In this document: one piece after another, positions 1 to 53,982 of the stretch
How positions within the stretch are numbered: the stretch's first letter is position 1
Layout of the letters: every line of letters begins with the position of its first letter
Origin: Pseudomonadota bacterium
GTDB lineage: Bacteria; Pseudomonadota; Alphaproteobacteria; SP197
Direction of reading: 5' to 3'
DNA length: 53,982 bases
Assembly (NCBI GenBank): GCA_027592745.1
Contig: JAQCLG010000003.1
Location: forward strand, 1-53,982
The notes under the pieces: generated by a model
Told to the model about the DNA's origin: nothing
The model's database searches: none
The model's input: only the letters and a program-made list of their open reading frames with translations
Program-made: the position numbers and the translations under genes

Positions 1-303
1 GACCGTCCAGACGGTCGCCGCGCTGCGCGCGCAGACCAGGTCCAGCACGCCCGGCGCCACGGCAAGGGCATGGAGGCCGCGGCCGTCGACCGCGCGGCCC
101 TCGCCCAGTTCGGGCACGCCATGGTCGCGCGCGGCGATCGCCGGCAGGTCGGCGAGGAAACCTGCAGCGGCCTCGCCATGAGCGATCTGGGAGATCACGA
201 CCAGCCGGGCGGCCTGGTCGACCGCGCCGCCGGGGAAGCCGGCCGCGACCAGGGCGCGTGCGGCCCAGACCTGGAGCTCCAGAAGGGCGACCGGCGTCGT
301 CAT
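1..303 (-). CDS. DUF3726-like protein (runs off the window edge)
   Basis: ATG at 303 overlaps the dipeptidase stop (ATGA). Translation MTTPVALLELQVWAARALVAAGFPGGAVDQAARLVV... resembles the helical N-terminus of DUF3726/Ldh_2-like proteins. Open to position 1; not in the ORF track. Confidence 0.55.
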   Translation of the reverse strand, partial: MTTPVALLELQVWAARALVAAGFPGGAVDQAARLVVISQIAHGEAAAGFLADLPAIAARDHGVPELGEGRAVDGRGLHALAVAPGVLDLVCARSAATVWTV

Positions 304-1298
304 GCCGGGGCGAAGCCTGCGCGGAAGAACTCCAGCCAGTTGCGCCCCATGACGCGCGCCACCTCGTCCTCGCTGAAACCCTTGTCGAGCAGGCCCTGCG
401 TGATGTTGGGGAAGTCGGCCGGGGTGCGGAACCAGGCCGGATAGTCGGGCCAGCCGCCGCCCGCACTCCTGGCCTCGCCGCTGTCGAGTTCCTTGGACCA
501 GCGGCCCGAGCGCATCCAGTCGAGGTACTCCCGGCTGTGCTTGCGGCACATGTCCGAGCCGATGCCGACATGTTCGATGCCCATGAGTTCCACCGTGTCG
601 GCGATCATGGCGCAGAACTTCTCGAGCGGCGTGTCGGAGCCGCCGATATGGAAGGGATAGGTCGAGAATCCCAGCATGCCGCCGCTCTCGGCCAGGGCCT
701 TGATCAGGGTATCGGACTTGTTGCGGATGCCGTGGTGGAAGCTCAGCGGATTGGCATGGGTGATGGCGACGGGGCGCTCGCTGATCTCGATCGCCTGGAG
801 CGAGGTGAACTCGGCCGAATGGCTGAGGTCGATCAGCATGCCGACCCGGTTCATCTCCCTGATCACCTCGCGGCCGAAGCGGCTGATGCCGGCATCGACC
901 TTCTCGTAGCAGCCCGCGCCGATCAGGCTCTGGTTGTTGTAGGTGAGCTGCATGATCTTGACGCCCAGCTCGTTGAAGACCTGGACCAGCGCCAGGTCGT
1001 CCTCGATGGGCGAGCAGTTCTGCAGGCCGAAGACGATGGCGACCTTGCCGGCCTGCTTGGCCTGCTCGATGTCCTGCGCACTGCGGGCAGGCATGACGAG
1101 GTCGCCGTGGCGCTCGAACAGGCGGTGCCATTCGCCAATGCGGTCCAGCGTGGTACGGGCGTCCTCCCAGTAGACCAGGGTGACGTTGACCGCGGTGACG
1201 CCGCCCGCGTGCAGTTCCTCGAGCGTCTCCCGGTCCCAGGCGCTGGCCTGCAGAGCATCGATCACGATCAGGCTGTCGTGCAGGGCGCGCGCGTTCAT
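300..1298 (-). CDS. Membrane/renal dipeptidase family (peptidase M19) amidohydrolase, 332 aa
   Basis: MNARALHDSLIVIDALQ start; QLTYNNQSLIGAGC, MNRVGMLIDLSHS, ITHAN, EHVGIGSD and VMGRNW motifs; ATGA overlap with the upstream gene. Confidence 0.9.
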   Translation of the reverse strand: MNARALHDSLIVIDALQASAWDRETLEELHAGGVTAVNVTLVYWEDARTTLDRIGEWHRLFERHGDLVMPARSAQDIEQAKQAGKVAIVFGLQNCSPIEDDLALVQVFNELGVKIMQLTYNNQSLIGAGCYEKVDAGISRFGREVIREMNRVGMLIDLSHSAEFTSLQAIEISERPVAITHANPLSFHHGIRNKSDTLIKALAESGGMLGFSTYPFHIGGSDTPLEKFCAMIADTVELMGIEHVGIGSDMCRKHSREYLDWMRSGRWSKELDSGEARSAGGGWPDYPAWFRTPADFPNITQGLLDKGFSEDEVARVMGRNWLEFFRAGFAPA

Positions 1299-3049
1299 GG
1301 TTCCTCCGTTGCCGGTTCGAGCGGATAGATCCAGTCGTCCTCGCGGCCCGCCGCCAGGTCCTCGGCGATCGGGGCGCCCTGCAGGAAGGTGCCGCGCACC
1401 CACAGGCTGGACCGCGGATCGAAATCCTCCATGCCCAGCAGGGAAAGGGCGAAGCGGATCAGGTGGAAGGGCTGGAAGCGGGCGTGGCTGACATGGCCGC
1501 GGATTTCGCCGTAGGACAGCCCGGCCAGGCTCTGCACCCGTTCGGCCATGAAGCGGTGGCCGGGATGGCGCAGCAGGAACTCCGCCGTCGTCATGGCGCC
1601 CGGCTGCTTCTCGACGTCGGCGAGCAGGGCCTGGACCGCGCCGGGAACGTCGACGAAGGCCTCGTGTTCGTCGCCGGGATCGACACCGCGTTCGCCCAGG
1701 CGCGGCTCGACGTTCTCGTCGGAGTAGTACCAGAAGTGATGGCGCGCCTGTGGCCCGGCGACATCGATGGCCAGCGCCCAGCCGTAGTCGCGCCGGATCA
1801 GGCCGGCAAGATCGGCCAACGACATCGCCGGATCGCTGTCGTTGGCGAAGTCGCCGGGCACCGCCGCCAGGCGGGCCAGGGCAAAGGCGCGCTCGGGGTA
1901 AAGCTCGATCAGCAGGGAGTGCAGCAGTTCCAGGCTCTCGCGGTTGCAGTGCTCGCCGGCCCAGGCCTCCAGCGTCTGCCAGGGGAGCAGGGCCTCGGCA
2001 CCGCACATGGTGCCTTCGGCGCCGAAGATGGCGACGGCGTCGCGCAGCCGGCCGAGGTCCTCGCGCAGCACCGAGGAGGGCGCGTACATCGCCCTGCCGC
2101 TGCGGTCGTGCAGGGTGAAGTAGGCGATGCAGCGATCGATCAGGCCGAGGAGCCGTGCCACCTCGGGCGCAGCGGGCGCGACCGGTTCGCCCAGGGCGTG
2201 GGCGATCGCCAGTTCGCGCATGACGACCCAGGCGTGGATGCGCTTGGGGTGGGCGATGACGAAGGGCACCATGCCCAGGCCCGAGGCATTGCCCATGCCC
2301 AGATGGCGCTTGAGCGCGGGTGAGAAGGTCGCGGCCTGCGGGTTGCGGCAGCGGGCCAGGTGCTCGGCCAGGACGCAGCCGAAGTGGCGCCACATGTAGA
2401 GCGTCAGCATCTCGCCCGAATAGGGATGGCTCAGCGGATGTTCGGGGGCAAAGCCCGGGAAGATCGCGGTGCCGTGGCGGCCGTTGCCCCAGAAGCCGTT
2501 GTTGCGCAGCAGGTAACCGCCGGGGATGCGCGGCTGGCGGCCCTGCGCCAGGGCATCGACCGCGCCGTCGAAGGCCGAGGCGCTGCGGTTCATGCGGGTC
2601 AGGCCGATGACGCAGGGGCCGGCGCGGCCTAGCACGAAGTTGGCGCTTTCGCCGCGCATGACCTCGATATGGTCGCGGTCGATCTCGCCCTGGCCGAGGT
2701 AACCGACGCCGTCGTAGCGGCTGCCCACGATGCGCTCGGACTTCTCCGCCTCGGGCAGGTTGTCGGCAAAGACGACGAAGTGGAGCGGGCGTTCGGCGGT
2801 CGCGATGCGGAAGGCCGCCGTGCCCCTGCCCTCCGCGTCGATCTCCCAGATCGCCGTGGTGATCGTCCAGCGCTCCTCAACCATGCGGCGGATCAGGACG
2901 CGGGCGAAGGAGAGCGCAGAGGCCTTGGTCGCCGACAGCGCCTCGGCCGTGGTCACGTTCTCGGGCGGGCGGATCGCGACCGGCGGATCGAGCAGTGCCG
3001 GATCGACCTGATCGGGCAGCCAGACTCCGCGGGTGGCGATGGCGGTCAT
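1295..3049 (-). CDS. Conserved uncharacterised protein, 584 aa
   Basis: Start MTAIATRG lies 10 bp after the hisD-like stop. Enzyme-like conserved segments GYLLRNNGFWGNGRHG, LGMGNASGLGMVPF, FWYYSDENVEPRLGER and WVRGTFLQGAP. Coupled to the M19 gene. Confidence 0.8.
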   Translation of the reverse strand: MTAIATRGVWLPDQVDPALLDPPVAIRPPENVTTAEALSATKASALSFARVLIRRMVEERWTITTAIWEIDAEGRGTAAFRIATAERPLHFVVFADNLPEAEKSERIVGSRYDGVGYLGQGEIDRDHIEVMRGESANFVLGRAGPCVIGLTRMNRSASAFDGAVDALAQGRQPRIPGGYLLRNNGFWGNGRHGTAIFPGFAPEHPLSHPYSGEMLTLYMWRHFGCVLAEHLARCRNPQAATFSPALKRHLGMGNASGLGMVPFVIAHPKRIHAWVVMRELAIAHALGEPVAPAAPEVARLLGLIDRCIAYFTLHDRSGRAMYAPSSVLREDLGRLRDAVAIFGAEGTMCGAEALLPWQTLEAWAGEHCNRESLELLHSLLIELYPERAFALARLAAVPGDFANDSDPAMSLADLAGLIRRDYGWALAIDVAGPQARHHFWYYSDENVEPRLGERGVDPGDEHEAFVDVPGAVQALLADVEKQPGAMTTAEFLLRHPGHRFMAERVQSLAGLSYGEIRGHVSHARFQPFHLIRFALSLLGMEDFDPRSSLWVRGTFLQGAPIAEDLAAGREDDWIYPLEPATEEP

Positions 3050-3059
3050 GGCAGCGCGC

Positions 3060-4376
3060 TCAACTCTCGTTGCGCGCGGTGATGGCCAGCGCGTGGGCAT
3101 CGAAGCCCTCGTAGCGGGCGAAGGCCTCGGTCTGGGCGGAAAGGCGCCGGTAGCCGCCGGCCGAGACATCGGCGATCGACTGGCGCTTCATGTAGTCGAG
3201 CACGCCCAGCGCCGAATGGGTCGCGGCCATGCCGCCGGTCGGCAGCACGGCGTTGACGCCGATCATGAAGTTGGCCATGGAAAACGGCGCATCCTGGCCC
3301 AGCAGGAGTTCGCCCGCGTTGACGATGCCGGGCACCCAGTCCCAGGCGCGGGTGCTGGCGATCTGGAGATGTTCGGGCGCGAAGGCGTTGGCGAAGGCCA
3401 GGGCGTCCTCGCCGTCGCGGGCGACGACGAGGCCGCCGTTGACGCCCAGCGCCAGCCCAGCCCATTCCCTGCGTTCGGGACCCAGGCGGCCGAGCAGCGT
3501 GACGACATGATCGGCGACGGTGGCCGCGAAGGCCTCGTCCAGGCAGACCAGGAAGGTCGTGGAATCGGGCCCGTGTTCGGCCTCGACCAGCAGGTCGAGC
3601 GCGACGCGGAAGGGATCGGCGGTCTCGTCGGCCAGCACCATGCTCTCGGAGGGCCCCGCCGGCGGCCCCGGCGCGATGGCCTCGGCGCAGAGTTGCATGG
3701 CGGCACCCACCCAGGGCGAACCCGGCCCGACGATCTTGCGGCACTTCGGCACGGTCTGCGTGCCGTAGGCGACGGCCGCGACCCCCTGGGCGCCGCCGGC
3801 CAGGTAGATCTCGGAAACCCCGGCCTCGCGCGCGGCGACCATGGTGCCGGCGTCGCACCTGCCGCCCGGCCCGGGCGGCGTGACGATCACGACACGGGGG
3901 ACGCCCGCGACCATGGCCGGGATCGTCGTCATGAGGGAGACCGAGGGAAAGGCCCCCTTGCCGCGCGGCACGTAACAGGCGACCGCCTCGATCGGGACGT
4001 AGCGGTCGCCGGCCAGCACGCCGGGACGCACGGCGGTGAGTTCCAGGCTGTCGGGCTTCTGGCGTTCGTGGACCAGCGCGATGTTGCTGGCAGCCTCGCG
4101 GATCGCGGCGACGACGTCGGCGGGCACGTCGTCATAGGCCGCATCGATGTCGGCCTTGCTGACGCGGATGCGCTCCGGGCTCATCTCGACCTTGTCGAAG
4201 TCGCTGGCAAAGCGGACCAGCGCGGCATCGCCCTCGGCCCGCACGGCATCGACGATCGGGCGGGCGCGGGCCACGAACTCGGCAAGATCGATCACGCCGC
4301 GCCGGACCAGGGCCTCGCGTTCCCCTGCGGCAAGACGGTCGAGATGTAGGATGCGCGGGCGGCGCGCCTGCGTCAT
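3060..4376 (-). CDS. Histidinol dehydrogenase-family paralog with altered active site
   Basis: HisD fold motifs YVPRGK, GGAQ, KIVGPG, AGPSE, EAEHGPDS, APEHL and AHA are present, but ANFMIGVNAVLPT replaces the canonical GDYxxGxNHVLPT. Confidence 0.88.
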   Translation of the reverse strand: MTQARRPRILHLDRLAAGEREALVRRGVIDLAEFVARARPIVDAVRAEGDAALVRFASDFDKVEMSPERIRVSKADIDAAYDDVPADVVAAIREAASNIALVHERQKPDSLELTAVRPGVLAGDRYVPIEAVACYVPRGKGAFPSVSLMTTIPAMVAGVPRVVIVTPPGPGGRCDAGTMVAAREAGVSEIYLAGGAQGVAAVAYGTQTVPKCRKIVGPGSPWVGAAMQLCAEAIAPGPPAGPSESMVLADETADPFRVALDLLVEAEHGPDSTTFLVCLDEAFAATVADHVVTLLGRLGPERREWAGLALGVNGGLVVARDGEDALAFANAFAPEHLQIASTRAWDWVPGIVNAGELLLGQDAPFSMANFMIGVNAVLPTGGMAATHSALGVLDYMKRQSIADVSAGGYRRLSAQTEAFARYEGFDAHALAITARNES

Positions 4377-4425
4377 GTCGGACTCCCGTTGGCCAGTGGC
4401 CGGGGTTCTAGACGAGCCGGGCGCC

Positions 4426-4830
4426 TCAGGAAAGGCTCTCGTCCTTGTCGGGGTCGATGCCCAGTTCGGTGAAGACCTTGCGGGCGATGCGGAAGGACTC
4501 CACCGCGGCGGGGGCGCCGCAATAGACGCCGATCTGCATCAGGGTGTCGCGCAGCGCCGCCAGGGTGCAGCCGTTGGCGATGGCGCCCTTGAAGTGCAGC
4601 TCGAACTCGTGGCTGCGCCCCAGGGCCGCGGTCATGCAGAGGTTGTTGAGGCTACGCTGCCTGTCGTCGATGCCCGGCCGGCTCCAGATCGCGCCCCAGC
4701 AGTATTCGGTGAGCAGGGTCTGGAAGTCGCGGTTGAAGGCATCGGCGCCCTGGATCGCGCGGTCGACGTAGTCGGCGCCCAGCACCTTCCTGCGGTTGGC
4801 AAGGCCCTTGTCGAAGAGGTCGGAGGTCAT
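4426..4830 (-). CDS. Carboxymuconolactone decarboxylase (CMD/AhpD) family protein
   Basis: FDKGLANRRKVLG, YCWGAIWSRPG, RSL and ELHFKGA...YCGAP are typical of PcaC-like proteins. Confidence 0.88.
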   Translation of the reverse strand: MTSDLFDKGLANRRKVLGADYVDRAIQGADAFNRDFQTLLTEYCWGAIWSRPGIDDRQRSLNNLCMTAALGRSHEFELHFKGAIANGCTLAALRDTLMQIGVYCGAPAAVESFRIARKVFTELGIDPDKDESLS

Positions 4831-4884
4831 GGTCGGTTCCCGTTGCGTTGGTGGCACGCACCATAGGGCCGGCGGCGAGCCCCG

Positions 4885-5526
4885 TCAGCCCGGCCGGTAG
4901 TGCGCGAACTTCGCCAGCGCCTCGCCCATCTGGGCGCGAGTCAGCAGCTTGGGCCCGCCGGCCTGAAGCGCCAGCAGATACTGATGCGCCAGGGTCTCGA
5001 CCTCGACCGCCAGGGCCAGGGCCGCGTCGAGATCGGCGCCCAGGGCGATCATGCCGTGGTTGGCGAGCAGGCAGGCCTTGCGGCCCATCAGGGCGGCAAG
5101 CGCGTGGTCGGAGAGTTCCTGGGTGCCGTAGGTGGCGTAGGGCGCACAGCGGATGTCCTCGCCGCCGGCCAGGGCGACCATGTAGTGAAAGCGCGGGATC
5201 GGCTTCCTCAGGCAGGCCAGCGCGGTGGCGTGCACCGCATGGGTGTGGACCACCGCCCCGGCGTCGGGGCGGGCGGCATAGATGTCGCGGTGGAAGCGCC
5301 ATTCGCTCGACGGCCGGCGGCTGCCGCGATGCCCGCCGTCGAGGGTCATGGCAACGATGTCGTCGGGGGTCGTGGCCTCGCAGGGCAGCGCCGTGGGCGT
5401 GATGAGGAAGCCCTTGCCGGCGCGCACGCTGACATTGCCCGAGCTGCCCTGGTTGATGCCCAGGCCGTTCATGGCACACGCCGCCGCGACCACGGCGCGG
5501 CGCAGGGCGGCATGGTCACGCGGCAC
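4885..5526 (-). CDS. Class II aldolase (FucA-like; probable 5-(methylthio)/5-deoxy-ribulose-1-phosphate aldolase)
   Basis: [24 protein letters not shown] and LLANHG Zn-aldolase motifs; overlaps the mtnA stop. Confidence 0.9.
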
Positions 5527-6607
5527 GGGCGTGCTCCGGAAACAGGGCGGCCAGCCCCTCGGCGGTCGCCGGGGCGATGCCGCGTTCGGTGATCAGGCCG
5601 CTGACCAGGCGGGCCGGCGTCACGTCGAAGGCCGGGTTGGCGACCGGCGAGGCCTGCGGCGGCAGCAGCACGCGGGCGAGCTCACCGTCCTCGGTGAGGC
5701 CGGTGACGTGGGAGACCTCCTCGCCGGCGCGTTCCTCGATGGGAATGTCGGCGCCGTCCCGCAGGCTCCAGTCGATGGTCGGCGAGGGCAGGCAGACGTA
5801 GAAGGGCACGCCGTTGTCGTGGGCCGCCAGCGCCTTCAGGTAGGTGCCGATCTTGTTGCAGACATCGCCCGTCGCGGTGGTGCGGTCGGTGCCCACGAAA
5901 CAGAGGTCGACGCGGCCGTGCTGCATCAGGTGTCCCCCGGCGTTGTCGACGATGACGGTATGGGGCACGCCGTGGCGGCCCAGTTCCCACGCGGTCAGCG
6001 CCGCCCCCTGGTTGCGCGGCCGCGTCTCGTCGACCCAGACATGGACCGGGATGCCGGCATCGTGGGCCAGGTAGATCGGCGCCGTGGCGGTGCCCATGTC
6101 GACGGTGGCGAGCCAGCCGGCATTGCAATGGGTGAGGATGTTGACGGTGTCGCCGCGCGCCTCGGGGGCCTGCCGCACCAGGGCCAGGCCGTGTTCGCCG
6201 ATGGCGGTGTTGATCGCGACATCCTCGTCGCAGACCGCGGCGGCGCGGGCGAAGGCGGCAGGCGCGCGGCGATCCGGCGCCAGGGCGGCCAGGCGCTGGG
6301 TCATGTCGTCAAGCGCCCAGCGCAGGTTGACCGCGGTCGGGCGCGTCGCCATCAGCCGTGCGCGCGCCGCGGCAAGGGCGGCATCGGAGGGATCGTCGCG
6401 CATCGCCAGTGCCATGCCGTAGGCCGCCGTGGCGCCGATCAGCGGCGCCCCGCGCACCAGCATGGCGGCAATGGCGTGGGCCGCGGCAGCGACATCCTCC
6501 AGCACGACCGTCTCGAAGCGATGGGGCAGCCGGGTCTGGTCGATGATCGCCACCCTGCCGTCACCGTCGCGCCAGATCGTGCGATGGGGTCTGCCGTCGA
6601 TCTTCAT
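5516..6607 (-). CDS. mtnA: S-methyl-5-thioribose-1-phosphate isomerase
   Basis: MKIDG start with GGGAG RBS; [47 protein letters not shown] and NPAFDVTP. Confidence 0.95.
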
Positions 6608-6957
6608 GGCCTTGTCTCCCTGCCGGCCCCACAGTAACGCCGGAAGCCGCCATGCCCAATGCCATGCGACCGCACCATGACCAAGGCCGTCCTTGCCGTT
6701 GGCTCCCTTTGGATCGAGGGCCTTCGTCGTGCCGGCCGGCAACCGGTGCACGTCCACTGCCGATCCGATCGTTCGGAAGGCCGAACCAAAGGTCTTCGTG
6801 GGGATTGTGGGGCTTTGGCGAACCCGTTCATGCGATGGATTCGGAGAATCGGATTCGGGCATTTGTGGCAGTGGGTTACGCCGAATTGGGTTCGGTCGGC
6901 AGGAAATGCACTCGGCGGGAAATCGGGTTGTAAAACTATAAGGTTATACTCTTTTTT

Positions 6958-7093
6958 GTCACCCCCCGGCTTGATCCCCGGATCAAGTACGGGGACAGGG
7001 TCCATGCTGTGGTCTCGCCGGGGGCAGCACGGTGTGCCGTGGCGCTTGCCGGTCCGTTACAGCATGGATCGTCCGGTCAAGCCGGACGATGAC
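6958..7093. repeat. Palindromic REP-like element
   Basis: Nested inverted repeats CCGGCTTGA (6966)/TCAAGCCGG (7077) and TCCATGCTGT (7001)/ACAGCATGGA (7059); GTCA...TGAC ends typical of alphaproteobacterial palindromic repeats. Confidence 0.7.
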
Positions 7094-7173
7094 AATGGGG
7101 GTGTTGGTTGGGCCAGACCGTGCTGTGGCCTTGCCGGAGGGCAGCGCGGTGCGCCGTGGCGCTTGTCGGCCCG
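7004..7173. repeat. Imperfect ~53-bp direct repeat (7004-7056 and 7120-7173)
   Basis: atgctgtggtctcgccgggggcagcacggtgtgccgtggcgcttgccggtccg versus gtgctgtggccttgccggagggcagcgcggtgcgccgtggcgcttgtcggcccg. Confidence 0.7.
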
Positions 7174-7211
7174 GAAACGAAAGCGCCCCGGGCCGTGGCG
7201 GACCGGGGCGC
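7174..7211 (-). terminator. Probable intrinsic terminator of the VOC gene
   Basis: Stem GCGCCCCGG (7183-7191)/CCGGGGCGC (7203-7211), followed on the minus strand by TTTCGTTTC. Confidence 0.6.
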
Positions 7212-7231
7212 GAAGGTTCGAGCGGATATTG

Positions 7232-7531
7232 TTACTTGGACTTGCCGTAGGTCATGGCGACGGCGGCGGCCGGTTCCAGGCGCCTCCTGGTCGCGACATA
7301 ACCCCTGGCGGCGAAGGCGATGTGGTCGAGCGCACCGGTCGTGGCCGCCGGCTTGCGGCTCGCCACGGAGATGTGGACGAGCGGCGCATCGTCGGCATAA
7401 AGCCAGGCGCCCGGCGCATCGAACGGCGGCCGGAAACCCTGCTTGAAGCCCAGGACCTTGCTGTAGAAGGCCACGCAGCGCTCGAGGTCGTGCGTGCGGA
7501 TGTTGATGTGATCGACACCGTGGATGCTCAT
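7232..7531 (-). pseudogene. VOC/glyoxalase family protein, probably C-terminally truncated (99 aa)
   Basis: MSIHGVDHINIRTHDLE..FY..VLG, RPPFDAPGAWLY and LDHIAF are present. The usual final QxFxxDPxGxxIEL strand pair is missing; the protein ends AAAVAMTYGKSK. Confidence 0.6.
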
Positions 7532-7671
7532 CTGCGTCTCCCCTGTGGCCGCGGCCGGCATTCTAGTGGGTTCCCGCGCGGTTGACAGGGGGCGGCCGAT
7601 GCAAGAGGTTCTGCCCGCCCAAGACCGGCCCATCCCGGCGCCCGGAGTTCGATCCATGGCCGACGACCATC

Positions 7672-8556
7672 ATGCCCAGCCCAACGCAAGAACCGATCAT
7701 CCGTCTGGGCCTGCCCAAGGGCCGCATGCAGGAAGCCGTGTTCGACCTGCTGGAGCATGCCGGGATTCACATCACGGCAAGCGGGCGTAACGACCGCGAC
7801 TACCGTCCCAGGCTCTCGCTGCCCGGCTTCGAAGCCAAGCTGCTGAAGCCCCAGAACATCGTCGAGATGCTGCATGTCGGCAGCCGCGACCTGGGCTTTG
7901 CCGGCGCCGACTGGGTCGCCGAGAAGGGCGCCGAGCTGATCGAACTGCTCGACACCGAACTCGATCCGGTCAGCCTTGTCGCGGCCCTGCCCTCCAAGAT
8001 GCTGAACGACGGCGCCCTGCCCGACCAGCACCTGGTGGTGGCCAGCGAATACGAACGCCTGACGCGCAACTGGATCGCCGCGCGCGGCCTGGACGCCACC
8101 TTCGTGAGGAGCTACGGCGCGACCGAGGTGTTCCCGCCCGAGGATGCCGACTGCATCGTCGACAACACCGCCACGGGATCGACGCTGCGGGCCAACGGGC
8201 TGTCGATCGTCGACACGGTGATGACCTCCTCGACCCGGCTCTACGCCCATCCCTCCGCACTGGAATGCGCGACCAAGCGCGATTCGGTGGAGAGTTTCGT
8301 CACCATGGTGCGCTCGGTGCTCGATGCCCGCCGCCGGGTGATGGTCGAGGTCAACGTCTCGGCCGAGAACCTGGAGGCGGTGATCGAGGTGCTGCCCTGC
8401 ATGCGCGAACCCACGGTCTCGCCCCTGCACGGCGACGGCGGCTTTGCATTGAAGGCCGCCATTCCCCGCGAGATGCTCGCCCGCGTCATCCCCGAGATCA
8501 AGGCGCGCGGCGGCACCGATATCGTCGTCTTCCAGATCGGAAACATCGTCGCCTGA
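7672..8556 (+). CDS. hisG: ATP phosphoribosyltransferase, long form
   Basis: [28 protein letters not shown] and [10 protein letters not shown], plus the C-terminal regulatory domain (PTVSPL...KARGGTDI). Confidence 0.93.
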
Positions 8557-8566
8557 GGCAGAAGCC

Positions 8567-9154
8567 ATGACCGCGCGCTGCGCCACCGTCGTCCGCAAGA
8601 CCCGGGAAACCGACATCACGGTGACCGTCACCCTCGACGGCACCGGCAAGGCCGAGATTTCGACCGGCCTGCGTTTCCTCGACCATCTGCTCGACGGCCT
8701 GACCCGCCACAGCCGCATGGACGTCACGCTCTCGTGCACCGGCGACCTCGACATCGACGATCACCACACGGCCGAGGACTGCGCCCTGGCCCTGGGCCAG
8801 GCCTTCGACGAGGCGCTGGGCGACAAGCGCGGCATCGCCCGCTTCGGCCATGCCTACGCACCGCTCGACGAGGCCCTTGCCCGCGCCGTGCTCGACATTT
8901 CCGGGCGGCCCTATGCCTTCGTCGACCTCGGCCTGCGCCGTGAGAAGGTCGGCGACACGGCGAGCGAAATGATCGGCCATGCCCTGCAGTCCTTCGCCAT
9001 GGCCGCGAAGATCACCCTGCATGTCGAGCTGATCCGCGGCCAGAACGACCACCACCGCGCGGAGGCCGCCTTCAAGGCGCTGGCGCTCGCCCTGCGCATG
9101 GCGGTGGCGGCGGCCGGGCACGACGAGGTGCCCAGCACCAAGGGCGTGCTGTGA
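8567..9154 (+). CDS. hisB: Imidazoleglycerol-phosphate dehydratase
   Basis: [35 protein letters not shown] and PSTKGVL. Confidence 0.96.
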
Positions 9155-9759
9155 GCACGCCGCGCGAGGTCGTCGTCTGCCGCACCGGCACGGCCAACCT
9201 GGCCTCGGTCTTTGCCGGCCTGCGCCGGGCCGGCGGCACGCCGCGCATGGCCGAGACCGTCGCCGACATCGAGAACGCCGGCCACGTCATGCTGCCGGGC
9301 GTGGGTTCCTTCGGCCATGCCATGGAGACCCTGCGCGAGGCCGGCATGGTCGCGCCGCTGGTTGCCCGTTTCGCGGCGGGCCGGCCGACCATGGCGATCT
9401 GCGTCGGCTTGCAGCTGCTGTGTCTGAGCAGCGAGGAATCGCCCGGCGTCGAGGGCCTGGGCGTGATCGAGGCCGACGTCTTCCGTTTTCCAGAAAACGT
9501 GCGCGTGCCCCAGTTCGGCTGGAACCACGTCACGGCCAACACCGATTGCCGGCTGATCGCCAGCGGACATGCCTATTTCGCCAATTCCTACCGCCTGGCC
9601 GAACGGCCCAGCGGCTGGGCCGTGGCGATCGCCGAACACGGCGGCACCTTCGTTGCCGCCATGGAGCGGGGCGCGCTGGTGGCCTGCCAGTTCCATCCCG
9701 AGCTTTCGGGCGCCTACGGCCACGCCCTGCTCTCGCGCTGGATCGCCACGCCATGCTGA
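9151..9759 (+). CDS. hisH: Imidazole glycerol phosphate synthase glutaminase subunit
   Basis: LPGVGSF, ICVGLQ, VPQFGWN, YFANSY and QFHPE; GTGA overlap with hisB. Confidence 0.94.
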
Positions 9760-10535
9760 CCTGCCGCGTCATTCCGTGCCTGGACGTCGACAACGGCCGC
9801 GTCGTCAAGGGCGTGCGCTTCCAGGGCCTGCGCGATGCCGGCGATCCCGTCGAGCTGTCCATGGCCTACGAGGCCCAGGGCGCCGACGAACTGGTCATGC
9901 TCGACGTCTCGGCGACACCCCAGGGCCGCGGCAACGCGCTGGTGACGGTCGCTGCCGTGCGCGCCGAACTGGCGATCCCGCTGACCGTGGGCGGCGGCGT
10001 GCGCCGGGTCGAGGACGCAGGCGCCCTGCTGGAAGCGGGCGCCGACAAGGTGGCGGCCAACACGGCCGCCGTGGAACGCCCGGAACTGCTGAGCCAGATC
10101 GCCAACCGCTACGGCAGCCAGTGCGCCGTGGTCGCCATCGATGCGGCCCGCCGCCTGGAGGGCAAGGAAGGCTGGGAGGTCGTCGTCCATTCGGGCAAGG
10201 ACCGCACCGGCAAGGACGCCGTCGCCTGGGCGCGCGAGGCCGTCGCGCGCGGCGCCGGCGAGATCCTGCTGACGAGCTGGGACCGCGACGGCACGCGCAG
10301 CGGCTACGACACCGACCTGCTGGCCGCCGTGTCACAGGCCGTCCACGTACCGGTCATCGCATCCGGCGGCGCGGCCAATGCCGAACACCTGATCGCGGCC
10401 CTGAAGGCCGGCGCCGACGCGGTGCTCGCCGCCTCGATCTTCCACGAACGGGAGTTCACCGTGGGCGACATCAAGCACGCCATGGCCGCGGCCGGCATCC
10501 CCGTGCGGCTCGACGACACCGCACCCCGGGGCTGA
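9753..10535 (+). CDS. hisF: Imidazole glycerol phosphate synthase cyclase subunit
   Basis: [44 protein letters not shown] and LAASIFH. Confidence 0.96.
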
Positions 10536-10545
10536 GGCCGCAGCC

Positions 10546-11736
10546 GTGGACGCTTCCGCCCCAAGGCGCCTGCCGGTTGTCGCCTTCTGCCTTGGCCACA
10601 TGGCGGTCGACTGGCCCCATGGCGCGATCTGGATCCTGGCGCCGGCGCTGGCCATCGCCATGGACCTGTCGCCGGGCGAACTGGGCACGCTGTTTGCCGT
10701 CACGGCGGTGGGCAGCACGGCCACGCACATTCCCGCCGGCATGATCACCGACCACTTCGGGCGGCGCGGCCTGCTGTTCGTCACCACCTTCGTCTGGGTC
10801 GTGCTGGGCTACGGCGCGGCGACCCTGGCGCCGGACTTCTGGTCGCTCACCTTCATGCTGGCGCTGGCCGGCATGGGCACCTCGGCCTGGCATCCCCTGG
10901 CGACCGGCACCCTGACCCAGGCGATGCCCGGCCAGCGCGCCCGCATCCTGGGGATCCACGCCATGGGCGGCACGATGGCGGAGGTCTTTGCCCCGCTGCT
11001 GACCGGCGTCTTCCTGACCTTCGTCGACTGGCGCACGGGGCTTGGCCTTTCGGTCGTGCCGGCGGTCGTCATGGGCGTCGTTTTCTTCGCCCTGCGCGAC
11101 CGCATGAACTTGCCCGGCCATGCCGGCGCCTCGATGCTCGACATGAAGGACCTCTGGCGGCGCTGGTCGAGCCGCACCGGCCTTGCCCTGGTCGCCATGA
11201 TCAGCATCTACAACATGGCGATCATGGCGGTGCTGGCGATGGCGACGCTCTACCTAGTCAACGACCTGGGGCTGTCGACGACCACGGCCGGCTTCGCCTT
11301 TGCCGCCATGATCCTGGCCGGCGCCCTGCTGCAGCCCGTGATGGGCCATCTCTCGGACCGGCGCGGCCGGCGCAAGGTGTTTGCCGCCTCCCTGCTGGCG
11401 GCAGCACCGCTGGGCCTTGCCATGCCCTTCGTCGAGAGCCCGCTGGTCGCGGTCGCCTTCCTGGTCGGTATGATCGGCGCCTTCTACGGCGTGCGTTCGG
11501 TGGTGCTGGCCTCGGCGGTCGACTTCGCCGGCAAGCGGGAAGGCACGACCCTGGGCCTGACCTTCGTCATGATGGACGGCATCGGCGCGCTGGGCGCCCT
11601 GCTCGGCGGCTTTGCCGGCGATTTCGACCTGACCTGGGCCTTCGTCCTGGCATCGGGCTTCGCCGTCGTTTCCGCGGTGATCGCCATCCTGTCGAGCCTT
11701 GCCTTCCCCGTCATTGCCCCGGAGAGCCGGACGTGA
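10546..11736 (+). CDS. MFS transporter (Fsr-like)
   Basis: About 12 hydrophobic segments; GMITDHFGRR and GHLSDRRGRRK motif-A copies; WHP in TM4; stop overlaps the next start (GTGA). Confidence 0.88.
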   Translation: MDASAPRRLPVVAFCLGHMAVDWPHGAIWILAPALAIAMDLSPGELGTLFAVTAVGSTATHIPAGMITDHFGRRGLLFVTTFVWVVLGYGAATLAPDFWSLTFMLALAGMGTSAWHPLATGTLTQAMPGQRARILGIHAMGGTMAEVFAPLLTGVFLTFVDWRTGLGLSVVPAVVMGVVFFALRDRMNLPGHAGASMLDMKDLWRRWSSRTGLALVAMISIYNMAIMAVLAMATLYLVNDLGLSTTTAGFAFAAMILAGALLQPVMGHLSDRRGRRKVFAASLLAAAPLGLAMPFVESPLVAVAFLVGMIGAFYGVRSVVLASAVDFAGKREGTTLGLTFVMMDGIGALGALLGGFAGDFDLTWAFVLASGFAVVSAVIAILSSLAFPVIAPESRT

Positions 11737-12995
11737 TCATTCCCTCGATCGACCTGATGGGCGGCCAGGCCGTCCAACTCATCGGCGGCAAGGAACGCGC
11801 GATCGAGGCGGGCGACCCGCGCCCGATCGCCGAAAGGTTCCGCCTGGCCGGCGAGATCGCCGTGATCGACCTCGACGCCGCCCTGGGCCAGGGCGACAAC
11901 CGTGCCCTGATCGAGGAACTGGTGAAGCTGGCGCCCTGCCGGGTAGGCGGCGGCATCCGCGATGTCGAGACCGCGATCCGCTGGCTCGATGCCGGTGCCG
12001 CCAAGGTGATCCTGGGAACGGCGGCCAAACCGGAGATCCTGCGCGAACTGCCGCGCGAGCGGGTGATCGCCGCGCTCGACGCGGTCGAGGGCGAAGTCGT
12101 CACGCACGGCTGGACGACCAGGACGGGCGCCTCGATCGACGACCGCATGGCCGAACTGGCGCCCTATGTGGGCGGTTTCCTCGTCACCTTCGTCGAGCGC
12201 GAGGGCCGTATGCAGGGCACCGACATGGCGGCGACGCGCCGCCTGGTCGATGCCGCGGGCAAGGCCAGGCTGACGGTGGCCGGCGGCTTCACCACGGCCG
12301 AGGACATCGCCCTGGCCGACAGGGTCGGTGCGGACGCCCAGGTCGGCATGGCGCTCTACAGCGGCCGCCTGAACCTGGCCGACGCCATCGCCGCACCGCT
12401 GAAGAGCGACCGGGCGGACGGGCTGTGGCCCACGGTGGTCTGCGACGTCCACGGCCGCGCCCTGGGCCTGGTCTATTCCGACCTCGAGAGCCTGCGGGTG
12501 GCGGTCGAGCGCCGCGTGGGCGCCTATCACAGCCGCTCGCGCGGCCTGTGGGTCAAGGGCCAGACCTCCGGGGCGACCCAGGAGCTGCTGAATATCGACC
12601 TGGACTGCGACAGGGATGCCCTGCGGTTCACCGTCGCCCAGGCCGGGGCGGGTTTCTGCCACCTCGACACCTGGACCTGCTGGGGCAAGGACGGCGGCCT
12701 GCCCGAACTGGCCCGCCTGACCGCCGCGCGGCGCGCGGATGCGCCCGAGGGTTCCTACACCCGCCGCCTGTTCGAGGAAGCCGGGCTGCTGGACGCCAAG
12801 CTGGTCGAGGAGGCCGGCGAACTGGCCGGGGCGTCCAATCCCGAGGACGTCGCCCACGAAGCCGCCGACCTGCTCTATTTCGCCATGGTCGCCATGGCGC
12901 GGGCGGGGGTTTCCCTGAGCGACGTCGAAGCCGTGCTGGAACGGCGCGCCCGCAAGGTGACGCGCCGCCGGGGCGACGCCAAACCCGCTTCCTGA
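11733..12995 (+). CDS. hisIE: HisA-like TIM barrel fused to HisI (PR-AMP cyclohydrolase) and HisE (PR-ATP pyrophosphatase)
   Basis: N-terminus IIPSIDLMGGQAVQL, VIDLDAA, VGGGIRD, VILGTAA; middle SRSRGLWVKGQTSG, DCDRDAL, GFCH; C-terminus SYTRRL..KLVEEAGEL..EAADLLYF. Confidence 0.9.
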   Translation: MIIPSIDLMGGQAVQLIGGKERAIEAGDPRPIAERFRLAGEIAVIDLDAALGQGDNRALIEELVKLAPCRVGGGIRDVETAIRWLDAGAAKVILGTAAKPEILRELPRERVIAALDAVEGEVVTHGWTTRTGASIDDRMAELAPYVGGFLVTFVEREGRMQGTDMAATRRLVDAAGKARLTVAGGFTTAEDIALADRVGADAQVGMALYSGRLNLADAIAAPLKSDRADGLWPTVVCDVHGRALGLVYSDLESLRVAVERRVGAYHSRSRGLWVKGQTSGATQELLNIDLDCDRDALRFTVAQAGAGFCHLDTWTCWGKDGGLPELARLTAARRADAPEGSYTRRLFEEAGLLDAKLVEEAGELAGASNPEDVAHEAADLLYFAMVAMARAGVSLSDVEAVLERRARKVTRRRGDAKPAS

Positions 12996-13036
12996 GCGGA
13001 TTGCCGGGAAAAATCGCAGGCCGGGGCACCTGCCCT

Positions 13037-13064
13037 CTTGACCTTGTCCGGCAAATCGCTAAAT
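13037..13064 (+). promoter_or_regulatory. Putative RpoH (sigma-32) promoter of groESL
   Basis: CTTGAC-N16-CTAAAT directly upstream of CIRCE; resembles the alphaproteobacterial CTTGAA-N16/17-CTATAT consensus. Confidence 0.55.
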
Positions 13065-13070
13065 CGCCTG

Positions 13071-13097
13071 TTAGCACTCTCCCTCGGTGAGTGCCAA
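13071..13097 (+). promoter_or_regulatory. CIRCE element (HrcA operator)
   Basis: TTAGCACTC-N9-GAGTGCCAA, one mismatch to the consensus, upstream of groES. Confidence 0.93.
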
Positions 13098-13143
13098 AAG
13101 TACCATTCGGGATATTCAGACACTCAGACTAGGAGACTGGAGG

Positions 13144-13461
13144 ATGTCGTTTCGACCGCTTCACGACCGCGTTGTGGTTCGTCGCGTTGACAGCGAAGAG
13201 AAGACCGCAGGCGGAATCATCATCCCCGACACCGCCAAGGAAAAGCCGATGGAAGGCGAGATCGTCGCCGTCGGCCCCGGCGCCCGGGACGACAAGGGCA
13301 AGGTCCAGGCGCTCAACGTCAAGGCAGGCGACCGCGTCCTGTTCGGCAAGTGGTCGGGCACGGAGATCAAGCTCGACGGCCAGGAACTCCTCATCATGAA
13401 GGAGTCCGACATCATGGGCGTGATCGAGGGCAAGGCCCGCGCCGCCAAGAAATCCGCCTGA
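13144..13461 (+). CDS. groES: Co-chaperonin GroES
   Basis: [27 protein letters not shown] and [13 protein letters not shown]; GGAGG RBS. Confidence 0.98.
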
Positions 13462-13476
13462 ACGGAGGACCAGTAG

Positions 13477-15117
<1,641 letters not shown>

Positions 15118-15142
15118 TCCTCCGGGTCAGAGCGCTACGATG

Positions 15143-15177
15143 GGGCCGCGGCAGAGATGCCGCGGCCCTTTTCGTTT
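15143..15177 (+). terminator. Intrinsic terminator of groESL
   Basis: GGGCCGCGGCA-GAGA-TGCCGCGGCCC followed by TTTTCGTTT. Confidence 0.85.
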
Positions 15178-15220
15178 GAAGGGGCGCGATCCGTTCGATT
15201 GCCACCAGGAGGTGCACATC

Positions 15221-15511
15221 ATGGCCATGAAGAGCCCGCCCCACCCCGGACTTTCGGTCCGTCTCGATTGCCTGGAGCCGCTCGGGCTGACGGTGACCGA
15301 GGCCGCCCGGGGCCTTGGCATCAGTCGCAAGCAGCTCTCCGACATCGTGAGCGTGCGCTCGGGGATCTCGCCCGAGATGGCGATCCGCCTCGACAAGGCC
15401 TTCGGCGGCGGCGCCGAGACCTGGCTGCGACTGCAGACCGCCTACGATCTCGCCCAGGCCATGCAGAGGTCCGACGAGATCAAGGTCGAGAGGCTGACCC
15501 GAGCAGCCTGA
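15221..15511 (+). CDS. higA: HigA/VapI-family antitoxin (orphan)
   Basis: [33 protein letters not shown] and [10 protein letters not shown]; AGGAGG RBS; no intact higB upstream. Confidence 0.9.
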
Positions 15512-15529
15512 CACCGTGGCACCGCTCCG

Positions 15530-15588
15530 CAGAACCTCGGGGTCAGAGCGTTCCCTGGGGCCGCGGTGGCAACACCGCTGCCCTTGTT
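15530..15588 (+). repeat. Diverged second copy of the groEL downstream/terminator sequence
   Basis: cagaacctcggggtcagagcg..tggggccgcgg..GCAA..gccctt matches 15114-15170 ctgatcctccgggtcagagcg..tggggccgcgg..GAGA..gccctt. Confidence 0.75.
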
Positions 15589-15693
15589 CCTTGCCGGCCT
15601 GTCGAACAACTTCACCTGTTCCGGTGCACAGCCCCTTGATCCCGCAGCGTGCGGGCGCTTAACTCCCTCGGCCAGCACTCAGGGAAGCACGCC

Positions 15694-15999
15694 ATGTACA
15701 AGATCGACCCCGCCAAGACCGAGCTCGCCAAGGAGTTCAAGGAGAAGCCCTTCGGCCCGCACAGCGCGGAGCTGCAGAAGGTGCTGAACGTCATGCGCTG
15801 GGAGCCGGTCGAGGGCAAGTACGTGCTGGTCAACACCGTGCCGCACAAGGAATGGTGCCTGGCCCAGCTTCCGGGCAAGCGCGGCGTGCCGATCAAGGTC
15901 CACGAGGACGTCAAGTTCACAGACCTGGGCGAAGCCGAGTGGCACATCTTCAAGATGCGCTGGAAGAAACACACGGGCGCCGACCTGGCGCTCGACTGA
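15694..15999 (+). CDS. N,N-dimethylformamidase small (alpha) subunit-like protein
   Basis: 101 aa, EFKEKPFGPHSAELQKVLNVMR...F.DL.EAEWHIFKMRW pattern, directly upstream of DMFase large subunits. Confidence 0.75.
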   Translation: MYKIDPAKTELAKEFKEKPFGPHSAELQKVLNVMRWEPVEGKYVLVNTVPHKEWCLAQLPGKRGVPIKVHEDVKFTDLGEAEWHIFKMRWKKHTGADLALD

Positions 16000-16013
16000 G
16001 CCCGGCCGATACG

Positions 16014-18251
16014 GTGAACACCGGCTTCGACTACAAACGCCGGGTCCTGGCCTACGCCGATCGCATCAGCGTGCGGCCCGGCGACACGGTCGCCTTCAAG
16101 GTCAGCCTGGAGGATCACGCGCGGTTCGACTTCAAGGTCGTGCGCGTGGTCAACGGCGTCGAGACACCGACGGGCGCGCCCTACAAGGAGGTCGAGGTCG
16201 AGACCTCGGCCGACGGCAGTTATCCCGGCGGCTTCCAGCGGATCGATGCCGGCTCCTACGCCGTGGTGCCGGGTTCGCCCGCGCTCGACCGCCTGTCGAG
16301 CTTCACCTTCCAGTGCTACCTGATGCCGACCCTGCCGGGCGATGGCCGCCAGGTGATCTGCAGCCGCGGCTCCGGGCCCAAGCGGCCAGGTTTTGCCGTC
16401 ATCCTGGACGAGAAGGGCGCGCTGGCGCTGATGGTCGGCAACGGCAAGACGCTGGTCACCGTCTCGACCGGCGTGGCGATGCTGCCCTGGAAATGGGCCT
16501 TCGTCTCGGCGAGCTACGATGCGCAGAGCGGCGAGGTCGAACTCTGGCAGGAGCCCGACGAGCGTTACGTCACGATCGACAGCTTCGCCCACATCACCGG
16601 CAAGGCCCCGACGGGCATCGGCTTCGCGGCCGATCATCCCCTGCACCTGGCGGCCTGGCAGGTCGGCCACCACGAGGACGGGCGGCCACGCATGGCCGGG
16701 CATTTCAACGGCCGCATCGACAGCCCGCGGCTGGCCTCCGAGGTCGTGGTCTGCCACGAGATGAGCAAGCTGGCGCGCACCATCCCGCCGCGCGCGTCCT
16801 GGGTGCTGGGCGCCTGGGACCTGTCGCGCGACATGTCGGGCGACAGCATCGTCGACGTCTCGGGCAACAACCTGCACGGCCGGCTGGTCAACCTGCCGAC
16901 GCGCGCGGTGACCGGCTACCACTGGGACGGTTCCTGCCACGACTGGACGGGCAAACCCGAACACTACGGCGCCATCCACTTCCACGACGACGACCTGCAC
17001 GATGCCGGCTGGCAGACATCAGTGACGCTGACCGTGCCGGAGGGCCTGAAGAGCGGCGTCTACGCCGGGCGCTTCCGCGCCGGCAGGGACGAGGCCTATG
17101 TGCCGTTCTACGTGCGCCCGGCCAGGGGCGCGAAGAAGGCCGCCATCGCCTTCCTGGGCTCGACCGCGACCTACATGGCCTATTCCAACAACCACTGGCA
17201 GCTCGACGAGGAGAAGGCCGAGGTCAAGCGCGGCCGCATCATCGCCTACACGGGCGACGAGCTGTTCCTCAACGAGCGGCGCGACCTGGGGCTGTCGACC
17301 TACGACACCCACCGCGACGGCTCGGGCGTGGTCTATGCCTCGCGCCTGCGCCCGGTGGTGATCAACTTCAACCCGAAGTCGATCATCTGGAGCTTCAACG
17401 CCGATACCCACGTCACCGACTGGATGGAAGCCGAGGGTTTCGACTTTGACGTCGTCACCGACGAGGACATCCATGCCGAGGGCGTGGCGGCGCTGGAGGG
17501 CTACAAGGTGATCGTCACCGGGGCCCATCCCGAATACTGGTCGACGCCCATGTGGGACGCGCTGACCGCCTATTTCGACCGTGGCGGGCGCATGATGTAC
17601 CTGGGCGGCAACGGCTTCTACTGGCGCATCGGCTGGAACGGGGACCTCACCGCCATCGAGATCCGCCGCGCCGAATCGGGCGCGCGCTTCTGGGCCTCCC
17701 TGCCCGGCGAATACCACCAGAGCTTCACCGGCGAGATGGGCGGGCTGTGGAAGCGCATCGGGCGGCCGCCCCAGTCGCTGGTCGGCATCGGCACGTTTGC
17801 CACGGGCTTCGACCGCTGCGGCTGGTTCGAACGCACCGAGGGTTCGCGCGATCCGCGCGCGGCCTGGATCTTCGAAGGCGTCGGCGACGGCCCCATCGGC
17901 AACTTCGGCGTTCTGGGCAACGGCGCTGCCGGCATCGAGCTGGACGGCGTCGACCACGCCCTGGGTTCGCCGCTCGACACCATCGTGCTGGCAAGCTCCA
18001 CCGGCCACTCGGCCTATTACATGCAGAGCCCCGACGAGATCGTCTTCAACCATGCCGCGGTCAACGGCGATGCCAACCCACGGGTGCGCGCCGACATGAT
18101 CTACTACACCCTGCGCTCGGGTGCCGGCATGTTCGCGACCGGCTCGATCAGCTGGGCGGCCAGCGTGGGCCACAACGGCTACGACAACGAGGTCGCACGC
18201 ATCACCGGCAATGTGCTGCGCCGCTTCGCGGGCGAGGAGCCCCTGCCCTGA
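16014..18251 (+). CDS. N,N-dimethylformamidase large (beta) subunit family, copy 1
   Basis: AYADRISVRPG, LamG-like domain, HYGAIHFHDDDL, TATYMAY, GLSTYDTHRDGSGV, HPEY, YLGGNGFYW and GIELD; GTG start inferred. Confidence 0.92.
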   Translation: MNTGFDYKRRVLAYADRISVRPGDTVAFKVSLEDHARFDFKVVRVVNGVETPTGAPYKEVEVETSADGSYPGGFQRIDAGSYAVVPGSPALDRLSSFTFQCYLMPTLPGDGRQVICSRGSGPKRPGFAVILDEKGALALMVGNGKTLVTVSTGVAMLPWKWAFVSASYDAQSGEVELWQEPDERYVTIDSFAHITGKAPTGIGFAADHPLHLAAWQVGHHEDGRPRMAGHFNGRIDSPRLASEVVVCHEMSKLARTIPPRASWVLGAWDLSRDMSGDSIVDVSGNNLHGRLVNLPTRAVTGYHWDGSCHDWTGKPEHYGAIHFHDDDLHDAGWQTSVTLTVPEGLKSGVYAGRFRAGRDEAYVPFYVRPARGAKKAAIAFLGSTATYMAYSNNHWQLDEEKAEVKRGRIIAYTGDELFLNERRDLGLSTYDTHRDGSGVVYASRLRPVVINFNPKSIIWSFNADTHVTDWMEAEGFDFDVVTDEDIHAEGVAALEGYKVIVTGAHPEYWSTPMWDALTAYFDRGGRMMYLGGNGFYWRIGWNGDLTAIEIRRAESGARFWASLPGEYHQSFTGEMGGLWKRIGRPPQSLVGIGTFATGFDRCGWFERTEGSRDPRAAWIFEGVGDGPIGNFGVLGNGAAGIELDGVDHALGSPLDTIVLASSTGHSAYYMQSPDEIVFNHAAVNGDANPRVRADMIYYTLRSGAGMFATGSISWAASVGHNGYDNEVARITGNVLRRFAGEEPLP

Positions 18252-18252
18252 C

Positions 18253-20481
18253 ATGATGAAGCTGCTTTCCTACACCGACCGGCTGTGGGCGCGCGCCGGG
18301 CAGACCGTGACCGTCCATGCCAGCGCCGAGGGGTTCGACAGCCTGGAGGTCGACCTGGTGCGCCTGGTCTGCGGCGACGACAGCCCCGCGGGTCCGGGAT
18401 ACCGGCTGGAGCCGGTGGCCGGCACGCAACAGACCGTGCCGGCGGCCTTCCAGGCGATCCACGCCGGCTCCTGCATCCTGGCCGACGATGCCGCAGGCCT
18501 GCGCTGCCTCGACGACGCGACGGTGCAGATCCTGGTGTGGCCGACCACCCCGTCGGACGCCGAACAGGCGGTGATGGGCATCTGGGATGCCACGACAAAG
18601 GCGGGCTTCCTGCTCTCGATCGGGCCGGACGGCGCGGCGCTGACGACCGGCGACGGCGACACGGTGAGCCGGGTCGCCACGGGTGCGGCGCTGACCGCGC
18701 GCGAGTGGTATCTGATCGCGGCCAGCCACGACGCCGTCAACGGCATGCTGCGGATCGCCCAGCACCCGCTCAACCGCGACGGACGCGGCGAAAGGCCGCT
18801 GGTGGCGCTTGCCGACAAGGCGGTGGCGCCCCGGGCCGCAGAAGGCACACCGCTGATGGTCGGCGCGGCATGGGGTGGCCCCGGCCATGCCGACGGCCTG
18901 CGCCCCGTGATGTGCTTCAACGGCAAGGTCGAGGCGCCGCGCGTGCTTGGCCACTACGAGACCGATCTTGCCGGGCTCAACGAGGCCGGCAGCATTCCCC
19001 CGGCCGCGCCCGGCATTGCGCTTGCCTGGGATTTCTCGCGCGCCATGACGAGCCTGCGGGTCGAGGATGTCTCGGGCAACGGGCGTCACGGCCGCACCGT
19101 CAACCTGCCGACCCGCGCCATGACCGGGCACGACTGGACCTCGCAGGAACACGACTGGCGCCATGCGCCCGAGCAATACGGCGCGATCCACCTGCACGAC
19201 GACGACCTGGGCGACGCCGGCTGGCAGGAGAGCGCGCAGATCGTGCTGCCTGAGGGCCTGCGCAGCGGCATCTACTGCATCCGCCTCGCGGGCGGCGGCC
19301 ATGAGGACATGCCGCCCATCGTGGTGCAGCCGCCGCGCGGCGGGCCGACCGCGGCCATCGCCTTCCTTTCCTCGACGGCGACCTACCAGACCTACGCCAA
19401 CATGCACCACAGCACGGATGACGCGGGCGCCGAGATGCGCTCGGCTTCCGCGACGATCCTGTCGCCCTCCGACGTCCACCTCTTCGAGCATCGCAAGCTG
19501 GGCCATTCGCCCTACGACACCCATGGCGACGGCAGCGGCGTGAGCGTGGCGAGCGCGCGCCGGCCGATGCTGGGCTACCGGCCAAAGGCCGGGCTGTGGA
19601 GCTTCAACGCCGACACCCATGTCACCGCCTGGCTCGACGATTGCGGCTTTGCCTGGGATGCGATCAGCGACCACGCGCTGCACGACGAGGGCCTGGCGCT
19701 GCTGGCGCCCTACAAGGTGGTCGTCACCGGCACCCATCCCGAATACTGGTCGAGCGCCATGTGGCAGGCGATGACCGCCTATCTCGATGGCGGCGGCCGG
19801 CTGATGTACCTGGGCGGCAACGGCTTCTACTGGCGCATCGCCTTCCATCCCGCGGCGCCCTGGGCGCTGGAGATCCGCCGGGCGCAGGCTGGCGCGCGCT
19901 ACTGGATCGCCGAGCCGGGCGAGTACCACATGGCCTTCTCGGGCGAACTGGGCGGCCTGTGGCAGCGCATCGGCATCGCGCCGCAGCAGCTTGTCGGCAT
20001 CGGCACCGTGGCGACGGGCTTCGATTCCTGCGGCTGGTACGAACGCCTGCCCGACAGCTTCGATCCGCGCGCAGCCTGGATCTTCGAGGGCGTCGGGCCT
20101 GAGGAGAAGATCGGCGATTTCGGCCAGCTCGGCGGCGCAGCGGGACTCGAACTCGACTGGGTCGACCGCACGCTGGGCACACCGTCGCACTGCCTGCGCC
20201 TGGCCAGCTCCGCGGGCCATTCGCACCAGTACCTGCAGACCATCGACACCATGACCTTCAACCACACCGCGGTCGCGGCCCCGGTCAACCCCGCGGTGCG
20301 CGCCGACATGGTGTTCTTCGAGACGCCCCGGGGCGGCGCCGTGTGGTCGACCGGCTCGATCGCCTGGGCCGCCAGCCTTGCCGCCAACGGCTATGACAAC
20401 AACGTCGCCCGCGTCACGGGCAACGTGCTGCGCCGTTTTGCCGATTCCGCACCGATCGAAAGAGGGAAGCCAGGACCATGA
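18253..20481 (+). CDS. N,N-dimethylformamidase large subunit family, copy 2
   Basis: YGAIHLHDDDL, TATYQTY, SPYDTHGDGSGV, GTHPEY, YLGGNGFYW and GLELD; starts 1 bp after the copy 1 stop. Confidence 0.92.
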   Translation: MMKLLSYTDRLWARAGQTVTVHASAEGFDSLEVDLVRLVCGDDSPAGPGYRLEPVAGTQQTVPAAFQAIHAGSCILADDAAGLRCLDDATVQILVWPTTPSDAEQAVMGIWDATTKAGFLLSIGPDGAALTTGDGDTVSRVATGAALTAREWYLIAASHDAVNGMLRIAQHPLNRDGRGERPLVALADKAVAPRAAEGTPLMVGAAWGGPGHADGLRPVMCFNGKVEAPRVLGHYETDLAGLNEAGSIPPAAPGIALAWDFSRAMTSLRVEDVSGNGRHGRTVNLPTRAMTGHDWTSQEHDWRHAPEQYGAIHLHDDDLGDAGWQESAQIVLPEGLRSGIYCIRLAGGGHEDMPPIVVQPPRGGPTAAIAFLSSTATYQTYANMHHSTDDAGAEMRSASATILSPSDVHLFEHRKLGHSPYDTHGDGSGVSVASARRPMLGYRPKAGLWSFNADTHVTAWLDDCGFAWDAISDHALHDEGLALLAPYKVVVTGTHPEYWSSAMWQAMTAYLDGGGRLMYLGGNGFYWRIAFHPAAPWALEIRRAQAGARYWIAEPGEYHMAFSGELGGLWQRIGIAPQQLVGIGTVATGFDSCGWYERLPDSFDPRAAWIFEGVGPEEKIGDFGQLGGAAGLELDWVDRTLGTPSHCLRLASSAGHSHQYLQTIDTMTFNHTAVAAPVNPAVRADMVFFETPRGGAVWSTGSIAWAASLAANGYDNNVARVTGNVLRRFADSAPIERGKPGP

Positions 20482-22694
20482 AGAGACTGCTGGGCTATTG
20501 CGACGAGATCCGTGTCCGCCCGGGCCAGACCATCAACTTCAAGGTCTCCAGCGAGGATGCCGGCAAGTTCCGCCTGGACATCGTGCACGTTCGCAGCGGC
20601 GACGACACGCCGTCGGGCCCCGGCCTGAAGGAACGCGTGGTCGATGCCGCGGTCAACGGCAGCTTCCCGGCGCGCTACCAGTGGACCCAGGTCGGCAGCT
20701 ACGTGGCGGTCGAGAATACCGCGCCCTTCGCCCTGCAGAGCTTCACGCTGCAGTGTTTCATCTGGCCGACCCTGCTGGAGAAGGAGGACCAGGTCCTGAT
20801 GGGCGCCTTCAACCGGGCCGACAAGGCGGGGTACGCCCTGGCGCTGGAAAACGGCCAGGTGGTGCTGCGGATCGGCGACGGCAAGAGCGTCGAGACCCTG
20901 GCCTCCGGCGCGGCGATGGACCAGCACCGCTGGTATTTCGTCGCGGCAAGCTTCGATGCCGAGAGCGGCAAGGCCCATGTCGTGCAGGAACCCCTGCTGC
21001 GCTACGCCGGCGATCGCGGCAAGGCGAGCGTGGAAGGCACCATGAAGCTGCGTCCGGGCGACGGCGGCCGTTTCCTGATCGCAGCCTGCAACGACCGGCG
21101 CGAGGGAAAGCTCATCGCCGCCGCCCATGCCAACGGCCGCATCGATGCCGTGACCGTGGCCAGCCGCGTGCTCTCGCGCGCCACGATGGAGCGCCTGAAG
21201 GGCCGCAGCGTGCCGCGCGACATCGCCAACGACGTCGTCGCCATGTGGGACTTCTCCAGGGAGATGGACGGGGTCGTGGCCCATGACGTCTCGGTCAACC
21301 GGCACCACGGCGCCATCGTCAACATGCCGACGCGCGCGACCAAGGGCTGGAACCACGACGGCAGCGAGATGGTCTGGACCCACAAGCCCGAGCACTATGG
21401 CGCGATCCATTTCCACGACGACGACGTCTATGACTGCGGCTGGGAGACCGACGCCTCCTGGACCCTGCCCGACGACATCGCAAGCGGCACCTACTGCGCC
21501 CGCCTGACCCAGGGCGACCAGTGGTTCTACATCCCCTTCTACATCCGCCCGCACACCGGCAAGCCCAAGGCGCGCCTGGCCCTGCTGATCGCCACGGCGA
21601 GCTACTACGCCTACGTCAACAACCACATGGGCGTGAGCTGGGGACCGCTGGGCGAACACTGCAGCAACGGCTTTGCCGTGCTCGACAATATCGATCTGCA
21701 CCTGCACATGCATCCCGAGCACGGCGTCTCGATGTACGACTTCCACAACGACGGCTCGGGTGTGGCCTATGCCTCGCGCCTGCGCCCGTTCCTGCACATG
21801 GGGCCGCGCGACAGCCTGTGGCAGTACAACGCCGACACGCACATCACCGACTGGCTGGAGGAGAAGGGCATCGCCTTCGACGTCATCGTCGACGAGGACA
21901 TGCACGAGGAAGGCGTCAGCCTGCTCGAGCACTACGACTGCGTCATGACGACGACCCATCCCGAGTACTACACGACCGAGATGATGCATGCCCTGCTGCA
22001 CTACCAGGACCGCGGTGGGCGTTTCATCTACATGGGCGGCAACGGCTTCTACTGGCGCGTCGCGTTCAATCCGAAGATGCCGGGCGCCATGGAGATGCGC
22101 CGCGCCGAGGACGGTATGCGGAGCTGGATCGCCGAGCCGGGCGAATACTACATGAGCTTCACCGGCGAACTGGGAGGCCTGTGGCGGCGCAACGGCATCG
22201 CGCCCGAGGCAATCTGCGGCACCGGCTTCTCGGCCCAGGGCTTCAATGCCGGGCGGCCCTATTACCGCATGCCCGACAGCGAGAACCCGCGTGCCGCCTG
22301 GATCTTCGACGGCATCGGGCGCGACGAGCCGATCGGGGATTTCGGCACCGTGTTCGGCGCCGCGGCGGGCAGCGAGATCGACAGCGTCGACTTCGAGATC
22401 GGCACGCCGCCCCACACCCTGGTGGTCGCCCATGCCGACGACTTCGGCGTCGACTTCCACTGGGTCAAGGAGGAGCACCAGCATGCCCACTCCGCGGTGA
22501 ACGGCGAGAACAACCCCCATGTCATCTGCGACATGGTGTTCTACGAGACCCCCAACGGCGGCGCGGTCTTCTCGACCAGCTCCATCGCCTTTGCCGGATC
22601 GCTCGCCCACAACAACTACGACAACAACGTCTGCCGCCTGCTGGAAAACGTGGTCACGCGCTTCTGCGACCCCGAGCCGATCCCGGCCCCCTGA
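20478..22694 (+). CDS. N,N-dimethylformamidase large subunit family, copy 3
   Basis: YGAIHFHDDDV, TASYYAY, SMYDFHNDGSGV, HPEY, YMGGNGFYW and GSEID; ATGA overlap with copy 2. Confidence 0.92.
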   Translation: MKRLLGYCDEIRVRPGQTINFKVSSEDAGKFRLDIVHVRSGDDTPSGPGLKERVVDAAVNGSFPARYQWTQVGSYVAVENTAPFALQSFTLQCFIWPTLLEKEDQVLMGAFNRADKAGYALALENGQVVLRIGDGKSVETLASGAAMDQHRWYFVAASFDAESGKAHVVQEPLLRYAGDRGKASVEGTMKLRPGDGGRFLIAACNDRREGKLIAAAHANGRIDAVTVASRVLSRATMERLKGRSVPRDIANDVVAMWDFSREMDGVVAHDVSVNRHHGAIVNMPTRATKGWNHDGSEMVWTHKPEHYGAIHFHDDDVYDCGWETDASWTLPDDIASGTYCARLTQGDQWFYIPFYIRPHTGKPKARLALLIATASYYAYVNNHMGVSWGPLGEHCSNGFAVLDNIDLHLHMHPEHGVSMYDFHNDGSGVAYASRLRPFLHMGPRDSLWQYNADTHITDWLEEKGIAFDVIVDEDMHEEGVSLLEHYDCVMTTTHPEYYTTEMMHALLHYQDRGGRFIYMGGNGFYWRVAFNPKMPGAMEMRRAEDGMRSWIAEPGEYYMSFTGELGGLWRRNGIAPEAICGTGFSAQGFNAGRPYYRMPDSENPRAAWIFDGIGRDEPIGDFGTVFGAAAGSEIDSVDFEIGTPPHTLVVAHADDFGVDFHWVKEEHQHAHSAVNGENNPHVICDMVFYETPNGGAVFSTSSIAFAGSLAHNNYDNNVCRLLENVVTRFCDPEPIPAP

Positions 22695-22727
22695 CGATCC
22701 CGCAGGCGGATCATCCCCGACCGCCGG

Positions 22728-22760
22728 ACGGGGCGTCGCGCAAGCGGCGCCCCGTTTGTC
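22728..22760 (+). terminator. Hairpin ending the DMFase operon
   Basis: ACGGGGCGTCGC-GCAA-GCGGCGCCCCGT followed by a short T tract. Confidence 0.6.
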
Positions 22761-22970
22761 CTGGCACGCCCTGGGCGCCGCGGAAGCCTGGTGGCTGCCA
22801 CAAGCGCAGCCCCGCTGGCAACCAAGTTTTTTGCCCAATGCATCAAATATAGTCGCGCCAACGAAGACGACCGCAGAGCGATACAAAAACCATGCGAATA
22901 TCGTTGAGTCCTTGAGATTCTTCAATATATCGCCTGCACATCATTGGGTGACTGCGCATTGCATCGACCA

Positions 22971-22992
22971 GGATCAATATTACAATTGATCC
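22971..22992. promoter_or_regulatory. Putative operator palindrome upstream of the Rieske gene
   Basis: Perfect GGATCAAT-N6-ATTGATCC in an AT-rich intergenic tract about 80 bp before the ATG. Confidence 0.5.
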
Positions 22993-23074
22993 AATCTATT
23001 GGTTCGTATTGTTTCATGACAGGTGACAAGTCGCCCTCTCCCGGAGCAGCTTCCTGGCTAAGGAGGACCATGCC

Positions 23075-24253
23075 ATGGCCGAACAGGATCCCAGACATGA
23101 CCTTCGGGCACGCCCCGGCGATAACGGGGAGCCGTGGACCACGCTTCCTGCGTGGGTCTACGACCATCAAGAACTTTACGAACTTGAGCTCGAAGAGATC
23201 TTTTACCCCGGCTGGCATATCGTGTGTCACGCCAGCGAAGTGCCGGATGCCGGCAGCTACATGACGTTCGATCTTGGTATCGAGCATTGCCTGGTCATAC
23301 GCGACCGCGACATGGAGCTGCGCGCCTTCCACAACGTCTGCCGCCATCGCGCCCATCCGCTGGTGAGCAGGCGGGAAGGCAAGTGCCGGGGCCGGCTGAC
23401 CTGTCCCTACCATGGCTGGACCTATGGCCTGGACGGCGCGCTGCGCATCGTGCCGGCCGACGAGAGCTTCCCCGACATGGACAAGGCCGACTAGGGCCTG
23501 GAGCCGGTCGAACTCGATACCCTGTTCGGCTTCGTCTTCGTGCGCTTCCGTCCGGGCGGGCCGGATCTGGCGGCCTGGGCGGGCATCGATCCGGCCCAGG
23601 TGGCGCCCTACAAGCTGGAGGACGTCCGACCGATCCGGAAGATCTGGGCCAAGCCCCTGGCGGCCGACTGGAAGAACGCGATGGACAACTACCAGGAGTC
23701 CTATCACGTCCCCGCCGGCCACCCCGGCCTGAACGACCTGGTCGATGCACCCGACAGCGACGATCTCAAGATCAGCACGACACGCTCGGCGCGCTGGAGC
23801 GTGGGTCATTACCAGAGCCTGCTGCCCGATTTCCCGCACCTGCCGCCGGAGCTGCAGCGCACCTGGCGCCTCCTGTCGATCCTGCCGAACATGGCGCTCG
23901 ACCTCTATCCCGACATGATGGATTTCTTCCAGATCCTGCCGGCCGGCCCGGGCAAGTGCATCATCCGCAGCGGCGCCTACGCCCTGCCCGACGAACGCCG
24001 CGAGGCCAGGGCCGCGCGCTGGCTCAACGAGCGGATCAACGCCCAGGTGCAGGAAGAGGACAACGACCTGACCCTGGCGGTGCAGCGCGGCCTGCGTTCG
24101 TCGAGCAACAGCGTCGGCGTGCTCTCGACCAAGGAAGTCTGGCTCAAGCAGTTCCAGGACCCGATCCGCGCCAAGGTGCCGGTGACGCGCCTGGAGGAGC
24201 CGCCCGATCCCGGCACCATGGCCACGCTCAACGCGCAGCTTGCTTCGCTTTAG
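23075..24253 (+). pseudogene. Rieske non-heme iron oxygenase alpha subunit (GbcA/Stc2/CntA-like) with in-frame TAG at 23492-23494
   Basis: NVCRHR and CPYHGW Rieske ligands, then DKAD*GLEPVELDTLFGFVFV continues in the same frame into DWK..DNYQESYHV..GHPGL and QEED iron ligands. Confidence 0.85.
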
Positions 24254-25176
24254 GTCGACTGAGGTTCGATGGGGTCACCGCTGAGCAGGCGCGACGGCCG
24301 GCCGTCGACGCCCACCGGCACTTCGCCGTTGAGCGTCACGCGGTAGAACTGCCGGTCGAAGTCGGTGGCGAAGATGTCGACCGGGGCAAGATGGGCGGTC
24401 GCCCGGTTGTCCCAGAAGGCAACGCTGCCCGGCGCCCAGCGGAAACGTACGGTGAATTCGCTCGAGACGGCGTGTTCCCAGAGCAGTTCGAGCAGCGCCT
24501 GCCCTTCCCGCGCCTCCATGCCGACGATCTCCTTCACGAAGGCAGGGCTGACGTAGAGCACCTTCTCGCCGCTCTCCGGGTGGACCGTCACCAGGGGGTG
24601 CTCCGCGGCAAGGTCCCTTGCGCCGACCTTGCGGGCGTAGTCCTCGTCCCTGGGGGCATCGAAGCGGTGGACGGCGCGCAGGCCCTCGACGAGCCGCTTC
24701 AGGGGCTCAGAGAGCCTGTCGTAGGCCAGCGCTAGGTTGGTCCATTGGGTGTCGCCGCCGTAGGGCGGCACCGTCTGCCCGCGCAGGATCGAGGCACAGG
24801 GCGGATTGATCGCGGCCGTGATGTCGGTATGCCAGCCGGTCCAGCAGCGCAACGCGGCGGCCCTGCCGTTTTGCGCCGTGCGGTGCTTGGCGATGGAATA
24901 GACCTCCGGATGGTCCTCGTCGGTGCCGAAGACGACATGGGCGGGGGTCGGCGCCCCGAACCGGCGGGCGAGGCGGACATGGCCCGCGTGGTCGAGGGCC
25001 TGGTCGCGGAAGAACACCACCTTCCAGCGCAGCAAGGCCGCACGGATCGCCGCGACCTGCGCCGCCGAGAGATCGCCCGCGAGGTCGACCCCGAACAGTT
25101 CGGCGCCGATGTGGACCGACATCGGGCGGATCTCGATGCCGTCGCCGGGCACGGTCGGGGTGGTCGTGGTCGTCAT
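24250..25176 (-). CDS. TauD/TfdA family 2-oxoglutarate-dependent dioxygenase
   Basis: KVVFFRDQ, GWHTD, PPYGGDTQW, HPLVTVHPESG and WDNRATAH. Confidence 0.93.
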   Translation of the reverse strand: MTTTTTPTVPGDGIEIRPMSVHIGAELFGVDLAGDLSAAQVAAIRAALLRWKVVFFRDQALDHAGHVRLARRFGAPTPAHVVFGTDEDHPEVYSIAKHRTAQNGRAAALRCWTGWHTDITAAINPPCASILRGQTVPPYGGDTQWTNLALAYDRLSEPLKRLVEGLRAVHRFDAPRDEDYARKVGARDLAAEHPLVTVHPESGEKVLYVSPAFVKEIVGMEAREGQALLELLWEHAVSSEFTVRFRWAPGSVAFWDNRATAHLAPVDIFATDFDRQFYRVTLNGEVPVGVDGRPSRLLSGDPIEPQST

Positions 25177-25195
25177 GGCCGCGTTCTCCGGGCGA

Positions 25196-25669
25196 TCAGT
25201 ACGGCTGTCCGTTCTTGTGCGTGAAGCGGAAATCGCCCTTGCCGTCGGGCTCCAGGTGGAGGTCGATGTCGGGGTAGTTGCAGTGATCCTCTGCCAAACG
25301 GCTGCCGACTTCCAGATAGACGGCATCGGCGCCGCTGCGGTTGACGAGATGGTGGCCGTCCTCCCGGCCCGCCGGGAAGGCCGCCGCCATGCCCGGCCCC
25401 AGGACCTGCTCGCCGGCCTCGGTCACCAGCACCAGTTCGCCCGAGACGATCCAGGCGAACTCGTCCTCATGGCTGTGCCAGTGGCGCTGGGCCGACCACT
25501 CTCCGGGCGCCAGGGTGACGAGGTTGACGCCGTATTGCGTCAGACCGCCGGCATCGCCCGGGGCGCGCTTGCGCCGCCCGTCGCAGGGTGCGTCGTAGGG
25601 CGCGGGATAGCCGTTGCCGACCCGCTCGGGCACGGTGGCGGGGTCGATGGCGGCAGGCCTGGCCTTCAT
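25196..25669 (-). CDS. Cupin domain protein
   Basis: GLTQYGVN, QRHWHSHEDEF, FPAG..DGHHLVN and YPDIDL. Confidence 0.9.
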   Translation of the reverse strand: MKARPAAIDPATVPERVGNGYPAPYDAPCDGRRKRAPGDAGGLTQYGVNLVTLAPGEWSAQRHWHSHEDEFAWIVSGELVLVTEAGEQVLGPGMAAAFPAGREDGHHLVNRSGADAVYLEVGSRLAEDHCNYPDIDLHLEPDGKGDFRFTHKNGQPY

Positions 25670-25683
25670 GGCTGCATCCTCCT

Positions 25684-26469
25684 TCAGCTTGCCTTCTGGT
25701 CGAGGTTGGTGCTGCCGGCTGCCATGCCGCCGTCGGCCAGGAGCGCCGCGCCCGTGATGTAGGTCGAACGCGGCGAGGCCAGGTAGAGAATGGCATCGGC
25801 CATTTCCTGGCGCCGCGCGACCCGGCCGAGCGGCGTGCCGGCCGACATCATGGCGTAACCCTTCTCGACCTCGCCGGCCATGCGCACCGCCAGGGCCTGC
25901 AGCATGTCGGTGTCGATGGCGCCGGGCAGCAGGGCATTGACTCGGATGGCGGGCGCGAACTCGATCGCCATCGCCTTGGTCATGGCCACGACGCCGCCCT
26001 TGGAGGCGCAGTAGATCGAGGCCCCGGCCGCACCCATCACGGCCCGCACCGAGGCGATGTTGACGACGGCGCCGCCGCGTTCGCGCAGCGCCGGCAGGGC
26101 GTATTTCGTGCAGAAGAAGGTGCCCTTGAGATTGGTGTCGACGACCCTGTCCCAGAGCGCTTCCTCGAGGTCGCCGACCGGGCCGCCACCGCCCGATCCG
26201 GCGTTGTTGACCAGGACGTCGAGCCCGCCGAGGCCTGCGACCGCCGCCTCGACCACCGCCCGGCAGCCGGCCGCACTGGCGGTATCGCCCGGCGCGGCAA
26301 CGAGCCGGTCGCCCGCACCCAGTTCCCCGATCGCACGGGCGACCGACTCGGGCGTGCGGCCGTTGACGGCGACGCTGGCGCCGGCCGCGAGGAAACCCTC
26401 CACCGCCGCGCGGCCGATGCCGCGGGTGCCGCCGGTGACCAGAACCCTGCGCTCGCTGAATTCCATCAT
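25684..26469 (-). CDS. Short-chain dehydrogenase/reductase
   Basis: TGGTRGIG, VNNAG, YCASK, RVNALLPG and ADGG; ATGA overlap with the upstream gene. Confidence 0.93.
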   Translation of the reverse strand: MMEFSERRVLVTGGTRGIGRAAVEGFLAAGASVAVNGRTPESVARAIGELGAGDRLVAAPGDTASAAGCRAVVEAAVAGLGGLDVLVNNAGSGGGGPVGDLEEALWDRVVDTNLKGTFFCTKYALPALRERGGAVVNIASVRAVMGAAGASIYCASKGGVVAMTKAMAIEFAPAIRVNALLPGAIDTDMLQALAVRMAGEVEKGYAMMSAGTPLGRVARRQEMADAILYLASPRSTYITGAALLADGGMAAGSTNLDQKAS

Positions 26470-28562
26470 GTCGTTCCTTGCTGCTGTCGGGCCGGCGGTG
26501 CCGGCATCATGTGTTCGCGCCGGTAGGGTACATCGGGGTTGTCGGGTTCGGCGGCATCGAGTTCGCGGGCGTAGGCGTGGCCGTCGTAGACCGCCGCGGC
26601 GATCGTCTGGGGCGACAGGCAGTCGCCGATCACGCCCAGCGACTTCATGCCGGCGGCTTCCATCAGGTCGGGGCGGCGGGCGAGCTGATGGTAGAGCTGG
26701 TCGTTGGAGACCCGCGCCGTCACCAGGACGACCGTGGCGGCCGCGGCCTGCTCGCGCTTGCCGGTGTAGATGCAGGCGAGTTCGACGTGGTCGGCCTCGA
26801 TCGCCGCCAGGTTCCGCTGCTGGCGGATCGCCACGCCCATCTCGAGCAGGCGTTTCTGGATGAAACCCTGTTCCAGGGTGAGCACCGTGAATTCCGAGAC
26901 CATGGCGGCAGGCGTCACCAGGGTGACCGCCAGCCCCTGGGCCGCGAGCTTCTCGGCCAGGACACCGGCCATGTAGCCGTGGTCGTCGTCGAAGATCAGC
27001 ACCGGGCCCTGCGTGACCCTGCCGGCCATGACGTCCTCGGGCCCCACGACATGGGAGCGCCCGGCGCCCTGGATCGTCTTGCTGTTGGCATGGCCGATGC
27101 CGTCGCGCCGCCAGGTCGCACCGGTCGCCAGCACGACATGGGGGGCGCCGAAACCCAGGACATCCCTGTCGCTCATGGCGCTTTCCATGAACATCGCGAC
27201 ATTGGCCATGCCGGCGATCTGGCCCAGGCGCCAGTCGCGCACCCGCGCCCATGCGGCAAGCCCCGGCAGGGCGGCTTCCTGCGTCACCCGGCCGCCGGGC
27301 TGGCGGGCACGGTCGGCCAGGGTGACGTCGTAGCCGCGGGCGCCCAGCGCCCTTGCGGCCTCCAGCCCGGCAGGACCGGCGCCGATCACCAGCACGCGGG
27401 CATCGCTGCCCCTGGCGGGCAGCTCCTCGGGATGCCAGCCCCTGCGCCATTCCTCGCCCATGGTCGGGTTCTGGGTGCAGCGCATGGGCACGAAGGTGTT
27501 GTTGCCCGAGATGCAGATGTTGCAGCCGATGCACTCGCGGATGTCCTCGATGCGGCCCTCCTCGATCTTCCTGGGCAGGAAGGGATCGGCGATCGAGGGG
27601 CGGGCGGCGCCGATGAAGTCGGCGATGCCGCTGCGGATCACCCGCACCATGGCATCGGGACTGGTGTAGCGTCCGACCACGACCACCGGCTTGCTGGTCA
27701 GCTTCTTGACGAAGGAGACCGCATCCTCCTGGTAACCTTCCTGGGCGAAACGGCTGGTCTTGCTGTCGTGTTCCCAGCCCGAGACGTTGACGTCCCAGAG
27801 GTCGGGCAGTTCGGCGAGCATCGCGACGACCTCGCGGCCCTCCTTCTGCCATTCCAGGCCGGCCTCGCCCATGCGTTCGTCGACGGCGAAACGCAGGGCG
27901 ACGGCCACCGTGTCGCCGACAGCGTCCTTCGTGTCCTCGATCAGCTCGCGGATCAGGCGGACGCGGTTTTCCAGGCGGCCGCCGTAGCTGTCGTTGCGCC
28001 GGTTGTAGCGGGGCAGCAGGAAGTGCATCGGCAGGGCGATGTTGTGGGCGGCGTAGACGTAGACAAGATCGGCCCCGGCCTGCTTCGCGCGGATCGCGGC
28101 GGCGCGGTGCCAGCGCCGCAGCTCGGCTATGTCGTGGAGGTCCATGGCGCGCGCCTGGGGGCGCATCGGGTACTTGTTGGGGGTGGCCGAGGGCGCCAGC
28201 GGAGCCATGCGGCTGGTCCGGTTCGAGCGCGAGAAACCGCCGTGGACCAGCTCGATGCCGAAGAGGCCGCCGTGTTCGTGGACCTTGTCGGCCGCGGCGG
28301 CGAAGGCCGGGATGTCGTCGTCGTCCCACAGCCGCATCGAGGATGCCGGCAGGGCATCCGAGCTGGGGTGGATCATGGTTTCCTCGGTGCAGACCACGGC
28401 CCAGCCGCCCTGCGCCTTCTGGCCGCGCATCTCCGCATGGGTCCGCGGCCAGTTGCTGCCCATGCCGGTGCAATGGGGCACCTGGAAGAAGCGGTTGCGT
28501 GCCGTCACGGGGCCGATCTTCACCGGCTCGAAGAGGATGTCGTATCGCGGATCGCGTGCCAC
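26466..28562 (-). CDS. Trimethylamine/dimethylamine/histamine dehydrogenase-family Fe-S flavoprotein
   Basis: MARDPRYDILFEPVKIGP, QVPHC (cysteinyl-FMN site), YVYAAH, AARPSIADP, CIGCNIC...C [4Fe-4S] and GAGPAG. Confidence 0.92.
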   Translation of the reverse strand: MARDPRYDILFEPVKIGPVTARNRFFQVPHCTGMGSNWPRTHAEMRGQKAQGGWAVVCTEETMIHPSSDALPASSMRLWDDDDIPAFAAAADKVHEHGGLFGIELVHGGFSRSNRTSRMAPLAPSATPNKYPMRPQARAMDLHDIAELRRWHRAAAIRAKQAGADLVYVYAAHNIALPMHFLLPRYNRRNDSYGGRLENRVRLIRELIEDTKDAVGDTVAVALRFAVDERMGEAGLEWQKEGREVVAMLAELPDLWDVNVSGWEHDSKTSRFAQEGYQEDAVSFVKKLTSKPVVVVGRYTSPDAMVRVIRSGIADFIGAARPSIADPFLPRKIEEGRIEDIRECIGCNICISGNNTFVPMRCTQNPTMGEEWRRGWHPEELPARGSDARVLVIGAGPAGLEAARALGARGYDVTLADRARQPGGRVTQEAALPGLAAWARVRDWRLGQIAGMANVAMFMESAMSDRDVLGFGAPHVVLATGATWRRDGIGHANSKTIQGAGRSHVVGPEDVMAGRVTQGPVLIFDDDHGYMAGVLAEKLAAQGLAVTLVTPAAMVSEFTVLTLEQGFIQKRLLEMGVAIRQQRNLAAIEADHVELACIYTGKREQAAAATVVLVTARVSNDQLYHQLARRPDLMEAAGMKSLGVIGDCLSPQTIAAAVYDGHAYARELDAAEPDNPDVPYRREHMMPAPPARQQQGTT

Positions 28563-28670
28563 AGGATGCCCCCGGTTGTCTGCCCCGAGCCTAGATCAGT
28601 TTGGCAGTCAGAGGTATCTCGCGCGCGCCCGCCCGCGGCCCTATCCTGCGACGTCACAGGGGGCCGCACG

Positions 28671-30089
28671 ATGACCGATACCGCAATCCGCTTCGCCAAC
28701 TACTGGCTGGAACAGGCGCTTGCCGAAGAGGGCGACAGCACGCTGCCCGCCCCGCCCCTGGAGGGCGATGCGAGCTGCGACATCGCCATCGTCGGCGGCG
28801 GCTACACCGGGCTGTGGACGGCCATCGAACTGAAGCGGCGCCGGCCGGGGCTCGACGTCCGCCTGATCGAGAAACACATCTGCGGCTGGGGTGCCAGCAG
28901 CCGCAACGCCGGCTACCTGCTCAACATGTGGGCCAAGTACCCGACCATGCGGCGCCTGTTCGGGGTCGAGCGCGCCCTGGCAGTGGGCCATGCCGCCGAC
29001 CTGGCGCTCGAGGAGGTGATCGCCTTCTGCGCCGAGAACGGCATCGACGCCGAGATCGCCCGCCGCGGCTGGCTGTGGGGCGCCACCCTGCCGCAGACCT
29101 TCGACGAGTGGCGGCCCATCGTCGATGCCCTGGCGCCCTACCAGGTGTCGCCGCTGCGCGAGATATCAGCCGAGGAGATCGCCGACCGCTGGGGCCTGAC
29201 CGGACTCCACGGCGGCGCCATCGACGAGAAGGCCGGCCACCTGCAGCCGGGCAAGCTGGTGCGCGGCCTGCGCCGGGTCGCCATCGAACGCGGCGTCACC
29301 GTCCACGAGAACACGCCCATGACCGGCCTGCATCGCGGCTCGCCGCCCTCGCTCTCGACGCCGGGCGGCACCCTCCGCGCCCGGCGCGTGGTGCTGGGCA
29401 TGTATGCCTGGGCCGCCCAGCTTCCCGAACTGAGGCGCAGCCTGGCGGTGACCGGCTATGCCAACGCGGTGACGGCACCGATGCCCGAGAGGCTGGAGAA
29501 GAGCGGCTTTGCCGATGGTCCGGCCTTCAACGACACGCGCAACATGATCAACTCGCTGCGTCCGACCGCGGGGCGCCGCGTGCTCTTCGGCAAGCCCGGC
29601 CGGGCCCTGGCCTGGGCCGGCAACACGGGCGAGGCCTTCGAACACGACACCGGCTGGCTGCTCGATGCCGAGCGGCGCCGGCGCGAGCTGGGCCATATCA
29701 TGCCCGACCTGGAAGCGGCCTATGCCTGGTCCGGCCCGATCGACCGCACCAAGGACGGCCTGCCCTTCTTCGGCCGGCTGCCCGGTGCGCGCGACATCCT
29801 CTATGCCACCGGCTTCTCGGGCGACGGCGTCGGCCCCTGCCGCATGGCGGGCAAGGCGATGGCCGCCATGGCGCTCGACGAGGACGGCGACTGGGCCGAC
29901 TTCGGCCTGGTGCGCCCGCCGATGCAGGACCTGCCGCCCGAACCGGTGCGCTGGATCGGCGTCCGGATGGTGCGCAGCGCGCTTGCCCGGACCGACGCGG
30001 CGATCCATGGCGGGCGCAAGCCGGGTCCCGTCACCCGCGGCCTGACCGGCCTGATGTCGGCAGGCATCGCCAGCCGCGGCGACGAGTAA
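28671..30089 (+). CDS. FAD-dependent oxidoreductase, DAO/PuuB-OrdL family
   Basis: IVGGGYTGLWTA, GASSRNAG, QPGKLVRGL, WSGPID and GFSGDGV. Confidence 0.9.
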   Translation: MTDTAIRFANYWLEQALAEEGDSTLPAPPLEGDASCDIAIVGGGYTGLWTAIELKRRRPGLDVRLIEKHICGWGASSRNAGYLLNMWAKYPTMRRLFGVERALAVGHAADLALEEVIAFCAENGIDAEIARRGWLWGATLPQTFDEWRPIVDALAPYQVSPLREISAEEIADRWGLTGLHGGAIDEKAGHLQPGKLVRGLRRVAIERGVTVHENTPMTGLHRGSPPSLSTPGGTLRARRVVLGMYAWAAQLPELRRSLAVTGYANAVTAPMPERLEKSGFADGPAFNDTRNMINSLRPTAGRRVLFGKPGRALAWAGNTGEAFEHDTGWLLDAERRRRELGHIMPDLEAAYAWSGPIDRTKDGLPFFGRLPGARDILYATGFSGDGVGPCRMAGKAMAAMALDEDGDWADFGLVRPPMQDLPPEPVRWIGVRMVRSALARTDAAIHGGRKPGPVTRGLTGLMSAGIASRGDE

Positions 30090-30117
30090 CCGGCGCGCCA
30101 CGGTCCTGGGAGAAACC

Positions 30118-30831
30118 ATGCCGCGTTCGCTGGTCATCCTGCTCGCCTTTGTCGCCGGCTGGGTCGATGCCTCCTCCTTCGTCGGGCTCGATCACGTCAT
30201 GGCGGCCCACATCACCGGCAACCTGGTGGTGCTGGCGAGCGACGTCGCGCAGGGCTTCACCGGCAAGGACAGCCTCAAGGTCGTGATCCTGCCGGTGTTC
30301 TTCCTCGGCGTCATGCTGGTCACCCTGGTGCACGACCGCTTCATCGCGCGCATCGCCGGCTCCGTGCGCCAGCTCGCGCGCCTGCTGGAATGTGAAGCCG
30401 GCCTGATCGCGCTCTCCGGTCTGCTGGGCATCTGGGTCAGCCTGACGGGCATCGAGCAGGACTTCTGGATCGCCCTGCTGGTCGTCACGCCGGTCACCTT
30501 CGGCATGGCGGTGCAGAACGCCGCCCACCGCCTCTATCCGGCGATCGGACCGGCCACGACCGTGATGACCGGCAACATCACCCAGTTCTTCATCGACAAG
30601 GCCCGCGCCCTGGGCGGCCGTACCTCGGTCTCCAAGATCGACGACATGCCGCGCAACGAGAACATCCTGCCGCTGCTGATCCTGGCCTTCGGCACCGGCT
30701 GCGTCACGGGGGCGCTGGCGACCGCCGCGGTGGGCAACGGCGCCTTTCTCCTGGCCGCCGCCGTGGTGGTGGCAAATGCCGCCACGCTCCGGCAGCATGG
30801 CGTTCCCGACCGCAAGGAACCGACGCCATGA
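30118..30831 (+). CDS. YoaK/DUF1275 membrane protein
   Basis: LAFVAGWVDA, AHITGN, MAVQNA and TTVMTGN. Confidence 0.88.
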   Translation: MPRSLVILLAFVAGWVDASSFVGLDHVMAAHITGNLVVLASDVAQGFTGKDSLKVVILPVFFLGVMLVTLVHDRFIARIAGSVRQLARLLECEAGLIALSGLLGIWVSLTGIEQDFWIALLVVTPVTFGMAVQNAAHRLYPAIGPATTVMTGNITQFFIDKARALGGRTSVSKIDDMPRNENILPLLILAFGTGCVTGALATAAVGNGAFLLAAAVVVANAATLRQHGVPDRKEPTP

Positions 30832-31736
30832 CCCAGAACCTGCCCGGCCTGGAGCGCCAGCCCGACGCCATGGAACGCATCTCCGTGGACGGCGGCACGG
30901 TCCAGACCTACAGCTTCGGGTCCGGCGAGGAGGTGCTGTTCCTGGCCAACGGCGGCCCGGGTCTGCCCTGCGACTACATGCGCGACAGCCACAGCCACCT
31001 GGCCGGGAACGGCCTGCGGGTAGTGACCTGGGACCAGCTCGGCACCGGCCGCTCGGACCGCCCGACCGACCGCGCCCTGTGGACCATCGAACGTTACGCC
31101 CGCGAACTGGAGCAGGTGCGCACGGGTCTCGGCCTGGGGCCCGTGCACCTGCTGGGGCAGTCCTGGGGCGGCTGGCTCGCCATCGAATACGCGCTGACCT
31201 TCCCCGACGGCCTGCGCGGCCTGATCCTTTCCAACACCGCGGGCGACCTGCCGCATCTGGTGGAGGAACTGAACCGGCTGCGTGCTGCGCTGGGTTCAGA
31301 AACCGTGACCATGATGGTGCGGCGCGAGGCCGAAGGCACGACCGACCATCCCGAGTACAAGGCCGCGGTGGAGGTGCTGAACTGGCGCCATGTCCACCGC
31401 CTGGAAACGATCCCCCCTGCCCTGCAGCGCTCGATCGACGGCATGGTCTTCGACATCTACAACACGATGCAGGGGCCCAACGAGTTCGTGTACACGGGCA
31501 ACCTGAAGGACTGGAACCGCATCCCCGACATGGGCCGTATCGCCTGCCCGGCCTTCATCATCGTGGGCCAGCACGACGAACTGACCCCAGCCTGCGCCAT
31601 GCGCATGCACCATGCCCTGCCGGACAGCAGCATCAAGGTGTTCAAGGACGCCTCCCACTCGACCTGCTTCGAGACGCCCGAGCCGTATTTCGAGGCGCTC
31701 ACCGCCTTTCTCCAGGCCCATCGCGCGGCGCCGTGA
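30828..31736 (+). CDS. Proline iminopeptidase / L-amino acid amidase family hydrolase
   Basis: NGGPG, WDQLGTG.S, GQSWGG nucleophile elbow, MQGPNEF, GQHDE and ASH. Confidence 0.9.
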   Translation: MTQNLPGLERQPDAMERISVDGGTVQTYSFGSGEEVLFLANGGPGLPCDYMRDSHSHLAGNGLRVVTWDQLGTGRSDRPTDRALWTIERYARELEQVRTGLGLGPVHLLGQSWGGWLAIEYALTFPDGLRGLILSNTAGDLPHLVEELNRLRAALGSETVTMMVRREAEGTTDHPEYKAAVEVLNWRHVHRLETIPPALQRSIDGMVFDIYNTMQGPNEFVYTGNLKDWNRIPDMGRIACPAFIIVGQHDELTPACAMRMHHALPDSSIKVFKDASHSTCFETPEPYFEALTAFLQAHRAAP

Positions 31737-33292
31737 GCCCAGCGGAGGACCGCAGGCGCGCCGGCGAACTGCTGGCGCAAGCGCGGCGCCTGATGGCGCT
31801 GAAGCGCACCCACGAGGCCATTCCCCTGCTCAACGAGGCGCTGCAACACGATCCCGCAAGCGCCCCGCTGCGTTACCAGGTCGGCGCCACGGCGCTGCGC
31901 CACCTGACACTGTGCGTCGGAAGCGCGCCGGACCATGCCGCGGCATGGTCGCAGATCGGCGCCTGCCACATGCTGGGCCGACGCTGGGACGAGGCGGCCA
32001 AGGCCTATGGCAGGGCCCGCGCGGGCAGCGGCGAGGGGAGCGGCCCGAACTGGCGCCTGGCCCGCGCCCTGCGCCTGTGCGGCAGGCTGGCGGAGGCGGA
32101 ACGGGCCATGCTGGAGGTCTATCGTGCCGCCAATGTGGAAACCGCCGCGGCCCATGAACATGCCGTCCTGCGCATGGCGCTGGTCCAGCGCGAGACCGCC
32201 GCGGGCCTCTGGGGCAAGCTTGCAAGCATGGGCGGCGAGAGCCTGGTCGGCGCCACAGCCCGCGCCCGCCTTGCCATGCTGGACGACGGACCCGTGACCG
32301 CCCCGGATGCCCGGCGCGTCGCCTTTCACCTGAAGACCGCGTTCCACGAGGCGGTCGTGACGCCCGGCTGGATGGCCTGCCGGGGCCGCCACGAGGTTCT
32401 GGTCAGCCACGATGCCGAGGAACTGGTCGCCTTCGACCCCCAGGTCATCGTCGCCTGCGACAGCCATCTCGCCGGCCTGAAGCGCCTGATGCCGCGGGCG
32501 ATCACGGTGCAGACCCGCCACGGCATGGGGAGCAAGGGCCATGCCGCGCTGCTCGCCCGAAGCTGCGACTACCTGTGCCTTTCACACGGCCGGCAGGAGG
32601 CCTTTTTCACCGACCAGGGCATCCGCCCCGCCCGCGGCTTCTGGCCGATCGGCTATCTCCAGCTCGATTCCCTGCTGGGCGGCAGCCTGCCGCCTGCGCA
32701 GGTGCCCCGGTCGCAGGGTCGCCCGGTGGTGCTGTTTGCCCCGACGATCGGCGATTCGGTCTCTGCCCTGGGCATGCTGGGCGACGACCCCGTCGCGGCG
32801 CTGCGGCCCCGCCCGGAGGATTTCACGCTGGTCATCAAGGCCCATCCCGAGACCTGCATGCGGCACCCGGACTGGTGGCGTGTCCTCTGCGCCAGCGCGG
32901 CCGCCCACGACCATGTCGTGCTGGTCGAGGAGACCTCGCGCGACATCATGCCCCATGTCGCGGCCTGCGACCTGATGGTCACCGACGTCTCCAGCGAGAT
33001 GTTCTTTGCCGTGGCGATCGACCGCCCCCTGGTGCTGCTCTCCAACCCGGCGCGCCATGCCAGGCCGGAGCGGTTCGATCCCGCCGGCCCGGAATGGCGC
33101 TGGCGCAGCATCGGCGAGGAGGTCGAGGAGGCCGCCGGCCTGCCCGGCGCCATCGCCGCCGCCCTTGCCGAACCGGAACGGCGCGCTAAGGCGCGACGGG
33201 CCTGCCGCGAGGAGATGCTGGGCGAGCTGATCGACGGGCGCGCCGGGGAGCGCCTGGCCCGGTGCATCGCCGACCTTGTCCCGGACGCCTGA
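31733..33292 (+). CDS. TPR domain + CDP-glycerol glycerophosphotransferase-like (GT-B) protein
   Basis: N-terminal TPR-like helices; C-terminal QTRHG, GYLQLD, VLFAPT, KAHP and DLMVTDVSS; GTGA overlap start inferred. Confidence 0.75.
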
Positions 33293-33327
33293 AAACGCCA
33301 TATCTACCGTCTCACCGGAGGCAAGCC

Positions 33328-33747
33328 ATGACCGAGAAGATCGTCAAGTCCGACGCCGAATGGCGCGCGCAGCTGACGCCCGAGCAGTACCAGGTGACAC
33401 GGCGCAAGGGCACCGAGCGCGCCTTCACGGGCGCCTACCATGCGACCAAGGAACCCGGCGTCTATCGCTGCGTGTGCTGTGGCGAGCCGCTGTTCGATGC
33501 CGCGACGAAGTTCGAATCCGGCACCGGCTGGCCGAGCTTCTGGCAACCCATCGACGAAAGCGCGGTGGCGACCGAAAGCGACCGCAGCCTGTTCATGCGC
33601 CGCACGGAAGCGCTCTGCGCCCACTGCGATGCCCACCTGGGCCACGTCTTTCCCGACGGTCCCAAGCCCACGGGCCTGCGCTACTGCCTCAACTCGGCGG
33701 CCCTGACGCTCGATGAAACCGGCGCCGGCGAGGACGCGGCCGAGTAG
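33328..33747 (+). CDS. msrB: Peptide-methionine (R)-S-oxide reductase
   Basis: [33 protein letters not shown] and RYCLNS. Confidence 0.97.
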
Positions 33748-33750
33748 GAC

Positions 33751-33894
33751 TCATACCAAGCGCCATCGATCGAAACCGATCCATGGCGCTGCCCTCAAGC
33801 GCCGGGCGCTCGCTGAGCCTGCCCCCGACTGGATCGGGGGCTCGCTTGGCTTTCGCGGCAGGGGCCGCGGCGCGCCGTCGCGCGCTTGGTATCA
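33751..33894. mobile_element. MITE-like intergenic element with terminal inverted repeats
   Basis: ATACCAAGCGC (33753)/GCGCTTGGTAT (33882) ends; internal hairpins AGCGCCAT..ATGGCGCT and CCCCCGA-CTGGA-TCGGGGG. Confidence 0.55.
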
Positions 33895-33978
33895 GGCCGG
33901 TTCCTGCCAGCGCGGCATGTCCGCGACCGGCGGCTGGCGGGCAAAGACGACGGCATCGTCGGGCAGGCTGACCGCAGC

Positions 33979-35382
33979 TCAGCCCCGGCCGAAGCGGCGC
34001 CAGCGCAGGAGCAGGAGGCCGCCGGTGACGGCAAAACCCAGGGTCATGCCGATCCACAGGGCGTCGGGACCGCCGTCCAGGCGGAAGGCCATGAACCAGC
34101 CGGCAGGAATGCCGATCGCCAGAAAACCGACGGCCGACATGGCCATGGGCACCATCATGTCCTTGAAGCCGCGCAGGGCGCGCGAGAGGACGACCTCGCC
34201 GGCCTGGACGAGGAAGAAGAGGCCGGCTGCCCAGCGCATCTGGCGGACCAGGGCAAAGGCCTCCTCGTTGGCGGGATCGCCGGGGTCGAGCACGATGGCG
34301 GTGATCGCATCGGGCGCCAGGAAGAGGGCAAGGCTGACCGGCAGCACGACCAGGGTGACGGCACTGACGCCGAACCAGCCGGCGCGTACCGCGCCCTCCC
34401 TGCGCCGGCCGCCGAACTCCTGGGCGACGCGCACCGAAGCGCCGTGGCCAAATCCGATGGCAATGGAGCCGCTGAGCATCGCGACACCGGTCAAGACGCT
34501 GTGGGCGGCCAGCGCCGAAGCGCCGAAGAACCCCATGAAGAAGGTCGTCGCCTGCGACATCGAACCCTCGATGACACGCACTGTGGCAACCGGCAGGCCC
34601 AGGCGCAGGACCTGCTTCCACATCGCCGGGTCGAAGCCGAGCAGGTTGTGGAACGGCCCGAAGGCGGAAAGCTGGGGCTGGCGCAGGATGTAGGCCACCA
34701 TGACGGCAAGCTTGAGCCAGGAGACGATGGTCGTGGCAAGGCCGGCGCCGGCCACCCCCATCGCGGGCAGGCCGAGGAAGCCGAAGACCAGGACGATGTC
34801 GAGCACGAGGTTGGCCGGCACCGCCGCGATGGTGATCACCGTGATGACCACGGGACGCGAGAGGCCGGTGACAAGCTGGCGCAGCACCATGAACAGGAAG
34901 GTCGCGGGCAGGTGCCAGATCATCGCATGGAGGTACTGGCGTCCGATCTCGACGACCTCCGGGTCCTGCCCCGCGGCATCCAGCATGTCGGGCAGGAACC
35001 AGCCGAAGGCCATCCAGGGCAGGCTGATCGCCAGCGCCAGCCAGAGGCCAGTGCGCACCCCGGCGCCGACCTCCGACACGCGATCGGCGCCAAAGCCGTG
35101 GGCGACGATCACCGAGACGACGGTGAGCAGCGAAAAGCCGACATAGGTCGCTTCCCACATGATCGAACCGGCCAGGCCGACACCGCCCAGGGCCAGGGTG
35201 CCCAGGCGGCCGATCACCATGATGTCGGTGTAGTAGATGCCCAGTTCGACCAGGAAGGCCGCCAGCAGCGGCAGGGTGACCCGCTTCTGCAGGCGGATCT
35301 CGTCGCGCAGGTTGCCGGCAAACTCGGCCTTGAGCGGTTCCGTGGCGATGGCCTCAACCGCCCCGTGGCACGACCAGCGCAT
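33979..35382 (-). CDS. MATE family efflux transporter (NorM-like); start uncertain
   Basis: TDIMVIGRLG..ALGG, LPAMGVAGAGLAT, LRLGLP, RALRGFKD and LWIGM; about 12 TM segments. Confidence 0.88.
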   Translation of the reverse strand: MRWSCHGAVEAIATEPLKAEFAGNLRDEIRLQKRVTLPLLAAFLVELGIYYTDIMVIGRLGTLALGGVGLAGSIMWEATYVGFSLLTVVSVIVAHGFGADRVSEVGAGVRTGLWLALAISLPWMAFGWFLPDMLDAAGQDPEVVEIGRQYLHAMIWHLPATFLFMVLRQLVTGLSRPVVITVITIAAVPANLVLDIVLVFGFLGLPAMGVAGAGLATTIVSWLKLAVMVAYILRQPQLSAFGPFHNLLGFDPAMWKQVLRLGLPVATVRVIEGSMSQATTFFMGFFGASALAAHSVLTGVAMLSGSIAIGFGHGASVRVAQEFGGRRREGAVRAGWFGVSAVTLVVLPVSLALFLAPDAITAIVLDPGDPANEEAFALVRQMRWAAGLFFLVQAGEVVLSRALRGFKDMMVPMAMSAVGFLAIGIPAGWFMAFRLDGGPDALWIGMTLGFAVTGGLLLLRWRRFGRG

Positions 35383-37447
35383 CGAGCGCGACGGCGCCGC
35401 GGGGCAGGACACGCAGGGGATTGACGTCCATCTCCGCGATCAGGTCGCCAAGGTCGGCCGCCAGACGGGAGAGCCCGACCACGGCATCGACGGCAGCGGC
35501 ACAGTCGAGCGGAGGCGCACCGCGCACGCCGTCGAGCAGGCGCGAGACGCGCAGGCCGGACAGCACCCGCTCGACCTCGTGGCGCGGGGCGGGGGCGACC
35601 AGGGTCGCCGAATCGCGCAGCACCTCGACCAGAATGCCGCCGGCGCCGACGACGACCATGGCGCCGAACTGCTGGTCGATGACGATGCCCGCGACCAGTT
35701 CGACACCCTCGCCGGCCATGGGCGCCACGATGGCACGCGGCCCCAGCCCGGCCTCGAGCGCCTGCCAGGCCGCCGCGACCTCCGCCTCGCTCTTCAGGTT
35801 GAGCTTCACGCCGCCGACGTCGGTCTTGTGCGCGATGCCCGCCATGGCGGTCTTCATCACCACCGGAAGGCCAAGATCGTGGGCAGCGGCGATCGCCTCG
35901 TCCCGGCTGGTGACGATGCGGTGGGGCATCGTGCCGATGCCGTAGTCGGCGAGCAGATCGAGCGCCTCGGCCTCGTCGAGCGGAACGCCCTGGCCGAGCC
36001 GAGCCCACCAGCGGGCGGCAGCGCCATGGGCCGCGGGCGGCTCCTGCCGGGGACGGCCGCGATGATCGCGGTAGGCCAATGCGTTGGCGACCGCCTTCAG
36101 GGCCGGCCCGGTGCCGTCGAGCACGGGGATGCCCTGGCGCGTCAGCGTGACGGCGAGTTCGCGATGATCGACGCCGGCATAGTTGGTCGCCAGGGCGACC
36201 GGCTTGGCCGTGGTCGCGGCGGCGGCGACGCAGGCATCGACGCAGGCGATGCTGTAGCTGTTGTGCTGGTTGGCATCGAGGAAGAAGACGCCGAGCGCGG
36301 TGTCGTCATCGGCCATCAGCGCGGCAAAGCAGTCGCGCATGATGCCGTCGTGGTCGCGCCCCGTGCCGAAGGCATCGCAGGGGTTTTCCGGCTCCAGGCC
36401 GAAGTCGAGACGGGCCTCCAGTTTCTGGCGGGTCGCCTCGCCGATCCGGGCAAAGGGCACGCCGGCCGCTTCGGCGGCATCGACCACCAGCTCCCGCTCG
36501 CCGCCGGAATCGTGGATCGTCGCCAGGCCGCCCGGGCCGATCCCGGCGGCGCGCTCCATCAGCAGCATCGAGGCCGCCAATTCGTCGAGGGAATCGGTGC
36601 GCAGGACGCCGTAGCGGCGGAAGAGCGCGTCATAGGCCGCATCGTCGCCGGCCAGGGCGCCCGAATGGCTGACGGCCATGCGCGCGGCGGTCTCGGTGCG
36701 CCCGACCTTGACCGCGACCACCGGCACGCCCCGCGCCTCGGCCTTCTGCAGCGCGGCAACGAACCCTTCGGGATTGCGCACGGTCTCGAGGAACAGGCCG
36801 ATCACGCGGGTCGATTCCAGTTCCAGCGCATAATCCATATAGTCGGCCACGGAGGTCGAAAGTTCGCGCCCGCAGGAGACCGCGAAGTTCAGCCCCAGGC
36901 GTTCGCTGCTGCCGGTGATGGCGCCGAACACCGAACCCGACTGGGCAAGGAAGGTGTTGCCGCCCGGCTGGCGGTCGGCGAAGGGATAGGAGTTGATGCG
37001 GATGGCGGCTTCGTAGTTGCAGTAGCCCATGCAGTTGCCGCCGTTGATCGGCAGGCCGGCCTCCATCGCCATGGCCGAGAGGCGGTCGGCCAGGCGCGGC
37101 GCTCCGCTTTCCTCGACGACGCAGCTGCCGAAGATGCTGGCGGCCCCGGCGCCGGCCTCGACGGCAAGGCGCAAGGCCTCCTCGATGCGCTCGTCGGAGA
37201 CCGCGAGCACCGCCAGGTCGACCTTCTGCGGCAGATCGGCGAGCGAGGCGTAGCAGGTCTGCCCGCCGATCTCGTCGTAACGCGGATTGACCGGATAGAC
37301 CGGGCCGTCGAAGGCGAGACCGGCCAGGGTCTCCATGATCGTCAGCCCGGTGCTGCCCTCACGGGGCGAAGCGCCGACGATGGCGACCGAACGGGGGGTG
37401 AGAAGCGGCGAAAGGCGATGCGCGATGCGGTGTCGTTGAACGGCCAC
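35354..37447 (-). CDS. Acetate/acyl-CoA ligase (ADP-forming) family, fused alpha-beta
   Basis: PRSVAIVGAS, YPVNP, GNCMG, QSGS, SHSGALAG, NPCD, HKTDVGGV and EMDVNP; GTG start inferred. Confidence 0.9.
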   Translation of the reverse strand: MAVQRHRIAHRLSPLLTPRSVAIVGASPREGSTGLTIMETLAGLAFDGPVYPVNPRYDEIGGQTCYASLADLPQKVDLAVLAVSDERIEEALRLAVEAGAGAASIFGSCVVEESGAPRLADRLSAMAMEAGLPINGGNCMGYCNYEAAIRINSYPFADRQPGGNTFLAQSGSVFGAITGSSERLGLNFAVSCGRELSTSVADYMDYALELESTRVIGLFLETVRNPEGFVAALQKAEARGVPVVAVKVGRTETAARMAVSHSGALAGDDAAYDALFRRYGVLRTDSLDELAASMLLMERAAGIGPGGLATIHDSGGERELVVDAAEAAGVPFARIGEATRQKLEARLDFGLEPENPCDAFGTGRDHDGIMRDCFAALMADDDTALGVFFLDANQHNSYSIACVDACVAAAATTAKPVALATNYAGVDHRELAVTLTRQGIPVLDGTGPALKAVANALAYRDHRGRPRQEPPAAHGAAARWWARLGQGVPLDEAEALDLLADYGIGTMPHRIVTSRDEAIAAAHDLGLPVVMKTAMAGIAHKTDVGGVKLNLKSEAEVAAAWQALEAGLGPRAIVAPMAGEGVELVAGIVIDQQFGAMVVVGAGGILVEVLRDSATLVAPAPRHEVERVLSGLRVSRLLDGVRGAPPLDCAAAVDAVVGLSRLAADLGDLIAEMDVNPLRVLPRGAVALDALVVPRGG

Positions 37448-37479
37448 TGGTTCCCCCGGTCTTGATGCCGGCAGCATCG

Positions 37480-38337
37480 TTAGGGGAGCCACGCCCTGTG
37501 TTCAAGTCGCTCCAGCACGAAAGCTTCCACATCCTTGCGCTCGATGCGGTTGAAACACGAACTCCACCAGTAGAAGTGCGGCTCCGGTTCGTCCCGGCAG
37601 AGGATGCCGTTGCCTTCCGTATCGCGCACCGTCACCACCGCGACGCCCTCCTTGGCGCCCAGGAACAGGGCATCGCCGGGCGGCGCATAGATGTCGCCCT
37701 CGAAGACGAAGGCCAGGGCGGACATGTCGCGGGCGCGTTCCAGGCGACCGCGCCACTTGTCGTATTCGACTTCCATCCAGGCGTAGTCGCCGCCCTCCTC
37801 CTCGAGCCAGGCAAAGCCGTAGCCGGGGGCGCTGACGACCGCCGAGTTGAACTTGGCGGGTGCCCGCTCGGCGGTGAGCAGGGCGGTGCTTGCCCCGCCC
37901 GAGTGGCCGAAGACGAAGATGTTGCGCGGCGGCACGCCGGCAGCGATCAGGCGATCGAGCACGACCTCGTTCTCCTGGGAGCGCGCCTTGCCCATGACGA
38001 AGCGGTCCTCGACCTCCTGGGTGCACAGGTAGAAGACGACGACCGGATGGCCGCCCAGCCCCTTGCGGCTCCAGTACTTCAGGAAGCCGGGCATGGTCCC
38101 GGGCTCGCAGTCCTGGAACTGCCCGCCCCAGTCGGTGCCGTGGTTGTAGATCACCACGATGGGCTCGGAGGGATCCGGCAGAACCGTGGCAATGCCCTGG
38201 CCGAGAGGACCGATCGCCGCGGTGCTGTTTTCCCCGGCAAAGAACTGCCCCATGGGTTCGAGCCTGCCGCCCTGCGAGGCGCAGGCCGCCAGCAGGGCAA
38301 GGGCGGCCGCGGCGATCAGGAACGGGCGGCTGAACAT
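37480..38337 (-). CDS. Lipoprotein, alpha/beta hydrolase fold
   Basis: Signal peptide with lipobox LAAC; YNHG and GHSGG motifs. Confidence 0.75.
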   Translation of the reverse strand: MFSRPFLIAAAALALLAACASQGGRLEPMGQFFAGENSTAAIGPLGQGIATVLPDPSEPIVVIYNHGTDWGGQFQDCEPGTMPGFLKYWSRKGLGGHPVVVFYLCTQEVEDRFVMGKARSQENEVVLDRLIAAGVPPRNIFVFGHSGGASTALLTAERAPAKFNSAVVSAPGYGFAWLEEEGGDYAWMEVEYDKWRGRLERARDMSALAFVFEGDIYAPPGDALFLGAKEGVAVVTVRDTEGNGILCRDEPEPHFYWWSSCFNRIERKDVEAFVLERLEHRAWLP

Positions 38338-38403
38338 GGCATCTCTCCGACTGGCGCCGGTCCCGCCGACACCAGTCCTGATAACAAGGCCGGGCGGCCT
38401 TTG

Positions 38404-39237
38404 CTAGCCGGCTTGCCGGGAGGCGCGGCCCGCGGCCAGGCGCCACCCCGAGCGGTAGTAGGAAAGCCCCAGTTCCTCCGCGTCGAAGGCGAAACGGGCG
38501 ATCAGCCTGGCCAGCGCCTCCTTCTCGCGTTCGCCAAAGAAGTTCTGCGCCGTCTCGTTGCGCGGCGGCGGGCAGGCAACCGGCCGGGCCGGGGCCAGTT
38601 CCATGGCATCGAACAGGGCCTGGGCGCCGGCAGGCGCGGCGATGTCGCCGAGATCGACGCCGTGGAAACGGATGCCGGCGCGATCGGCCATCAGGTGGCG
38701 GTAGTAGGCGGCACGGGCGCGCATCTCGATGATGTACCAGAGCGCGCGGCCCGCCACACCCTGCGAGCGGAACGGCGAGGAATCGACGATCACGTTGGGA
38801 TAGGCGATGTCGAGGTAGAAGGCCCAGGCCAGCCCGTTGTTCACGAAATCGAAGCGGTTGTAGAAGCTCCACAGCGTCGCCAGCACGTCGCGCTGCAACA
38901 CGACGATCTCGACCGTGGCGCCCTTTTGTGTGAGCAGGCCGAGGTTCTCGATCAGGCCGGCCTTGGCAAGCAGGTGCGATGCCTCGGCATGGACCCGCCT
39001 GGGTCCGGCCAGATCGCGCGCCAGCTTGCGCCGCCAGAAGGCCTGGACCTTCTCGACGTTGCCGACGCTGTTGAAGACGGTGAAATCCGACAGGTCCGGG
39101 GTGACGACGCCGAAGTTCAGCCAGCCCGTGCGTTCGTGGAAGACCACGGCATCCTCGAGATTGCTCTCCAGCAGCTCGGCCAGATAGGCCGAACCGCTGC
39201 GACCGGTCGTGATCGTGAAGACGAAACGTTCGGCCAC
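38404..39237 (-). CDS. Sulfotransferase-like (P-loop/PAPS-binding) protein
   Basis: FVFTITTGRSGSAYLAELL (5'-PSB loop), HE and VVLQRD....LWS (3'-PB-like); GTG start 8 bp after the SDR stop. Confidence 0.65.
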   Translation of the reverse strand: MAERFVFTITTGRSGSAYLAELLESNLEDAVVFHERTGWLNFGVVTPDLSDFTVFNSVGNVEKVQAFWRRKLARDLAGPRRVHAEASHLLAKAGLIENLGLLTQKGATVEIVVLQRDVLATLWSFYNRFDFVNNGLAWAFYLDIAYPNVIVDSSPFRSQGVAGRALWYIIEMRARAAYYRHLMADRAGIRFHGVDLGDIAAPAGAQALFDAMELAPARPVACPPPRNETAQNFFGEREKEALARLIARFAFDAEELGLSYYRSGWRLAAGRASRQAG

Positions 39238-39245
39238 GGCCCCGC

Positions 39246-39995
39246 TCAGCGACCGCCGCTGACGTCGTAGCACATGCCGGTGCAGAACGAGGCTTCGTCG
39301 GAGGCAAGGAAGATCGCCATGGCGGCGATCTCGTCGGGCTGGCCGATGCGCTGCATGGGCGAGTTGTTGCGTGCCAGTTCCTTGACCTTGTCGAGGCCGA
39401 AGACGTTGCCCGAGAAGATGTCGGTCTCGACCACGCCGGGGCGCACGCAGGTCACGCGGATACCCTGGGGCCCGACCTCCTTGGCCAGGCCGAGCGTGAA
39501 GGAGTCCACCGCACCCTTGGAGGCCGTGTAGATGACGTCGCCGGGCAGGCCGCCGGTGCGTGCCGAGATCGAGCCGATGTTGACGATCGCGCCGCCCTTG
39601 CCGCCGCGCGCCGTCGACATGCGCCGGACCGCCTCGCGGCAGCTTGCCATGAGGCCCAGCGTGTTGACGTTGAAGACCTTGAGGAAGTTCTCCCAGGTCG
39701 TGTCGGCGAACTCGGCCTCGTGGTCGATGCCGGCATTGTTGATGACCGCATCGGGCGCGCCCCACTTGCCGTCGACCGCCTCGTACATCGCAACCAGTTC
39801 GCTCTCGACACCCTGGCTCGCCTTGAAGGTGAAGGCCTGCCCGCCCGCGGCCTCGACCGCTTTGGCGACCTCGGCGGCCTTGTCGGGCGAGCCGTTGTAG
39901 TTGACGCAGACGCGCCAGCCCCTGGCCCCGGCCTGGCGGGCGATGGCCGCCCCGATGCCGCGGCTGGCGCCGGTGACGATGATGGTCTTGCTCAT
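39246..39995 (-). CDS. Short-chain dehydrogenase/reductase (YgfF-like)
   Basis: TGASRGIG, NNAG, YTASK, RPG and DVSGGR. Confidence 0.93.
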   Translation of the reverse strand: MSKTIIVTGASRGIGAAIARQAGARGWRVCVNYNGSPDKAAEVAKAVEAAGGQAFTFKASQGVESELVAMYEAVDGKWGAPDAVINNAGIDHEAEFADTTWENFLKVFNVNTLGLMASCREAVRRMSTARGGKGGAIVNIGSISARTGGLPGDVIYTASKGAVDSFTLGLAKEVGPQGIRVTCVRPGVVETDIFSGNVFGLDKVKELARNNSPMQRIGQPDEIAAMAIFLASDEASFCTGMCYDVSGGR

Positions 39996-40012
39996 GACAT
40001 GCTCCGTTGGGT

Positions 40013-41515
40013 TCAGGCGCGGCGGTGCTCGGGGCCGTTGGGCTCCAGGCGGATGCCTTCGCGCAGATGGCGATAGTCCAGCCCGACCAGGCGGCAGGGA
40101 TGCTCGCCCGGCGATTCGACGACGATGGTGCGCGCCGCGATGGGATCGTAGTCGGCGCGGAAGTGGACGGTGCTTTTCACGACCAGGATCTTCTGCTCGG
40201 TGGGTTCGACGCCGATGTGGCGGAAGCAGGCCTGGTCGAGGTTCTGGAAGCGGCGGCTGGAGACCACGATGCGGACATCGCAATCGGCGCCGACCACCGA
40301 AAGCACCGCCATGGGACCGAGATGGGCCGTGGCGCCGCGATACATCTCGCCGGTGCAGGGAAAGATGCCGTCGCTCAGCGCCTCGACCTTGAAACGGGCG
40401 CGGAAGGGATGCTGGCCGGGCCGTCCCGACTTGCCGCCGAGCGGCGCATCGAACTCCGTGCCGATGCCCTGGGCATGGGCCTCGCGCGCCACCTCGGCGT
40501 CCCACAGCAGCCCGAGTGCGGCCTTGCACGCGTGGTTGCGCACGAGGGCCTCGAGCACGCCGACGGTGTCGGAGGTGCCGCCCGCACCCGGGTTGTCCTG
40601 GGCATCGGCCAGCACGATGGGACCCGATGGCGCGGCCATGGCCGCCTGCACGGCCTCGTCCTCCGACATCATGGCATTGTCGAAATCGCCCTCGGCCTCG
40701 ATGAAGGCGCCCATCAGCATGTCGACGGCGCGCTGCGCGACGGCGGGATCGGGATCGTAGGCGACCGCGGCAGGGCCGCATTCGAGAATGTCGGCGGGCG
40801 GGAAGGCCAGGGCTAGGTCGACGCAGGCGGTGCCTTCCAGCTCCAGCCCGGTCACCATGTCGTAGAACCCGCGGTTGGGCCGGGCGTCGGTCCACTGCGC
40901 GGTGAGCGGCACCAGGAACGGCGACTTGCGGAACCCCTTGGCCATCTTCTCGCCGGCCAGCAGACGCTGCAGCAGGCGATAGACGCGCTGGCCGGTCTGT
41001 TCCATGTCGACATGGGGATAGGTGCGGTAGATCGACATGGCGTCGGAAACTGCCACCATGCGCTCAGTGATGTTGGCATGGAGGTCGAGGCTGTTGACCA
41101 GCGGCACGCCGGAACCGATGACCTTGCGCACCCGCGCCAGCGTCTCACCCTCGCCGTCCTGGTGATGCTCGACCGCCATGGCGCCGTGCAGGTCGAGGAA
41201 GACCGCGTCGACGGGGCCGGCCTTCTGCAGTTCCTCGACCATCATGCCCGTGATGCGCTCGAAGGCATCCTCTGTCACGTAGGAGGAGGGTTCGGCCGAG
41301 GCCCAAGTCAGGGGCACCAGTTCGTGACCGTCGGCGCGGGCGGCCTCGATGAAACCCCAGAGGGCGAGGTTGATGCCGGCCACCGCATCGAGCAGCTCGG
41401 GGCCGCGCACCAGGCCCGGCCAGGCATCCTGCATCTCGAACTCCGCGAAACCCGCGTTGGTCGAGGCAAAGGTGTTGGTCTCGTGCTGGAAACCGCCGAC
41501 TGCGATGCGCGCCAT
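40013..41515 (-). CDS. M81/MlrC family metallopeptidase
   Basis: HETNTF, LDLHGAM, DGEGE, LDLHAN, YRTYPHVD, DNPGAG and VVKSTVHFRA. Confidence 0.93.
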   Translation of the reverse strand: MARIAVGGFQHETNTFASTNAGFAEFEMQDAWPGLVRGPELLDAVAGINLALWGFIEAARADGHELVPLTWASAEPSSYVTEDAFERITGMMVEELQKAGPVDAVFLDLHGAMAVEHHQDGEGETLARVRKVIGSGVPLVNSLDLHANITERMVAVSDAMSIYRTYPHVDMEQTGQRVYRLLQRLLAGEKMAKGFRKSPFLVPLTAQWTDARPNRGFYDMVTGLELEGTACVDLALAFPPADILECGPAAVAYDPDPAVAQRAVDMLMGAFIEAEGDFDNAMMSEDEAVQAAMAAPSGPIVLADAQDNPGAGGTSDTVGVLEALVRNHACKAALGLLWDAEVAREAHAQGIGTEFDAPLGGKSGRPGQHPFRARFKVEALSDGIFPCTGEMYRGATAHLGPMAVLSVVGADCDVRIVVSSRRFQNLDQACFRHIGVEPTEQKILVVKSTVHFRADYDPIAARTIVVESPGEHPCRLVGLDYRHLREGIRLEPNGPEHRRA

Positions 41516-41607
41516 GAAATCCTCCCGTCAGGCGGCCGGATCGTCGCCCGACAGGCCGCCGCTGTCCATGACCGAAAGGCGTTGCGGCCTGCGCCGGCTT
41601 CCCGGCC

Positions 41608-42861
41608 TCAGGCCAGCGGTTCGAGGTTGGCGCCGTGGCGGATGCGCCGGCGCGCGCCCTCCTCTGCCTGCGCATCGCGCTGCGGTCCGGCGAGCGCGAC
41701 CATGCGTTCGGCGCGGAAGTTGCCGTAGACCGGTTCGGGTTCGCCCTCCAGGCCCAGGGCGCGGACGCGGGCCGGGTTCTCGATCTTGCGCGTGACGTGG
41801 TCGGCGTGCTGGGCGGCCAGCTCGTCGGCCGAGAAGGGTTCCAGGTGGATCGCGCCCGCCGCCGCGGCCTCGGCCACCAGCTTCTCGCCGGCCTTCGTGC
41901 GCGCGATGAAGAGGTTGGCGCCGCCAGCTTCCTCGTGGATCGGCTTGCCATCGACCATGACCCAGGAATCGGGACAGGAGACATCGGCCAGTTCGCCGAT
42001 CGCGTCCGGGCAGATCTTGCAGCGGAACTGGATGTCGTATTTCCAGGGCTTGCGCTCGTCGTACCAGACCTCGTCGTAGGAGAGGTCGAAGACGCGGCCG
42101 TCATGGGTTTCCGTATGGGTCGGGCCGGGCCAGCCGTTGCCGCGCCAACGGAAGACCGAGACCTCCTGCGCGGCGACGCCATGGTAACCCGCGACCTTGC
42201 GCGCGGTCTGTTCGGTCGGCAGGCCGCCGCAGAAGATGGTGATGAGGAAGGGCACCTGGGTTTCGACCCGGGCATCGATCCTGCCGAGATTGCGGATCGC
42301 GGCGACGTCGCAGGGTTTGGCCAGAACGGCAAAACGCAGGCCCTGGTCGAGCAGGTCCATGACATGGCGCAGCGGTGCCGCCGGGCCGTAGCGCGACTGC
42401 GCACCGGAGCGGACTTGCGCCGGCGTGCGGCTGACCAGGGCATCGGTCTCGAAGGGTTGTTCGGTCGAGGCGCGGACCTGGACCACGGCATCGACCTGGC
42501 CGGTTTCCAGCAGGTAGCAGCCCAGCGCGGTCATGGCGCCGCCGGCAGCCGAGGCAAATCGCAGGTCCTCGTCGGTCGACCAGCCCCGCGCCATGGTGCG
42601 GATCGGGCCCCAGATGTCGTGCATCTGCCCCTTGTCGGCGACCTGTTCGGGATCGGGTCCGGTGACGGTGATGCCGGGGCAGACGGCGCGGATCCTGTCC
42701 ATGGTCGCCTCGTCCAGCTCCTCGCGGACCTGCGGGCGCATCTGGGAGTAGGAGGTGAGCTGCATCTCGACCCGCTCGCGCCCGGCAATCGATTCGCACA
42801 GGCCGCAGGAGGCGCACAAGCCATGGGCGACGATGGTCTGGAGATCGGGAAACGCGGTCAT
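41608..42861 (-). CDS. FrhB/FdhB family (F420 hydrogenase beta-like) Fe-S flavoprotein
   Basis: CASCGLC, VCPG, AAGGAMT, QSRY, KPCD, IFCGG and RCKICPD..GELADVS..DSW. Confidence 0.88.
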   Translation of the reverse strand: MTAFPDLQTIVAHGLCASCGLCESIAGRERVEMQLTSYSQMRPQVREELDEATMDRIRAVCPGITVTGPDPEQVADKGQMHDIWGPIRTMARGWSTDEDLRFASAAGGAMTALGCYLLETGQVDAVVQVRASTEQPFETDALVSRTPAQVRSGAQSRYGPAAPLRHVMDLLDQGLRFAVLAKPCDVAAIRNLGRIDARVETQVPFLITIFCGGLPTEQTARKVAGYHGVAAQEVSVFRWRGNGWPGPTHTETHDGRVFDLSYDEVWYDERKPWKYDIQFRCKICPDAIGELADVSCPDSWVMVDGKPIHEEAGGANLFIARTKAGEKLVAEAAAAGAIHLEPFSADELAAQHADHVTRKIENPARVRALGLEGEPEPVYGNFRAERMVALAGPQRDAQAEEGARRRIRHGANLEPLA

Positions 42862-42888
42862 GGGGACTCTCAGGGCTGGCAGGCGCGA

Positions 42889-45114
42889 TCAGGCGATGGC
42901 GCGGGCTGGCGGGCGGGAGGCATCGAAACCCTCGAAGGGCGCGGGGTCCAGGAAGCGGCGCACGACATTGCCCATCAGGCGGGCGACGTTGTTGTCGAAG
43001 CCGTTGACCGGGAGCGATCCGGCAAAGGCGATGGAGCCGGTGGAGAACACGGCCCCTCCCCCCTCGATCTCGAAGAAGGTGATGTCGGCGTGGACGAACG
43101 GGTGGCCGTGGCCGATGACCGGCTGGTTGGAGGTCATCTCCTCGGTCACCACCAGCATGCCCTCGCTGTGGCCGAAGGAACGGGCCAGCACCAGGGTGTG
43201 GGCCGGCGTGCCCAGGGCGACATCGGCGCGGTCGAGTTCCAGGCCCGCGGCGCCGCCGCCGACAAGGCCGAAGTCGCCGATGACCTGCTCGTCGATGCCC
43301 TCGAAGATGAAGGCCGCGCGCGGGTCGGCGGCATCGGGCAGGCGGCGGTAGGGGCTGGAGAAATCGAAACCCTGGGCGGTGAAGCCGACCCCGGTGAGCG
43401 CCTGGGGCGTGCGCCCGCTGCGCCGCCACAGGCCGCCGTACTCGCCGGTGAAACTCATGAAGTATTCGCCGACCTCGGCGACCCAGGAGCGCGTGCCGCC
43501 CTCGGTCTTGCAGCATTCGATGACGCCCGGTTTGCTCGGATGGTAGGCGATGCGCCAGTAGAAGCCGTTGGCGCCGGTGTAGATCAGCCGTCCGCCGCGC
43601 TGCGTGTAGGCCGCGATGGCGTCGAGCATCTCTGCCGTGTGGTATTCGGGATGGGTGCCGGTGACGACCATGCTGTAACCGTCGAGCACGCCGACACCCT
43701 CGGCATGCAGCTCCTCGTCGGTGACGACATCGAAGGCAAAACCCTCGTGCTCCATCCAGGAGAGGATGTGGGTGTCGGCAGCCAGGCCCCAGACGCGCAC
43801 GCGCGGGCGCATGTTGAGCACCGGGCGCAGGCGCGAGCTGATGCTGACGCCGCTGCCGTCCGAATGGGTGTCGTAGGTCGAGAGGCCATACTCGCTGTGG
43901 GCCTGCAGGAAACAGTCGGCCCGGGTCATCACCGTGGCGCGGAACTGCTTCATCTCCACCGCATCGTTGCGGAAATGGCGGCCGGAATTGGCATAGGCCA
44001 TGTAGGTCGCGGTCGAGAGCAGGAAGCAGATCGGCGCCTGGCGCGTGCCGCGCGGCGGCACCACGGCGAAGGGCACGAACTCCTCGCCGTCCTCGCAGGT
44101 CAGCTGCAGGGCGTAGAGGGCGCTGCGCGTGCCGGCCGGCACGGTCCAGCGATGGCTCTCGTCCCAGCCGGCGTCATAGACATCGTCGTCGTGGAAGTGG
44201 ATCGCGCCGTACTCGGCCGGTGCATGGCGCCAGCACATCTCGCGCCCGCTCCAGCCCGCGCCGCGCACCGCCCGTTCGGGCAGGTGGACGGTCTGCCCAT
44301 GGTGGCCGTTGCCGCTGACATCTTCCAGGTGCTCGCCGGAGATGCCGCGGGAGAAGTCCCAGGCCGCAACCACGGCAGCGCCGCCGTCACCGGCGATCTC
44401 CGCCGCATCCAGAGCGCGGGACGACAGGCGCGGCGCCTCGATGCGGCCGTTGAAGCAGCCGTCATGGTAGCCGCGGCCGTCCTCGTGGGCACGGTGCCAG
44501 GCGGCGATCAGCAGAGGCCCCTCGCGCCCGACGGGATCGAGGGTGAGGACCCGGCGCACGACGACGCCGCGGCCACCGTCGAGCGGTTCCTGGCGCAATT
44601 CCACGGTGGCCGTGCCGGCATCGAAGCTCGCCGAGACGCGGTACCAGGCGCGCGCCACCATGGGCACGCCGGTGGTCACGACCGTGCTCGCCCGGCCATC
44701 GCCCGCGATCAGGCCCAGGGCGCCATCGTCGCCGACGATCAGGCTGGTTCCGGTGTGGCTGCTCTGCGACCAGGTACCGAGGATGGCCTGCCTGCCCTTG
44801 TCCGGGGTCGTGGGCATGACCAGGGCCTGCAGGGTGAGGCTGGCGCAGGCAAAGGCGGGCGAGGCCGGCACGAGGCCGTGGGAGCCGGCATGGATCACCT
44901 GCGGCCGCCCCGGATGGCGACCCTCCAGGGCCGAAACCACGGGCTCGGCACGGAACGGCGCACCGCGCGGGTTGTCGTCGGCGCAGACCAGGCGGACGAC
45001 CCGCGTGTCGTGGGCCTCCGGCCCCTCGCAGCTGACGTGGAAACGGATGGTCTCGCCGGGCCGGACCGAGATGCGGTCGCTGTAGGCGTTGAGCGGGCGG
45101 TGCCCTATTTCCAC
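42889..45114 (-). CDS. N,N-dimethylformamidase large subunit family, copy 4
   Basis: AYSDRISVRPG, YGAIHFHDDDV, TATYMAYAN, GLSTYDTHSDGSGV, GTHPEY, GANGFYW and GLELD. Confidence 0.92.
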   Translation of the reverse strand: MEIGHRPLNAYSDRISVRPGETIRFHVSCEGPEAHDTRVVRLVCADDNPRGAPFRAEPVVSALEGRHPGRPQVIHAGSHGLVPASPAFACASLTLQALVMPTTPDKGRQAILGTWSQSSHTGTSLIVGDDGALGLIAGDGRASTVVTTGVPMVARAWYRVSASFDAGTATVELRQEPLDGGRGVVVRRVLTLDPVGREGPLLIAAWHRAHEDGRGYHDGCFNGRIEAPRLSSRALDAAEIAGDGGAAVVAAWDFSRGISGEHLEDVSGNGHHGQTVHLPERAVRGAGWSGREMCWRHAPAEYGAIHFHDDDVYDAGWDESHRWTVPAGTRSALYALQLTCEDGEEFVPFAVVPPRGTRQAPICFLLSTATYMAYANSGRHFRNDAVEMKQFRATVMTRADCFLQAHSEYGLSTYDTHSDGSGVSISSRLRPVLNMRPRVRVWGLAADTHILSWMEHEGFAFDVVTDEELHAEGVGVLDGYSMVVTGTHPEYHTAEMLDAIAAYTQRGGRLIYTGANGFYWRIAYHPSKPGVIECCKTEGGTRSWVAEVGEYFMSFTGEYGGLWRRSGRTPQALTGVGFTAQGFDFSSPYRRLPDAADPRAAFIFEGIDEQVIGDFGLVGGGAAGLELDRADVALGTPAHTLVLARSFGHSEGMLVVTEEMTSNQPVIGHGHPFVHADITFFEIEGGGAVFSTGSIAFAGSLPVNGFDNNVARLMGNVVRRFLDPAPFEGFDASRPPARAIA

Positions 45115-46106
45115 ACCGCCTCCGCGACCCGCATGAAGTTGCCGCCCAGGATGGCGACGACATCGTCCTCCTTGTACTGGCGGCGCAGCAGTTCCTCGGT
45201 CAGTTCGAGGATCTGGCGGGGATGGGCGCAGTCGACCGAGGGATAGTCGTACTGCGCCTTGGGCCAGTAGTCGGGCGCCGATTCCAGCACCGAACCCAGG
45301 CCCTCGTCGCCGCCCTCGCTCTCGAAGGCGTAGTCGAGGCCAATGCCGACGTGGGAGGGGCCCACCAGATTGACGTAGTGATCGATGTGGTCGGCCAGGG
45401 TCGCGGTGCGGATGTCGTTGTTGCCGAGGAAGATGCCGATGCCGACGATGCCGACGACACCGCCTGTCGCCGCGCAGGCCTTGACCTGGTCATCGTAGAT
45501 GTTGCGCTCGTGATCCCACAGCTCGCGCGAGTTGGAGTGGGAGAAGATGCAGGGCGCGCTGGAAAGCGCCATCGCCTCCATGGTCGTGCGGTGGGAACAG
45601 TGCGAGAGGTCGACGATCATGCCCAGCCGGTTCATCTCGCCGATCACCGCCCGGCCGAAGTCGGAAAGACCCTCGTTGCCGTTGTGGCAGCCGCCGCCGG
45701 CCAGGTTGTTCTTGTTGTAGGCGAACAGCATCTGGCGCACGCCCAAGGCATGGTAGAGCTCGACCATGTCGAGAGAGCCGTCGAGGCAGTTCATGCCTTC
45801 CAGATCGAAGGTGACGGCAAGGTCGCCGTCCTTCTTGGCCTGCCGGACCTCGGCGACCGAGGTCACGAGGCGGTAGCCGTCCGTGGCGCGGATCCAGCGG
45901 CGGAAGGCGGCCAGCGACTTGACGGTCATGCGCCAGTCCATGACGTCGTAGCCGACATCGATGGAGAGATAGTCGACACCCGCGTCCTTCCAGATCTGCA
46001 GCTTGGAGAGATCGACCGAGGGATCGGGGCCGAAACCGGCATGGTCGTCCCAGACGACGTGGTTCTCGAACAGCCGCCTGGCGGCGGCCTGGGGATTGTC
46101 CGGCAT
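45105..46106 (-). CDS. Membrane dipeptidase (M19) family amidohydrolase, second copy
   Basis: WDDH, FDLEG, AYNKNN, MNRLGMIVDLSH, FSHSN, HERNI, HVGIGLD and LGGNF; GGAGG RBS. Confidence 0.9.
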   Translation of the reverse strand: MPDNPQAAARRLFENHVVWDDHAGFGPDPSVDLSKLQIWKDAGVDYLSIDVGYDVMDWRMTVKSLAAFRRWIRATDGYRLVTSVAEVRQAKKDGDLAVTFDLEGMNCLDGSLDMVELYHALGVRQMLFAYNKNNLAGGGCHNGNEGLSDFGRAVIGEMNRLGMIVDLSHCSHRTTMEAMALSSAPCIFSHSNSRELWDHERNIYDDQVKACAATGGVVGIVGIGIFLGNNDIRTATLADHIDHYVNLVGPSHVGIGLDYAFESEGGDEGLGSVLESAPDYWPKAQYDYPSVDCAHPRQILELTEELLRRQYKEDDVVAILGGNFMRVAEAVWK

Positions 46107-46269
46107 GAAACCCTCCTGCATCGGGGGGCAGTCTAGACCTGCCCCGGCCGGCTTGACGAGGGGGAGCATGTCGCCCCGGGGACCAGTTTCGGCTTGGCCT
46201 GCGGGCCTGGCCGCGGCAGGATCGAACAGGGAGCCGGCAGACGCCGTGATGCCATCAGGGGAGACGACC

Positions 46270-47784
46270 ATGACCGTTCTGGAGACCTTCAAGCAGCTTT
46301 CGGGCGCCATCCATCTGGACGGCGCGTTGCGCAAGAGCGCGGCGACCGAGGGTTTCGACGGCATCGATCCGGCGACCGAGGAGGTCACCGGCGAACTGGC
46401 CTATGCCAGGGTCGAGGAGGTCGACGAGGCGGTCGAGGTCGCCCGGCGTGCCCAGCGCGAGTGGAACCGCATGAACATGCTCAAGCGGTCCGAGCTGCTG
46501 CACGAGGTCGCCCAAAAGTTCCGCCACAACGTCGGCAAACTCGCCGAGGCGCTGACCCGCGAGATGGGCAAGCCCTACAAGGAATCGGCCGACGAGGTGG
46601 AGTGGACCGCCACCGCCTTCGACTACTACGCCGAGATCGCGCGCCACGAGAACGGCCGCGTCGTGGGCCCGGTGGTCGACGGCCAGTTCCACGTCGTCAC
46701 CAAACACCCGCTCGGCGTCGTCGGCATCATCCTGCCGTTCAACTTCCCCTATGTGCTGTTCGGCTGGGAGGCCGGTGCGGCGCTGGGCGCGGGCAATGCG
46801 GTGATCCTGAAGCCTTCCGAACTCACCAGCTTCTCCTCGCTGATGATGATGGAGTGTTTCGACCACCTGCCGCGCGGCCTGGTGCAGTGCATCACCGGCG
46901 CGGCCGAGGTCGGCAAGCGGCTCGTGGGCCACGAGGGCGTCGACGGCGTCGCCTTCACGGGCTCGATCCCGGCGGGCCAGGCGGTCGCCCAGACCTGCGC
47001 GACGACCTTCAAGCGCTGCCTGGTCGAGGCCTCGGGCAACGATCCCTTCATCGTCATGCCCTCGGCCAAGCTCGACATGGCGGCCCAGGGCGCGGTGTTC
47101 TCGGCCTATCTCAACTGCGGCCAGGTCTGCGCCGCGGCCGAACGTTTCTACATCCACGCCGAAGTGCACGACGCCTTCGTCGAGGAGACGGTGAAGCTGA
47201 CGCGGAAGCTGCGCATCGGCAACGGCCTCGACAAGGTCGACATCGGGCCGATGGCCGCGCAGCGCGAGCGCGACCGCTACGAGGGCCTGCTGGCCCGCGC
47301 GATCGACGGCGGCGCGAAGGTGGCGACGGGCGGCGGTCGCCCTGACGGCTTCAACAAGGGCTACTTCTGCGACGCCACGATCCTGACCGACTGCACGCCC
47401 GACATGGAGATCCTCAACACCGAGAGCTTCGGCCCGGTGATGCCGATCTGCCGCGTCGGCAGCTTCGACGAGGCGCTGGAACACGCCAACCGCTCGAAGT
47501 ACGCGCTGGGTTCGTTCATCTACACCAACGACCTCAGCGAGACGATGCGTGCGCTCGAGGAGCTGGAGGCCGGCATGACCTGGGTCAATTCCAGCTCCCT
47601 GCTCGACAACGACGCCGGCCCCTTCGGCGGGCGCAAGATGTCAGGCACGGGACGCCAGCTCGGCTCGGAAGGCATCGACCAGTTCCGCCACAGCAAGTTC
47701 TCGATGATCGACCACGAGAGCAAGCCGGCCGACTTCTGGTGGTATCCCTACAAGGACGCCGAGGCCTACAAGGGCAAGCGCTAG
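46270..47784 (+). CDS. Aldehyde dehydrogenase family protein
   Basis: PFNFP, LKPSE, FTGS, EASGND, NCGQVC, ESFGP and PFGGRKMSG. Confidence 0.93.
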   Translation: MTVLETFKQLSGAIHLDGALRKSAATEGFDGIDPATEEVTGELAYARVEEVDEAVEVARRAQREWNRMNMLKRSELLHEVAQKFRHNVGKLAEALTREMGKPYKESADEVEWTATAFDYYAEIARHENGRVVGPVVDGQFHVVTKHPLGVVGIILPFNFPYVLFGWEAGAALGAGNAVILKPSELTSFSSLMMMECFDHLPRGLVQCITGAAEVGKRLVGHEGVDGVAFTGSIPAGQAVAQTCATTFKRCLVEASGNDPFIVMPSAKLDMAAQGAVFSAYLNCGQVCAAAERFYIHAEVHDAFVEETVKLTRKLRIGNGLDKVDIGPMAAQRERDRYEGLLARAIDGGAKVATGGGRPDGFNKGYFCDATILTDCTPDMEILNTESFGPVMPICRVGSFDEALEHANRSKYALGSFIYTNDLSETMRALEELEAGMTWVNSSSLLDNDAGPFGGRKMSGTGRQLGSEGIDQFRHSKFSMIDHESKPADFWWYPYKDAEAYKGKR

Positions 47785-48680
47785 CGGCGCAGCGCCTTGA
47801 TGCGCTGGTCGCGGCGGCGCTTGAGCAGGACGTAGCTCACGGCCGCGACGATCGTGATGGCGACGAAGATGACGCCGATGGCGTTGACCACGGGCGAAAG
47901 CCCGAAGCGCATGCGCGCGCCGATTTCGGTGACCAGGGTCCAGTTGCCGCCGATCGCGAAGAAGGTGGTGTTGTAGTTCTCGATCGACTGCAGGAAGGCG
48001 ATCACGGCCGCCGTGGCGATGGTCGGCATCAGGAAGGGCAGCGTGATGCGCTGGAAGACCAGGAACGAGGAGGCACCGAGATCGAAGCCGGCCTCCTCCA
48101 GGCCGCGGTCCTGGCGCTGCAGGCGGGCCATGAACATCAGCATGCAGTAGGAGCCGATGAAGACCGACTGGGCGATCATGGCGGTGAAGAGGCCGGCCTC
48201 GACGCCGAACATGTCGCGCCAGAAGATCATGGTGGAGACGCCCAGCACGATGCCGGGCATCAGCATGGGCGAGACCAGCAGGGTGTAGAGCAGCGTGCTT
48301 GCCTTCGATTCCAGCCGTGTCAGCAGCAGGGCGCCCGACAGCCCCAGCGGGATCGAGATGGCGATGACGCCGAGCGCGATCAGCAGGGAGTGCCACAGGC
48401 CCTGCAGGAAACGCGCGTCCTGGGGCAGGCCGCGCACGGTGACGTTGCCTGCCTCGTCGGTGGCACCGGTGAACCATTGCAGGGTGAAGCCGCGCCAGTC
48501 GCTGACCGAGGGCGTGTCGTTGGCGTTGAAGGCCGCCAGGACCATGATGCCCAGGGGCACGAAGAGGTAGAGGAAGAAGAGGCCGATGTAGGCGTTGAGC
48601 ACGACATCGCCCCAGTCGATGCCGAGCGCCCGCCGCTCGTCCTGCCCCTGCTCCCGGCCCTGCTGCGCGAGCGCGGTCAT
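47781..48680 (-). CDS. Polyamine-type ABC transporter permease (PotC-like)
   Basis: FLYLFVPL, GFTLQWF and LEEAGFDLGAS EAA motif. Confidence 0.9.
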   Translation of the reverse strand: MTALAQQGREQGQDERRALGIDWGDVVLNAYIGLFFLYLFVPLGIMVLAAFNANDTPSVSDWRGFTLQWFTGATDEAGNVTVRGLPQDARFLQGLWHSLLIALGVIAISIPLGLSGALLLTRLESKASTLLYTLLVSPMLMPGIVLGVSTMIFWRDMFGVEAGLFTAMIAQSVFIGSYCMLMFMARLQRQDRGLEEAGFDLGASSFLVFQRITLPFLMPTIATAAVIAFLQSIENYNTTFFAIGGNWTLVTEIGARMRFGLSPVVNAIGVIFVAITIVAAVSYVLLKRRRDQRIKALRR

Positions 48681-49858
48681 TTCGCGATGTCCCGGATGCC
48701 GACGCGGAAGACGACCATGTTGACCAGGATGAAGCCGGTGCAGGCGGCCAGCAGCGCCAGCGAATAGGCCGAGCCGATGTTCCAGTTCCCGGCCTCGAAG
48801 AAGTTCCGGTAGATCACCTGGCTGAACCAGTCGGGGTGCAGGCCCGGGCCGACCAGGCCCGGCACGGCGATGGAACCGGCCGCCAGCATGAAGGTCATGA
48901 TCGAGCCGACCGCGATGCCGGGCTTGGCATAGGGCAGCACGACGCGCAGGTGGGTGCGCAGCAGCGAGGCGCCGAGATCCTTGGAGGCCTCGATCTGGTT
49001 GCGGTCCAGCGTCTCGATCGTGTTGTACATGGGGAAGACCATGAACAGAATGTAGGCGTAGACCATGACGCAGAAGACCGCGCCGTTGGAGGCGAGCCAG
49101 CGGATCGGCTCGCCCTGCGCCATGTCGATCAGGCCCAGGGCGTCGAGCGTCGTGTTGAGCATGCCCTCGTTGGCCAGGATCATGGTCCAGGCGAAGATGC
49201 GCAGCAGTTCGTTGATCGCATAGGGGATGAGCAGGCCGAGCATCAGCATCGCCGCACGCTCGCGGTTGGGCGTCTGGGCGACCGTGTAGGCGATGGGATA
49301 GCAGACCACGAAACAGATCAGCGTGACGCAGAAGGAATAAAGCAGCGTCATGCCGAAGATGCGCAGGTGCAGGCCGCTCATGGTCGTGAAGTTGCGCATG
49401 GAGTAGCCGCTGGCGGCCTCCTGCTCGGCCATGAGGCGGGTCTCTTCCTCCTCCATGGCGGCGAGATCGGCCTGGAGGCCGGCGACCTGGGCTTCCAGTG
49501 TCGCGATCTGGTCCTCGACGCTTTCAGTCCCGGCGGCCGAAGGGCTGGGCACGGCCAGGCCGGAACCGGCGGTGTTGTCCTCGCCGATCTTGGCGCCCGG
49601 CGCGACACCGACGGACGCGCCGGCACCCGCCTGCTGCCGGAGCACCTGGATGTCGTATTCCAGGGTGTAGATCTGCTGGTAGAGGCGGTCGACATCGACC
49701 TGGCTCTGGATCGCGGCACCGCCACGCGGCTCGTAGATGAAGGCGCGCTCGATCATGTTGAGCTGCGGCAGGGCGATCAGCGCGACCAGCCAGAGGGCGA
49801 CGATGCCCAGCAACAGGCTCGCCAGGACGGCGCCGTAGCTGCGGTAGAGGCTACTCAC
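48677..49858 (-). CDS. Polyamine-type ABC transporter permease (PotB-like) with periplasmic coiled-coil insertion
   Basis: YPIAY, LRIFAW and IEASKDLGA EAA motif; GTG start inferred. Confidence 0.88.
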   Translation of the reverse strand: MSSLYRSYGAVLASLLLGIVALWLVALIALPQLNMIERAFIYEPRGGAAIQSQVDVDRLYQQIYTLEYDIQVLRQQAGAGASVGVAPGAKIGEDNTAGSGLAVPSPSAAGTESVEDQIATLEAQVAGLQADLAAMEEEETRLMAEQEAASGYSMRNFTTMSGLHLRIFGMTLLYSFCVTLICFVVCYPIAYTVAQTPNRERAAMLMLGLLIPYAINELLRIFAWTMILANEGMLNTTLDALGLIDMAQGEPIRWLASNGAVFCVMVYAYILFMVFPMYNTIETLDRNQIEASKDLGASLLRTHLRVVLPYAKPGIAVGSIMTFMLAAGSIAVPGLVGPGLHPDWFSQVIYRNFFEAGNWNIGSAYSLALLAACTGFILVNMVVFRVGIRDIAK

Positions 49859-50957
49859 GGGCGAGATCGCCGGCGCGCAGGACCAGCGCGTCCGTGCTGC
49901 GGAAGCCGAGCTCCAGTTCGCCCTCCAGCGAACGCCAGGCATCGCCGGAGTTGGTCATGTGCATGACCAGCGGCAGGTTGCCGGCGGCGCGCAGGAAGAC
50001 GTTGACGAAGGGGCCTTCAAGGTCGCGCCGCTCGACATGGGCGCGCATGCGGTTGGCCGTCTCGTTGCTGCGGCTGGCCAGGTCCAGACGCTCGGGCCGC
50101 ACGAAGATCATGGCGTCGTCGCCCGCGCTCAGGCCGTCGCGGTTGGCGCCGGTGAACTCCCCGACATCGGTGGCGACGCGGGCGACGCCGTTGGCGCCGT
50201 GCATGACCTTGCCGCGAAAGACGTTCTGCTCGCCCACGAAGGTCGCGACAAACGCGGTGGAGGGGCTGTCGTAGATGTCCTCGGTCGCCGCGACCTGCTC
50301 GACGCGGCCGCGGTTCATCACCGCGACACGGTCCGACATGGTCAGGGCCTCGCCCTGGTCATGGGTGATGTAGATGAAGGTGACGCCGGTCTTGCGCTGG
50401 ATCGACTTCAGCTCGGCGCGCATGTGCTGGCGCAGCTTCAGGTCGAGCGCCGAAAGCGGCTCGTCGAGCAGCAGCACGGCCGGTTCCACGGCAAGGCCGC
50501 GGGCGACCGCGACGCGCTGGCGCTGGCCGCCGGAAAGTTCGGTGGGTTTCTTGTCGCCCTGGCCGGTGAGCGCCACGAGTTCGAGCAATGCGTCGGCGCG
50601 CCGGCGGCGTTCGGCACGGGGCATGCCGCGCGCCTCCAGGCCGAAGGCGACGTTCTCCCACACCGTCATCAGCGGGAAGAGCGCAAGATTCTGGAAGATG
50701 AGCGCGGTCGGCCGCCTGTTGGGGCCAAGCTGCGTCATGTCCTCGCCGCCGATCCGGATGCGGCCGGTGCTGGGCTTCAGGAAACCCGAGACCATACGCA
50801 GGATCGTGGTCTTGCCGCAGCCCGACGGGCCGAGGATGGAGAAGAACTCTCCGGCCCGGATCGTCAGGTCGGTCGGCTCGACCGCGGTGAAGTCGCCAAA
50901 GCGCATCGACACACCGTCGAGTTCGACGTCCTTGCCGCGCAGATCCTGCATGTCCAT
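49851..50957 (-). CDS. Polyamine-type ABC transporter ATP-binding protein (PotA-like)
   Basis: GPSGCGKT, LSGGQRQR, LLLDEP, ITHDQ and a TOBE-like C-terminus. Confidence 0.95.
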   Translation of the reverse strand: MDMQDLRGKDVELDGVSMRFGDFTAVEPTDLTIRAGEFFSILGPSGCGKTTILRMVSGFLKPSTGRIRIGGEDMTQLGPNRRPTALIFQNLALFPLMTVWENVAFGLEARGMPRAERRRRADALLELVALTGQGDKKPTELSGGQRQRVAVARGLAVEPAVLLLDEPLSALDLKLRQHMRAELKSIQRKTGVTFIYITHDQGEALTMSDRVAVMNRGRVEQVAATEDIYDSPSTAFVATFVGEQNVFRGKVMHGANGVARVATDVGEFTGANRDGLSAGDDAMIFVRPERLDLASRSNETANRMRAHVERRDLEGPFVNVFLRAAGNLPLVMHMTNSGDAWRSLEGELELGFRSTDALVLRAGDLARE

Positions 50958-51042
50958 CGCTGCTCCCCCGGATGGCCTGCGTCAGACGGCGCTGCCGGCA
51001 CGGGATGACCGCACCGGCAGACGCCAGCCTGGCAACGGACGA

Positions 51043-52182
51043 TCAGGCGTTGGTGATCATGTCGACGTAGACCTGGCGCATCGGCGCGAACCAGGGCGTG
51101 TCGGCCTGCCACCACCAGAGGTTGGACAGGGTCTCGGGCGTGTAGATTTCCATGAAGGTCGCCGAGTACTGCTCACCCGCGTGGGCGGCAGCGCCGGTGG
51201 CCGCCGAGTTGTAGCCGGTGTTGGCGACGAACATGCCCGACATCTCCGGCTCGAACATGGCGTTGAGGAAGGCATAGGCCTGGTCGACGTTCTCGGCGCC
51301 GGAGGGGATGACGATCGAGTCCATCCAGGTGATGCCGCCTTCGACGGGCATGCGGTACTTCCAGGCGGGATCGACGTCCCAGCCCAGCTTGATGCCGGTG
51401 GTGTCCCAGGTCTGGCCGATGACGCAGCCGGCCTCGGTGAAGGCGTTGGTCGCCTCGGTGGCGTTGTTCCAGAAGGCGCCGACGTTCTGCTTGTTCTCGA
51501 TGATGTAGGCCGCGACCGCGTCCCAGACGCGCGTGGCGTCCTCTTCGGACTTGTAGACGTCGAGCATGCGGTTGGAGGGAACCGCACCGGTGGCGTCGAG
51601 GTAGAGGCCGGTGCCCATGATGACCGACTTCTGGCGGAAGGCGACCTTGCCCGCGAGATCGGGACCCCAGAGCGAGCCGTAGGAGACCTCGTTGTCGGCC
51701 AGCGGCATGGCGGCCGCATTGAAGGTCACGGCCTCGGTGCCCCAGTCGAACGGCAGGGCGACACGCTCGCCGCGCTGGACGCCGCCGAGCTGGATGGAGT
51801 CGCGCACCATCGAGGGGATGATGTTGTCCATGTTGACCCTGGACTCATCGATCGTGGCGAGCAGCATGGTGCCGTCGTCGGCCTTGTAGTTCGGCACGTT
51901 GGTGACCGAGGGGAAGATGATGTCGAAGCCGGAACCGCCGGCGGCCTTGAGCTTCTGCTCGGCCTCGTCGTTGGAACCGAAGGTCGAGAGGTTGACCTTG
52001 ATGCCGCTGTCGGCCTCGAACTTGTCGATCATGTTCTGCTGGACGTAGTCGCCCCAGGCAAAGACGTTGACCTGGCCCGAAGTGGCCAGCGCATCGCGGG
52101 AACGCAGGACGGCCGGCATGGCCAGGGTGGCGGCGGCCGCGGCCGTGCCCTTCAGGGCGGTGCGGCGGGTGATTTCAGTCAT
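51043..52182 (-). CDS. Polyamine-type ABC transporter substrate-binding protein (PotD/PotF-like), Tat signal
   Basis: MTEITRRTALKG twin-arginine signal; WGDY, FDIIFPS, PFDWG, PVEG..TWMD and AYAFLN. Confidence 0.9.
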   Translation of the reverse strand: MTEITRRTALKGTAAAAATLAMPAVLRSRDALATSGQVNVFAWGDYVQQNMIDKFEADSGIKVNLSTFGSNDEAEQKLKAAGGSGFDIIFPSVTNVPNYKADDGTMLLATIDESRVNMDNIIPSMVRDSIQLGGVQRGERVALPFDWGTEAVTFNAAAMPLADNEVSYGSLWGPDLAGKVAFRQKSVIMGTGLYLDATGAVPSNRMLDVYKSEEDATRVWDAVAAYIIENKQNVGAFWNNATEATNAFTEAGCVIGQTWDTTGIKLGWDVDPAWKYRMPVEGGITWMDSIVIPSGAENVDQAYAFLNAMFEPEMSGMFVANTGYNSAATGAAAHAGEQYSATFMEIYTPETLSNLWWWQADTPWFAPMRQVYVDMITNA

Positions 52183-52355
52183 GGCGTTGAAGCCTCCGAA
52201 GGGTGCGAAGGCGGTGAGTGTTAGGCCCCGGTTGTTACGGCCCCGCAAACGAACCTTGAAGTTAATGTGACGGACCGCCCCAGCTGTGGACATCTCCACC
52301 TCCCGGGGGTCTGTTCCGGGGGACCGCTGCACCACTTCAATCCGGGAGCGGAACC

Positions 52356-53051
52356 ATGAAGGTCACCTTCCGCTGCCCGCCCGAACTGGAGGGCCTGATC
52401 CCGGCGCCGATCGCGGCCCGCCGCGGCTTGCCGGCGTGGCTGCGGCAGATGCCCAACATGGCCCACAGCAACGACCTCGACGCCGATCTCGAGACGGTCA
52501 AGCAGTGCCCGCCCTTCGTCGACGCCATGGGCGCGGGCTTCCTGATGCCGCTGGTCGTCGACCTGCAGGTGGCCGACGGCGCCTTCGCCTGGGACTGGGA
52601 GCCGCCGGCCAGACTGCCGGCCCACTACCCGCGCTCGCCCTTTGCCTTTCATGTTCCAGAGCAGCTCGTCGGCACGCCGATGCATGACCCCGAGCGCTTC
52701 GCGGTCAAGTTCATCAACTTCTGGACCATCGCGCTGCCCGCCGGCTGGGGCCTGCTCTGCACCCATCCGGCCAACCGGGCCGACCTGCCGTTCCGCACCG
52801 TCACCGGCCTGGTGCGCGCCGACAACTACGACACCTTCATCCACTTTCCCGCCCTGTGGAGCGATCCCGGCTTCGCGGGCACCCTGCCCCGCGGCACACC
52901 CGTGGCGCAGTGCTACCCGGTGCCGCTCGAATCCCTGGAGCTGGAGACCGGCACGATCACGGGCGAGGCGGCCGAGAAGTTCCTTGGCGCCCACACCGCA
53001 CCGCGCGACGGCCTGGGCGCCTACCGCAGGCACCACCGCCGGCGCGACTGA
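52356..53051 (+). CDS. Conserved hypothetical protein (DUF6065-like)
   Basis: LPAWLRQMP, TVKQCPPFVDAM..GFLMPL, KFINFW, HPANR.DLPF and GTPVAQ. Confidence 0.7.
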   Translation: MKVTFRCPPELEGLIPAPIAARRGLPAWLRQMPNMAHSNDLDADLETVKQCPPFVDAMGAGFLMPLVVDLQVADGAFAWDWEPPARLPAHYPRSPFAFHVPEQLVGTPMHDPERFAVKFINFWTIALPAGWGLLCTHPANRADLPFRTVTGLVRADNYDTFIHFPALWSDPGFAGTLPRGTPVAQCYPVPLESLELETGTITGEAAEKFLGAHTAPRDGLGAYRRHHRRRD

Positions 53052-53057
53052 TCCCGG

Positions 53058-53819
53058 TCAGGCCAGGCCGAGCAGCGCACGCATCCGCGCCGGGCGCAGG
53101 TCGAAGCTGCCGTGGGGGCCTGCAGCGAGCGCGCGCAGCACCGCGCCATAGGCGGAAGGTTCATGGACGAGCAGTTCGCGATAGACCGCCAGCGCGTCGT
53201 CCAGGCGGCCGGTTTCCTGGAGGCTGCCGCCCAGGCCGAGCATGAGTTCGCGCTGGGGGCCCAGTGCCGCCCGGCAGGCCTGGAAGTGCCGGCAGGCCGC
53301 GGCGTGATCGCCCAGCGCACGCGCCGCCAGCCCGAGGTGGAGGACCACGACCGGGTGGCCGGGGTCGTGTTCGAGCGCGGCATCGAGACGTGCCCTGGCC
53401 TCCCCCGCACGCCCGTCGCGCAGCAGCAGGGCGGCAAGCTCGCAGCTTGCCCGGGTGTAGGAGGGCGCCAGGCTCACCGCCTTGACGAGCCAGGACTCGG
53501 CCTCGCGATCGGCGCCGCGGGCGGCCAGCAGGTGGCCCAGGTTGTAGGCCGCCTGGGGATTGCCGTCGTCGCGTTCCACGGCGCGGCACAACACGTTCTC
53601 GGCCTCCTCGACGGCGCCCGAGGCGGCAAGCGCGATGCCGAGGTTGACCATGGCGGAGGCCCCTGCCCCGGCCGCGACCGCCCGCCGCAGTAACGGGACG
53701 GACTCGTCGAGACGGGCCTGCTGCAGGGCAAGGACGCCGCGCAGATGCGCCGCCTCGCCGTCATCCGGGCTGACAACGGACAGGCGGTCCGGGCGATCTG
53801 GGGGCTGCGAGCGGGGCAT
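53058..53819 (-). CDS. Tetratricopeptide repeat protein
   Basis: Repeated NLG/HLG-A..A helical units at TPR spacing; GGGAG RBS. Confidence 0.8.
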   Translation of the reverse strand: MPRSQPPDRPDRLSVVSPDDGEAAHLRGVLALQQARLDESVPLLRRAVAAGAGASAMVNLGIALAASGAVEEAENVLCRAVERDDGNPQAAYNLGHLLAARGADREAESWLVKAVSLAPSYTRASCELAALLLRDGRAGEARARLDAALEHDPGHPVVVLHLGLAARALGDHAAACRHFQACRAALGPQRELMLGLGGSLQETGRLDDALAVYRELLVHEPSAYGAVLRALAAGPHGSFDLRPARMRALLGLA

Positions 53820-53982
53820 CGTCTCTCCCTGGACGGGAAGCCATTGTGAACGGGTCGGCGCCGGTCCGAAACCGTTTGCCGCGCGCGGGGGCTTCTGGCA
53901 GCGTTGCCGCGACCGGTTGACCTGCCCCCGCTGACTGGTCCGGTTTCAATGTTAGTGCATGGTCGGCTTTGTCGCCAAGCTG

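Follow-up and report, generated by a model that had tools for sequence, protein, structure and literature searches.

How many catalytic partners can one small subunit serve? The question is raised by positions 15694–22694 of the window, the 53,982-nucleotide stretch of alphaproteobacterial DNA that was analysed, where four co-directional open reading frames on the forward strand encode a small (alpha) subunit of the DMFase type, S, followed by three large (beta) paralogs, L1, L2 and L3 (Table 1). To our knowledge, DMFase is known almost solely as an odd enzyme acting on a man-made solvent. The DMFases of Paracoccus sp. DMF (DmfA1/DmfA2; 6lvb, PMC7686228) and of P. aminophilus plasmid pAMI2 (L089) belong to the same two-subunit family as the operon, and in them too the small gene lies immediately 5′ of the large one. 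However, alpha and beta genes are present there in a 1:1 ratio (alpha2beta2), as opposed to 1:3 here. The answer we favor, as probable though well short of certain, is that one short alpha serves three old, competent betas, which differ in specificity and act on natural amides.

Table 1. Features of the four-gene locus, in coordinates of the window
Feature	Position	Strand	Basis
Intergenic stretch 5′ of S, presumed promoter region	15512..15693	+	inferred
S, DMFase-type short small (alpha) subunit, 101 aa	15694..15999	+	ORF, profile and fold
L1, DMFase-family large (beta) paralog 1, 745 aa, GTG start	16014..18251	+	PF20254, 6lvb_A
L2, large (beta) paralog 2, 742 aa	18253..20481	+	PF20254, 6lvb_A
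L3, large (beta) paralog 3, 738 aa	20478..22694	+	PF20254, Laminin_G_3, 6lvb_A, 8huy_A
Candidate operon-closing stem-loop: 12-bp GC-rich stem, GCAA loop, GUUUGU after	22728..22755	+	folding

Boundaries and surroundings of the operon

The four genes are closely packed. S and L1 are separated by 14 bp and L1 and L2 by a single base pair, and L2 and L3 share an ATGA overlap. The GTG start of L1 is kept in locus L010; in L013, L014 and L016, an ATG is found two codons from that position. Downstream of L3, the stem-loop folds with a minimum free energy of −41 kcal/mol over 76 nt (z −2.78; 0 of 200 shuffles equally stable), making it a candidate terminator of the operon. A simple terminator scan did not include it in its list, because its T tract is weak. 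The tight coupling and single closing hairpin described in the initial annotation are thus recovered in the 1-bp gap, the overlap and this stem-loop. At the 5′ end, the upstream groEL is closed by a strong terminator at 15142–15169, so the operon should possess a promoter of its own. No sigma-70-like promoter was detected in the region upstream of S, and no Rfam family, riboswitches included, was found in 15100–23200.

The remaining neighbors in the window comprise his genes, an MFS gene, an orphan HigA-like gene, a broken Rieske oxygenase, TauD and an OYE-type flavoprotein. Neighbors vary between species and this gene context supplied no clue to the substrate: the upstream MFS–his–groEL block is common to some relatives, and TauD/OYE to L010 only. 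Nothing at this locus speaks for the N-formyl and N-acyl amines that the initial annotation put forward as substrates. Unlike the DMFase locus, the operon has no adjoining LuxR regulator. A functional tie to the adjoining groEL was considered and rejected, as this gene is the housekeeping copy, conserved at 97% identity in both L009 and L010, and has a strong terminator of its own.

The small subunit and the three large paralogs

As a single sequence, S matches the DMFase small subunit weakly (E 0.8). A profile built from 22 homologues retrieves 6lvb_B as its sole match (E 1.2e-4), and hhalign places S residues 9–93 on residues 42–127 of P. aminophilus DmfA1 (94%, E 1.4e-7). Consistent with this, the AF2 model of S (pLDDT 91.7) returns 6lvb_B, 6lvv_B and 6lvd_B as the top three Foldseek matches; the first superimposes with a TM of 0.72 and an rmsd of 1.6 Å over 86 columns (E 1e-4), and the next fold follows at E 0.17. 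S is a true though short homologue of the DMFase small subunit and has the same fold. Its 101 residues compare with 132–141 in DmfA1, and most of its homologues measure 99–103 aa. What is missing are some 35 N-terminal residues, the alignment beginning at 6lvb_B chain residue 39 (DmfA1 residue 42). By this alignment, S lacks the region of the N-terminal helix that, in 6lvb_B, inserts as a wedge between the pair of large subunits and contacts domain II. Searches of S against Pfam (a set without PF26354) gave zero matches, and NCBIfam gave none for any of the four proteins; PF26354 is carried by S homologues.

The three large proteins are unambiguous family members. PF20254 (DMFA2_C) is matched at E 2e-88 by L1, 3e-81 by L2 and 9e-87 by L3, with 297.7, 274.4 and 292.3 bits, respectively, against a curated cut-off of 27, and L3 additionally matches Laminin_G_3 (E 4e-8). 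Each aligns end to end with 6lvb_A (E 5e-145 for L1, 5e-149 for L2 and 5e-149 for L3) in one continuous stretch, L1 11–745, L2 5–738 and L3 4–736 against 6lvb_A residues 6–762, such that the three domains of DmfA2 are colinear over ~735 residues. In DMFase, the iron is ligated by Y399, Y440 and E521, while H519 and N547 are essential (PMC7686228). Counted from the L1/6lvb_A alignment, with ligand numbers from that paper, the equivalents in L1 are Y390, Y430, E507, H505 and N533; L2 has an invariant Y381, Y421, H495, E497 and N523. The iron-binding tyrosine corresponding to Y399 is the second Tyr of a T/A-x-Y-x-x-Y motif. All five essential residues, that is, the Tyr/Tyr/Glu ligands, the His and the Asn, are 100% conserved in 20 L1, 6 L2 and 22 L3 clade members. 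L1, L2 and L3 are predicted to be catalytically competent Tyr/Tyr/Glu mononuclear-iron amidohydrolases. Together, the reading frames, PF20254 matches, 6lvb_A alignments and kept catalytic residues bear out the initial description of one alpha followed by three intact, diverged betas, and the motifs that it named proved present and invariant among all three.

Against this constant background, the paralogs are only 49% (L1–L2), 45% (L1–L3) and 42% (L2–L3) identical. The stretch following the first iron-binding Tyr diverges strongly among them, as had been noticed at the outset and as their alignment confirms. More broadly, of 234 columns conserved within clades, 82 set the L1, L2 and L3 clades apart, most densely at 6lvb positions 675–699 (11 columns) and 400–449. 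The former is a loop whose F693 reaches, in DMFase, into the pocket of the neighboring subunit (residue roles from PMC7686228). The equivalent position is F in L1 and L2; L3 has a His in place of the DMFase F693, as do 22 of 22 L3 clade members.

How close are these proteins to enzymes of known activity? L1 is 37.7% identical to DmfA2 of P. aminophilus pAMI2, and in each of the two trees the true DMFases of Paracoccus and Methylobacterium stand apart on a long branch of their own. On these placements, L1–L3 are not orthologues of the DMF-degrading DmfA2, which agrees with the earlier suggestion that the locus does not encode the industrial-solvent enzyme. The setting differs as well, the operon being chromosomal in uncultured aquatic bacteria and DMFase residing on a plasmid of solvent degraders. 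A second full-length homologue is the N-acetyl-(R)-beta-phenylalanine acylase (8huy, 8i59, 8i5a), matched at E 9e-131 by L1, 7e-119 by L2 and 5e-140 by L3, which shows that the family hydrolyses amides beyond formamides. Since the family includes this acylase, natural amides are the likelier substrates. L1–L3 would have distinct specificities, with natural amides as their substrates.

One small subunit and its possible partners

The initial annotation spoke of three tandem paralogs. Read as a local triplication, this description fails, for the AU test rejects a single L1+L2+L3 clade (p 8e-8), a grouping that was suggested by the observation, yet was tested after inspection of the tree; an in-situ triplication is thereby rejected. 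L1 and L2 are probably sisters (SH-aLRT 91). L3 groups apart from them, in a lineage whose other members lie next to S or are fused to it (support 100 and 98), its nearest outgroups being the S-adjacent L041, L045 and L068 and the S-fused C187. This lineage is an older one, and elsewhere stands directly behind S or is fused to it. L3 would derive from a beta lineage ancestrally paired with an alpha, L1 and L2 being probable duplicates within another beta lineage. L2 would be a later addition, in part of the clade only.

The synteny survey that had been proposed found the S–L1–L2–L3 order in five other species and S–L1–L3 in 12. The clade of the window's S comprises 26 loci: five L1–L2–L3, 12 L1–L3, two L1 with L3 remnants, four L3 only and three cut by contig ends. 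L1 orthologues occur in 19 loci and L2 orthologues in five, or in 8 of the 33 genomes of the taxonomic family. A single S clade (27 rows, SH-aLRT 95) spans the small subunits of L1–L2–L3, L1–L3, L1-only and L3-only operons. In four species, an S of the same orthogroup directly precedes L3, without L1, while it precedes L1 in others. A predicted S+L2 complex reached ipSAE values of 0.84/0.84/0.87 (best of three controls 0.00), with at least 91% contact agreement between runs and a partner pLDDT of at least 89; because a like complex, 6lvb, has already been solved, the score may reflect memory of that structure rather than this pair, and it speaks for likeness, not for binding. Of 80 solved complexes, 58 attain the mark applied to this score, as do 2 of 110 mismatched pairs. 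The proposal that one alpha is shared among the betas therefore stands with indirect support, from S before L3 alone, from S–L fusions and from the S+L2 model.

The single S would most likely act as a shared structural partner of L1, L2 and L3, docking by strand addition on the domain III loop and the strand after the first iron-binding Tyr. Since S lacks the N-terminal wedge helix of DmfA1, it would impose no particular pairing on the betas. Each beta would have its own conserved substrate pocket, and the operon would therefore make three amidases of different specificity; such a product set is not a DMF pathway. The predicted docking segment (L2 388–414) is the most divergent segment among L1, L2 and L3, which sits uneasily with a single S serving the three of them, although backbone strand pairing would tolerate such variation.

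The same divergence lends weight to a different reading, which we consider unlikely, that S pairs only with the adjacent L1, and that L2 and L3 are alpha-independent homodimers that merely have a common promoter with it. This would fit the 4 of 10 large paralogs in the source genome that have no S gene upstream, and the near-equal match of L3 to the acylase (E 5e-140) and to DMFase (E 5e-149). Of these alpha-less paralogs, one lies at 42934–45099 of the window and the others on contigs C69, C177 and C213. The acylase, presumably an alpha-independent homodimer, would be the precedent. Its PDB entries contain a large chain only, with no S-like chain by the S profile, which matches nothing except 6lvb_B; here, in contrast, an alpha gene heads the operon. 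Given such entries and the existence of alpha-less larges, alpha-independence is possible in the family. No sequence signature in the docking segment parts alpha-dependent from alpha-less larges, the segment being of equal length in both and free of indels. However, pairing with L1 alone sits poorly with S directly preceding L3 where L1 is absent, with L3 relatives being S-adjacent or S-fused, and with the score of the predicted S+L2 complex against its controls, the solved 6lvb notwithstanding. In addition, the Paracoccus large subunit without its small subunit has no activity and lower stability (PMC7686228).

A shared S could also organize something more elaborate. In one version, mixed beta-i/beta-j dimers would assemble around the common alpha, giving more than three specificities, as the loop equivalent to 675–699 of one paralog would complete the pocket of another. 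The concentration of clade-specific conserved differences in precisely this loop, with F/F/H at 693, would accord with such exchange, as would the translational coupling of L1, L2 and L3 and the absence from S of the helix that wedges between two large subunits. Yet the paralogs share only 42–49% identity, and the existence of L1-alone and L3-alone operons means that each beta must work without the others; mixed dimers are accordingly rather improbable. We give just as little credence to a broader version, in which S is a generic, exchangeable adaptor, the betas are combinatorial and form mixed dimers, and alphas are shared in trans among many betas. If true, combinatorial beta dimers would yield up to six active-site environments from one operon, and sharing in trans would account for the alpha deficit of the taxonomic family, where 119 S matches face 250 large-subunit matches in 33 genomes, or roughly one small for every two large.

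Retention of the copies and the natural setting of the family

The four-gene set is not obligatory, given the decay of L3 in three species, where L015 retains fragments, L030 a remnant of 31 aa and L012 a frameshifted copy, and given the unrelated gene that stands between L2 and L3 in L011 and L012; L2, moreover, is missing from most of the clade. These losses are what redundant isozymes or partly silent genes without functional differentiation would leave behind. Between species, however, all four genes are under purifying selection, with dN/dS values of 0.05–0.38 overall (S 0.08–0.26, L1 0.05–0.35, L2 0.09–0.34, L3 0.07–0.38). The 82 columns that are conserved within clades and different between them lie around active-site loops, and the paralogs are old, with L3 coming from another lineage. 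Redundancy is therefore a very unlikely account of the locus. An assembly artefact, with paralogs collapsed or chimeric in a metagenome-assembled genome of 263 contigs that carries 10 large copies, can practically be set aside, as the initial annotation's arrangement recurs in the identical order in five other species, one of them a complete long-read chromosome (L013), and also in genomes G002, G019 and G031, and as contigs from independent runs bridge the S/L1 (X1, X2, X5), L1/L2 (X1 and, from a different study, X4) and L2/L3 (X1, X2) junctions, these Logan contigs being short, with none covering the whole operon; many further joins seen at 90% likeness stem from cross-matching of paralogs and were disregarded.

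The operon is also one of many such loci in its genome, a point beyond the initial annotation: the source genome holds 10 large and four small DMFase-family genes. Among its family relatives, 31 of 32 have 2–13 large-subunit genes per genome. A second operon of S and three large genes, non-orthologous to this one, is found in a sister genus. S–L fusions were verified in two species, and in at least 10 family genomes S and DMFA2_C matches lie within one open frame. The second operon, these fusions and the excess of large over small matches in the taxonomic family also count in favor of a shared alpha. Sequencing runs containing this DNA come from aquatic and estuarine habitats, with no RNA run among those listed.

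Multiplicity of large subunits has been encountered before. A preprint (10.1101/2021.03.18.435917), in the part available, reports several K03418 copies from different clades in 216 of 952 genomes and a much rarer small subunit (41 genomes). Its maximum of nine large copies there compares with 10 here and up to 13 in relatives, and that part of the text makes no mention of tandem arrays behind one small subunit or of the host family. PMC10308929 names the DMFase gene in passing only. The literature searched, mostly open texts without supplements, yielded no description of multi-beta operons of the DMFase family.

DMFase itself has been described as combining two folds "of unknown evolutionary origin" (PMC7686228). 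The locus and its relatives place this family in a natural setting, that of uncultured aquatic Alphaproteobacteria, a group in which a small subunit often heads a set of two or three catalytic paralogs, all of them old and kept by selection. The sequence diversity that they hold around a rare 2-Tyr-1-carboxylate iron site could serve stable-amide biocatalysis. Above all, they offer a testable system for the natural substrates of an iron amidase family, for the role of its small subunit, and for the way in which one accessory protein may serve several catalytic partners.

Architecture and conservation of the operon

S, the small (alpha) subunit gene of an N,N-dimethylformamidase (DMFase) family system, and L1, L2 and L3, three large (beta) subunit paralogs, form four closely spaced ORFs on the plus strand of contig C32, one of 263 contigs in a 3.85 Mb, 99% complete assembly (G+C ~69%). 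S and L1 are separated by 14 bp, L1 and L2 by 1 bp, and L2 and L3 overlap by a 4-bp ATGA; these ORF coordinates and the stem-loop behind L3 confirm the tight coupling and closing hairpin described in the initial annotation. The GTG start of L1 is conserved in the nearest relative, and three remoter relatives have an ATG two codons away. Because groEL upstream ends in a strong terminator and a HigA/XRE-type gene lies in between, the operon should possess its own promoter; none was recognized ahead of S, and no Rfam elements were found around the operon. The HigA/XRE-type gene is an orphan, no HigB-like partner being seen, and no HigA-like HTH gene was detected at the corresponding place in any related locus.

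Features of the operon and its upstream flank
Feature	Position	Strand	Description
groEL	13477-15117		upstream of operon
Strong terminator	15142-15169		at groEL end
HigA/XRE-type HTH gene	15221-15511	+	~96 aa, good RBS; between groEL terminator and S
S	15694-15999	+	ORF, 101 aa
L1	16014-18251	+	ORF, GTG start, 745 aa
L2	18253-20481	+	ORF, 742 aa
L3	20478-22694	+	ORF, 738 aa
Stem-loop closing operon	22728-22755	+	12-bp GC-rich stem, then GUUUGU

Alpha+3beta synteny was surveyed by an S-profile search over one genome per species, which returned 260 relatives, the best 80 of which were examined. Of the best 80 loci, 26 group with the window's S in a single clade of the S tree (27 rows, SH-aLRT 95). 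The full S-L1-L2-L3 order recurs in five loci (L010-L014), with proteins 70-92% identical to the window's, and S-L1-L3 in 12 (L016-L023, L025-L027, L029); two carry S-L1 with remnants of L3 (L015, L030), four S-L3 only (L031-L034), and in three the contig stops <1 kb past S (L009, L024, L028). A FlgJ/Bax-like gene separates L2 from L3 in L011 and L012 (366 aa; L011 14789-15889, L012 ~15250-16220; glucosaminidase-type motif judged by eye), and L3 is frameshifted in L012. L030 and L031 bear the same isolate label, the former having S-L1 and a 31-aa L3 remnant, the latter a second S with L3 directly behind; should both records come from a single organism, L3 would have moved along with its own copy of S.

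The remaining 54 of the best 80 loci never show two large genes after one S. One large gene lies immediately behind S in 45, and nine have no called large gene after S (two at contig ends, two loci whose large genes are in two pieces, two odd arrangements, and three with none within 8.6-10 kb downstream: L035, L038 and L043). L079 and L056 have two S and two large genes, one S being convergent to the large-gene end, not upstream. An assembly artefact is ruled out by the same architecture in other species and by contigs from other sequencing runs that span the gene junctions, L1/L2 being bridged also by a run of another study. In six species pairs, each of the four genes has a dN/dS within 0.05-0.38. 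The operon is a real, conserved variant of the known two-subunit enzyme system.

Kinship with the Paracoccus enzyme

L1, L2 and L3 each match Pfam DMFA2_C far over the cut-off and align end to end with 6lvb_A, the solved Paracoccus DMFase large chain (E 5e-145 to 5e-149). A second match shared by all three is 8huy_A, an N-acetyl-(R)-beta-phenylalanine acylase (E 7e-119 to 5e-140). In DMFase, Y399, Y440 and E521 are the iron ligands, and H519 and N547 are essential (PMC7686228). Located by counting along the alignment with 6lvb_A, these five residues are invariant across L1-L3 and in all members of their orthologue clades (n = 20, 6 and 22 for L1, L2 and L3), and no departure from the E-(L/I)-D motif occurs among 54 family members. 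The earlier description of three diverged, intact large subunits is thereby upheld. With pairwise identities of 49% (L1-L2), 45% (L1-L3) and 42% (L2-L3), they are old paralogs.

Among the 234 columns at least 90% conserved inside each of the three clades, 82 differ between clades, 19 of them three ways, most densely at 6lvb 675-699 (11 columns) and 400-449 (10 columns). F693 of the neighboring large subunit sits in the DMFase pocket (PMC7686228); position 693 is Phe in L1 and in 5/6 L2, and His in 22/22 L3. This conservation pattern fits three maintained, different pockets. The gene neighborhoods vary between species and supply no clue to the substrates. Past the operon, an AT-rich stretch (~22820-23010) precedes a Rieske-type ring-hydroxylating oxygenase alpha gene (23071-24253, +), whose Rieske (23075-23491) and catalytic (23495-24253) domains share a frame broken by one in-frame TAG (23492-23494). 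The closest relative, L010, lacks this gene and has TauD directly after L3; it is likely a pseudogene left by a recent insertion, or else the stop is a sequencing error.

As a single sequence, S matches 6lvb_B, the solved small chain, only at E 0.8, and nothing in local Pfam and NCBIfam copies. A profile from 22 S homologues finds 6lvb_B as its sole PDB match (E 1.2e-4), and hhalign of S against P. aminophilus DmfA1, the small subunit, gives 94%, E 1.4e-7. Foldseek with the AF2 model of S (pLDDT 91.7) places 6lvb_B on top (E 1e-4, TM 0.72, rmsd 1.6 A, 86 columns), the next unrelated fold appearing only at E 0.17. Both alignments begin at ~residue 40 of the solved chain; therefore S, unlike the Paracoccus small subunit, lacks the N-terminal part, whose helix is wedged there between two large subunits.

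Origin of the large copies and proposed sharing of the small subunit

Two large-subunit trees (106-row FastTree; 48-row IQ-TREE, PMSF) place L2 as the sister of L1 (95, flagged for a long branch; SH-aLRT 91), and the clade of a paralog on contig C52 of the same genome comes next to the pair. L3 belongs to another lineage: it joins an S-adjacent gammaproteobacterial gene (100*), then two further S-adjacent genes and an S-fused paralog on contig C187 (98*). Constraining L1+L2+L3 to monophyly costs 209.7 log-likelihood units and is rejected (AU p 8e-8), so the array did not arise by local triplication. Instead, an L3-type gene that already had an alpha partner would have been brought together with one of L1 type behind a single alpha, L2 originating later. 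Orthologues of L2 (at least 71% identical) occur in 8/33 genomes of the taxonomic family, 3/3 of the window's genus and 5/23 of the largest genus. True DMFases (Paracoccus, Methylobacterium) form a separate long branch, and L1 is 37.7% identical to DmfA2, the large subunit.

The DMFase large subunit without the small one is inactive and less stable (PMC7686228). For S+L2, the least obvious pair, complex modeling gave ipSAE values of 0.84, 0.84 and 0.87 (best control 0.00), with contact agreement between runs of at least 91% and partner pLDDT of at least 89, passing a mark attained by 58/80 solved complexes and 2/110 mismatched pairs; because a like complex is already solved, this pass shows likeness to it, not binding. 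On the L2 side, the predicted contacts fall mostly in residues 388-414, a loop and strand just past the first iron-binding Tyr that pair with the initial strand of S (residues 43-49). The strong divergence after this Tyr, seen initially, is confirmed, and the same stretch is the predicted S-docking segment.

We lean towards S being common to all three large subunits, as first proposed. In its favor, besides the S+L2 model, the S of S-L3-only operons falls in the same orthogroup as the window's, and relatives of L3 are S-adjacent or S-fused. Against it, the predicted docking segment varies among L1, L2 and L3, alpha-less paralogs have one of equal length, and the acylase PDB entries (8huy, 8i59, 8i5a) contain no small chain.

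DMFase-like genes in the genome and its family

The genome holds 10 full-length large genes (mutual identity 39-48%), four of them without an upstream S, and four S genes. These counts include three loci in which one S is paired with one large gene in the ordinary alpha-beta way or, on C187, fused to it in frame. Within the window, a fourth large paralog without small subunit (42934-45099, -) is clustered on the minus strand with genes for an M19 dipeptidase (45105-46400), an FrhB/FdhB-like protein (41608-42888) and an M81/MlrC peptidase (40013-41527), near a PotD-like ABC transporter (48677-52362), which points to amide or peptide catabolism.

Large genes number 2-13 per genome in 31/32 other genomes of the family and occur in only 4 of the 28 genomes that represent other families in this class. 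The 33 family genomes total 250 large and 119 small matches; among the matches listed, at least 24 of the 33 have two or more large genes side by side, and at least seven have three. Translation confirmed S-L fusions in two species (C187 15791-18310 and L082 5390-7909, -; open frames of 859 and 840 aa), and at least 10 family genomes have one open frame with both S and DMFA2_C matches. Passages of a preprint describe multi-copy large subunits, at most 9 as against 10 here, and rare small subunits, and report no tandem arrays behind one alpha (10.1101/2021.03.18.435917); in the literature searched, no description of such multi-beta operons was found.

In a sister genus, a separate S (61-64% identical) heads three (L092, G010:C67; L093, G003:C12) or two (L094, G007:C20) large genes; the first and second large genes are sisters (99*), the third is of another lineage. 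These large genes are only 48-54% identical to any paralog of the window's genome and are not L1-L3 orthologues; one-alpha, several-beta operons thus have more than one origin.
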